Shown here: piece by piece, positions 1 through 32,000 of the stretch | Layout of the letters: the number at the start of each line of letters is the position of its first letter | How positions within the stretch are numbered: position 1 is the stretch's first letter | DNA from: an uncultured archaeon | GTDB taxonomy: Archaea; Asgardarchaeota; Thorarchaeia; Thorarchaeales; Thorarchaeaceae | Direction of reading: 5' to 3' | Length of the DNA stretch: 32,000 bases | Assembly (NCBI GenBank): GCA_964354495.1 | Contig: CAYHAA010000006.1 | Coordinates: 120,001 to 152,000, forward strand | The notes under the pieces: model-generated | The model's input: the letters and a program-made list of their open reading frames with translations, nothing else | The model's database searches: none | What the model was told of the DNA's origin: nothing | Position numbers and translations under genes: made by a program

Positions 1-1
1 G

Positions 2-523
2 ATGGAACATGGTGACATAACGGACAAGACAGTATGCGATCTGGGGTGCGGAAACGGCATATTTGCTCTTGGAGCCGCCCTTCTCAATGCTGATAGAGTA
101 ATCGGAGTTGATGTACAAAGCAAAGCCTTAAAGGCGTCACAAATGAACTCACGAATGCTCGGGATAGAAGACACTGTAGACTGGGTACTAGGGGATGTTT
201 CCTCTTTTCAGCTACGTTGTCTTGTCGACACTGTGGTCAGTAATCCTCCGTTTGGTGTAAAGAAAAGAGGTGCTGACCTGAGGTTCCTCCAAAAGGCAAT
301 CTCAATTGCCGATGTGTCCTATAGCATTCACCTTGCTGGTGACAAGAACAGAGTCTTCCTAAAAAACGAAGTCGAGAAGCTTGGTGCAAGTGTGACACAA
401 ATCGAAACATTCCAATTTCCAATCGGTAAATTGTTCGATTATCATAGGAAAAGCGTGCATATGATTAATGTAGATCTCTATCGTATATGTTCAAAAGAGT
501 GTGAACCGAATGGCCGATGTTAA
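2..523 (+). CDS. METTL5/COG2263-family SAM-dependent RNA methyltransferase, probably 5'-truncated by the window edge
   Basis: SAM motif DLGCGNG and amino-methyltransferase motif NPPFG. Sits directly before csl4-rpoL, a conserved archaeal arrangement. Confidence 0.88.
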   Translation: MEHGDITDKTVCDLGCGNGIFALGAALLNADRVIGVDVQSKALKASQMNSRMLGIEDTVDWVLGDVSSFQLRCLVDTVVSNPPFGVKKRGADLRFLQKAISIADVSYSIHLAGDKNRVFLKNEVEKLGASVTQIETFQFPIGKLFDYHRKSVHMINVDLYRICSKECEPNGRC

Positions 524-1277
524 GAGCGGTGATATTGTAGTACCCGGAGACCAGCTATGTGTGATTGAAGAGCTGAGCCCCAGTTATGGCACCTATGAAC
601 AGGATGGCATCGTCTATGCTGCTGCGCCAGGTGCAGTATCCATGGACCTCAAGGAGCGAGTCATCAAGGTTCTCCAAACAGATGGGAAGATGAAGTTGGC
701 GCTCCCTGTCAAGGGCGACATTCTGATGGGTGAAGTCATCAATGCCTATGAGCAACGGGCAGAGATTGCCATTGTGCGCAGGAACGGTAAGGACTTTCAC
801 AGTGGCCTAATAGGTGAGATTCATATCAGCAACGTCACTCGTCGTTTCGTGAAGAGTATGCATGATGTACTGAGGGTGAGCGACATCGTACGTGCTGTAT
901 CATTGAACACACATGAGATACCCACAATTCTGAGCGTAGTCGGGCCAGAACTAGGAGTAGTCTTCTCTAGATGTTCCAGATGTGGCAACCCCTTGACCCT
1001 TACAACACTCAATAATCTGTTCTGCCTGAGGTGTGAGAACAGAGAAACACGAGAAGTCGCTAATGACTATGGCCAGAACTATGGGCTTGAAGCAAGACCT
1101 GATCTAGCACCCCGACAAAGGTCCTATGACAATCGAGACTATGACCGAGGTGACCGTCGTGGTGGCAGGCGCTTTGAAGGCGGCCGTCGTGAAAGGGATG
1201 GAGACAGACGTTTTAGTGACAGGAGACCGGAGAGGCCTAGCCGAAGAGAAAGTGACAGCAGGAGGCGCCGTGATTGA
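510..1277 (+). CDS. csl4: Exosome RNA-binding subunit Csl4 with an Arg/Asp/Gly-rich C-terminal tail
   Basis: N-terminal VVPGD..L...EE..P..GTYE, S1 domain (GDILMGEV...IHISNV), Zn ribbon CSRC..CLRC. Start placed at ATG 510. Confidence 0.93.
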   Translation: MADVKSGDIVVPGDQLCVIEELSPSYGTYEQDGIVYAAAPGAVSMDLKERVIKVLQTDGKMKLALPVKGDILMGEVINAYEQRAEIAIVRRNGKDFHSGLIGEIHISNVTRRFVKSMHDVLRVSDIVRAVSLNTHEIPTILSVVGPELGVVFSRCSRCGNPLTLTTLNNLFCLRCENRETREVANDYGQNYGLEARPDLAPRQRSYDNRDYDRGDRRGGRRFEGGRRERDGDRRFSDRRPERPSRRESDSRRRRD

Positions 1278-1564
1278 AACCAAGAACAATAGAGAATACA
1301 AAGTTTGAGATGATCTTTGAAATTGGCGGAGAAGGGCATTCATTTCCTAATCTGCTACGTAAGACCCTTCTCGAAGAACCAGCTGTAGAGTTCGCAGGCT
1401 ACAATATAGAACATCCATTACTAGCTAGTCCGGTTGTCACTCTAAGGACACAACGGCGTCAGGCAAATGTCGTCCTTCGCGAGGCTCTTGAGAAGATGCT
1501 TGCTCGCACAGAGGAATTTCGAAAGAAGTTCAATCAGGCAATGTCTGATCATAGTACTGAATAG
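1274..1564 (+). CDS. rpoL: RNA polymerase subunit L (Rpo11)
   Basis: GEGHSFPNLLR...FAGYNIEHPL signature. TTG start overlaps the csl4 stop and has GGAGG upstream. Confidence 0.95.
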   Translation: MKPRTIENTKFEMIFEIGGEGHSFPNLLRKTLLEEPAVEFAGYNIEHPLLASPVVTLRTQRRQANVVLREALEKMLARTEEFRKKFNQAMSDHSTE

Positions 1565-1594
1565 AGATCAATCAGCCATACAGGTGAGTCCCAA

Positions 1595-2005
1595 ATGTGG
1601 GAATCCTTCGTTCAGCATACGAGCATCGAGCAAATCGTGAATGATAAGGGACTTGCAAAAGTGGGCGACAATCTAGTGAACCTGTGTTATTCACTGGCCA
1701 AGTCCTTAGTGCTTGGGCACACGACTGGTGAGAAAGTTCGAGACAGTATACTTGCACGTGCAATACGTGGAACATCAGTATATCAGCACATGAACAGGCG
1801 AAGCGATGTTGGAAGAGCTGCGGATGCTTACGAAGCCATCATGGCATACCTGTGGATGACTAATAAGACGACAATCTTTGCTATGGTTGAATCCCTTGCG
1901 AGTTTCCTTGATATCGATAGCAGCACCAGTCGAGTAAAAGAAGGTGAGCGTGCTGCCATCTCCTTCCAGCATCTCTTGGAACAGAACATCGCACATCTTC
2001 CATAG
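1595..2005 (+). CDS. Archaeal ribonuclease III-like protein (Ribonucleas_3_2-type, no dsRBD)
   Basis: LAKVGDNLVNL and ADAYEAIMAYLW resemble the two RNase III signature helices. Position between rpoL and tfs is typical. Confidence 0.78.
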   Translation: MWESFVQHTSIEQIVNDKGLAKVGDNLVNLCYSLAKSLVLGHTTGEKVRDSILARAIRGTSVYQHMNRRSDVGRAADAYEAIMAYLWMTNKTTIFAMVESLASFLDIDSSTSRVKEGERAAISFQHLLEQNIAHLP

Positions 2006-2086
2006 TGCAATCACACTCACCAATGACCCAGTCAAAACGCTTAATTGACAACTGCATACAGCCGCTCTGAAGTGGTGTGCAGTACC

Positions 2087-2416
2087 ATGGAGTTCTGTGA
2101 CAAATGCGGTGCCATGATGGTAGTCTTTACGCAAGATGATGGTAGTAAGGTCCTGAGATGTCGAAGTTGTCAACACACCAAGAAAATCAAGGGTGAGATG
2201 AGAGTATCTCAGAACATTGAGAGGAGTCCGCATGACAAGATCGTTGTTGTTGAGGATGACTCCATTCCTATGCCTGTCACAAAAGCCATTTGCCCTAAGT
2301 GCGGTAACACCGATGCATACTACTGGACACTGCAGACACGCCGTGGTGATGAGGGTGCAACTGAGTTCTATAGGTGCACCAGCTGCAAACATACATGGCG
2401 CTACTATGGTGGATAA
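2087..2416 (+). CDS. tfs: Transcription factor S (TFS/RpoM)
   Basis: N-terminal FCDKCG..CRSC and C-terminal CPKC..QTRRGDE..FYRCTSC Zn ribbons, with the catalytic DE dipeptide retained. Start moved to ATG 2087 (MEFC). Confidence 0.95.
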   Translation: MEFCDKCGAMMVVFTQDDGSKVLRCRSCQHTKKIKGEMRVSQNIERSPHDKIVVVEDDSIPMPVTKAICPKCGNTDAYYWTLQTRRGDEGATEFYRCTSCKHTWRYYGG

Positions 2417-2440
2417 ACAACCACCGCAAGAAGTAACACA

Positions 2441-2447
2441 TTTATAG
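2441..2447 (+). promoter_or_regulatory. Candidate TATA box for the RPA3-PCNA unit
   Basis: TTTATAG in the only sizeable intergenic gap of the operon, preceded by an A-rich tract. Confidence 0.4.
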
Positions 2448-2520
2448 CCTCGCTTATGGTTCAGTCAGAGGATAGTTGGTAGTCCCCACTGCCTAGGACA
2501 ATGAATAGGGCGCTTGTGAC

Positions 2521-2892
2521 TTGACAGAGGAGAAGAAGTTCATCCGAAAGAAACCATCACGACTCACAACTATTCGTGAGATTTCCCACTCATCTCGTGG
2601 ACCTGTCAGAGTACTGGGAATTGTTGTCGATTCCAGCCCTGGTTCAGCCCTTGTACAGGACCTCTATGATGAGGATGTCAAAAAAGCAGGAAGTATATGG
2701 GTCAGCGTAGAGGGAACTTTTGAGCTTAAGAAGAAGTATCTCATCATTGGTGAATTGACCGAGAAGACTGATGGTCAAAGCAAAATACCATGGTTGAATG
2801 CGACACTTGTGCATGATATAGATGCGCTCGATATTGCTCTGTATAAGGAAGTTTTAGACTTTGAGGGGAAGGTAACCAAAACAATGAGTTGA
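2521..2892 (+). CDS. Replication protein A small subunit (RPA14/Rpa3)-like OB-fold protein
   Basis: RKKP..TIREI, VRVLGIVV, LIIGEL and a C-terminal helix A..VHDI..LD..LYKEV match the pattern I recall for Thermococcales Rpa3 and eukaryotic RPA14. Size (123 aa) also fits. Confidence 0.65.
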   Translation: MTEEKKFIRKKPSRLTTIREISHSSRGPVRVLGIVVDSSPGSALVQDLYDEDVKKAGSIWVSVEGTFELKKKYLIIGELTEKTDGQSKIPWLNATLVHDIDALDIALYKEVLDFEGKVTKTMS

Positions 2893-2902
2893 TGGAGGAA
2901 TC

Positions 2903-3658
2903 ATGATGTTTCATGCAACACTTGATAGCACAAAGATATGGAAACAGATTGTAGACGCGCTTGCTACACTACTCACTGAGATTCATTTTATTGTATCTGA
3001 AGGTGGACTCACGTTGACGCAGTATGACTCTTCCAGAGCTGCTATGGTCTATCTCTTTCTACCAAACAGTGTCTTCCAGGAGTATGTCTGCACTGGGGAG
3101 TACAATATTTGTCTTGGCGTTGATGAGCTTGTGAAAGTGAGCAGACGCATGGCTGGAGATGACCGGTTGGAGTTTGATCTGGACGAAAACGAGAAACGCC
3201 TCAAGATTCGAATGATTGGCCAGGTTGAGCGAACCTTCAGACTCCAACTCCTTACGCCACCGGAGGAACGAATCCAAAGCCTGAATCCTGGCTTTGAGGT
3301 TCGCGCAGAGCTGCTCTCAGACAGTTTTAAGCAGGCTGTGAGGGACATAGGGGTGGTTTCAAACCACCTGCGTGTGACAGCAACAAGTGACTCATTGACG
3401 TTTACTGGGGCAGGCGATACTGGAGAAGCTGAGGTTCTTCTCAAGTTGGGTGATAACTCACCACTCCATCGCCTAAGTGTCAACGACAGAGCATCATCGA
3501 CGTATGCACTCAGTTACCTGACCGAAATAAGTAAGGCCATCTCTAGTGATAGTCTGACTCTGCAGATGACAGAGGACAAACCTCTCGTACTTGAGTTTGC
3601 TATTGCGGAGAATGGAGAGATGCGGTTCCTTCTTGCTCCACGAGTCGAACGGAGATGA
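2903..3658 (+). CDS. pcn: DNA sliding clamp PCNA, paralog 1
   Basis: About 250 aa with D.SRAAMV.L.LP, KP..LEF and F.LAPR motifs. GGAGG RBS upstream. Confidence 0.95.
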   Translation: MMFHATLDSTKIWKQIVDALATLLTEIHFIVSEGGLTLTQYDSSRAAMVYLFLPNSVFQEYVCTGEYNICLGVDELVKVSRRMAGDDRLEFDLDENEKRLKIRMIGQVERTFRLQLLTPPEERIQSLNPGFEVRAELLSDSFKQAVRDIGVVSNHLRVTATSDSLTFTGAGDTGEAEVLLKLGDNSPLHRLSVNDRASSTYALSYLTEISKAISSDSLTLQMTEDKPLVLEFAIAENGEMRFLLAPRVERR

Positions 3659-3790
3659 TAGACCCGGTTTTCGATAATATACTGGCACCAGTTTCTTCCG
3701 AGAAGTACATTTTAATGGCTATGGATACTGCTAATATCTGACGAAACGAGGTCTAGTCAAAGGTCTCTCATGCAACTGGAGGAAAAGAAT

Positions 3791-4543
3791 GTGTTCCACG
3801 CAACCTTGGACAGTACGAAAACCTGGAAGCAGATAGTTGATGTCTTAGCGACTCTTCTCACTGAGGCACATCTTCGAGTTTCTGAGTCCGGAATGACGCT
3901 ACGCCAGCTAGACTCATCCAAAGCAGCAATGGTCGATCTGAATCTCCCATCTGCTGTCTTTCAGGAGTATGCATGTAAGGGAGAACATGACATCTGCTTG
4001 GGGATTGATGAGCTTACCAGAGTGAGCAAGCGAATGGGCGGAGATGAACGCCTAGAGTTCAATCTCAATGAGAATCGACTAGAGATTAAGATGATTGGTC
4101 AGGCAGAACGAGAGTTCAGGCTTCAACTTCTCACTCCTCCAGACAGTCAGACCAACAAACCAAGTATGACTTTTGAAGTCAAGGCTGAAATGTACGCTGA
4201 TGCATTCAAACAGGCAATCAAGGACATAGGCGTGGTTTCAAGCCATGTGAAAATTCTCGCCGAGAAGAACATGCTCACCTTCTCGGGAGAGGGTGATACT
4301 GGTGAGGCACGAGTCACTCTTTCAACTGAGGGCGAAGATCCAGCTCTCTTTCAATTGAAGGTCGGAAGTGGGCAAACTGCTGCCATGTACGCGCTTAATT
4401 ATCTCTCTGAGATATCAAAAGCTATTCCAAGTGATAGCATAGTCCTCCAGCTCACTGCGAACAAGCCAATGATGCTGGAGTTCACAATAGCCGAGGCTGG
4501 CAGTATCAGCTTCATCTTAGCACCACGTGTTGAACGTAGATAG
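3791..4543 (+). CDS. pcn: DNA sliding clamp PCNA, paralog 2
   Basis: About 60% identical to paralog 1 by manual alignment. Start placed at GTG 3791 behind GGAGG, giving the same MFHATLDSTK N-terminus. Confidence 0.95.
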   Translation: MFHATLDSTKTWKQIVDVLATLLTEAHLRVSESGMTLRQLDSSKAAMVDLNLPSAVFQEYACKGEHDICLGIDELTRVSKRMGGDERLEFNLNENRLEIKMIGQAEREFRLQLLTPPDSQTNKPSMTFEVKAEMYADAFKQAIKDIGVVSSHVKILAEKNMLTFSGEGDTGEARVTLSTEGEDPALFQLKVGSGQTAAMYALNYLSEISKAIPSDSIVLQLTANKPMMLEFTIAEAGSISFILAPRVERR

Positions 4544-4662
4544 ACTTACCTGCCTATCCCACTACAGGACGTGAGTCACCTACGAAAAACACCAACCCGT
4601 CCACATTTCATTGGCTCTCATAGCAGAAACATAAAAGTCCACAAGGGGAATGGTCTTCTCCG

Positions 4663-6057
4663 ATGTCAAAAAGCACTCATGGAATGACAACAACAATCAT
4701 GAAGCTAAGGCTTCTTTTCCACGAGTATTACTTAGAGGGCCCTCAATCCTTAGACGTACCAGAGCGAATCAACGCTCGAGAGTTTGCTCTGCAGACTTGG
4801 GAGCATAACTGGCACTGCATGGAACGAAGAAGTAAAGATGACTCGGGCAAAGAAACCCGAATCGGCTGCGGGAAATCAGGAAAGTCTTTCCAGCCTCTGA
4901 AGGAGTGTCCGAACTGCGGATCGGGAGAGGTCAAATCCACCAGTTGGATTCGGCATGTTGGTTACCGCTCTCAAGATGAGCTCCTGGCAGGTCTGACCAA
5001 CTCCGCGCCTCAGAGTGTGTACCATTCTGCAGCATTCTATGGAGTTCCAATTGCAACACACATGCATGAAAAGGAGTGGCAGGGCGCGGAGCTAGTCTTC
5101 GATATAGACGCAGACCACTTGGACCTGAAATGTGCAAATGACCATGATGCTTGGCGGTGCAATAACGTTGACTGCCATAAGACAGGAACTGGAGCTGCAC
5201 CGGAAACGTGCCCGGTCTGCGGAAACAGCAGTTTCAATACGAGGAAATGGATTTGCGATAAATGCCTCAATGAAGCACGAAGGTATACCAAAAAGCTCTA
5301 TGACGACTTCTTGGTTGGGGACTTCGGATTTGACCCAGGGAAAATCCAGCTCAATTACAGTGGACATAGAGGCTACCACGTGCGAGTTCGTGATTCTCAA
5401 GTATATGCATTGGACTCCAATGCGCGCGTAGAGATAGTCCACTATGTAATGGGCCTCGGATTCAAAAACGATAAGGCCAAGGCCATAGTCACTGAGCATA
5501 ACGTTGAATTGATACCAGGCCGTGATGTCCCTGGCTGGACTGGACGGGTTGCTGATGCTATGATTGAGTTCATCCAAACCATTGACGCTTACTCGGGTAC
5601 AGAGAAATGGGTCTCTGCCCTGAAGGATCATAGGGTTGATGCAGTGGATGGCCTTAAACGAGGTAGACCAGTTCTGAGCAAGAACGTGAAGGGAGTTGGT
5701 GTCAAGTATTGGCAGGAGATTGCAGAGAAGGCGGTTGAGCGCTATGGTAGTAAGATCGACAGACCAGTCACTCATGATATTCATAGAGTCATTCGTCTCA
5801 TTGGGAGTCTAAATGGAAAGACTGGCTTGGTCGCATCTTTACTCACACGCGACAAACTTGACGATTTTGATCCATTCAGCGAATCAATTGCTTTCAATCA
5901 GGGCACCATGAAGGTCGTGTTTCATAAAGGGTCACGTGTTCCCTCGTTCAAGATTGCCAGCGAAGTCTACGGTCCATTCACAGAGGAAGAACCCGTGGAG
6001 TTGCCCATGGCTGCAGCAGTGTTTGTACTCTGTAAGGGGGTTGCATCGATTGAGTGA
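4663..6057 (+). CDS. priS: DNA primase small (catalytic) subunit with two Zn-ribbon insertions
   Basis: REFA, IRH, ELVFDIDAD, YSGHRGYH and IDRPVTHDIHRVIRL motifs. pcn-priS-gins synteny. Confidence 0.95.
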   Translation: MSKSTHGMTTTIMKLRLLFHEYYLEGPQSLDVPERINAREFALQTWEHNWHCMERRSKDDSGKETRIGCGKSGKSFQPLKECPNCGSGEVKSTSWIRHVGYRSQDELLAGLTNSAPQSVYHSAAFYGVPIATHMHEKEWQGAELVFDIDADHLDLKCANDHDAWRCNNVDCHKTGTGAAPETCPVCGNSSFNTRKWICDKCLNEARRYTKKLYDDFLVGDFGFDPGKIQLNYSGHRGYHVRVRDSQVYALDSNARVEIVHYVMGLGFKNDKAKAIVTEHNVELIPGRDVPGWTGRVADAMIEFIQTIDAYSGTEKWVSALKDHRVDAVDGLKRGRPVLSKNVKGVGVKYWQEIAEKAVERYGSKIDRPVTHDIHRVIRLIGSLNGKTGLVASLLTRDKLDDFDPFSESIAFNQGTMKVVFHKGSRVPSFKIASEVYGPFTEEEPVELPMAAAVFVLCKGVASIE

Positions 6058-6058
6058 T

Positions 6059-6697
6059 ATGAATTACAACGGTATCAAGAGCGCTTGGGAAGATGAAACA
6101 GAGAAGGAAGCGCTCCAAGATCTGGCGGATCTTCGACTCAGCAAGATGATTCAATATCTCTCTAGTGTCCGTCTATCACTAGCAGCAACCAGTGCCGATG
6201 AACCCCTTCAAGCGGACATACTGACCCAAGAGGCACTGAATCTAGAGTTTATGCTCGAAGATCTACTGGCACTTCGTAGAGATAAGATTGTGAAATCGGC
6301 ACTTGCCGGACGGCGTCCGACAGGCGATATGACCCTTACTGAGGAAGAGCTCTATAATAGGGCTCAGCGTGCATTTGATGGTCATTCAGAGTTCATGAAG
6401 GAATCGCTCACAGGATTGGTTTCATCTCAACCAAAGGCCAGGTCGAAAAAGGACAAGGAAGACAGGGAGGGAACCGAGGCAGTTTCAGTCAAGGCGCCTG
6501 ACGAGATGGACTATGTTGTCGTGAGATTTCTCCGACCCATTGATGATGCTTTCATGGGACTTGATGAACTGACGTATGGCCCATTCAAGAAAGAAGATGT
6601 TGCTACAATACCTACTGCGAATGCGAGAATCTGGTTACGTGATGGCACTGCTGCCCGTGTAGTGCTTGAGGATGGTGTCATAGCAGATGAAAAATGA
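6059..6697 (+). CDS. GINS complex subunit Gins51 (Gins15)
   Basis: Helical A domain plus C-terminal B domain VVVRFLRPI..FMG.D..TYGPF..EDV.TIP..NA. ATG lies 1 nt after the priS stop. Confidence 0.9.
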   Translation: MNYNGIKSAWEDETEKEALQDLADLRLSKMIQYLSSVRLSLAATSADEPLQADILTQEALNLEFMLEDLLALRRDKIVKSALAGRRPTGDMTLTEEELYNRAQRAFDGHSEFMKESLTGLVSSQPKARSKKDKEDREGTEAVSVKAPDEMDYVVVRFLRPIDDAFMGLDELTYGPFKKEDVATIPTANARIWLRDGTAARVVLEDGVIADEK

Positions 6698-6983
6698 GCA
6701 GGCCATTGATGAACTGAACGGCCTCCTCCAATTCTTGAATGAGCAACTGGATGAGATTAAGTCTCTCCATAAGAAATTCCTAGTTGCTCTTACAGGAGTT
6801 CTCAGACTAGCAAACGATGATGGCTCTTTATTGACAAAGCTCCACGGCGAACCAGAGAACCTTAGGTCCTACCTGATTCAGATGGCCATGAAAATATCTG
6901 ATACAACTACGCAATCATATGGGATTATTAGACAAAGAATCGAAACCATCATCGACTCAGCGCTCACAGACAGAAAGTCCTAA
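6687..6983 (+). CDS. Hypothetical all-helical protein (98 aa)
   Basis: Overlaps the end of gins51 by 11 nt and has amphipathic helical composition. No family recognised. Confidence 0.7.
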   Translation: MKNEQAIDELNGLLQFLNEQLDEIKSLHKKFLVALTGVLRLANDDGSLLTKLHGEPENLRSYLIQMAMKISDTTTQSYGIIRQRIETIIDSALTDRKS

Positions 6984-7008
6984 GAGCCAATGAGTTCAGA
7001 CACAATTC

Positions 7009-7200
7009 ATGCTCAGTCACCGAACACTCTTTCTGGTTATTGGATTCATCTGCATTGTACTTACCATAATCGGCGGTCTGATGTACCCTATGAATACAAT
7101 GAGCATCTTCGAGATCAGTGCCTATGTCTTGACCGTGTCCCTTGGTATAGTCGGTCTGCTGTTTCTCCTTCACCAAAGAGGCTTTGATGAATCCCTTTGA
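7009..7200 (+). CDS. Small two-TM membrane protein (63 aa)
   Basis: Two hydrophobic stretches (LFLVIGFICIVLTIIGGLM; ISAYVLTVSLGIVGLLFLL). Fills the gap on the operon strand. Confidence 0.55.
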   Translation: MLSHRTLFLVIGFICIVLTIIGGLMYPMNTMSIFEISAYVLTVSLGIVGLLFLLHQRGFDESL

Positions 7201-7235
7201 ATTGACTCTGCAGCCACTGTGTCATGTCTATAAAC

Positions 7236-7243
7236 TTTTAATA
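7236..7243 (+). promoter_or_regulatory. Candidate TATA box for the hdr cluster
   Basis: TTTTAATA preceded by TATAAAC, about 60 nt upstream of the hdrC ATG. Confidence 0.45.
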
Positions 7244-7304
7244 CAGGCTTCGAATGCGCACTGTAACTGGCGAAGTGATTCGTCGCATGCATGTGGTGTA
7301 CACC

Positions 7305-7847
7305 ATGGCTGAAACTGAAGAACGGACTGGTCCTCCTGTCACACTAATCGACCCCATTGATATGTCGAAACTGGACACAAAGTTTCGAGAGGAAATCAAA
7401 AGCATGCCAAATGGCGAGGAACTGTCGGCCTGTTTTGCGTGTTCGACTTGCACTGCTGCATGTCCAATTGCGAACATATGGAAATACAAGCCACATCAAT
7501 TGATCCGAATGATGCTTCTTGGGATGCGCGAAGAGGTTCTCATGTCCAATGAGATATGGCTCTGTCTGACATGTTACCAATGCCAAGAACGGTGCCCTCA
7601 GAAGGTCCGTGTGACTGACATCTTCTTCGATTGCAAGAACTTAGCTGCGGAACAAGGTAAGGTCCCGCCGAAGGTTGTCGCACTTGCCAAGGAACTGCTT
7701 ACTAAGGGCCAACTGTACTCAGTGACTGCAGACTGGGAACGAGAAGACATGGGTCTAGAACCTGCGGTTCCGGGTCTCTCAGTCGAAGCTGTGAAGACTA
7801 TCCTCGGGGGTACTCGAATTAGGAAGCTTGCGGGTGGTGAGCAATAA
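7305..7847 (+). CDS. hdrC: Heterodisulfide reductase subunit C
   Basis: CFACSTCTAACP and CLTCYQCQERCP [4Fe-4S] motifs and IWLC context. Start placed at ATG 7305 behind GGTG. Confidence 0.93.
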   Translation: MAETEERTGPPVTLIDPIDMSKLDTKFREEIKSMPNGEELSACFACSTCTAACPIANIWKYKPHQLIRMMLLGMREEVLMSNEIWLCLTCYQCQERCPQKVRVTDIFFDCKNLAAEQGKVPPKVVALAKELLTKGQLYSVTADWEREDMGLEPAVPGLSVEAVKTILGGTRIRKLAGGEQ

Positions 7848-7848
7848 G

Positions 7849-8715
7849 ATGCCCGTTTACAATCTTTACATCGGCTGCAGTGTCCCCGTGAACTATCCGA
7901 ATTATGAGGCTGCCATGCATAAAGTAGCTCAGGCTTTCGATATGGAACTTCTGTATATGGATGGAGTAGCGTGCTGTGGAAGTCCAAATCTGAGAGCTAT
8001 CGACCACCTGGGCTGGGTAACAGTCAATGCAAGGACCCTTGCAATTGCTGATAAGAATGGTCATGATATTGTCACCCCCTGCAATGGCTGCTTTGGGTCC
8101 CTAAAGGAGGTCTATCACCTTCTCAAGCATGATGACAAGCTCAGAAACAAGATTAACCAAGGCCTGAAGAAGGAAGGCCTTGAATTCAAGGGAACAACAA
8201 CACCGCGTCATTTCGTTGAAGCGCTCTATAATGATATTGGAATTGATGAAATCCGGAAGAAGATCACGAAGCCGCTGGATGGAGTAGGAATAGCGATACA
8301 TTATGGATGCCATCTTCTTCGTCCTGTGGATGTCACTGAGTTCAAGCCCGAATATCTTCAAGAACTCGTTGAAGTCACAGGCGCAACAGTAGTAGAGTAT
8401 CCATTATGGAAGCAGTGCTGCGGAGCCACCGTGCTACCAGTAGACGAATCTCTAGGAATACGGCTTGCTCGCGACAAGCTGAAATCCATGAAAGAGGCCG
8501 GCGCTGTCTTTGCGACCGTGGTATGTCCTGCGTGTGGCAATCAATTGGACCTACAACAGCTTGGCCTCAAGGAATCATATGGAGAGGAGTACAGTCTCCC
8601 TGTGTTGCTCTATCCCCAGATACTGGGGTTGGCAATTGGACTTGATGAAGAAGCAGTTGGTCTCAGCATGAATAGGGTTCCTGCTAATCCAATTCTGGAC
8701 CATCTAGGTAGCTGA
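7849..8715 (+). CDS. hdrB: Heterodisulfide reductase subunit B
   Basis: Two CCG domains with all expected ligands: GC, CCG, PCNGC, HYGCH, CCG, CPAC. ATG is 1 nt after the hdrC stop. Confidence 0.95.
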   Translation: MPVYNLYIGCSVPVNYPNYEAAMHKVAQAFDMELLYMDGVACCGSPNLRAIDHLGWVTVNARTLAIADKNGHDIVTPCNGCFGSLKEVYHLLKHDDKLRNKINQGLKKEGLEFKGTTTPRHFVEALYNDIGIDEIRKKITKPLDGVGIAIHYGCHLLRPVDVTEFKPEYLQELVEVTGATVVEYPLWKQCCGATVLPVDESLGIRLARDKLKSMKEAGAVFATVVCPACGNQLDLQQLGLKESYGEEYSLPVLLYPQILGLAIGLDEEAVGLSMNRVPANPILDHLGS

Positions 8716-8728
8716 GGTGTGATTCATT

Positions 8729-9973
8729 ATGTCCAACCCAGTTCTCATAATTGGTGCTGGTGTTGCAGGGATGACAGCAGCAATCGAGCTAGCAGACTCA
8801 GGAATCAAGACAGTACTTGTCGAAGAACTCTCTACAACTGGTGGAAATGCCCTCGACTTGTACAAGGCCTTCCCCACTGATGATTGTTTCTATTGCTTTG
8901 AAGGAAATCGTTGGCGTCCTGGAATCCGAAAGTGTTTCTACAGAAGTGCATTGGTAGATCAGCCAAACATCGATTTGAAGATGAACAGTCGGGTGGAAGA
9001 GATATCCGGCAATCCAAGCAGTTTTAGCATAGCACTTGCCATTGGGCCACAGTACATTGATCCGATGAGATGCATCTTGTGTGGCCTCTGCCTTGAGAAA
9101 TCCAAATCCTTCAGTTTCATATCACCGCAGTGCCAACCACAGGCTGTCATCTACAAGCCTGATTTAAGAGACGAAGGCACTCAGATCGCTGCCAAAGAAT
9201 GCCCCACACAGGCGATCAATCTCGATGCAGAGCCCTCCAAGGAAACAATCACAGTCTCTGATATCATTATAGCCACAGGGTTTCACGAGATGAAACCATC
9301 AGAAATTGATGAGTATGGCTATGGCACACACCCCAACATAATCACACAGCTTGAGTTGGCCAAGATCTTGGACCCGAACGGTCCTTCTGGAGGCGTGCTT
9401 CTACGCCCATCGGACGGGGCCCCGGCTAGACGAGTGATGATGATTCAATGTGTAGGTAGTAGAGATGAAAACTACTATCCATACTGCTCGAAGATATGCT
9501 GCATATTTGCTCTGAAACATGCTAATATTCTGACCCGAGAGCGCGAGAATGTACAAGTCAGCGTGGTCTACATGGATATACGAACCTATGACAGATATGA
9601 GAGGTACTATCGTGAGACCAGGCAGTCGGGCGTAGAATACATAAGAGGACGAGTAACGCGCGTTAATCCCAAAGAAGATGGTAGTCTCGCTGTAGTGGTG
9701 TACGATTCTCTCTTGAATGCATATCTCCGGTTCTCAGTAGACTTGTTTGTACTGTCCTCTGCATTAGAGCCCTCTGCAGGAAGTGGACACATCATAGAGA
9801 CTCTCAGACTGAAGTCTGCTAGCGGATTCATCGGCCCGCTATCTGCTGATGATCCGGTTGTTGTCGGAAATCATATATTTGCCTGTGGCACTGCACTTGG
9901 TCCCGCTGAGGTCCCTGAGAGCGTCACGCAAGCACGAGCTGTTGTTTCCAAGATATTGCAGAGCAGGAAGTGA
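8729..9973 (+). CDS. hdrA: Short HdrA-like FAD/[4Fe-4S] protein (QmoA-like size, 414 aa)
   Basis: GAGVAG FAD motif, FPTDDC..C, inserted CILCGLC..CP, QCVGSR..CSKICC, YMDIRT. Lacks the N- and C-terminal ferredoxin parts. Confidence 0.88.
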   Translation: MSNPVLIIGAGVAGMTAAIELADSGIKTVLVEELSTTGGNALDLYKAFPTDDCFYCFEGNRWRPGIRKCFYRSALVDQPNIDLKMNSRVEEISGNPSSFSIALAIGPQYIDPMRCILCGLCLEKSKSFSFISPQCQPQAVIYKPDLRDEGTQIAAKECPTQAINLDAEPSKETITVSDIIIATGFHEMKPSEIDEYGYGTHPNIITQLELAKILDPNGPSGGVLLRPSDGAPARRVMMIQCVGSRDENYYPYCSKICCIFALKHANILTRERENVQVSVVYMDIRTYDRYERYYRETRQSGVEYIRGRVTRVNPKEDGSLAVVVYDSLLNAYLRFSVDLFVLSSALEPSAGSGHIIETLRLKSASGFIGPLSADDPVVVGNHIFACGTALGPAEVPESVTQARAVVSKILQSRK

Positions 9974-9980
9974 TGCCAAG

Positions 9981-12149
9981 ATGAACAATGACAACAAATC
10001 AGCAGTCCTCCTATGCACCTGCGGAAAGCAACTACAGCTCTCGTTTGGCTTCCTGCAATCTGAGATTGAGAAGATTGACTCAGCTGTTTCGACCACGGTA
10101 CACGACCAAGCATGTCAAGAGGAAGGCCTGACCAAGATTGCCGGGCTCTTAAAGGCAAATGGAGGCCGTCTTGTAATTGCAGCATGCACCAGCCAGAAGA
10201 TTCAGCCCCGCATCAACAGATATCTCAGGCAACAGGGGATTGATGGATCCCAGATTCAATATGTCAATATTCGAGAGCATTCCGCTTGGGTACACCGCGA
10301 TGTTACGAAAGCAAGCAAGAAGTCTCTCGACATGATTCGTGGAACGCTTGCGAGGTCAAAGAGCTCAGTACCTCTCCTAATAGAGAGCAAAGAAGTCAGT
10401 AGACATGTGACAGTGATAGGTGGTGGAATTGCTGGTATCGAGTCTGCATTAAGCCTCTCAAATCTTGGCTATGAAGTGGCCTTGCTTGAATGCAGCGATT
10501 GTCTTGGTGGTCATCTTCTACATCTTCCAATGGTTGCTCCCTCTGGTAAATCTGGCATGGAAGTCCTGAGCGGAAGGCTCGAAGCTATTGAGAGTAATAC
10601 TAGCATCACTGTGATGACAAAAACCTCGGTCAAATATGTGACTGGGGAAATGGGTGACTTTACTGTAAAGTATGTCACAGAAGGCGATGATGAGAAGTCT
10701 ATTAGGACCTCGGCTGTGGTCCTTGCAATGGGCTTCAAGGAATTTGAGCCAATTGGGATGAATGAGTACAGGTACGGGAGGAATCCCGATGTGATAACCC
10801 AGTTTCAGCTTTCCCGTATGCTCTCCGAGGGTGTTCTTGGCAGGCCATCTGATAACAGTCCCATCAAGGAGGTTGTTATGGTCCAGTGCGTAGGAAGCAG
10901 GTCCGAAGACTACAAACGTGACTGCAGCAAACTCTGCTGCACTTTTGCCATTGACAACTCCTTGGAACTCATGAAACGGATACCTGATGTCACTGTTCAC
11001 ATTGTATACATTGACATTCGAGTACCCTTTGAGAATGAGATGGTCTACAAGGAATCTCGTGATAAGGGAGTAGACTATATCCGCGGGCGGATTAGTATGG
11101 TCTGGGAGCATGATGGCAAGACCCATGTCAGAATCTATGACTCTCTGATGGACCAGTATCTAGAAGTTCCTGCTGACTTGCTTGTTCTCGCGACTGCAAT
11201 ACTTCCTCCTGATGGAGTTGTAGAGCTGTCTGAAACCCTTGGCTATGCAGTTGAAGATGATGGACATGTAAAGGAACTCTACGGTAAACTTAGACGCAAC
11301 GAGACTCGTCGGCGTGGAGTTATTGCTGTCGGAGGAGTCACGCGCCCACAGTTTGTGTCTGAAGCCATCATAGATGCTCAAGCTGGAGCTCTCATGGTCC
11401 ACAATGAGCTACACGGTGGAGCGATTGAATCAGTCGCACGTGGATCCGTTCTTGACGTTGATGACTGTGTTGGATGTAGTCTCTGTGCCCAACAGTGTCC
11501 TCGTGGAGTCCCACTCATGATTGAACAGACCGAAGCAGAAGAATCTGATGAAGAGCAAAAGATTCTCTTCAAGGCTGCACTTGATACTCTGAATTGCCAT
11601 GCATGTGGGGTGTGTCAGAGCCTATGTCCATCTGGGGCCATTCAGCTTAATTTTCTCTCCAACGAACAATTGTGGTCCGAGATAGCTGCAGTACTTCAGG
11701 ATGCAGGCCCAGAGGATCCGATTACGCTATGTTTCTATTGCGAAGAATGTTCGGTATCGACAATAGATATTGTTGGAACTAGGAGAATGGAATACCCTAC
11801 TAATACACGCCTGATTCCAGTTCCCTGTGCCGGTCGTGTGAGTATCATAGACATTCTCAAGGCTTTCGAACATGGTACTAGCACGGTCATGATTGCAGCA
11901 TGCGAGAAGGACCGTTGTCATATTGGGGGGACTGGCAATGAGATTGCTCAGGTACAAGTAGATGTTGCTCGAGACATTCTGAATGCCATTGGTTGGAGGG
12001 GAGAACGTGTAGACATGTTCAGAATGTTCAGCGCAGAACCTGAACGCTTTACCAAAGCTGTCAATGAGATGGTAAGGCGTGCCAAGGATTTGGGCCCTAC
12101 GCCTGTCCATGAGGGAACTGCTGGCAAGTGGAAGGAGGTGAGCAAGTGA
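9981..12149 (+). CDS. hdrA: HdrA-MvhD fusion protein (QmoB-like architecture, 722 aa)
   Basis: N-terminal CTCG..ACT, GGGIAG, QCVGSR..CSKLCC, two CxxCxxCxxxCP motifs and a C-terminal MvhD domain (CFYCEEC, VPCAGRV, ACEKDRCH). Start placed at ATG 9981. Confidence 0.9.
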   Translation: MNNDNKSAVLLCTCGKQLQLSFGFLQSEIEKIDSAVSTTVHDQACQEEGLTKIAGLLKANGGRLVIAACTSQKIQPRINRYLRQQGIDGSQIQYVNIREHSAWVHRDVTKASKKSLDMIRGTLARSKSSVPLLIESKEVSRHVTVIGGGIAGIESALSLSNLGYEVALLECSDCLGGHLLHLPMVAPSGKSGMEVLSGRLEAIESNTSITVMTKTSVKYVTGEMGDFTVKYVTEGDDEKSIRTSAVVLAMGFKEFEPIGMNEYRYGRNPDVITQFQLSRMLSEGVLGRPSDNSPIKEVVMVQCVGSRSEDYKRDCSKLCCTFAIDNSLELMKRIPDVTVHIVYIDIRVPFENEMVYKESRDKGVDYIRGRISMVWEHDGKTHVRIYDSLMDQYLEVPADLLVLATAILPPDGVVELSETLGYAVEDDGHVKELYGKLRRNETRRRGVIAVGGVTRPQFVSEAIIDAQAGALMVHNELHGGAIESVARGSVLDVDDCVGCSLCAQQCPRGVPLMIEQTEAEESDEEQKILFKAALDTLNCHACGVCQSLCPSGAIQLNFLSNEQLWSEIAAVLQDAGPEDPITLCFYCEECSVSTIDIVGTRRMEYPTNTRLIPVPCAGRVSIIDILKAFEHGTSTVMIAACEKDRCHIGGTGNEIAQVQVDVARDILNAIGWRGERVDMFRMFSAEPERFTKAVNEMVRRAKDLGPTPVHEGTAGKWKEVSK

Positions 12150-14410
12150 GTCAATCAACACCTGAGAAGGCTATTGCACCCAAGAGACAACGAATGTTGG
12201 ACATGGTATTAGCACTAGGTGGCCTCAAAGAAGAGTCCACAATTCCCCTCAGCAAAGTCAAGGATGAACTTGAGAATCTAAAGGCAGAGCTTGCACCCCT
12301 GACTGACACAATCATATCCTTTCCCGATTCCTATTTTGAGAAATTCTTGGATACTGCAAAGAAGAGCAACATTGTTGCTGAGATAAGCGATCGAGGCATT
12401 CTGAAGGAGTCAATCTCGAATCTTGATCAGGCCCTGTCAAAAGGTGAATCTGTGCCACTAAAGGCGCTGAATAGAATACTTACAGACACACTCAGCAGAA
12501 TGACTGAGGTAGAGGCGCGTCAAGACGTCAGTGTAGATGTCGATATGACTGCAACCACCTCGACCATATCGGGTCTGGTTTCTGAAATCGAGTCAATCAC
12601 AGATGGTTTCGAGAAAGCCGCTGAAACAGAGGCTGAGTCTGCTAGGTCTGAATTGGTCGCGCTCGTCGAATATCTTGAAAGAGTCAAAGAAAAGGTCGAA
12701 ACAGATCCTGACACAGCTCTAGATGAGCTTCAAAAGTTAGGGTCCCAGACTCGTTACGGTCCTGGACTAAGAGCAATAGCACAAGTAAAACGAGGGAAGC
12801 GAGAAGGTCGAATCGATGATGCACGGTTCAACAAGATAGTCAGAGAAAATATACTCACCGAGGTCAACCGTGGAATAATCCTGTTCATACTCAATAAGAT
12901 GGGATCCAAGACAGTCGTACAGGCCGGGGAGCTCATGCAGACCTCTCCTCAGGCTATACAGAGCGCTCTTGTGACTATGATTCAGAGGGGAGAGGTTGAG
13001 ATGGTCGGTCTTGATGGTGATGCTCCTGTCTTCTCAAGGGTGCTCACAGAAACACCCAGCTCAACACTCCTCATGAAAAGGATTGTTCAACAGGTTCGGG
13101 GGATGGTAAAATCATTAGAAGGCGAAACCGCTGAAACTATGAATGAGTTACTTGGCAAGTTACAAGTACTACTCAAACGCCTCCAGATACTTGGAGCCTA
13201 CAACGAGACTCTCCTATCTGAGCGTATCAACAAGCTTCGAGAGACTGTTGATAGTGTCACCGAGGCAGTACTCGGCGCTCAGACTTCCGAGGATGCTGAG
13301 AATCTCAGGCTTCTCATATCTGCAGGACTTGAAGCGTTCGCCCGCTTTCGTCTTAAAATAGCCCTAGAAAAGGGTCCTGCCCTTGTTTCAGGTGGTAATG
13401 TCTATGGTGAAAAACTAGACTCTGAAGTCTACAAAACCATAATGGACACCTATCTTGATAATGAGCTTGAGAGAGGCACAATCTTGATTCTCATTCGGGA
13501 ATTGGGAGCTCTCACAGCACATGATCTGGCAGAGAGGACGAATATTCCACCAGATAGAATACTCAGACATCTACTCAGAATGAAGCGCGATGAACTTCTC
13601 ACAATTGCTGGTGAGAATCATGGGTATATTCTCTATGATGTTCCGAGGGCTCTTTCAGAGGCTGAGATCACAATACAGACTATAAGTAGTCTAGCTCTAC
13701 AACTGTCTGAGGCCAAACAAGAGCTTCAGAGGATACTGAGCGATCTGAAAGCGTCCGATATCGGCAGACTTGCCAACTCATTAGAAGTCTTTTCAAAGTC
13801 ACGTGACAAGCTCGCATCAGTCCGTGTTCATGGTGCTGCAATTGATGAATCCACCTTGAAAGATGTAGAGGATAAGATACGGTCTGCGGTTCTACTCACC
13901 TATCGGACACGTGCTAAGATTCCAAGCACCAGACCAAAGGTGACCCTTGAGGATCTATTGGATGTTGATGTGCCATCTGTTCTTGACGAGTACAGAAGCC
14001 TAATGGGTTATGCACCTCTTCTGGGGTTTGGAACAATAGAGTGGGAACAATCAAGGTGCCTCGGTTGCAGGTCATGTGAAATTGCCTGCCCAGAAGATGC
14101 GATTGAACTGAAGCCACGAATAGGGATACACCGATTCTTCGAGATATCCGATGATGCGCTCTCCCAATTGCCATCAAACCGGTCACTGTTCTATAGGACC
14201 ATTCAGAATCTCGCTACGATAAAGCCAGTAGAAGAGATTCCCCTTGAAAAGGAAGTTCCAGGATTCGGCACAGTAGAGGTGGACCTCTGGCTATGCGTTG
14301 CTTGCCGTATGTGTGTAAGACGATGTCCAGGTCCTGAAGGTGGAGCATTGGAGCTGGAGCTGAAATGGAGCTTGCCAGAAATAGTGAAGCACATCACGTC
14401 AACTTCATAG
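12146..14410 (+). CDS. Uncharacterised 754-aa protein: helical bundles, two winged-helix-like repeats and a C-terminal split 2x[4Fe-4S] ferredoxin
   Basis: GTG start overlaps the hdrA TGA behind AAGGAGGTGA. Contains CLGCRSCEIACP and CVACRMCVRRCP and an internal repeat of about 80 aa. Confidence 0.85.
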   Translation: MSQSTPEKAIAPKRQRMLDMVLALGGLKEESTIPLSKVKDELENLKAELAPLTDTIISFPDSYFEKFLDTAKKSNIVAEISDRGILKESISNLDQALSKGESVPLKALNRILTDTLSRMTEVEARQDVSVDVDMTATTSTISGLVSEIESITDGFEKAAETEAESARSELVALVEYLERVKEKVETDPDTALDELQKLGSQTRYGPGLRAIAQVKRGKREGRIDDARFNKIVRENILTEVNRGIILFILNKMGSKTVVQAGELMQTSPQAIQSALVTMIQRGEVEMVGLDGDAPVFSRVLTETPSSTLLMKRIVQQVRGMVKSLEGETAETMNELLGKLQVLLKRLQILGAYNETLLSERINKLRETVDSVTEAVLGAQTSEDAENLRLLISAGLEAFARFRLKIALEKGPALVSGGNVYGEKLDSEVYKTIMDTYLDNELERGTILILIRELGALTAHDLAERTNIPPDRILRHLLRMKRDELLTIAGENHGYILYDVPRALSEAEITIQTISSLALQLSEAKQELQRILSDLKASDIGRLANSLEVFSKSRDKLASVRVHGAAIDESTLKDVEDKIRSAVLLTYRTRAKIPSTRPKVTLEDLLDVDVPSVLDEYRSLMGYAPLLGFGTIEWEQSRCLGCRSCEIACPEDAIELKPRIGIHRFFEISDDALSQLPSNRSLFYRTIQNLATIKPVEEIPLEKEVPGFGTVEVDLWLCVACRMCVRRCPGPEGGALELELKWSLPEIVKHITSTS

Positions 14411-14501
14411 CCCTGCAATTGATGCCTTAGATGCCATTTAGCAACTGACTTATACCACTCGGTGAGGAGTCAGGCGATGCATAATCCTCCGAGGGAACAT
14501 A

Positions 14502-15701
14502 ATGGTCGATTTCAACCTATCCAATGAACAGCTGGAGCTAAGGAACAAGGCGAGAGCGTTTGCACAGGAGTATATGATTCCGTATGCACACTACTATGAC
14601 AAGACTGGGAAGTTTCCACGTCCCATAATCAAGAAGTGTTGGGACGAAGGGCTCATGAACCTTTCAATCCCAAGAGAGTATGGGGGACAGGGTCTAGGTT
14701 CAATCGAAGAATGCGTCACGGTAGAGGAAATGGCTGCCGGCTGCGCAGGGATGACAACAAGCATCTACGTTAACTCTCTAGGAGCTGAGCCGATTCTGGT
14801 GGCGGGCACTTCCGAACAGAAGGAGAAATACCTTCGACCACTCACTGAAGACCTCAAGTTCATCAGTTTCGCTTGTTCTGAACCAGGAATGGGTTCTGAT
14901 GTCGCCGGGATTCAGACCCAGGTCAAACGAGAAGGCGACGTCTATGTCTTGAATGGATCCAAGTTCTGGATCACCAACGCTCCACAGGCAGACACCTTCA
15001 CAGTCTTTGCTAGTCTTGATCCGAGTAAGAGACACAAAGCATTATGCGCGTTCATCGTTGATGCTACCACTCCGGGAGTGAAGACTGGCAGGCCAGTTGA
15101 GAAAATGGGTCATAGGGCCTCCACAACGTCAGCAGTGATGTTCAAAGATGCTAAGGTCCCTGTCGAAAACCTGTTGGGCGCCGAAGGAGAAGGATTCAAG
15201 ATAGCGATGAAGACATTCGCAAAGACACGCCCCTCAATCGCTGCATTTGCTACTGGCCTTGCTCGATCAGCGATGGAATATGCTCGTGACTATGTGAGTA
15301 AGAGGGATGCCTTTGGCGAGAAACTCCACAACTTTGAGGCCATTCAGTTCAAGCTTGCTGAGATGTATATGAAGATTGAAGCAGCACGACTGCTCTACCT
15401 CAAGGCTGCTTGGACGGCGGATTTCGTTGGTGATTCTACTATTCCTGCAAGTGTTGCAAAGGCATTTGCTACAGATGCTGCAATGGAAATAGCCAGTGAA
15501 GTTGTCCAGATTCACGGGGGTTATGGATACATAGATCAGTACCCTGTGGAGAAGCTGTTTCGGGATGCAAAACTGTACCAAATCTATGAGGGAACGAGTG
15601 AGGTTCAACGATTGATACTCTCCCGTTATCTTCTCAGCGGATATGAACCTGCGATGGGCAAAATCCCACGTTGGTATAGCAATGAGCCGCCAGATTTGTA
15701 A
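14502..15701 (+). CDS. Acyl-CoA dehydrogenase (short-chain/butyryl-CoA type)
   Basis: SEPGMGSD, LNGSKFWITN, KMGHRAS, QIHGGYGY and IYEGTSEVQR (catalytic Glu in the C-terminal position). Confidence 0.95.
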   Translation: MVDFNLSNEQLELRNKARAFAQEYMIPYAHYYDKTGKFPRPIIKKCWDEGLMNLSIPREYGGQGLGSIEECVTVEEMAAGCAGMTTSIYVNSLGAEPILVAGTSEQKEKYLRPLTEDLKFISFACSEPGMGSDVAGIQTQVKREGDVYVLNGSKFWITNAPQADTFTVFASLDPSKRHKALCAFIVDATTPGVKTGRPVEKMGHRASTTSAVMFKDAKVPVENLLGAEGEGFKIAMKTFAKTRPSIAAFATGLARSAMEYARDYVSKRDAFGEKLHNFEAIQFKLAEMYMKIEAARLLYLKAAWTADFVGDSTIPASVAKAFATDAAMEIASEVVQIHGGYGYIDQYPVEKLFRDAKLYQIYEGTSEVQRLILSRYLLSGYEPAMGKIPRWYSNEPPDL

Positions 15702-15796
15702 TGCTAGAGTCCAAACAGAATATGGTTTGGCGTCGTTCTCAACCTTCAAATCCGAGCGAATGACAACCTGCAAGAAGAGAGATGGAGATCCAGAAG

Positions 15797-16612
15797 ATGC
15801 CAGAGCTACCAGATATCTATGTTCTCGCCGAGAGTATGAATTCCGCCTTGAAGGGCAAGACAGTCATAGGAGCACAAGTCAATCAGCCAAAATGCCTGAA
15901 CATCTCAGCTAGCAGGTTCAAGAAATCAGTCCAGGGTAGGAGAATTGACAAAGTACGGCAACGTGGCAAATGGATCATTGCATCCTTGGATGGTGGGTGG
16001 ACTCTTGCACTCAATCTTGGGATGGGTGGTGAGGTCCGTCTACATGGTTCCAATGAAACTCCGGACTCCAAGCGCGAACGTGTCGTTCTGAACCTGGATA
16101 CTGGGGAACAAGTCTGGATTCACCATTGGTGGTTTGGTCATGTGCATCTTCTACAATCGACAGATATCACCAAGCACAGGCAGCTATCTGTCCTTGGGCC
16201 AGAGCCTCTTGATGATACATTCACAGTCGAGAGACTCTCCGAGATGTTGAAGAGCAAACGTGGGCGCATCAAGAGCTACCTTATCGACCAGAGTTTCATT
16301 GCTGGCCTAGGGAATGTCTACGTCCAAGATACTCTCTGGTATGCCAGACTCCATCCAAACCGTAGGGCAGACACATTAGTATCTGAAGATATCAAACGTC
16401 TACATACAGCAATTCAGCAGGTACTGAAACAGGGAATACATTATGGGGGTGGCCCTGGTGAACAAGATATCTGGGGCAATCCTGGAAAGTACTCAAAGCA
16501 TCTTCAGGTTGGGTATCGAACTGGGAAACCTTGCCCTATATGCAATACAGCTGTAGAGGAATTAAGAGTCGGACCAACAACCAGCTATATCTGTCCGAAG
16601 TGCCAAGTGTAG
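15797..16612 (+). CDS. Fpg/Nei-family DNA glycosylase (divergent)
   Basis: N-terminal MPELP, RGK, LGMGG, H2TH motif AGLGNVY and Zn finger CPIC..CPKCQ. Start moved to ATG 15797 so that Pro2 is N-terminal. Confidence 0.92.
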   Translation: MPELPDIYVLAESMNSALKGKTVIGAQVNQPKCLNISASRFKKSVQGRRIDKVRQRGKWIIASLDGGWTLALNLGMGGEVRLHGSNETPDSKRERVVLNLDTGEQVWIHHWWFGHVHLLQSTDITKHRQLSVLGPEPLDDTFTVERLSEMLKSKRGRIKSYLIDQSFIAGLGNVYVQDTLWYARLHPNRRADTLVSEDIKRLHTAIQQVLKQGIHYGGGPGEQDIWGNPGKYSKHLQVGYRTGKPCPICNTAVEELRVGPTTSYICPKCQV

Positions 16613-16623
16613 AACGAAACACG

Positions 16624-16992
16624 ATGTTGATTCGAAAGCTGAATGAAATCAAAAGAATAAATGCGCTTGATAACACACATATACGTGAGATTCTCAATCC
16701 CTTACATGATTCGCGTTCTCTCTTCCTTGGTTACAGCCTAGCTCATGCTGCACTGAAACCAAATCAGAGATCGCTTCAACACAGGTTTCACGAGGCCTCG
16801 GAGGTCTATCACATTCTGGGCGGTCGAGGAATGATGCATGTCGATGACGAGGCGGTTGACGTCTCGATTGGAGATACGATCTACATACCGCCAATGTCAG
16901 TGCAGTGGATCGAGAGCATGGGTCCTGATGACCTGGAGTTTCTCTGCATCGTGGATCCTGCATGGAAACCAGATGCTGAAGAACTGGCATAG
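16624..16992 (+). CDS. Cupin-domain protein
   Basis: H.H..ASEVYHIL.G.G and GD.IYIPP...Q.I cupin motifs. Start placed at ATG 16624. Confidence 0.88.
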   Translation: MLIRKLNEIKRINALDNTHIREILNPLHDSRSLFLGYSLAHAALKPNQRSLQHRFHEASEVYHILGGRGMMHVDDEAVDVSIGDTIYIPPMSVQWIESMGPDDLEFLCIVDPAWKPDAEELA

Positions 16993-17092
16993 GCCACTTT
17001 AAACTGGCTCGAGGCAGTGGAGCTCCAAGAGTGAAAGCCCAAGCGATATAGAATCCAGCTATAGCAACCTTGGTCGAAGCATACTGACCGCA

Positions 17093-17114
17093 GAGAGAGG
17101 GCTACACCTCTCTC
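17093..17114. terminator. 8-bp hairpin between convergent genes
   Basis: GAGAGAGG-GCTACA-CCTCTCTC overlaps the stop codon of the minus-strand gene. Confidence 0.35.
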
Positions 17115-17604
17115 ATAGATCGGCTTGACAATTCTGACACTTCGAGAGACCCTGTTCGGTCTTTGCACCACAATATGGACAAACGACGAGGACCTTGACC
17201 ACTTCACGCTCTCTCGTCGAAGTGCTACTCATGGTGGCTTCCGGCGTGGAACGGACGAATGTGTTGCCCTCGACTGTTCCATGAATCATACCTGATGCAA
17301 TTGCAGAGTAGAGCGCGTTTTTCACCTTGTCCACGGGGAGTCTCGACATCTCGGAAAGTTCTTCCATGGTGATTCTTGTGTGACCGCGAGCAATCCCGAC
17401 GACCCTTGTTGCAGTAGAGATCTCTGCTCTTCGTCGGAATGCAAGTATGAAGAACACCAGCGAAATGACAAAGATGGCTATTCCCACACCCCACATCGCT
17501 CCTTCACTCATGATCATAGTTGTGATGCCGCCAGCAAGCATCACCAAGCCCAGAAGTATGAATGTGCAGAACATGCAGTCGCCGCACTCTTTGTTTGATG
17601 ACAT
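17113..17604 (-). CDS. Membrane protein: 2 TM helices, winged-helix/PCI-like segment and Zn ribbon
   Basis: Two N-terminal hydrophobic helices, then RITMEELSEMSRLPVDKV...G.I.G (wHTH-like), then CPYCG..CQNC. Confidence 0.75.
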   Translation of the reverse strand: MSSNKECGDCMFCTFILLGLVMLAGGITTMIMSEGAMWGVGIAIFVISLVFFILAFRRRAEISTATRVVGIARGHTRITMEELSEMSRLPVDKVKNALYSAIASGMIHGTVEGNTFVRSTPEATMSSTSTREREVVKVLVVCPYCGAKTEQGLSKCQNCQADL

Positions 17605-17753
17605 AACGGATTTTGCCTCAGACTATGTTTTATGGCTGTAGAGTGATGTTAATCCACCTGATAGGGACAATGGATTTCATCGGGCCTCAGTAGCAAGACC
17701 ATGCTTTAGTTCTCGGGAAAAGGCAACAACTGAGAAAAGGACCACTTTGGAAC

Positions 17754-17783
17754 ATGCCTCCAGAAGACATGAACATCGCAATC
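17754..17783 (+). pseudogene. mvhD: mvhD remnant, 5' fragment (codons 1-10: MPPEDMNIAI)
   Basis: 24/30 nt (22 of the first 24) identical to the start of the intact mvhD at 18587. Followed immediately by TGA. Confidence 0.85.
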
Positions 17784-17871
17784 TGACCATTTGAAACTTC
17801 CATGGTTGGGAACAGAAAGTTGATGAGAAAAAGGGTCATACTATAAAGCGCTGAGTTGAGGGAAGACACGA

Positions 17872-18477
17872 ATGGTTGCAGAGAACTCTAAAGCTGTTTT
17901 TGTGGCAATGACCATCATATTCAGTATCTCTGCCGCAGCTTTTCTGTCCTTGAGCGATTCGAGTAATCCAGTCGATACTGGAAACACCTCAGGCATTGCG
18001 ACTCTCTCAATAATGGCCAACAGTACCGACCTGCTATATCCCGAGCTGGCCGAGGCAAGTTTCGTGTTTCTGGAGAGTGATACTTGGCGGGTTAACGCTA
18101 ATTTCATGAATGACTCCGTCGATTGGTATGATAACCTTGAGATATATGATCTAGACTTTGTGGTCACTTCAGAAGAAGTGAAGTCTATAGACGATGCGCT
18201 CTATGAGGGACTGAACAAGACTTCTCCTTCTGAGATCTCTGCTATGACGTTGTTGGAACCAGGTCCACACATCTGGTACGACATAGAAATCACATACACT
18301 GATGGCTCATGGATATACATCACCACGTTTCAAACAGAAATTGGCCATATCATAACCAACAATGGCACGGGCACTTTTGATGGGAACCTCTTGAGCGGAA
18401 CAGTCTTAGAGCCATTGTCTGCTCTTGATCGTCTTGTCTTAGCCATCTATACTATCTTCTCGAACCATCTGGGGTAG
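17872..18477 (+). CDS. Hypothetical exported or membrane-anchored acidic protein
   Basis: N-terminal hydrophobic helix, D/E/T/S-rich body, five N-x-S/T sequons. TATA-like CTATAAAG at 17841. Confidence 0.75.
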   Translation: MVAENSKAVFVAMTIIFSISAAAFLSLSDSSNPVDTGNTSGIATLSIMANSTDLLYPELAEASFVFLESDTWRVNANFMNDSVDWYDNLEIYDLDFVVTSEEVKSIDDALYEGLNKTSPSEISAMTLLEPGPHIWYDIEITYTDGSWIYITTFQTEIGHIITNNGTGTFDGNLLSGTVLEPLSALDRLVLAIYTIFSNHLG

Positions 18478-18529
18478 GACTGAAGTTTCTCTCAACATTG
18501 TCTTGGTCATTTCAGAGATACCACAGGTC

Positions 18530-18540
18530 AAAAGATATAA
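18530..18540 (+). promoter_or_regulatory. Candidate BRE-TATA promoter of the intact mvhD
   Basis: AAAAG-ATATAA about 47 nt upstream of ATG 18587. Confidence 0.45.
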
Positions 18541-18586
18541 CACCCTTCAAGATTCCCTCAAATCAATTCCAAGTGGTGCTTAGCTA

Positions 18587-18997
18587 ATGCCTCCAAAGGA
18601 CATGAACATCATCATATTTGGTTGCCAACAATGTATGTACGCTGCCTCCGACTTAGCAGGGACCATGAAGCTGCAGTACGATGCGTCGAGCAGGATCATC
18701 AGGATGCCGTGCACCGCAAGGCTCGACATCAACTTCCTTCTGAAGGCATTGCAGGAGGGTGCAGACGGAGTGCTTGTCGTCGGGTGTCATCCAGGAGACT
18801 GCGCATTCAAGACTGGAAATCTGGGGGCAGAGAGGCGGGTCCGTTTCACAAAGAAGCTGATCGAGCAGTTGGGCCTTGACGAGCGCCGCGTGAAGATGGT
18901 GTTCGTTTCTGCAGCAGAGGGCGACAAGTTTGCGGCCGAGGTCAACAAGTTCGCAGAGGAGATACGTGCGATAGGACCGAACCCAATCAGACTGTGA
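18587..18997 (+). CDS. mvhD: [2Fe-2S] hydrogenase delta subunit MvhD/FlpD (intact)
   Basis: GCQQC..AASDLAG, MPCTAR, GADGVLVVGCHPGDC, V.SAAEG.KF, GPNP. Confidence 0.95.
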   Translation: MPPKDMNIIIFGCQQCMYAASDLAGTMKLQYDASSRIIRMPCTARLDINFLLKALQEGADGVLVVGCHPGDCAFKTGNLGAERRVRFTKKLIEQLGLDERRVKMVFVSAAEGDKFAAEVNKFAEEIRAIGPNPIRL

Positions 18998-19021
18998 TGG
19001 TAGAGGTAGCAAAAGGCTTAT

Positions 19022-19046
19022 GTGTGCAAAATAATATAATGTACAC
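19022..19046. promoter_or_regulatory. Imperfect inverted repeat, candidate TA autorepression operator
   Basis: GTGTGCA-AAATAATATAA-TGTACAC (6/7 match), ending 8 nt before the antitoxin ATG. Confidence 0.45.
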
Positions 19047-19054
19047 GATATGGA

Positions 19055-19357
19055 ATGGAAACCGTTACTGCTAGATTACCTGAAGACATGGTCAAGAAGC
19101 TGGAGCTCATCGCACGGGAAGAACAGATTGACAGGTCAGAGTTGATCAGAAGAGCACTTGATATTGGGATACAGCAGTTCCTCTTGGAACGAGCACTCAG
19201 AGCGTATAGAGAAAGGCGAGTATCCCTCTGGAAGGCCGCATCAATGGCTGGTATCCCCCTACGGGCCATGATGAGAGAGGCGGACAAGGGACAGATCCCC
19301 ATAGCCTACGATGAAGAAGACCTGGAGCGTGATCTTGCATTTGTCAAGGGTCAGTAG
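19055..19357 (+). CDS. Antitoxin: ribbon-helix-helix plus UPF0175 domain
   Basis: TVTARLPE..L..IAREE.IDRSELIRRAL (RHH) and Y....VSLWKAA.MAG (UPF0175). Confidence 0.87.
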   Translation: METVTARLPEDMVKKLELIAREEQIDRSELIRRALDIGIQQFLLERALRAYRERRVSLWKAASMAGIPLRAMMREADKGQIPIAYDEEDLERDLAFVKGQ

Positions 19358-19856
19358 AGTGGTGAGCAATGCAAGTCCTCTGATTCATCTCTCGATGGTT
19401 GGGTGTCTCAACTTGCTTGAGAGATTGTTTGGCAATGTCATAATTCCCGTTGAGGTACTCGAAGTATGCAGTGCAAAGGACACTCCTGATTCGATTGTGA
19501 TATCGTCTGCAGTCGATAAGGGATGGATATTTACTAAGAATGTTGACAGCGGAGATACGGTCCTCTTGGCAAAAAGCTCTGGGATAGATATTGGCGAGGC
19601 CGCTGCAATACTACTCGCAAAACAGGAGAGAGCCTTGCTTCTTATTGATGATAAGATGGGAAGAAGTGCAGCTGAAATTCTAGGAGTCAAATGTCTGGGT
19701 ACAGTTGGTGTGCTCCTCCAGGCCCTTTCTGACTCACTACTCAACTTCAACGAATTCGTAGGGATTCTGGATCGGATGATTGATTTAGGATTTCGATTGG
19801 ACTCGAAAGTCTATAGACTGGCAATGCGAGTGGCTAAAGAACTCAAGAAGAATTAG
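19341..19856 (+). CDS. PIN-domain toxin, DUF3368 family (start codon uncertain, 19341-19362)
   Basis: VVSNASPLI, IDIGEA.AI, LLIDD..GR..A..LG...GT.GVL. Overlaps the antitoxin stop. Confidence 0.87.
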   Translation: MSRVSRVVSNASPLIHLSMVGCLNLLERLFGNVIIPVEVLEVCSAKDTPDSIVISSAVDKGWIFTKNVDSGDTVLLAKSSGIDIGEAAAILLAKQERALLLIDDKMGRSAAEILGVKCLGTVGVLLQALSDSLLNFNEFVGILDRMIDLGFRLDSKVYRLAMRVAKELKKN

Positions 19857-19858
19857 CC

Positions 19859-20217
19859 TTTCGTGCAATGCATGTATGCCGCCTCTGACCTCGCAGGTAC
19901 GATGAAGTTGCAGTATGACGCCACCAGCCCAATCATCAGGAGGCCATGTACCGCCAGACTGGACATCGATTTCCTCCTGAAAGCATTACAGGAGGGAGCA
20001 GACGGAGTGCTGGTTGTCGGGTGCTTAGGGAAATTGCGCATATATGATCGGGAATCTGAGGGACAATCGGCGTTTCAGGTTTGAAGGCAACCAGATTCAA
20101 ATGAAAGAAGCGAAAATGGAATTCATGAATGTCACTGAGCATAATCTAATTAATACCGAGGTCAACAAATCCACTGAGAAAATTCGGGCGATTGGACCGA
20201 ACCCAATCAGACTGTGA
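19859..20217 (+). pseudogene. mvhD: mvhD remnant, codon 11 to stop, frameshifted
   Basis: 49/53 aa identical to the intact copy over QCMY..VVGC. A small deletion near 19865 removes the first Cys. A net 2-nt deletion at about 20025-20034 shifts the frame, and the shifted frame continues CAYMIGNL..EVNK..IRAIGPNPIRL* to TGA 20215-20217. Confidence 0.92.
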
Positions 20218-21569
20218 TACGGGGCAAAAGTGTGGCCGAGAAGGACTCGAGTGCGAATTCAGTTTGGCTTTTGAAACGTAATTCCTTGGTCAGAAGACTC
20301 TTCCTTGGAATCTTTACAATAGGGTTTGCAGCAGGAGCATTACGGTTTCTTTTTCCATGGCAGGTACTGAATCTCGGTGGCACGGAATCTCTTATCTCAT
20401 TAGGAGGCACTCTCTCTGCCATCGGACAGGTAGTGGGGCTTCTGTTATTGAGCAGGCTGTTTCGCGGCAAGAGAAGTTCGATGCTTGTGAGTGGGTTGCT
20501 TCTTGCAGCCTTCGCACTGGCAACAGCTCTTGCTCAGGACAGTGTTGTTCTAACGTCAGCGCGACTGTTTGAGGGAGCAGGTGCAGGGTTGCTTGCGCTC
20601 CTTATCATCAGGGTGTCCTGCGAATTCGAGTCTTGCCGGGGAGAAACCGTTGGAACGTTACTGTCAGCTTTGTTCCTAGGGTCAGCAATTGGCCAAGGTG
20701 TTGCAGGGATTGCAGTAGAGAATGTATCACTGGTTCTATCATTGTCACAGCTTGCTGCGATACAATCTCTCGGATTCATACTTTTTCTCCCATTTCTTCC
20801 CGTTCTTGGATTGATGTTACCAAAAATAGAAGATCCGCCTGCACCCACGACGAACGAAGGCCCCAAAGAACACAAGCACTTTCACTTCAGTCATCTTATC
20901 AGAGCCCTTCTCACAAAGAGAGTGGTGCTTCTTGCAGCAGTCTATTTCCTCTACGACTTCTCTCACGGCTTTTACACTCCGATACTCTCCATTCTAATCA
21001 ATGACAACGGCGTTCCAATTGATCAAATAGGGTTAGGATATCTTACTGGCGACCTGGTCTGGGGAGGCACTCAGTTGTATGCCGGCCGCCTTGTAGATCG
21101 AATTGGTCACATTTGGCCTCTTGTCCTCAGCCTGCTTGCCAAGGGGACCATAGTGTTCTTCTATGCAGGAGTCTTCTCGTTCACATCACTTATTCCCCTG
21201 TTAGCTTTGGCTGGAGCATCTGAAGGCCTCTTGGAACCGGCGAGAAATGATGCGGCAATGGCCTATAGTCCGGCAAGCAGTCTGACTCATGATCACTCCC
21301 ATTATTATCTAGTTCATAGCCCGGGCATGTCTTTCTCGCTTGCAAAACACGACCATGAACATATGCATCTCACCGGCTCAGATGAGGTCGTTTCTATATT
21401 ACAGGCAGTTGGACTCCTCGGTTTTGCTATTGGAGCTAGTGGAGGAGCTTGGATGTTGCTAGAGAATTTGTCAATGTCATTCCTCACGGCAGTTGGGGGG
21501 GCAATTCTGATTCTAGCAGGAGCGCTCTCTGCAGGCTTCCAATTTGCAGGTAAAGCTGAACCACTGTAG
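20214..21569 (+). CDS. MFS transporter with His-rich loops
   Basis: About 12 hydrophobic segments, GRLVDRIG motif A in the second half, RLFEG.G. The GTG start overlaps the mvhD-remnant TGA. Confidence 0.88.
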   Translation: MIRGKSVAEKDSSANSVWLLKRNSLVRRLFLGIFTIGFAAGALRFLFPWQVLNLGGTESLISLGGTLSAIGQVVGLLLLSRLFRGKRSSMLVSGLLLAAFALATALAQDSVVLTSARLFEGAGAGLLALLIIRVSCEFESCRGETVGTLLSALFLGSAIGQGVAGIAVENVSLVLSLSQLAAIQSLGFILFLPFLPVLGLMLPKIEDPPAPTTNEGPKEHKHFHFSHLIRALLTKRVVLLAAVYFLYDFSHGFYTPILSILINDNGVPIDQIGLGYLTGDLVWGGTQLYAGRLVDRIGHIWPLVLSLLAKGTIVFFYAGVFSFTSLIPLLALAGASEGLLEPARNDAAMAYSPASSLTHDHSHYYLVHSPGMSFSLAKHDHEHMHLTGSDEVVSILQAVGLLGFAIGASGGAWMLLENLSMSFLTAVGGAILILAGALSAGFQFAGKAEPL

Positions 21570-21640
21570 ACAGCATGTACCTTTCATTCTCTACATAATT
21601 GTTTTAGCAGACTCTCTGCATTCCAAGACATGTGGCGGTT

Positions 21641-22195
21641 ATGATTGAAATCAGGCCTCTAGTGAAGTTGGATTTAACACGTCTTCATGAAATCGGTGCT
21701 GGCTATACATCATCTGCTGTATATCAGGTGGACAAGAGCGAGAACGATACACAGACTACTATCTCTCTGCATCTACAAGAACTTGAGAACCCATACAAGA
21801 AACACTGGCTGCCTGATGGGGTGATGGACGCCCGCTATGCCAAAGTGATTGGGCAGCGTTTCTCTCTGGGAGCGTACGATGGGAACGGAATGGTAGGAAT
21901 TGCGATTGCTGAGAAACAGGTCTGGAACCGTACCCTCTGGATCTGGGAGTTTCATATTGATTCGGCCTATCAGAAACGAGGGATAGGCAGACAGTTGATG
22001 GATCAAATGGCACAAGACGGGAGAGCGGCTGGGTGTCGGGTGATGGTCTGTGAGACCCAGAACACCAACGTACCTGCAATCCGTTTCTACCGGGCGGTTG
22101 GGTTCGAAGTCGGTGCGGTCGACCTCTCATATTACTCAAACAAGGATACTACTGATTTCGAGGTCGCAGTGTTCATGAAGCGGTTCATCGAATAG
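21641..22195 (+). CDS. GNAT acetyltransferase (streptothricin-acetyltransferase-like)
   Basis: YQKRGIGRQL acetyl-CoA motif and ETQNTNVPA.RFY..GF. Confidence 0.88.
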   Translation: MIEIRPLVKLDLTRLHEIGAGYTSSAVYQVDKSENDTQTTISLHLQELENPYKKHWLPDGVMDARYAKVIGQRFSLGAYDGNGMVGIAIAEKQVWNRTLWIWEFHIDSAYQKRGIGRQLMDQMAQDGRAAGCRVMVCETQNTNVPAIRFYRAVGFEVGAVDLSYYSNKDTTDFEVAVFMKRFIE

Positions 22196-22216
22196 ACTCC
22201 TACTCTTTTGGAAGGA

Positions 22217-22663
22217 CTAGTCCAGTTTCTTCTTCATATGATACGCACTGACCTTGAATCCTAGTTTCTCATAGAGGCGTCTTGCCTGCTTAGCCTTGAC
22301 GGGGCAGGTCAACCCAATCATGTCGGTACCGGCTCGTTTGAAGACATCAATTAGGTTCTCTAAGAGGAGTGTACCAATTCCCTGCTCTCCATACTCTAGA
22401 TTGACAACCAATAGTTCAATAGTGGCCACCTTTGAAACTCCCCAGTTCTCCAAGACCGCTCTTGGTATCTCCCGAAAATACCCGTAGACAACTCCTACCA
22501 CTCTGTTGTCCTCTTCAGCAACAATACAGCCCTCGGGAAATGCATGGGTTATCTTCAGATCATCTTCGTTTATTGGCCCATCAAAGAAGGCACACTCGTT
22601 CGCCAACTTGATGACTGAATCTGTGTCTCTCTTCTCGAATTGGCGTATTTGCAGCTTGGTCAC
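22217..22663 (-). CDS. GNAT acetyltransferase
   Basis: LVV..EY..QGIGT.LL and A.RLYEKLGF. Start placed at GTG 22663. Confidence 0.85.
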   Translation of the reverse strand: MTKLQIRQFEKRDTDSVIKLANECAFFDGPINEDDLKITHAFPEGCIVAEEDNRVVGVVYGYFREIPRAVLENWGVSKVATIELLVVNLEYGEQGIGTLLLENLIDVFKRAGTDMIGLTCPVKAKQARRLYEKLGFKVSAYHMKKKLD

Positions 22664-22740
22664 CCACTGATTCTGAAAGTGTAAGTCTATTGAACATAAC
22701 GCAACCAGAGAAAGAGCTCTTGCTGGGGTCACATAGAAAC

Positions 22741-22765
22741 ACTATTAACAATAGTTAATGCATTA
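22741..22765. promoter_or_regulatory. Three overlapping AT-rich inverted repeats upstream of the iron permease (candidate metalloregulator operator)
   Basis: ACTATT-N3-AATAGT (22741-55), ATTAAC-N4-GTTAAT (22744-59) and TAATGCATTA (22756-65), abutting the RBS GAGGTGA. Confidence 0.5.
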
Positions 22766-22778
22766 GAGGTGACCGACA

Positions 22779-23654
22779 ATGATCATTACACCAACCATCA
22801 TTTCACTTCGAGAAGGCCTTGAGGTAGCTCTGATACTTGTAATCATGCTATCCTACCTGAAGAAGACCAATCAATCTGATCTAAGAAGGTTTGTCATTAA
22901 TGGAAGTGTATTCGCGGCAGTTGTAAGTCTTGGAGTCGCTATTGTAGTAGGCCTCTTCTGGGGTGTATTTGAAGGTGCAATGTTGAACATATTCGAGGGT
23001 ATTGCCGTTCTCATTGCTGCTCTTCTTCTCACTACAATGATTCTCTGGATGTGGAAGGTCGGTTCGTCGGTGGCAAAGGATATTGAAACATCGATGGAGA
23101 GTAGTATCATCAGACAGAGTGGCATCGGGCTTGCACTCCTGAGTTTCTCGCTTGTTCTACGAGAAGGCGTAGAGATATCGTTATTCAGCATGGCACTTGT
23201 AATCCAGGAAGGCGATTTGAGCTACGTTGGTGTTGCTCTTGGCCTAGTACTCGCTGCAGGAATCGGTTTTGGAATTTACAAGGAATCGCTTAAGATCAGT
23301 ATGAAGTCTCTTTTCAAATGGACCTCAGTCTTTCTTATCCTCTTTGCAGCTGGAATGATTGCATATGGCATTCACGAACTACAAGAAGCAGGTCTGCTAC
23401 TGATTGGACCACTCGAAGCGTGGAATATCAATCCTCCACTACTGCCTGACGGAAGTTACCCTGTGTTACACGAAAATGGGGTAATAGGTGGACTTGCTAA
23501 GGCGTTGTTCGGATACAATGGCAATCCCTCTGCACTCGAAGTCGCCGCGTACCTCACATACATCACAATGGCCATTTCCTACTTCTGGAGAAAACGAAAG
23601 ACTGTAGTATCGATAGGCCAGAGAGAATCCATGAAAGTAGCTCCTGCAAGCTGA
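22779..23654 (+). CDS. FTR1/EfeU-family iron permease
   Basis: Two REGxE motifs (LREGLE, LREGVE) and about 7 TM segments. Confidence 0.93.
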   Translation: MIITPTIISLREGLEVALILVIMLSYLKKTNQSDLRRFVINGSVFAAVVSLGVAIVVGLFWGVFEGAMLNIFEGIAVLIAALLLTTMILWMWKVGSSVAKDIETSMESSIIRQSGIGLALLSFSLVLREGVEISLFSMALVIQEGDLSYVGVALGLVLAAGIGFGIYKESLKISMKSLFKWTSVFLILFAAGMIAYGIHELQEAGLLLIGPLEAWNINPPLLPDGSYPVLHENGVIGGLAKALFGYNGNPSALEVAAYLTYITMAISYFWRKRKTVVSIGQRESMKVAPAS

Positions 23655-23905
23655 TGATACTTCGATATCAATCACTGCCACCTGCATCTGCCTATTACCA
23701 TTAGTTCATATGAAGATAATTAACTCATGACAGGAGAAAAAAGAAAGAATCTGACTCAGCTCATTGATTCAGTATAGACTGAGTGAAATCCCAATAGGAT
23801 ATCCAACTTGGAGAAGTATTATCGTTTTTGGCTACTAGTATCTCATTTATTACCAAATCAGCTGATAACCAGACTCAAGAAAAAACATGTGAATTAGGGT
23901 GCATT

Positions 23906-24730
23906 ATGAAAATGGCAAAGGTCCCAAAACAGAAGAATACGCTAAAAGAAAGGATTCATCGGCTTATCAGTGATAATGAGCGTTGCATCTTGGCACTGGA
24001 CGAGCTTGAGAATGACATTGAAGTCCAGACCTTACTGGAAGATAGCAACAGAATGGCTATAGATCGCATGGCCTATTCAGACCATGGACATACCCATTCA
24101 CTCATTGTGGCTCTTAATGGAATTAAGTTGATTCGTGCGCTCAGCAGCGGACTTCAGCCATCGATAGTCCAGGAAGAAACTGGCGACCTCAAGGATGCTG
24201 AATTGGTGGTCATGCTTGGCTGCTATCTACATGACATCGGCATGGTTCTCGGCAGAACAAACCATGATGAGTTCTCAGTCGTTCTGGCAATTCCAATCAT
24301 CGATAGAATTCTTGGAAAGGTCTACCCGAAGGACCGACACAAGCAGGTTCACATACGCGATCATATTATTCATGCCATCTACTGCCATGACAAGGTCGCT
24401 CCTCCCATGACAATAGAGGCTGGTGTCGTTGGAGTAGCTGACGCGCTAGACATGACGAAAGGAAGAGCGAGAATCCCATTTGAGGCTGGAAGTGTCAACA
24501 TACACTCTGCATCAGCAATGGCAATCGAGGATGTGAAGATTCGAAAAGGCGAAACCAAGACTGTTCGCATCGAGGTCGATATGACCAATGTGTCCGGCAT
24601 ATTCCAGATTCAGGAGCTCCTTGAAAAGAAGATCAGGAATGCACGGTCTCTCATAGACCACATAGAGCTGTATGCAATCATGGCACCAAAAGAGGATGCA
24701 ATTCTAAAGAAAGAGCTTAGAGTGCTATAA
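23906..24730 (+). CDS. HD-superfamily phosphohydrolase (COG3294-like)
   Basis: DHG..H, YLHDIG, HAI..HD and ADALDM.KGRARIP. Start placed at ATG 23906 or 23912. Confidence 0.87.
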   Translation: MKMAKVPKQKNTLKERIHRLISDNERCILALDELENDIEVQTLLEDSNRMAIDRMAYSDHGHTHSLIVALNGIKLIRALSSGLQPSIVQEETGDLKDAELVVMLGCYLHDIGMVLGRTNHDEFSVVLAIPIIDRILGKVYPKDRHKQVHIRDHIIHAIYCHDKVAPPMTIEAGVVGVADALDMTKGRARIPFEAGSVNIHSASAMAIEDVKIRKGETKTVRIEVDMTNVSGIFQIQELLEKKIRNARSLIDHIELYAIMAPKEDAILKKELRVL

Positions 24731-24843
24731 GTGACTCGTACATTTGTGTGAAAGACGCTTTCGAAGTCGCACATATCGGCTAGTATATATGCACGGAACC
24801 GAACACTCTCTCTTGGATGTACTGCACCGCAGAGGCTTAGCTG

Positions 24844-25299
24844 ATGAAATTGGATGACATTGACTCTAAGATAATCGCAATGCTTCAAGAGGATGGGCGA
24901 CAGTCCTACAACGATATAGCCGAGGCTGTCGGGCGAACTGAGGTCACAATCAGACGCCGCGTGAAACGACTGAAGGATACGGGCTACATCAAGCGGTTCA
25001 CCGTGGTTCTAAATCCTATGAAGATAGGAAAACGAATTCGTGCAATAATCCGTGTGAAGACAGCAATAAAGGAAACAACTCTCATCTCCAAGAAACTGAG
25101 GACTTTCAAGGAAGTGGACGAGGCCTACTTTCTGGATGGTGCATGCGGTCTTATCATGACCGTCACAGTGGATGACCTCACAGAACTCAGGATGTTCCTC
25201 GAGAAACGCCTTGGTGGTATTCAAGGTGTTAGTGATGCGGAAACCTGCATAATCCTTGAAGAGATTAAGTCGGCATTTTCAGACCCTGGTGCTCTATGA
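24844..25299 (+). CDS. Lrp/AsnC transcriptional regulator
   Basis: LDDID.KII.MLQ.DGR.SY..IA..VG....TIRRRVKRL...G.I HTH plus a RAM domain. Confidence 0.93.
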   Translation: MKLDDIDSKIIAMLQEDGRQSYNDIAEAVGRTEVTIRRRVKRLKDTGYIKRFTVVLNPMKIGKRIRAIIRVKTAIKETTLISKKLRTFKEVDEAYFLDGACGLIMTVTVDDLTELRMFLEKRLGGIQGVSDAETCIILEEIKSAFSDPGAL

Positions 25300-25736
25300 T
25301 GCAGTACGAACTGCAGATCTCTAGGAATGAGCTCATACGGCTACAGGACCATGCGGAGAGGATGCTCCCCGATGAAGCAGTCGCTCTCCTCTTTGGAACC
25401 ATATCAGGTATCTCTGTACATGTGACCCTGGTGGAGCTCATTGAGAACACATCCGCTACCGCACACACATCCTTCTCGGTGAGCCCCGAGGTAGAGTATA
25501 GTCTTCTAGTCGAAGCAGAGCAACGAGGTGAATCCCTAGTTGGGATATTCCACTCTCATCCTGCACCTCCTAGACCATCTCAGAGCGACCTGAGGAACAT
25601 GCGTTTCAATCCTGTTGTGTGGTTGGTGGCATCAAAACTCACTGGAAGCTGGATTGTCAAAGGGTATGCCCTGGAAGAGAACCGCGCTGTGGAAGTCGTC
25701 ATGCATGTCGTGGAATCTCGTGATTCAATCCCTTGA
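25296..25736 (+). CDS. JAMM/MPN+ metalloprotease
   Basis: N-terminal Glu (PDEA) plus HSH-x6-S-x2-D (HSHPAPPRPSQSD). Confidence 0.9.
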   Translation: MMQYELQISRNELIRLQDHAERMLPDEAVALLFGTISGISVHVTLVELIENTSATAHTSFSVSPEVEYSLLVEAEQRGESLVGIFHSHPAPPRPSQSDLRNMRFNPVVWLVASKLTGSWIVKGYALEENRAVEVVMHVVESRDSIP

Positions 25737-26025
25737 TAGTTCCAGATGTTCTCCTCGGTTCGAATGACACAGGAGTGTCTTCGACCACTCCAATCACCGC
25801 CGCTGCTGTGATGATCTGCTGCAGAGAGTCCGCACTGCATTGAAGGACACCGACTCCTGTTTCCTCGTCGAAGTCGAGAAGGTACAGCCTTGAGTCTGCT
25901 GCATGAACCTCGCCGTAGAGTGACAGTACACTCTTCCAAAGGGCGGTAGTGAGATACTTTCCATTGACAGGTTTTCCTTCTCTATGAAGGTGAAAGAGAA
26001 GGTATCTTCTTCGGTTCTTTCTCAT
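25699..26025 (-). CDS. rnp2: RNase P protein component 2 (Pop5/Rpp14)
   Basis: RRRYLLF..LYG and TSGTIK. Lies downstream of rpp30 in the conserved operon. Confidence 0.87.
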   Translation of the reverse strand: MRKNRRRYLLFHLHREGKPVNGKYLTTALWKSVLSLYGEVHAADSRLYLLDFDEETGVGVLQCSADSLQQIITAAAVIGVVEDTPVSFEPRRTSGTIKGLNHEIPRHA

Positions 26026-26711
26026 GGCTTCTCTCCCCCTTTGAGAATCTCGACTCCTGGGCTCACAAACTCAGGTTGTCTTCTCTTTATACTTCTCTCA
26101 ATGAGATGAGCCGGCAGTTCGTGAATCGCGCTCTCTACCAATTCCTTCTCAATCCCTAACAACAATCCGATATGCACCATTGCTACTGGTGAACGCAGTT
26201 CCATTGGATGTGCAGCACCACTTGACAGGACTACTCCCATTCCTGCATCCACTGCTGTGGCTACAGTTTCACGATACGTCTTCAGAATCTTGGATCTCTG
26301 TAGCCCTGAGGAGTGCAGAAGTGGCGCAACCTGAATCTCAAGAGCTATTGCAGAACTTGAGGCAAGAGATGCAGTCGTCTCACGAAGCTTATGTTCCTTT
26401 GATGGATCAAACATGAGCAAGTCGACTTTCTGGTCTTCTACTGCCCAATTAGTGGTGTCGATTGACCCCAGCTGGGTTGCAACGATAATTGCACTCTTCC
26501 TGACCCTTTGAATCTGGTTTCTCAATGAGTTGATCCCTTTTCCTGTGAGATTGACTCTCCGATAGACCGTGATCCCTTCTGGAATCTCTGTCACAGGCTG
26601 GTCCATGACCCCTGAAATTGCAATTCCAGTGAACCCGATCTGATGTGCCAATCTTCCAAACGAACCAATATCCTTCATGTCTGGAATATTGACACCAATA
26701 TCGACAGCCAT
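26022..26711 (-). CDS. rnp3: RNase P protein component 3 (Rpp30)
   Basis: PHP-like fold with VDLL, ALEI...PLL and VVLSSGA....ELRSP. Synteny supports the call. Confidence 0.88.
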   Translation of the reverse strand: MAVDIGVNIPDMKDIGSFGRLAHQIGFTGIAISGVMDQPVTEIPEGITVYRRVNLTGKGINSLRNQIQRVRKSAIIVATQLGSIDTTNWAVEDQKVDLLMFDPSKEHKLRETTASLASSSAIALEIQVAPLLHSSGLQRSKILKTYRETVATAVDAGMGVVLSSGAAHPMELRSPVAMVHIGLLLGIEKELVESAIHELPAHLIERSIKRRQPEFVSPGVEILKGGEKP

Positions 26712-26715
26712 TAGA

Positions 26716-27174
26716 TTAACCTCCAGCAGCCCGAAGCTGATTCTCGATCATGAGCCTCAGTTCTTCCCGTTTACAGCGTGGATATTGCTTGAAGTGAAAT
26801 CTTGCACTGACCACATCAGAGCCATCAGCCAACTTCATCATACCTAGGAATGCAGCCTGCTTATCAATCCTAAGAAATAAGATGCACTTGTCATCTAGTC
26901 TGATGTCCAGCGAGCGTTCCAGTGCTCGAAGGCTGTGGCTGTCCATCTGCTCTAGCACGTAGTTCAGTACCTCTTCACAGTCTTCTTGACCCTTCAAAGT
27001 CGCCGATATGACTACAATCGCGTCGCCTGCCTGTCCCTCGGCATTGGACATAGAAACTGACACCTTCTGTCTTAGACGCTCTGGAAAGATGAACATAATC
27101 GAGGCTGCGACCCTATCAGAGACCTCTGTTGCCCGGGCGTAGGCACGGGCTTCAATCTTAGTTACGAACGGCAT
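26716..27174 (-). CDS. COG1325-type predicted RNA-binding (exosome-associated) protein
   Basis: A.ATE...RV and LFLRIDKQAA..G motifs. Canonical position between eL15 and Rpp30. Confidence 0.82.
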   Translation of the reverse strand: MPFVTKIEARAYARATEVSDRVAASIMFIFPERLRQKVSVSMSNAEGQAGDAIVVISATLKGQEDCEEVLNYVLEQMDSHSLRALERSLDIRLDDKCILFLRIDKQAAFLGMMKLADGSDVVSARFHFKQYPRCKREELRLMIENQLRAAGG

Positions 27175-27203
27175 AGCCGCTCCCTCAGAATCACGAACTG
27201 AAG

Positions 27204-27788
27204 CTACTTTGCTAGGTTACCCCTTGCTCCGATTGAAGGCCTGATATGTTCAGCCCCTCTGCCCTTCCTATAGAGTCCTCTACTTCTCTTGCCAGCAGCT
27301 GTTAGGCCTCTATTATCTCGCCCCTTCTGTGTTGCACTGCAGATCCAGTTGATGTTGGGGTCATTATATATGACTGGATGACTAGGATCTACCAGAATGA
27401 CCTCGTGCCAAATCCATTTGTGGTCTTCTCCGACCCAGTATGAGTTCAGTACTCGTAGGTTCGGATACTTCTTGCCTACTCGTTCTTCAGCAATCCATTG
27501 CCTCGATTTCTGAGGCGTGTACCGTGTGATACCGGCGCTTCTCGGCTTTCGGCCGCCGTGTGGATGGGGCTTTTCACGTGGGCCACGACCAGTTTTAATT
27601 CGTACCATGACATAGCCTTGCTTGGCCTTGTAACCAAGTTCTCGTGCGCGGCCAAGTCTGGTTGGTCTCTCAAGTTTGACCATACTACTTAGCTTTCTCC
27701 AGACTAGTAGTCTACTTCTCACAATCTCAGAGCGTTCCTTTTGCTCTTCTACCCATGTATCACTCATGTGTCTGTACGCGTTTGGCAT
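27204..27788 (-). CDS. rpl15e: 50S ribosomal protein eL15
   Basis: RPTRLGRAR.LGYKAKQG, VLNSYWVGED, GLT.AGK.SRGL. Confidence 0.98.
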   Translation of the reverse strand: MPNAYRHMSDTWVEEQKERSEIVRSRLLVWRKLSSMVKLERPTRLGRARELGYKAKQGYVMVRIKTGRGPREKPHPHGGRKPRSAGITRYTPQKSRQWIAEERVGKKYPNLRVLNSYWVGEDHKWIWHEVILVDPSHPVIYNDPNINWICSATQKGRDNRGLTAAGKRSRGLYRKGRGAEHIRPSIGARGNLAK

Positions 27789-27797
27789 TGAATGTAT

Positions 27798-27918
27798 CCA
27801 TCCTTTGTCGTAATAGATTCACTTTGTTTGTGGTTCAGCCTCAGAGGGCCACATCCCGCGCGGACGTATCCGCCAACACAAAGGAATGGTCTGGTCACGG
27901 TATTCATACCGGACCAGA
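27798..27918 (-). ncRNA. Candidate structured leader RNA upstream of rpl15e
   Basis: 13-bp hairpin (27890-27918), GCGGA-UACG-UCCGC hairpin, and an enclosing stem with an alternative pairing onto the RBS. All pairings are manual. Confidence 0.45.
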
Positions 27919-27981
27919 TACTCCCAAAGAGATTCGCTTAAAGATGTAACGTTCTGGATGTCTCGATGCATGATTTGGATG

Positions 27982-28893
27982 CTACTTGAGTCCATTAATG
28001 ACCTTCTGAACAGTCAGCTCTCCGATTCTCACCTGTCCCTCTTCAGTGGACGATGACAGATGTGGGGATGCTACGACCTTCGGATGTTTCACTAATTGCC
28101 AGTCAGTGGGTGGTTCATTCTCGAAGACGTCAAGTCCTGCACCTGCGATCAGGCCTGCATTCAGGGCATCTAGAAGCGCCTTTTCGTCAACCACGCCGCC
28201 TCGTGCTGTGTTGATGAGGAATGCTGTCTTCTTCATCTTCTTGAGCTCTTTCTCTGCAATCATTCCCTTAGTCTGGGGCAGCATAGGCACGTGGAGTGTG
28301 ATGTAGTCCGCCTTCTCCAAAATAGTGTTCAGGTCAGATTTCTTGGCTCCAATCTCTTTACACGCCTTACTGATGTCGATGACATCATATGCAAGAACAT
28401 TCATGCCAAAGGCCTTCGCTCTCTTCCCGACTTCCATTCCAATCCTGCCAAGTCCCACTATACCAATGGTCTTCTGCCAGAGCTCAGTTCCGCTGAGTTT
28501 CTTCTTATCCCAACGTCCGGCCTTCATCGAGCTGTCTGCCTGTGTGATATTTCTGGCCAGTGATAGCATCAACGAGAAGACCATCTCTGCAACCGAAACA
28601 CTTGGAGCCTCCGGAGTGTTCTGAACCACCACTCCTTTTGCGTCTGCTGCCTTCTTGTCCACATTGTCAAGACCTACACCTGCCCTGACCACAAGCTTCA
28701 GCTTGTCTGCAGCATCGATCACCTCTTTGGTAATCTTGGTCGCACTTCTCACAACAACACAGTCGAATCCTTTGATTTGCTTCTCAATGGGTCCGTCCTT
28801 CTCCGCATTTCTTACAACAACTTCGAGTCCTGCAGCCTTGATTTTGGCTACTGCAGACTCCTCAATTGGGTCAGCAATAAGTACGCGTTTCAT
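27982..28893 (-). CDS. D-2-hydroxyacid / D-3-phosphoglycerate dehydrogenase (short form, no ACT domain)
   Basis: RAGVGLDNVD, GIVGLGRIG, NTARGG, LDVF..EP and SPH catalytic motifs. Confidence 0.92.
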   Translation of the reverse strand: MKRVLIADPIEESAVAKIKAAGLEVVVRNAEKDGPIEKQIKGFDCVVVRSATKITKEVIDAADKLKLVVRAGVGLDNVDKKAADAKGVVVQNTPEAPSVSVAEMVFSLMLSLARNITQADSSMKAGRWDKKKLSGTELWQKTIGIVGLGRIGMEVGKRAKAFGMNVLAYDVIDISKACKEIGAKKSDLNTILEKADYITLHVPMLPQTKGMIAEKELKKMKKTAFLINTARGGVVDEKALLDALNAGLIAGAGLDVFENEPPTDWQLVKHPKVVASPHLSSSTEEGQVRIGELTVQKVINGLK

Positions 28894-29019
28894 CAGTATA
28901 ACCCCTAATGGATGATGTGTTCTGCGGTCCCTAGCTTGGTCTTAAACCTAATGACATTGACATAACACAAATTCGAGGAGAAACGACATTTTCTTAACGG
29001 CCAGAGTAAAACACACGGT

Positions 29020-29556
29020 ATGAAACGCGAGATCACTCCAACCACTGCGCTGGTCCCATGCCCCGTTGTCCTGTTAAGCGTGTCCGGACCTGATAGACCC
29101 AATATTATCACTCTATCATGGGCTGCGAATGTCTGTAGCAATCCTCCCACGATGGTCGTCGGGATGCGACCGGAGCGATACAGCTACACTCTCATAAAGA
29201 GTGCAGGAGAGTTTGTCCTGAACATCCCATCAACAGACCTGATAGAGGGTACGGCATTTGCTGGAACCAAATCTGGCCGTGAATATGACAAGTTTTCGGA
29301 ATGCGGATTCACGCCCGAGCCCGCATCAAAGGTCGCTGCGCCGATGATCAAGGAGTGTCCAATCAATATTGAGTGCAGAATTCGGAACGTAGTCCCATTG
29401 GGTGCACATGACCTATTCATTGTAGATGTACTATCTGTACACATAGATGAATCAGTCCTCGGCGAGAATGGACGCCTTGATGCCTCCAAGGCTAGACTGT
29501 TCACATATCTGCCATTGAATGGACAATATTGGACACTAGGAAAGAAGCTCCGTTGA
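29020..29556 (+). CDS. Flavin reductase-like protein (DIM6/NTAB family)
   Basis: P.PVVL.S, N.I..SW, GEFVLNIP, P.IKECP..IEC, G.HDLFI. Confidence 0.9.
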   Translation: MKREITPTTALVPCPVVLLSVSGPDRPNIITLSWAANVCSNPPTMVVGMRPERYSYTLIKSAGEFVLNIPSTDLIEGTAFAGTKSGREYDKFSECGFTPEPASKVAAPMIKECPINIECRIRNVVPLGAHDLFIVDVLSVHIDESVLGENGRLDASKARLFTYLPLNGQYWTLGKKLR

Positions 29557-29588
29557 ACAATGCCTTTTCGGGTCCGCTCGAATAGGTA

Positions 29589-30806
29589 TCACTTCTGTCC
29601 CTTGGCACTGACAATCCTGATGACGTCACGGTCCTTCAGGACGTGCTTATCTGAGATTCTCATCTTTGTTCGGGCATCCACTCCATGCACAAACGACTCC
29701 ATGAGGTCGGTGTGGATAAATCCCGCGAATTCTTTTGCGGTGGTCCCTTCGGGCACAAGATAGACATCTGGCAGTACATTGTCATCGCTATCTGTGAGTG
29801 TATTTGAATCATAGACTGGATACACCGTGATCATATGAAGATAATCGAATACTGCTTTGTTCAACAGGTTCTGAACACCGGTACCACCGAACTTCTGCAG
29901 AATGTGTTCTTTGAGCTTCTGTAACTGAGCAGTTTCTTTCTCCTTCAGGCTATCTGGTTGAAGTATCTCGAAATCATCGCTTCCGGGGATGTATTTGATT
30001 ACACCCTTCTTATCGAGGTCTTTCAGAACCTTCTCCGCAAGGGCGCTGACCGGGACCACGAGATAGTCAGGGAACTCCTTCTGTAGCCGTTTCATATTCT
30101 CCTCAGCTCCTGGTCTGTCAATCTTGTTTGCCGCTATGATGATTGGCTTGGCTGCCTTCTGCAGTGATTTGACAAATTCTCGTAGTTGGTCCTCAGTCCA
30201 GCTATCAACTGTTTCCGACTTCAAATCGGATTGTCGCATTGCCTTGAGTATCTGACCCCGTGTGATGTTGAGACCAGACAGCTTCTCAAGAAGCAGCTCC
30301 TCTAGTTTCGCTCCCTCTGCTCTGACTCTTCCAGTGATTCTTCGCCAATCCTTTGTGACTATTCCACGTATCCATTCTACAAGCTCATCCTCAAGGAAGC
30401 TTACATCTTCTGCAGGGTCATGAGTACCTGCGGCAACCTCCTGTCCCTCCGAGTCTAGGGCACCACTCGCATCCACAATATGAACAAGCACGTCAGCCTG
30501 CCTGAGATCATCAAGGAACTGGTTTCCCATACCTCTTCCTTCGTGGGCACCAGGTACTAGGCCCGCAACATCAATCAGCTTGATTGGAACAAGACGTACT
30601 CCATCAATGCAGATTGAGTTCTTAGGATTGTCCTGAACACCAAAATCCCTGCACGCACAGGCCGTCCTCACATGGGTCACTCCAACATTGGCATCTATGG
30701 TGGTAAAGGGGTAGCTTCCCACCTTGAAATCGGTCATACATGCAGCATTTGTGAAAGATGTCTTGCCAGAGGACGGTTTCCCAACTATTCCGACACTGAA
30801 TCCCAT
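29589..30806 (-). CDS. ychF: Obg-family YchF/Ola1-like NTPase with TGS domain
   Basis: GKPSSGKTS P-loop, YPFTT, DVAGL, NKID and C-terminal TGS (IHTDL...D.DVI). Start placed at ATG 30806. Confidence 0.9.
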   Translation of the reverse strand: MGFSVGIVGKPSSGKTSFTNAACMTDFKVGSYPFTTIDANVGVTHVRTACACRDFGVQDNPKNSICIDGVRLVPIKLIDVAGLVPGAHEGRGMGNQFLDDLRQADVLVHIVDASGALDSEGQEVAAGTHDPAEDVSFLEDELVEWIRGIVTKDWRRITGRVRAEGAKLEELLLEKLSGLNITRGQILKAMRQSDLKSETVDSWTEDQLREFVKSLQKAAKPIIIAANKIDRPGAEENMKRLQKEFPDYLVVPVSALAEKVLKDLDKKGVIKYIPGSDDFEILQPDSLKEKETAQLQKLKEHILQKFGGTGVQNLLNKAVFDYLHMITVYPVYDSNTLTDSDDNVLPDVYLVPEGTTAKEFAGFIHTDLMESFVHGVDARTKMRISDKHVLKDRDVIRIVSAKGQK

Positions 30807-31182
30807 GTTCAATCTCTCCGTTGATAGAGTTTCCATTCTCATACTAAGAGATAAACACTTCACTTCTTGAGGCATCTCTTGAGAGCATAACAGACGGTAT
30901 GCTCGACTAAGTCATGGTAACTCTCAACAGATAAGGTCACGATCAGGAAACTCACATCTTGATGAGGCTTAGCATACGGCCATGACCATTTGTTAAGTAT
31001 GAAATCACTTGGTTCTAGCTTCCCTTTGCTTCCACTGCAAGCAATGAGATGTTCCCTGTATTACTCACAATTTAGAGCCCGTCTAGACGCCATAGAATCA
31101 GACCTACAGGACTCTGTATCATTCGAACCTCCCTTATATACAGAGAACGGGATAGGTTACTTCGGAGAGGATCACTATTCAG

Positions 31183-31596
31183 TTGGACTATTCGGCCCGG
31201 ATTGATGCTATCATCGACTATGTGATTAGAAGGCCTGCCATTCCGCGTTGGTGGGACCCAGTGTCACGACCTCATGTGGCTGTGCTGATGCCAGACCCAG
31301 TCTCTGGAGCTGAGATCCGGTATTATCTATCCCGATGTGGTGAGAGGAGGTCCAACGGTCGGTCTGTTCTTGATGTCGTGAGTATTGATGGCCTTCCCGA
31401 GGGAACTCTGCTAGAGGTACGCTTCAATGCAACTAAGGCCAATCTCTACATGCTGGAACGCGTGGGAACCATTCCGTGCTGGCGGTGGCTTGGTCGAAGC
31501 CAAGGTCTTCCAGACTTCAATACCGATGACTCAGTCTACTGGGACCACGTATTAGACACTGGCACCTACACACCGCGTGACATGATTCTTGCCTGA
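31183..31596 (+). CDS. Hypothetical protein (137 aa)
   Basis: Preceded by TTATATA (31134-40) and GGAGAGG (31164-70). No family recognised. Confidence 0.55.
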   Translation: MDYSARIDAIIDYVIRRPAIPRWWDPVSRPHVAVLMPDPVSGAEIRYYLSRCGERRSNGRSVLDVVSIDGLPEGTLLEVRFNATKANLYMLERVGTIPCWRWLGRSQGLPDFNTDDSVYWDHVLDTGTYTPRDMILA

Positions 31597-31624
31597 AGCA
31601 TGCTGACGATTGATTCAGATGTCC

Positions 31625-31999
31625 TCACTGAATCAGGACTAAGAGATGCTTGACATCATTGCCTGTCTTCTCATTAATGACATCTACGAGCTGCTCGAGA
31701 AGGTGTTTTATGTTCTCCCCACCAATATCAACTATTGCTCCGTTTGAGCTGACGAGGTTCACATGTGGAGTAGGGTTCAATTCAAACCGTGTCTCTCCTA
31801 GATAAGAGAAGCTACGCAGCAGTCCTAGTTCCTCGAATGTAGCGAGGTTCTTCAGTACGGTAGACTGGCTTACGGTCGCATGTCTGTTCCTGAATATCTC
31901 ATAGATTTCAGAGAATGAGGGATGGTTCCTCCCATACTCTTCAAGAATCCGTACCAGTTCAAGTCGTTGAGGCGTGAGGCGCAGTCCATTTTCTCTGAG
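31625..31999 (-). CDS. Fur-family transcriptional regulator, 5'-truncated by the window edge (not in the ORF track)
   Basis: Manual translation: LRENGLRLTPQRLELVRILEEYGRNHPSFSEIYEIF...VSQSTVLKNL..FEELGLL...ETRFELNPTPHVNLVSS...LIQ*. Confidence 0.88.
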   Translation of the reverse strand, partial: LRENGLRLTPQRLELVRILEEYGRNHPSFSEIYEIFRNRHATVSQSTVLKNLATFEELGLLRSFSYLGETRFELNPTPHVNLVSSNGAIVDIGGENIKHLLEQLVDVINEKTGNDVKHLLVLIQ

Positions 32000-32000
32000 T

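Follow-up and report, generated by a model that had tools for sequence, protein, structure and literature searches.

An iron-sulfur protein encoded next to hdrA-mvhD in Asgard archaea is most likely an adaptor subunit of a heterodisulfide-reductase-like complex

Described HdrA-MvhD systems and the hdr operon

The MvhD branch of HdrA-type complexes leads to the MvhAG hydrogenase in methanogens and to BamI and BamGH in class II benzoyl-CoA reductase, and sulfate reducers have QmoABC, in which QmoA is accompanied by a QmoB with an MvhD-like C-terminus. In the methanogen Mvh-Hdr complex (MvhD, MvhAG and the polyferredoxin MvhB; PDB 5ODC and relatives), Fe-S proteins wire the donor to HdrA through MvhD. 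Cryo-EM of the class II benzoyl-CoA reductase of Geobacter metallireducens showed that the winged helix-turn-helix of the MvhD homologue BamF contacts the Fe-S subunit BamI, which in turn feeds BamE, an HdrA-like protein, at its C-terminal ferredoxin domain (bioRxiv 10.64898/2026.04.10.717634). BamF/BamI, where the only MvhD-linked winged helix with a solved structure is found, is the closest precedent for the 754-aa protein described here, which we call X.

The window, the whole stretch of 32,000 nucleotides that was analysed, comes from an Asgard archaeon of the Thorarchaeota type and carries an hdr operon on its forward strand. A BRE/TATA-like motif with a AAACTTTTAATA core (7231–7245) forms an invariant block in the upstream alignment of the window and three relatives and probably acts as the promoter of the operon. 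The mechanically called ORF of hdrC begins at 7254, just 9 nt 3' of this motif; the relatives are 180–186 aa long with a conserved start region, and the probable true start is ATG 7305, giving a 180-aa protein (7305–7847; Fer4_8 and TIGR03290, CoB-CoM heterodisulfide reductase subunit C). It is followed by hdrB with two CCG domains (7828–8715; PF02754 at 2e-26, and TIGR03288 at 2.7e-82, which is below the cut-off of that model), by a short, QmoA-like HdrA flavoprotein of 414 aa (8729–9973; positions 140–556 of the HdrA2 model, 2e-82) and by a long, QmoB-like HdrA of 722 aa that carries a 2x[4Fe-4S] ferredoxin domain at its C-terminus and is fused to an MvhD (FlpD) domain (9981–12149, start ATG 9981; HdrA2 1.2e-136, Fer4_7, FlpD 2e-32); relatives of this long protein span 696–791 aa. 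X occupies an uninterrupted ORF at 12146–14410 and is identical to a 754-aa record (P0002) of the protein collection. Its GTG start (12146–12148) shares bases with the TGA stop of hdrA-mvhD (12147–12149), and a Shine-Dalgarno-like GGAGGTGA (12134–12141) lies 4 nt 5' of the GTG, which bears out an earlier proposal of translational coupling with a strong ribosome-binding site. An acyl-CoA dehydrogenase with Pfam Acyl-CoA_dh N, M and C domains (14502–15701) lies beyond a 91-nt gap that may hold a promoter of its own.

The pairing of a short HdrA-like protein with a long one ending in an MvhD domain recalls QmoABC; however, HdrC and HdrB stand here in place of the membrane protein QmoC, aprAB genes are absent and X is an extra subunit. 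Unlike the Mvh-Hdr proteins, X shows none of the hydrogenase, FlpD and polyferredoxin architectures, and its canonical form contains no catalytic domain. Nor is a BamGH-like NADH module encoded near it.

Winged-helix modules and a split ferredoxin in X

Homology searches, conservation and AF2 models describe X as a helical protein with two winged helices and a split ferredoxin. Residues 1–205 (12146–12760) are all-helical in the AF2 models, with K13, R14, L22 and L24 nearly invariant in an alignment of 35 sequences, and the matches from structure comparison of this region do not go beyond generic helical ones (Z at most 7.3). With Foldseek, the whole model is matched best by RPC62/C82 of RNA polymerase III (E 8e-4), which shares with X the general architecture of several winged helices with helices in between, but at a TM of about 0.1, an rmsd of about 30 A and without sequence similarity.

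The initial annotation had described a repeat of about 80 aa with winged-helix spacing at 12806–13050 and 13410–13660. The repeat is real: single-sequence BLASTP misses it (E 0.48), and profile-profile comparison of family alignments with hhalign matches residues 221–307 to 422–507 with a probability of 98.6% and an E-value of 7.7e-16. Module 1 (residues 221–300, 12806–13045; supported by hhalign, Pfam MarR_2 and DSSP of the AF2 model) also matches, at E 1.3e-16, an alignment (A3) of MvhD C-terminal extensions and stand-alone proteins of about 115 aa whose first row is module 2 of X itself. Module 2 (residues 380–500, 13283–13645), of the MvhD-extension type, comprises a helix, a GNVYGEK motif (13394–13414) and winged helix 2. 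Both repeats are modelled as a helix plus winged helix, in the order long helix, strand, helix, helix and beta hairpin, with pLDDT of about 80–88.

Module 2, GNVYGEK motif included, has homologues in the C-terminal extensions of long MvhD proteins, a likeness that the initial annotation had pointed out and that our search confirms, and in proteins of about 115 aa encoded straight after mvhD; it superposes on Atlas structures with TM 0.80–0.87 and an rmsd of about 2 A. Proteins that fuse FlpD to the winged helix exist (P0167, P0184, P0198 and P0199), and in other Asgard families a stand-alone winged-helix module is encoded immediately 3' of mvhD. One stand-alone module sits between hdrA and mvhG/mvhA-like hydrogenase genes, and the window's own genome has a canonical cluster of hdrA, mvhD, a small winged-helix ORF (80 aa, between mvhD and mvhG), mvhG and mvhA. 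Through metagenomic FlpD-plus-HTH clusters, module 2 is probably homologous to BamF itself. Like BamF/BamI, X would bring a winged helix to the MvhD side of an HdrA-type bifurcating module; unlike in BamF, the winged-helix module is detached from MvhD and duplicated, and X has in addition its own di-cluster ferredoxin and a helical N-terminus of about 200 residues.

The C-terminal residues 626–754 (14021–14407) form a split 2x[4Fe-4S] ferredoxin domain, detected by Pfam Fer4_7 at residues 637–728. Each cysteine motif (14057–14092 and 14294–14329) follows a GFGT(I/V)E element, as had been noted at the outset: GFGTIE precedes C638-x2-C641-x2-C644-x3-C648-P, and GFGTVE precedes C717-x2-C720-x2-C723-x3-C727-P. 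The motifs are spaced by 68 residues and separated by an insert of about 50 residues (656–707, 14111–14266). All eight cysteines are invariant across the 35 sequences, down to about 20% identity, and among solved chains sequence matches are confined to generic Fer4 motifs such as those of PsaC and FwdG. Homologues of this domain occur as stand-alone proteins of about 160 aa, one of which (158 aa) is encoded 2 nt 3' of an hdrA-mvhD, and fused to MvhD, with FlpD and the split ferredoxin in either order (P0164, P0161).

Genomic linkage and a model of the complex

The full-length X family is limited to Asgard archaea. Each of the 76 genomes sampled from the window's own family encodes X, and homologues with 22–26% identity occur in Loki- and Helarchaeota. 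The end of the MvhD domain is the exact starting point of X in 30/30 genome loci. At the Loki-/Helarchaeota loci the order short hdrA, hdrA-mvhD, X is kept and hdrCB is relocated 3' of X, so that X directly follows hdrA-mvhD even where hdrCB has moved. The survey of gene neighbourhoods proposed by the initial annotation finds X linked to hdr clusters in other lineages and across an operon rearrangement. The acyl-CoA dehydrogenase lies 3' of X in all loci of the window's family with enough flanking sequence; its proximity is limited to this family, and it is not beside the X homologues at Loki/Hel-type loci.

In a natural variant of X, a GltD-like NAD(P)H oxidoreductase (Fer4_20 plus Pyr_redox_2) takes the place of winged helix 1 and linker 1; the N-terminal helical region is retained and the gene context is unchanged. 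This form occurs in at least six genomes of the window's family (four of the same genus) and also on two independent metagenome contigs. This replacement places X in an electron path.

Modelling of the complex, also suggested initially, used the HdrA C-terminal ferredoxin with MvhD (237 aa) and residues 375–754 of X. The ipSAE values were 0.87, 0.86 and 0.87, against 0.00 for the best of three controls; this score is the model's own confidence. Among solved complexes 58 of 80 attain the mark applied to it, among mismatched pairs 2 of 110, counts that are only rough because our own alignments were used. The runs have at least 79% of contacts in common, with a partner pLDDT of about 61. On the X side, the insert of the ferredoxin and both cluster motifs make up the predicted interface; the partner contributes the invariant I185-G186-W187 of MvhD and the HdrA cluster motifs C11–C21 and C64–P65. 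Seven (near-)invariant insert residues (F665, L675, P676, A690, P694, I698 and G706) all fall within the interface, and mean conservation in the insert is 0.68 for interface residues versus 0.46 for the remainder; over the whole ferredoxin domain, interface and non-interface conservation do not differ significantly (p = 0.10). The model, which is supportive rather than proof, would dock X on MvhD and the HdrA C-terminal ferredoxin domain with the same topology as in BamF/BamI. Winged helix 2, which was present in the construct, was not placed at the interface, so the docking role that we propose for the winged-helix modules is drawn from analogy alone.

A probable adaptor subunit and the competing explanations

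X is most likely an undescribed iron-sulfur adaptor that attaches to HdrA-MvhD in an electron-bifurcating complex resembling heterodisulfide reductase. On computational grounds, we put at roughly two in three the probability that it serves both as a structural element and as an electron relay in a soluble, Hdr-like complex for flavin-based electron bifurcation, built with HdrC, HdrB, the short HdrA and the long HdrA fused to MvhD. Its C-terminal ferredoxin would dock through the insert onto MvhD and the adjoining HdrA ferredoxin domain and lengthen the Fe-S wire of the MvhD branch. For the helical N-terminus and both helix-plus-winged-helix modules we propose a docking or scaffold role: they would hold a further redox partner, much as BamF holds BamI through its winged helix, and the winged helices would serve as protein contacts and not as DNA readers. 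Both clusters are presumably assembled and carry electrons, in one direction or the other, and the part of the outer partner may be played by a free NAD(P)H-oxidising module, by ferredoxin, or by the neighbouring acyl-CoA dehydrogenase with ETF. If this reading is true, X marks where the Hdr-like complex takes in or passes on electrons. The initial annotation had offered either such a scaffold/electron-relay subunit, built from a detached and duplicated MvhD-extension module and Fe-S clusters, or a redox-sensing regulator; homology, adjacency, fusions and the complex model support the former.

X could also be bound as modelled and be the terminus of the path, a tethered ferredoxin that trades electrons with soluble carriers, its helical and winged-helix parts only oligomerising or scaffolding a dimeric Hdr complex. 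Minimal systems indeed have just the split ferredoxin of about 160 aa after hdrA-mvhD, no winged-helix partner has been identified, and the long helices of X give only coiled-coil-like matches, which fits dimerisation. However, about 600 extra residues conserved family-wide are hard to account for by oligomerisation alone, the GltD-type variants set an electron-input enzyme exactly at the site of winged helix 1, and the stand-alone modules between mvhD and hydrogenase genes suggest partner docking. We give this explanation only an outside chance.

Slimmer still is the prospect that X ties the complex to the acyl-CoA dehydrogenase, replacing or recruiting ETF, with acyl-CoA oxidation or enoyl-CoA reduction as one arm of the bifurcation. 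The constant position of the dehydrogenase gene within the window's family, the GltD variant included, agrees with it, as does the exchange of electrons between the Hdr-like module of class II benzoyl-CoA reductase and ETF plus acyl-CoA dehydrogenase. Against it stand the absence of the gene beside the Loki/Hel homologues, the gap and possible separate promoter after X, the location of ETF genes on another contig, and the docking of ETF in benzoyl-CoA reductase at the HdrBC-like end, not the MvhD end.

The regulatory alternative holds that the winged helices bind DNA, for example the hdr promoter, and that the clusters signal the redox state, either by themselves or by way of MvhD, which they would contact. 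Fe-S-dependent winged-helix regulators are known, among them IscR and further Rrf2 proteins. Both modules of X share the fold and the helix-turn-helix plus wing signature of ArsR/SmtB/HlyU and MarR regulators: Pfam MarR_2 matches residues 244–287 at its cut-off (27.2 bits), HTH_24 weakly matches 446–485, Rrf2 hints occur, and relatives are annotated at source as 'MarR/IscR family regulator'. The family profile of the module matches ArsR/HlyU/SmtB at E 1.8e-7 and, as these are genuine DNA binders, the fold by itself leaves room for DNA binding. Those regulators, however, are dimeric proteins of 100–150 aa, whereas the modules of X, members of an always mvhD-linked subfamily, lie within a 754-aa acidic Fe-S protein (computed pI 5.1, net charge –21). 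The surfaces with which they would read DNA are neutral to acidic: recognition helix and wing together have a net charge of –2 in the first module and 0 in the second. A regulator is unlikely, and the least probable of these explanations, since no inverted repeat occurs within 6950–7300, 5' of the operon, the clusters lie in an ordinary electron-transfer ferredoxin and not an Rrf2-type sensor site, an NAD(P)H oxidoreductase can stand in for winged helix 1, X is the translationally coupled last hdr gene in three Asgard classes, and enzymes carry this module as a fusion to MvhD, with BamF using it as a protein interface.

Modular architecture and gene of X

Our analysis supports the view that X, a protein of 754 aa encoded at 12146-14410 (+), belongs to a known kind of component, the adaptor or relay subunits that serve the MvhD branch in HdrA-type bifurcating complexes, as a variant that is new and restricted to its lineage. 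The two module families that make it up are themselves almost undescribed. An AF2 model built on an alignment of 35 sequences (mean pLDDT 76.7; pTM 0.39, a model value that would fit a multi-domain protein) contains an all-helical N-terminus (residues 1-205), winged-helix module 1 (221-300) followed by a helical linker, a helix with a GNVYGEK loop and winged helix 2 (380-500) followed by a second helical linker, a poorly modelled stretch (599-625) and a ferredoxin domain (626-754). The only Pfam matches in X were a split Fer4_7 (637-728), MarR_2 at its cut-off (244-287) and weak HTH_24 and Rrf2 matches (446-509); the same search found no FlpD domain, and X is not itself an MvhD/FlpD protein (PF02662). 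Modules 1 and 2 are homologous at the profile level (hhalign probability 98.6%, E 7.7e-16), and BLASTP between repeat segments 1 and 2 of the single sequence was not significant. Outside the modules, hhalign gave no repeat signal between the N-terminus and either linker (probability 1-12%) or between the two linkers (51%). The profile-level repeat, the AF2 model and the eight cysteines described below confirm the architecture of two winged helices and a split ferredoxin proposed in the initial annotation.

Module 2 aligns over its full length (380-500) with MvhD-extension proteins, sharing the FRLR-type amphipathic helix, GNVYGEK and an ArsR-like winged helix, and its most conserved part within winged helix 2 is an aromatic/acidic hairpin (Y494, L496, Y497, D498). 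Module 1 matches the winged-helix part of the same family (E 1.3e-16) and carries KREGRIDD where GNVYGEK is expected. As is usual for the MvhD-extension module, X is encoded directly after an mvhD (FlpD) domain, its gene overlapping the end of hdrA-mvhD, and relatives are fused to FlpD or lie next to it. The N-terminal part gave little: residues 1-218 folded alone matched only generic helical hairpins in a PDB structure search (best Z 7.3, below the informative range for helical proteins), and a protein-atlas feature search returned no usable match. Foldseek of the whole model against the PDB gave weak multi-domain matches only (RPC62/C82, MarR/PadR, FwdF), and we do not take the RPC62/C82 match (E 8e-4, TM about 0.1) as a sign of homology.

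The ferredoxin domain has two CxxCxxCxxxCP motifs (C638/641/644/648-P and C717/720/723/727-P), each preceded by GFGT(I/V)E as already noted from the sequence, and none of the eight cysteines varies across 35 sequences that range down to about 20% identity. The Fer4_7 match, at 37.7 bits, clears its cut-off of 27. X nevertheless lacks the compact fold of ~55 residues with a short connection between the motifs that is typical of Fer4_7. Because 68 residues, including a conserved insert of ~50, separate the last cysteine of motif 1 from the first of motif 2, we regard the domain as a split variant, one that X shares, insert included, with proteins of ~160 aa linked to hdrA-mvhD.

At the window locus, X is preceded by hdrC (probable true start 7305, +), the first of the hdr genes, hdrB (7828-8715, +), a short HdrA-like gene (8729-9973, +, 414 aa) and a long HdrA-like gene (9981-12149, +, 722 aa) whose product ends in a di-cluster ferredoxin domain and a fused MvhD (FlpD, 2e-32 in Pfam). 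An acyl-CoA dehydrogenase gene (14502-15701, +) follows after a gap of 91 nt. The PCNA, primase and GINS genes on the 5' side and the source names attached to near-identical proteins assign the window to an Asgard archaeon of Thorarchaeota type. The GTG start of X overlaps the TGA of hdrA-mvhD (GTGA) and GGAGGTGA lies 4 nt upstream of it, in agreement with the translational coupling suggested earlier. Since a BRE/TATA-like motif, AAACTTTTAATA (7231-7245), conserved upstream of the hdr operon in an alignment with relatives, sits just 9 nt before the first possible hdrC start (7254), the true start is probably the ATG at 7305, which gives a product of 180 aa matching its relatives.

Several other features of this region were observed. 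An uncalled ORF of 63 aa (7009-7200, +), probably membrane-spanning as judged from its two hydrophobic helices, lies between a 98-aa ORF (6687-6983) and hdrC, and its DNA is conserved in three relatives that have no called gene there. A stand-alone mvhD (18587-18997, +, 136 aa, FlpD 8.5e-47) is found ~4 kb 3' of X and at the corresponding place in relatives, and a second, truncated match to FlpD falls near 19866-20027. An Fpg/Nei DNA glycosylase gene (15782-16612, +) separates the acyl-CoA dehydrogenase gene from a cupin gene (16531-16992, +), unlike in relatives, where the cupin gene directly follows.

Relatives of X and recurrence of its modules beside MvhD

A word-indexed protein search with X returned at least 245 proteins at 70-89% identity, nearly all of 753-760 aa. 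The named ones, which come from Thorarchaeota, Promethearchaeota or Sifarchaeia, are called '4Fe-4S dicluster domain-containing protein'. Some relatives are labelled 'translin family' or 'GrpE' at source, names that look like coiled-coil artefacts. In a phylum-wide search X was present in 76/76 genomes of the window's own family. Outside that family, the phylum sample held full-length X in only two genomes of two other families, and several further families had only a ferredoxin piece of ~165 aa or a winged-helix piece of ~120 aa. An exhaustive search of 50%-identity representatives recovered full-length remote relatives in Helarchaeota and Lokiarchaeota (22-26% identity) and two kinds of short match, covering residues ~380-500 only or ~620-750 only.

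Matches to ~380-500 are stand-alone proteins of ~115 aa or C-terminal extensions of long MvhD proteins, the latter including FlpD + HTH proteins (P0167, P0184, P0198, P0199) from sources that include Bathyarchaeota and an NC10 bacterium. An independent ESM Atlas shape search with X 381-503 found stand-alone clusters of 117-119 aa at TM 0.80-0.87 and FlpD-plus-HTH clusters (234-254 aa; Thermodesulfobacteriota, Promethearchaeota) at TM 0.51; together with the FlpD + HTH matches, it bears out the likeness to the C-terminal extension of long MvhD proteins that the initial annotation had pointed out. Matches to ~620-750 are split ferredoxins of ~160 aa with the same insert, which stand on their own or are joined to FlpD, before or after it (P0164, P0161). 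ORFs of ~317-322 aa with two tandem matches to X 668-738, the second ferredoxin half, were also seen in several genomes (e.g. G239:C56:2007-2450 and G197:C334:7127-7579), and in G197 this ORF shares its contig with a large GltD/HdrA-like frame.

In 30/30 loci from the phylum-wide search, the end of the MvhD domain coincides exactly with the start of X (tblastn); X is co-located and co-oriented with hdrA and mvhD. The window and three loci labelled Thorarchaeota or Sifarchaeia share the order PCNA, primase, GINS, small ORF, hdrC, hdrB, hdrA, hdrA-mvhD, X, acyl-CoA dehydrogenase. One Lokiarchaeota and one Helarchaeota locus are arranged differently (short hdrA, hdrA-mvhD, X, hdrC, hdrB), and the hdrA-mvhD/X junction has therefore survived operon rearrangement. 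In these two loci (L005/L006), the region 5' of the X operon (~1-5300) contains a pair of giant HdrA fusions, 1017-1168 aa long and in one case including FlpD, along with an independent mvhD and an ORF of 93 aa that belongs to no known family.

Five stand-alone pieces were inspected (loci L049-L053). In L050 the split ferredoxin comes immediately after hdrA-mvhD, and in L049 and L051 it is divergent beside the hdrA pair; in L052 and L053 the winged-helix piece is immediately downstream of mvhD. Another stand-alone ferredoxin begins 2 nt after an hdrA-mvhD of 698 aa, and the gene of a 115-aa winged-helix protein lies between hdrA and mvhG/mvhA-like hydrogenase genes. Because stand-alone and fused forms are found next to mvhD, the winged-helix and split-ferredoxin blocks are recurrent MvhD companions, and X combines both.

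A GltD-type variant of X, and its predicted contact with HdrA-MvhD

We modelled the last 237 residues of long HdrA, comprising its C-terminal ferredoxin and MvhD, with X 375-754, using our own alignments. The complex reached ipSAE values of 0.87, 0.86 and 0.87, the best of three controls scoring 0.00; the ipSAE mark is reached by 58/80 solved complexes and 2/110 mismatched pairs in the calibration of the tool, figures that apply only approximately to a model made from our own alignments. The runs share at least 79% of contacts, and the pLDDT of the partner is about 61. A PDB sequence search with X gives only generic Fer4 motifs, so nothing points to a remembered complex behind the score, although one may still contribute. 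X contributes its ferredoxin insert (659-707) and both cluster motifs to the modelled interface; the partner contributes the invariant I185-G186-W187 of MvhD with neighbouring helices and the C-terminal tail, and the HdrA ferredoxin motifs C11-C21 and C64-P65. All seven invariant or nearly invariant insert residues fall in the interface, and conservation within the insert is 0.68 at the interface vs 0.46 elsewhere; over the whole ferredoxin domain the difference between interface and non-interface positions is not significant (p = 0.10). Winged helix 2, although included in X 375-754, was not placed in the interface. The model thus supports a predicted binding of X to the C-terminal ferredoxin and MvhD of HdrA.

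A natural variant provides a separate line of evidence. P0123 (972 aa), a GltD-type variant of X, was found on two independent contigs, and at least six genomes in the window's own family, four of them from its genus, have GltD-type frames of 972-998 aa. The variant keeps the N-terminus of X and everything from the GNVYGE position onward, with a GltD-like NAD(P)H oxidoreductase (Fer4_20 + Pyr_redox_2) standing in for winged helix 1 and linker 1. Its context is unchanged, with a 4-nt overlap with the MvhD-ending upstream gene and the acyl-CoA dehydrogenase downstream. For a protein on an electron path, an electron-input enzyme at the position of winged helix 1 is to be expected, but it would be difficult to explain in a transcription factor. 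The same genomes also encode HdrA-like proteins with GltD-like inserts. A complementary free GltD-like protein, present in genomes with canonical X and missing from those with the variant, was considered and no such pattern was seen, since both kinds of genome carry several GltD-like paralogues (~50-55% identity, mostly in large HdrA-like proteins).

Electron relay, outer partner and regulator readings

The closest described parallel is class II benzoyl-CoA reductase. Its MvhD homologue, BamF, exceeds known MvhD proteins in length by more than 100 residues, the cryo-EM structure has the winged helix-turn-helix of BamF in contact with the Fe-S subunit BamI, and electrons from BamI enter the HdrA-like BamE at its C-terminal ferredoxin domain and then reach the [2Fe-2S] of BamF (bioRxiv 10.64898/2026.04.10.717634). 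In the literature searched, this April 2026 preprint is the sole text linking MvhD with a winged helix, and a PDB sequence search with long MvhD found short MvhD chains only. In the complex model the X ferredoxin lies against MvhD and the C-terminal ferredoxin of HdrA, which is the same topology, BamF being compared from its description. By this analogy X looks like a single chain, separate from MvhD, that unites the winged helix of BamF with a BamI-like Fe-S relay. The paired short and long HdrA of the window are similar to QmoA/QmoB, which fits the domain matches. Several independent computational lines thus support the idea, put forward in the initial annotation, that X is a scaffold or electron-relay subunit of the Hdr complex.

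A link to acyl-CoA chemistry would be attractive, with acyl-CoA dehydrogenase and ETF as a candidate outer partner for canonical X. The dehydrogenase gene lies downstream of X in every own-family locus among the 30, and in benzoyl-CoA reductase ETF and acyl-CoA dehydrogenase exchange electrons with the Hdr-like module; however, ETF docks there on the HdrBC-like end, and the dehydrogenase gene is absent beside the Lokiarchaeota and Helarchaeota homologues.

The proposal that X is a DNA-binding transcription regulator is disfavoured. Its winged helices do have the ArsR/SmtB- or MarR-type fold and signature (MarR_2 27.2 bits at cut-off; DSSP), and the module profile matches HlyU/ArsR chains at 1.8e-7, so that by fold alone X may bind DNA. 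Such regulators are small, stand-alone and dimeric, with a specific operator, whereas X has 754 aa and is acidic (pI 5.1, net charge -21), and its recognition helix and wing together carry a net charge of -2 (module 1) or 0 (module 2). The aromatic/acidic hairpin that is the best conserved part of winged helix 2 also speaks against a regulator. A search for an inverted repeat upstream of the operon (6950-7300) found none, only the conserved BRE/TATA-like motif, and the GltD-type variant weighs against regulation as well. The labels MarR, IscR or ArsR regulator, currently given to MvhD-associated winged-helix and split-ferredoxin proteins, are probably misleading.

The relay reading of X has consequences beyond this protein. 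Proposals for Asgard energy metabolism, and hence syntrophy models of eukaryogenesis, give Hdr-type flavin-based electron bifurcation a central place. With X on the MvhD input branch and NAD(P)H variants at hand, the question of the electron donor of hydrogenase-less Hdr clusters becomes testable as a question of which partner X holds. The winged-helix extension of BamF is probably one member of a larger, so far undescribed family of putative docking modules that accompany MvhD in both Archaea and Bacteria. A second partner that recurs with MvhD is the split ferredoxin, together with its conserved insert. A bolder proposal, which we consider unlikely, is an Asgard-specific type of Hdr complex whose MvhD branch would terminate not in a hydrogenase or formate dehydrogenase but in a modular docking arm, with the winged helices recruiting interchangeable donors or acceptors (acyl-CoA dehydrogenase and ETF in Thorarchaeota, a built-in NAD(P)H module in the variants) to form a soluble, quinone-independent bifurcating or confurcating link. 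If true, it would join fatty-acid/acyl-CoA redox chemistry, ferredoxin and the HdrBC substrate independently of quinones.

The window's own genome carries a second Hdr/Mvh cluster on another contig (G000:C14:29248-40300; L057, L011). It begins with a 925-aa HdrA-like protein that has a GltD-like NAD(P)H insert, followed by an hdrC-like gene, and ~4 kb further on come hdrA, mvhD (160 aa), an 80-aa winged-helix ORF, mvhG and mvhA.

Follow-up and report, generated by a model that had tools for sequence, protein, structure and literature searches.

An RF03144-type eL15 leader in Thorarchaeia with a candidate two-state expression platform

Upstream of the gene for ribosomal protein eL15 (rpl15e) in Thorarchaeia lies a known RNA family, the eL15-Euryarchaeota leader (Rfam RF03144), firmly identified here in a lineage for which it had no earlier description. 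Around this core we find a plausible, though unproven, two-state expression platform that would be new to the leader family, in which a single strand could pair either with a segment directly behind the motif or with the ribosome-binding site. We put the probability of the whole explanation, a two-state leader with the eL15-driven mechanism proposed below, at about 0.5. All coordinates refer to the window, by which we mean the whole 32,000-nt stretch of DNA that was analysed.

The leader lies in a 193-nt gap between the stop codon of a gene for a 2-hydroxyacid dehydrogenase and rpl15e. All coordinates of the original prediction, which had proposed a structured minus-strand leader here, agree with the sequence. 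The genes of the locus are:

27982-28893: 2-hydroxyacid dehydrogenase gene, the upstream neighbour, with its stop at 27982
27204-27788, minus strand: rpl15e, ribosomal protein eL15 (Pfam PF00827, E = 1.3e-70)
26716-27174, minus strand: gene for a PF01877 RNA-binding protein (Pfam match)
26022-26711, minus strand: gene for RNase P subunit Rpp30 (Pfam match)
25699-26025, minus strand: gene for Rpp14/Pop5 (Pfam match)

Behind rpl15e, 29 nt lead to the PF01877 gene and a further 4 nt to Rpp30, which overlaps Rpp14/Pop5 by 4 nt. The order eL15, PF01877, Rpp30 is conserved in all 29 orthologous loci with enough sequence, and in the window Pop5 follows Rpp30; the four genes are probably carried on one transcript. 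The eL15 protein of the window shares 95% identity with its counterpart in a Thorarchaeota MAG, and its best 25 relatives are all labelled Thorarchaeota or Promethearchaeota.

When the window was compared with Rfam 15 by cmscan, RF03144 was the only family matched, and on the minus strand only. The match, at 27873-27827, scores 47.9 bits against a gathering score of 33.7 bits (E = 1.4e-7 for the region and 2.8e-6 for the whole window), and covers the full model, positions 1-48 of 48, without truncation. It lies on the rpl15e strand, within the 5′ UTR of that gene, and ends 38 nt before the ATG; in the orthologues the motif holds the same position upstream of the eL15 gene. The original prediction had named an eL15 leader as a candidate and Infernal with Rfam as a way to check it, and the comparison bears it out: 27873-27827 is almost certainly an RF03144-type eL15 leader. 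In the Rfam structure its parts, all on the minus strand, are:

27873-27860: hairpin P1, GCGGA-UACG-UCCGC
27857 and 27856 with 27832 and 27833: helix P2, G27857 and G27856 with C27832 and C27833
27855-27851 and 27836-27834: internal loop, GAUGU and GAA
27850-27847 with 27840-27837: hairpin P3, GGCC with GGCU
27831-27827: 3′ tail ACAAA, A-rich and unpaired in the Rfam model

The hairpin GCGGA-UACG-UCCGC had been recognised from the sequence before, and proves to be P1. Across 43 orthologues P1 is 100% paired and P3 93% paired, the fifth pair of P3 covaries between C-G and U-A, and the outermost pair of P2 is mostly unformed. A further stem that had been proposed, UGUGG/CCACA, can be drawn but uses the same bases as P2 and P3; it is invariant in the orthologues except in two, where it breaks. 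Since this stem never varies except where it is broken, and since the fifth pair of P3 covaries, we prefer the P2 and P3 of the Rfam model.

Eckert and Weinberg (2020, BMC Microbiol 20:130, PMC7247131) described the family as a candidate eL15-binding leader restricted to Euryarchaeota, through which eL15 is predicted to repress its own translation; a resemblance to the bulged-G module of 23S rRNA that eL15 contacts is uncertain by their own account. We presume likewise that rpl15e is the gene regulated and eL15 the ligand, and that the core binds surplus eL15 through the GAUGU/GAA internal loop and the conserved tail. A search for 23S and 16S rRNA in the MAG, and for 23S rRNA in 22 congeners by the sarcin-ricin loop pattern, found none assembled.

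The motif is widespread in the class, occurring in 80 of 87 Thorarchaeia genomes, in 79 of the 85 that belong to the family of the window, and in 16 of 17 genera. None of 24 genomes from other families within the phylum lies above the RF03144 cut-off, though one falls just below it, at 33.5 bits, and this sub-threshold match is also upstream of the eL15 gene. Farther afield, matches above the cut-off are found in Bathyarchaeia (42-43 bits) and, marginally, in one MAG of the Thermoplasmata (35.5 bits), with no match in 151 genomes, each of roughly 1 Mb, from another phylum. The host is a Thorarchaeon (Asgard) and falls outside the Euryarchaeota to which the family was confined; as this lineage criterion is descriptive rather than structural, we still file the leader as a member of RF03144, and the matches above cut-off in Thorarchaeia and Bathyarchaeia make the name eL15-Euryarchaeota too narrow. 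None of the words Thorarchaeota, Bathyarchaeota and Asgard was found in the portions of the PMC7247131 supplements that were searched, and our literature search found no paper tying ribosomal leaders to Asgard archaea or Thorarchaeota.

The leader resembles the RF03144 leaders already described in its full match to the model, its place directly upstream of rpl15e on the same strand and its presumed ligand. It differs from them, apart from the euryarchaeal hosts in which they were described, in carrying about 65 additional conserved nucleotides beyond the model. To express conservation by block we use mean column identity in an alignment of 43 distinct Thorarchaeial leaders. From 5′ to 3′ on the minus strand the blocks are:

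27953-27933, minus strand: promoter-like block, consensus CGTTACAnCTTTAAGCGAAT, with a TATA-like TTTAAG at 27942-27937; identity 0.88
next 14 nt, minus strand: stretch after the promoter-like block; identity 0.52
27918-27890, minus strand: 5′ hairpin of 12 bp with a UGAA loop and one bulged U; identity 0.41
27889-27878, minus strand: 5′ arm CCAUUCCUUUGU, pyrimidine-rich and anti-Shine-Dalgarno-like, the strand common to helices A and B; identity 0.945
27877-27874, minus strand: linker GUUG, from the arm to P1; identity 0.91
27873-27827, minus strand: core eL15 leader motif, the RF03144 match; identity 0.98
27827-27817, minus strand: proximal partner ACAAAG-U-GAAU (helix A), whose first base also ends the Rfam motif tail; identity 0.951
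27816-27809, minus strand: variable spacer; identity 0.64
27808-27798, minus strand: distal partner ACAAAGGAUGG (helix B), holding the Shine-Dalgarno (SD)-like GGAUGG, 9 nt before the AUG (27788); identity 0.941
from the SD to the start codon, minus strand: identity 0.60

In the same loci PF01877 and Rpp30 have diverged down to 30-50% amino-acid identity, and set against that divergence the block conservation indicates strong constraint on three elements outside the Rfam model. Folding of the single sequence says less: the 166-nt leader reaches z = -2.1 on the minus strand, a modest margin over shuffles, so that the evidence must come from comparison. The arm does not belong to a repeat, a 13-nt query built on it, CCATTCCTTTGTG, having a single exact copy in the genome.

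The central claim of the original prediction was that the arm can pair either with 27827-27817 or with the SD-bearing segment at 27808-27798, and we confirm both pairings. Helix A takes arm positions 27887-27878 and helix B takes 27889-27878, so the two are mutually exclusive. In a constrained fold of the A state, U27876, U27875 and G27874 of the linker can additionally pair with the 3′ tail of the motif. Both duplexes are possible in every member of a wider set of 86 distinct Thorarchaeial leaders drawn from 16 genera and from metagenomes, with energies of -9.1 ± 1.4 kcal/mol for helix A and -14.5 ± 1.4 kcal/mol for helix B. When the Rfam pairs are enforced in constrained folds, B is steadier than A by a mean of 3.1 kcal/mol without the 5′ hairpin and 2.0 kcal/mol with it. 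With the motif enforced, 35 of 43 orthologues have helix B as their lowest state; for the window its equilibrium probability is 0.93, with the SD at least 95% paired. We also considered a composite fold, with the arm's inner half paired to the proximal partner and its outer half to the SD, and rejected it at 7.7 kcal/mol worse than B. Such a fold may perhaps occur in genus g5, where helix A shifts inward (L016).

Though both helices can be drawn everywhere, it is a separate matter whether selection has acted on the pairing, and here the evidence points both ways. Over the 43 aligned sequences 97.9% of the cells of helix A and 97.3% of those of helix B are paired, against 28-50% when the partner is slid by 1-3 columns. 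Lineage-specific compensation is seen in helix A in L268, L259, L056, L128 and L267, and in helix B in L011, L230, L256 and L030. Genus g36 has an outer AUCG/CGAU extension on helix A, and L178 has lost the bulged base to give a perfect 9-bp helix B. On the other side, both helices are weakened in genus g10, double changes in the same alignment amount to one pair or none per helix, and permuting arms and partners among the distinct Thorarchaeial leaders gives z = -1.1 for A and -1.3 for B, neither significant. The weakness of the covariation follows from sequences that are almost invariant. The complementarity between arm and SD region is also partly compositional, the one being pyrimidine-rich and the other purine-rich. 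The covariation that the original prediction asked to be sought among relatives is found in the fifth pair of P3, in the hairpin and in individual lineages, and is not significant for helices A and B overall. The two-state switch that it proposed stands in so far as the three segments are some 94-95% conserved and the helices are exclusive and possible in 86 of 86 leaders, and lacks the support of overall covariation. As a reading it agrees with all of our computed results, though it is unproven.

We propose that Thorarchaeia may have added a lineage-specific expression platform around the RF03144 core, consisting of the variable hairpin, the arm and the two purine-rich partners. Helix A would close the motif and leave the ribosome-binding site free, keeping translation on, and helix B would bury the SD-like GGAUGG and turn translation off. 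Helix A would form first during transcription, since its 3′ strand is transcribed about 20 nt sooner, and helix B would be the more stable end state; because the equilibrium model so strongly favours helix B, the ‘on’ state would depend on kinetics. Surplus eL15 would then bind the core together with the tail AAAC (27829-27826) and tip the RNA towards helix B. This AAAC is probably part of the binding site, as its bases are unpaired in the Rfam model and present in lineages that have no arm. The last two of these bases form inner pairs of helix A, and in the A-state fold the linker can pair with A27829 and A27828; with such an overlap, binding of eL15 would weaken helix A and free the arm for helix B. 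Helix B would in turn shut off translation of rpl15e and possibly also of the RNase P subunit genes behind it. The coupling between eL15 binding and the helices could also run in the opposite direction. Taking the parts separately, we consider it fairly probable that sequestration of the SD by the 5′ arm is functional, and hold more tentatively, at slightly less than even odds, that A and B form a true two-state switch.

The best surviving alternative, unlikely in our view, is that helix B alone is functional, so that the SD is constitutively sequestered and eL15 stabilises the whole fold in classical repression. The proximal partner ACAAAG-N-GAAU would then be conserved for some other reason, for instance as a protein-binding surface or as a folding aid. 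The energies given above fit this well, B being both the predicted ground state in the window and in most orthologues and the stronger of the two duplexes, and Halobacteria-like leaders appear to have just one closing helix running into the SD. It does less well with the way in which the proximal partner varies. Its one freely variable base (C, U or A) is the predicted bulge of helix A. In genus g5 the partner has been wholly replaced (by AACACGAAG, AACAC-A-GAAG, AACAC-G-AAAG or AAGGAAU), yet each replacement can still pair, in a shifted register, with an arm that has not changed; this speaks for selection acting on the pairing and not on the sequence.

Conversely, helix A might be the only helix that matters, as a basal stem (P0) closing the motif, with the complementarity between arm and SD a by-product and any regulation being steric or through mRNA stability. 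We regard this as less likely again. Helices that adjoin the motif can be drawn in Methanosarcina-like and Halobacteria-like leaders, the z-score of the duplex between arm and 3′ flank against dinucleotide shuffles is a modest -1.5 in Thorarchaeia, and the overall covariation test for helix B is, as noted, not significant. The changes that do occur in helix B nonetheless speak for its pairing. Upstream of the SD core, the conserved ACAAA changes solely from A to G, at positions 167, 170 and 171, each time keeping a pair with U. The A-U pair next to the bulge has become G-C in L267, L256 has a restructured G-C pair, and genus g6 has lengthened the helix by CUCC/GGAG.

A comparison with leaders from other lineages gives some indication of how the Thorarchaeial platform might have arisen. 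In Haloferax and Thermococcus 18-19 nt separate the end of the motif from the start codon, and the mapped transcription start lies 33 nt before the motif in Haloferax volcanii and 6 nt before it in Thermococcus kodakarensis (PMC7247131, Table S3). With 38 nt between motif and start codon in the window, as against 18-19, direct occlusion of the ribosome-binding site is less likely in Thorarchaeia and an indirect platform is sensible. For the euryarchaeal flanks we used metagenome matches. In a few single folds of Halobacteria-like leaders from this set, a closing helix GCGGGC/GCCCGY continues into an SD of GGUG, though these GC-rich helices are indistinguishable from dinucleotide shuffles; in a few single folds of Methanosarcina-like leaders, CCAGUUUCA/UGAAAC-CUGG adjoins the motif. 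In the Bathyarchaeia-like leaders a TATA-like box precedes the motif by about 27-30 nt, and a 5′ extension is absent. As a negative control, their flanks give a duplex z-score of +0.14 against dinucleotide shuffles, compared with -0.6 for the others; the absence of complementarity is what one would expect if their 5′ flanks are not transcribed. The Halobacteria-like folds suggest that sequestration of the SD by a 5′ arm may be a recurring design. The picture is suggestive of a common arrangement, a helix that closes the motif and touches the ribosome-binding site, which the Thorarchaeia may have split into a proximal and a distal version.

Two features of very different character mark the predicted 5′ end, a conserved block and a hairpin that is conserved in structure rather than sequence. 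TTTAAG is present at 27942-27937, as originally predicted, and lies within the block conserved in 43 orthologues; from archaeal promoter geometry we infer that this block is a BRE/TATA promoter element. The hairpin is likewise present where it had been placed, at 27918-27890, but with 12 bp instead of the 13 first proposed, since a thirteenth pair would close a loop of 2 nt. It folds in all 43 orthologues despite divergent sequences, with 6-15 pairs and an end 0-7 nt before the arm, and has a mean z of -3.6 against dinucleotide shuffles (37 of 43 below -2). Its outer pairs compensate between clades (UGAC/GUCA, GGUU/AACC and GAUU/AAUC, for example), for which reason the whole stem is probably in the RNA. 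In the window it begins about 19 nt after the TATA-like block, and in the orthologues 17-26 nt (median 21) past TTTAAG. An archaeal TATA box would set the start of transcription about where the stem begins, and standard spacing from TATA to start places it at, or slightly inside, the outer pairs; the hairpin is thus probably at the predicted 5′ end of the transcript or within a few nucleotides of it. In this position it might protect the mRNA or stack on helix B. An AUG in its loop and a 58-aa ORF at 27995-27819 are not conserved as an upstream ORF, because the hairpin sequence varies.

It is very unlikely that the hairpin and the U-rich tract CCAUUCCUUUGUGUU instead make up a terminator or attenuator, for the 2-hydroxyacid dehydrogenase gene or for the leader, and stand outside any translational switch. 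The stability of the hairpin, the T-rich stretch behind it and its place just after the upstream gene's stop (27982) would suit such a role, and poly-U stretches have been noted after S15 leaders, another archaeal leader family (PMC7247131). Against this, the conserved promoter-like block sits between that stop and the hairpin, and the tract is invariant rather than merely U-rich and is complementary to two conserved partners. A simple terminator scan also finds none here, a scan of the region for bacterial-type promoters and terminators having returned nothing. The suspicion that the region encodes an antisense non-coding RNA on the plus strand, raised earlier over G-U pairs that seemed to extend a stem on that strand only, can practically be dismissed: though folding is about equally good on the plus strand (-49.5 kcal/mol, z = -2.35), the Rfam match is confined to the minus strand, the G-U pair of P3 (the same in all 43 sequences) and the U-G substitutions of helix B (15 + 4 + 1 sequences) pair on the minus strand only, the latter becoming A-C mismatches on the plus, and promoter block and gene are both in minus orientation.

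The two-state leader proposed here has parallels in several better-known systems. In bacterial ribosomal protein leaders, for instance the pseudoknot/hairpin of E. coli S15 (rpsO) and the leaders of L20 and S4, it is experimentally established that the protein binds the leader of its own mRNA, an RNA with alternative folds, and blocks the initiation of translation; their sequences and folds are unrelated to those of the Thorarchaeial candidate. A closer formal likeness is found in the expression platforms of translational riboswitches, where one strand likewise has two exclusive partners, one of which sequesters the SD, and where the order of transcription likewise favours the ‘on’ helix and thermodynamics the ‘off’ helix. 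Riboswitches respond to a metabolite, whereas the presumed ligand of the Thorarchaeial leader, an archaeal candidate switch, is a ribosomal protein. Stabilising stem-loops at mRNA 5′ ends, such as the 5′ hairpin of E. coli ompA, offer a third comparison, in that the Thorarchaeial hairpin is conserved in structure and not in sequence and lies at the predicted 5′ end of the transcript.

In bacteria it is well understood how ribosomal proteins regulate their own synthesis through mRNA leaders; in archaea such autoregulation has barely been studied. That the motif occurs in Asgard archaea and in Bathyarchaeia implies that it is either very old or has evolved repeatedly around a protein surface that is itself conserved, and it gains added interest because eukaryotes share eL15 and the hosts belong to the Asgard archaea. 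In contrast to the minimal form of the Euryarchaeota, the Thorarchaeial leader carries an explicit and strongly conserved candidate expression platform, which predicts two competing helices, one of them hiding the ribosome-binding site. It is possible, though we advance this as speculation, that Thorarchaeia have made of an ancient pan-archaeal eL15 motif a kinetically controlled decoy or anti-SD device that couples ribosomal protein supply to the expression of rpl15e and of RNase P subunits. If true, this would be the first archaeal protein-sensing leader with an explicit anti-SD/decoy platform, and also the first proposal of a cis-regulatory RNA mechanism in Asgard archaea.

The Rfam family RF03144, the eL15-Euryarchaeota leader, carries a name in which "Euryarchaeota" is too narrow. 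The regions upstream of eL15 in Bathyarchaeia match it at 42-43 bits, above the cut-off of 33.7 bits, and Bathyarchaeia-like copies, present at many loci, were the commonest true matches in a scan of metagenomes. The Bathyarchaeial leader looks minimal, with a TATA-like GGTTTATTTT about 27-30 nt 5′ of the motif and the Shine-Dalgarno (SD) sequence GGUGA 12-20 nt 3′ of it. A variant of the motif, GGAUGUGCCC...GGGUGAACC, is found in a small genome (G053; 1.2 Mb) from a different family of the same phylum as the Thorarchaeaceae, where it scores 33.5 bits, slightly below the cut-off, and lies immediately 5′ of an eL15 gene, without a 5′ extension.

Matches to RF03144, or to a motif like it, in the loci compared
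L077:528-577, Bathyarchaeia match
L078:528-577, Bathyarchaeia match
L091:519-568, Bathyarchaeia match
L104 and L105, also Bathyarchaeia matches
L103:301-352, minus strand, variant motif in G053

A layout similar to that of the Thorarchaeial leader is predicted for Halobacteria-like eL15 leaders on five metagenome contigs (loci L144, L149, L151, L175 and L182), whose minimum-energy folds place a 5′ hairpin (CGCUGG/CCAGCG) before a closing helix (GCGGGC/GCCCGY) that extends into the SD sequence GGUG. Owing to the high G+C content of these leaders, their architecture is indistinguishable from that of shuffled sequences.

Upstream of rpl15e in the window, the block CGTTACAnCTTTAAGCGAAT (27933-27953, minus strand) is kept across Thorarchaeial genera and may be an example of a strong BRE/TATA in this group. 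One open reading frame was considered as a gene in the same region:

27819-27995, minus strand, 58-aa ORF overlapping the promoter, hairpin and motif

This frame can almost certainly be discounted as a gene, because it starts 5′ of the promoter block and passes through the variable hairpin.

Two genomes have two eL15 leaders each. The copies in G229 (L254 and L258) are of distinct genus-level types, one g7-like and the other g1-like, which points to a mixed bin, while those in G252 (contigs C288 and C503) both lie at contig ends, suggesting an assembly duplicate. Pattern searches for the sarcin-ricin loop of 23S rRNA found none in the genome containing the window or in 22 others of the same genus, nor was a 16S 3′ end found in the former; rRNA operons were thus evidently not binned in these assemblies.

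In the window (25699-28893, minus strand) the elements run in the order dehydrogenase, leader, eL15, PF01877 (an RNA-binding protein gene), Rpp30, followed by Pop5. As far as Rpp30, this order is shared by each of the 29 orthologous loci that had sufficient sequence, which represent every sampled genus. Given this conserved order from eL15 to Rpp30, expression of the protein subunits of RNase P may be tied, through the eL15 leader, to that of a ribosomal protein.
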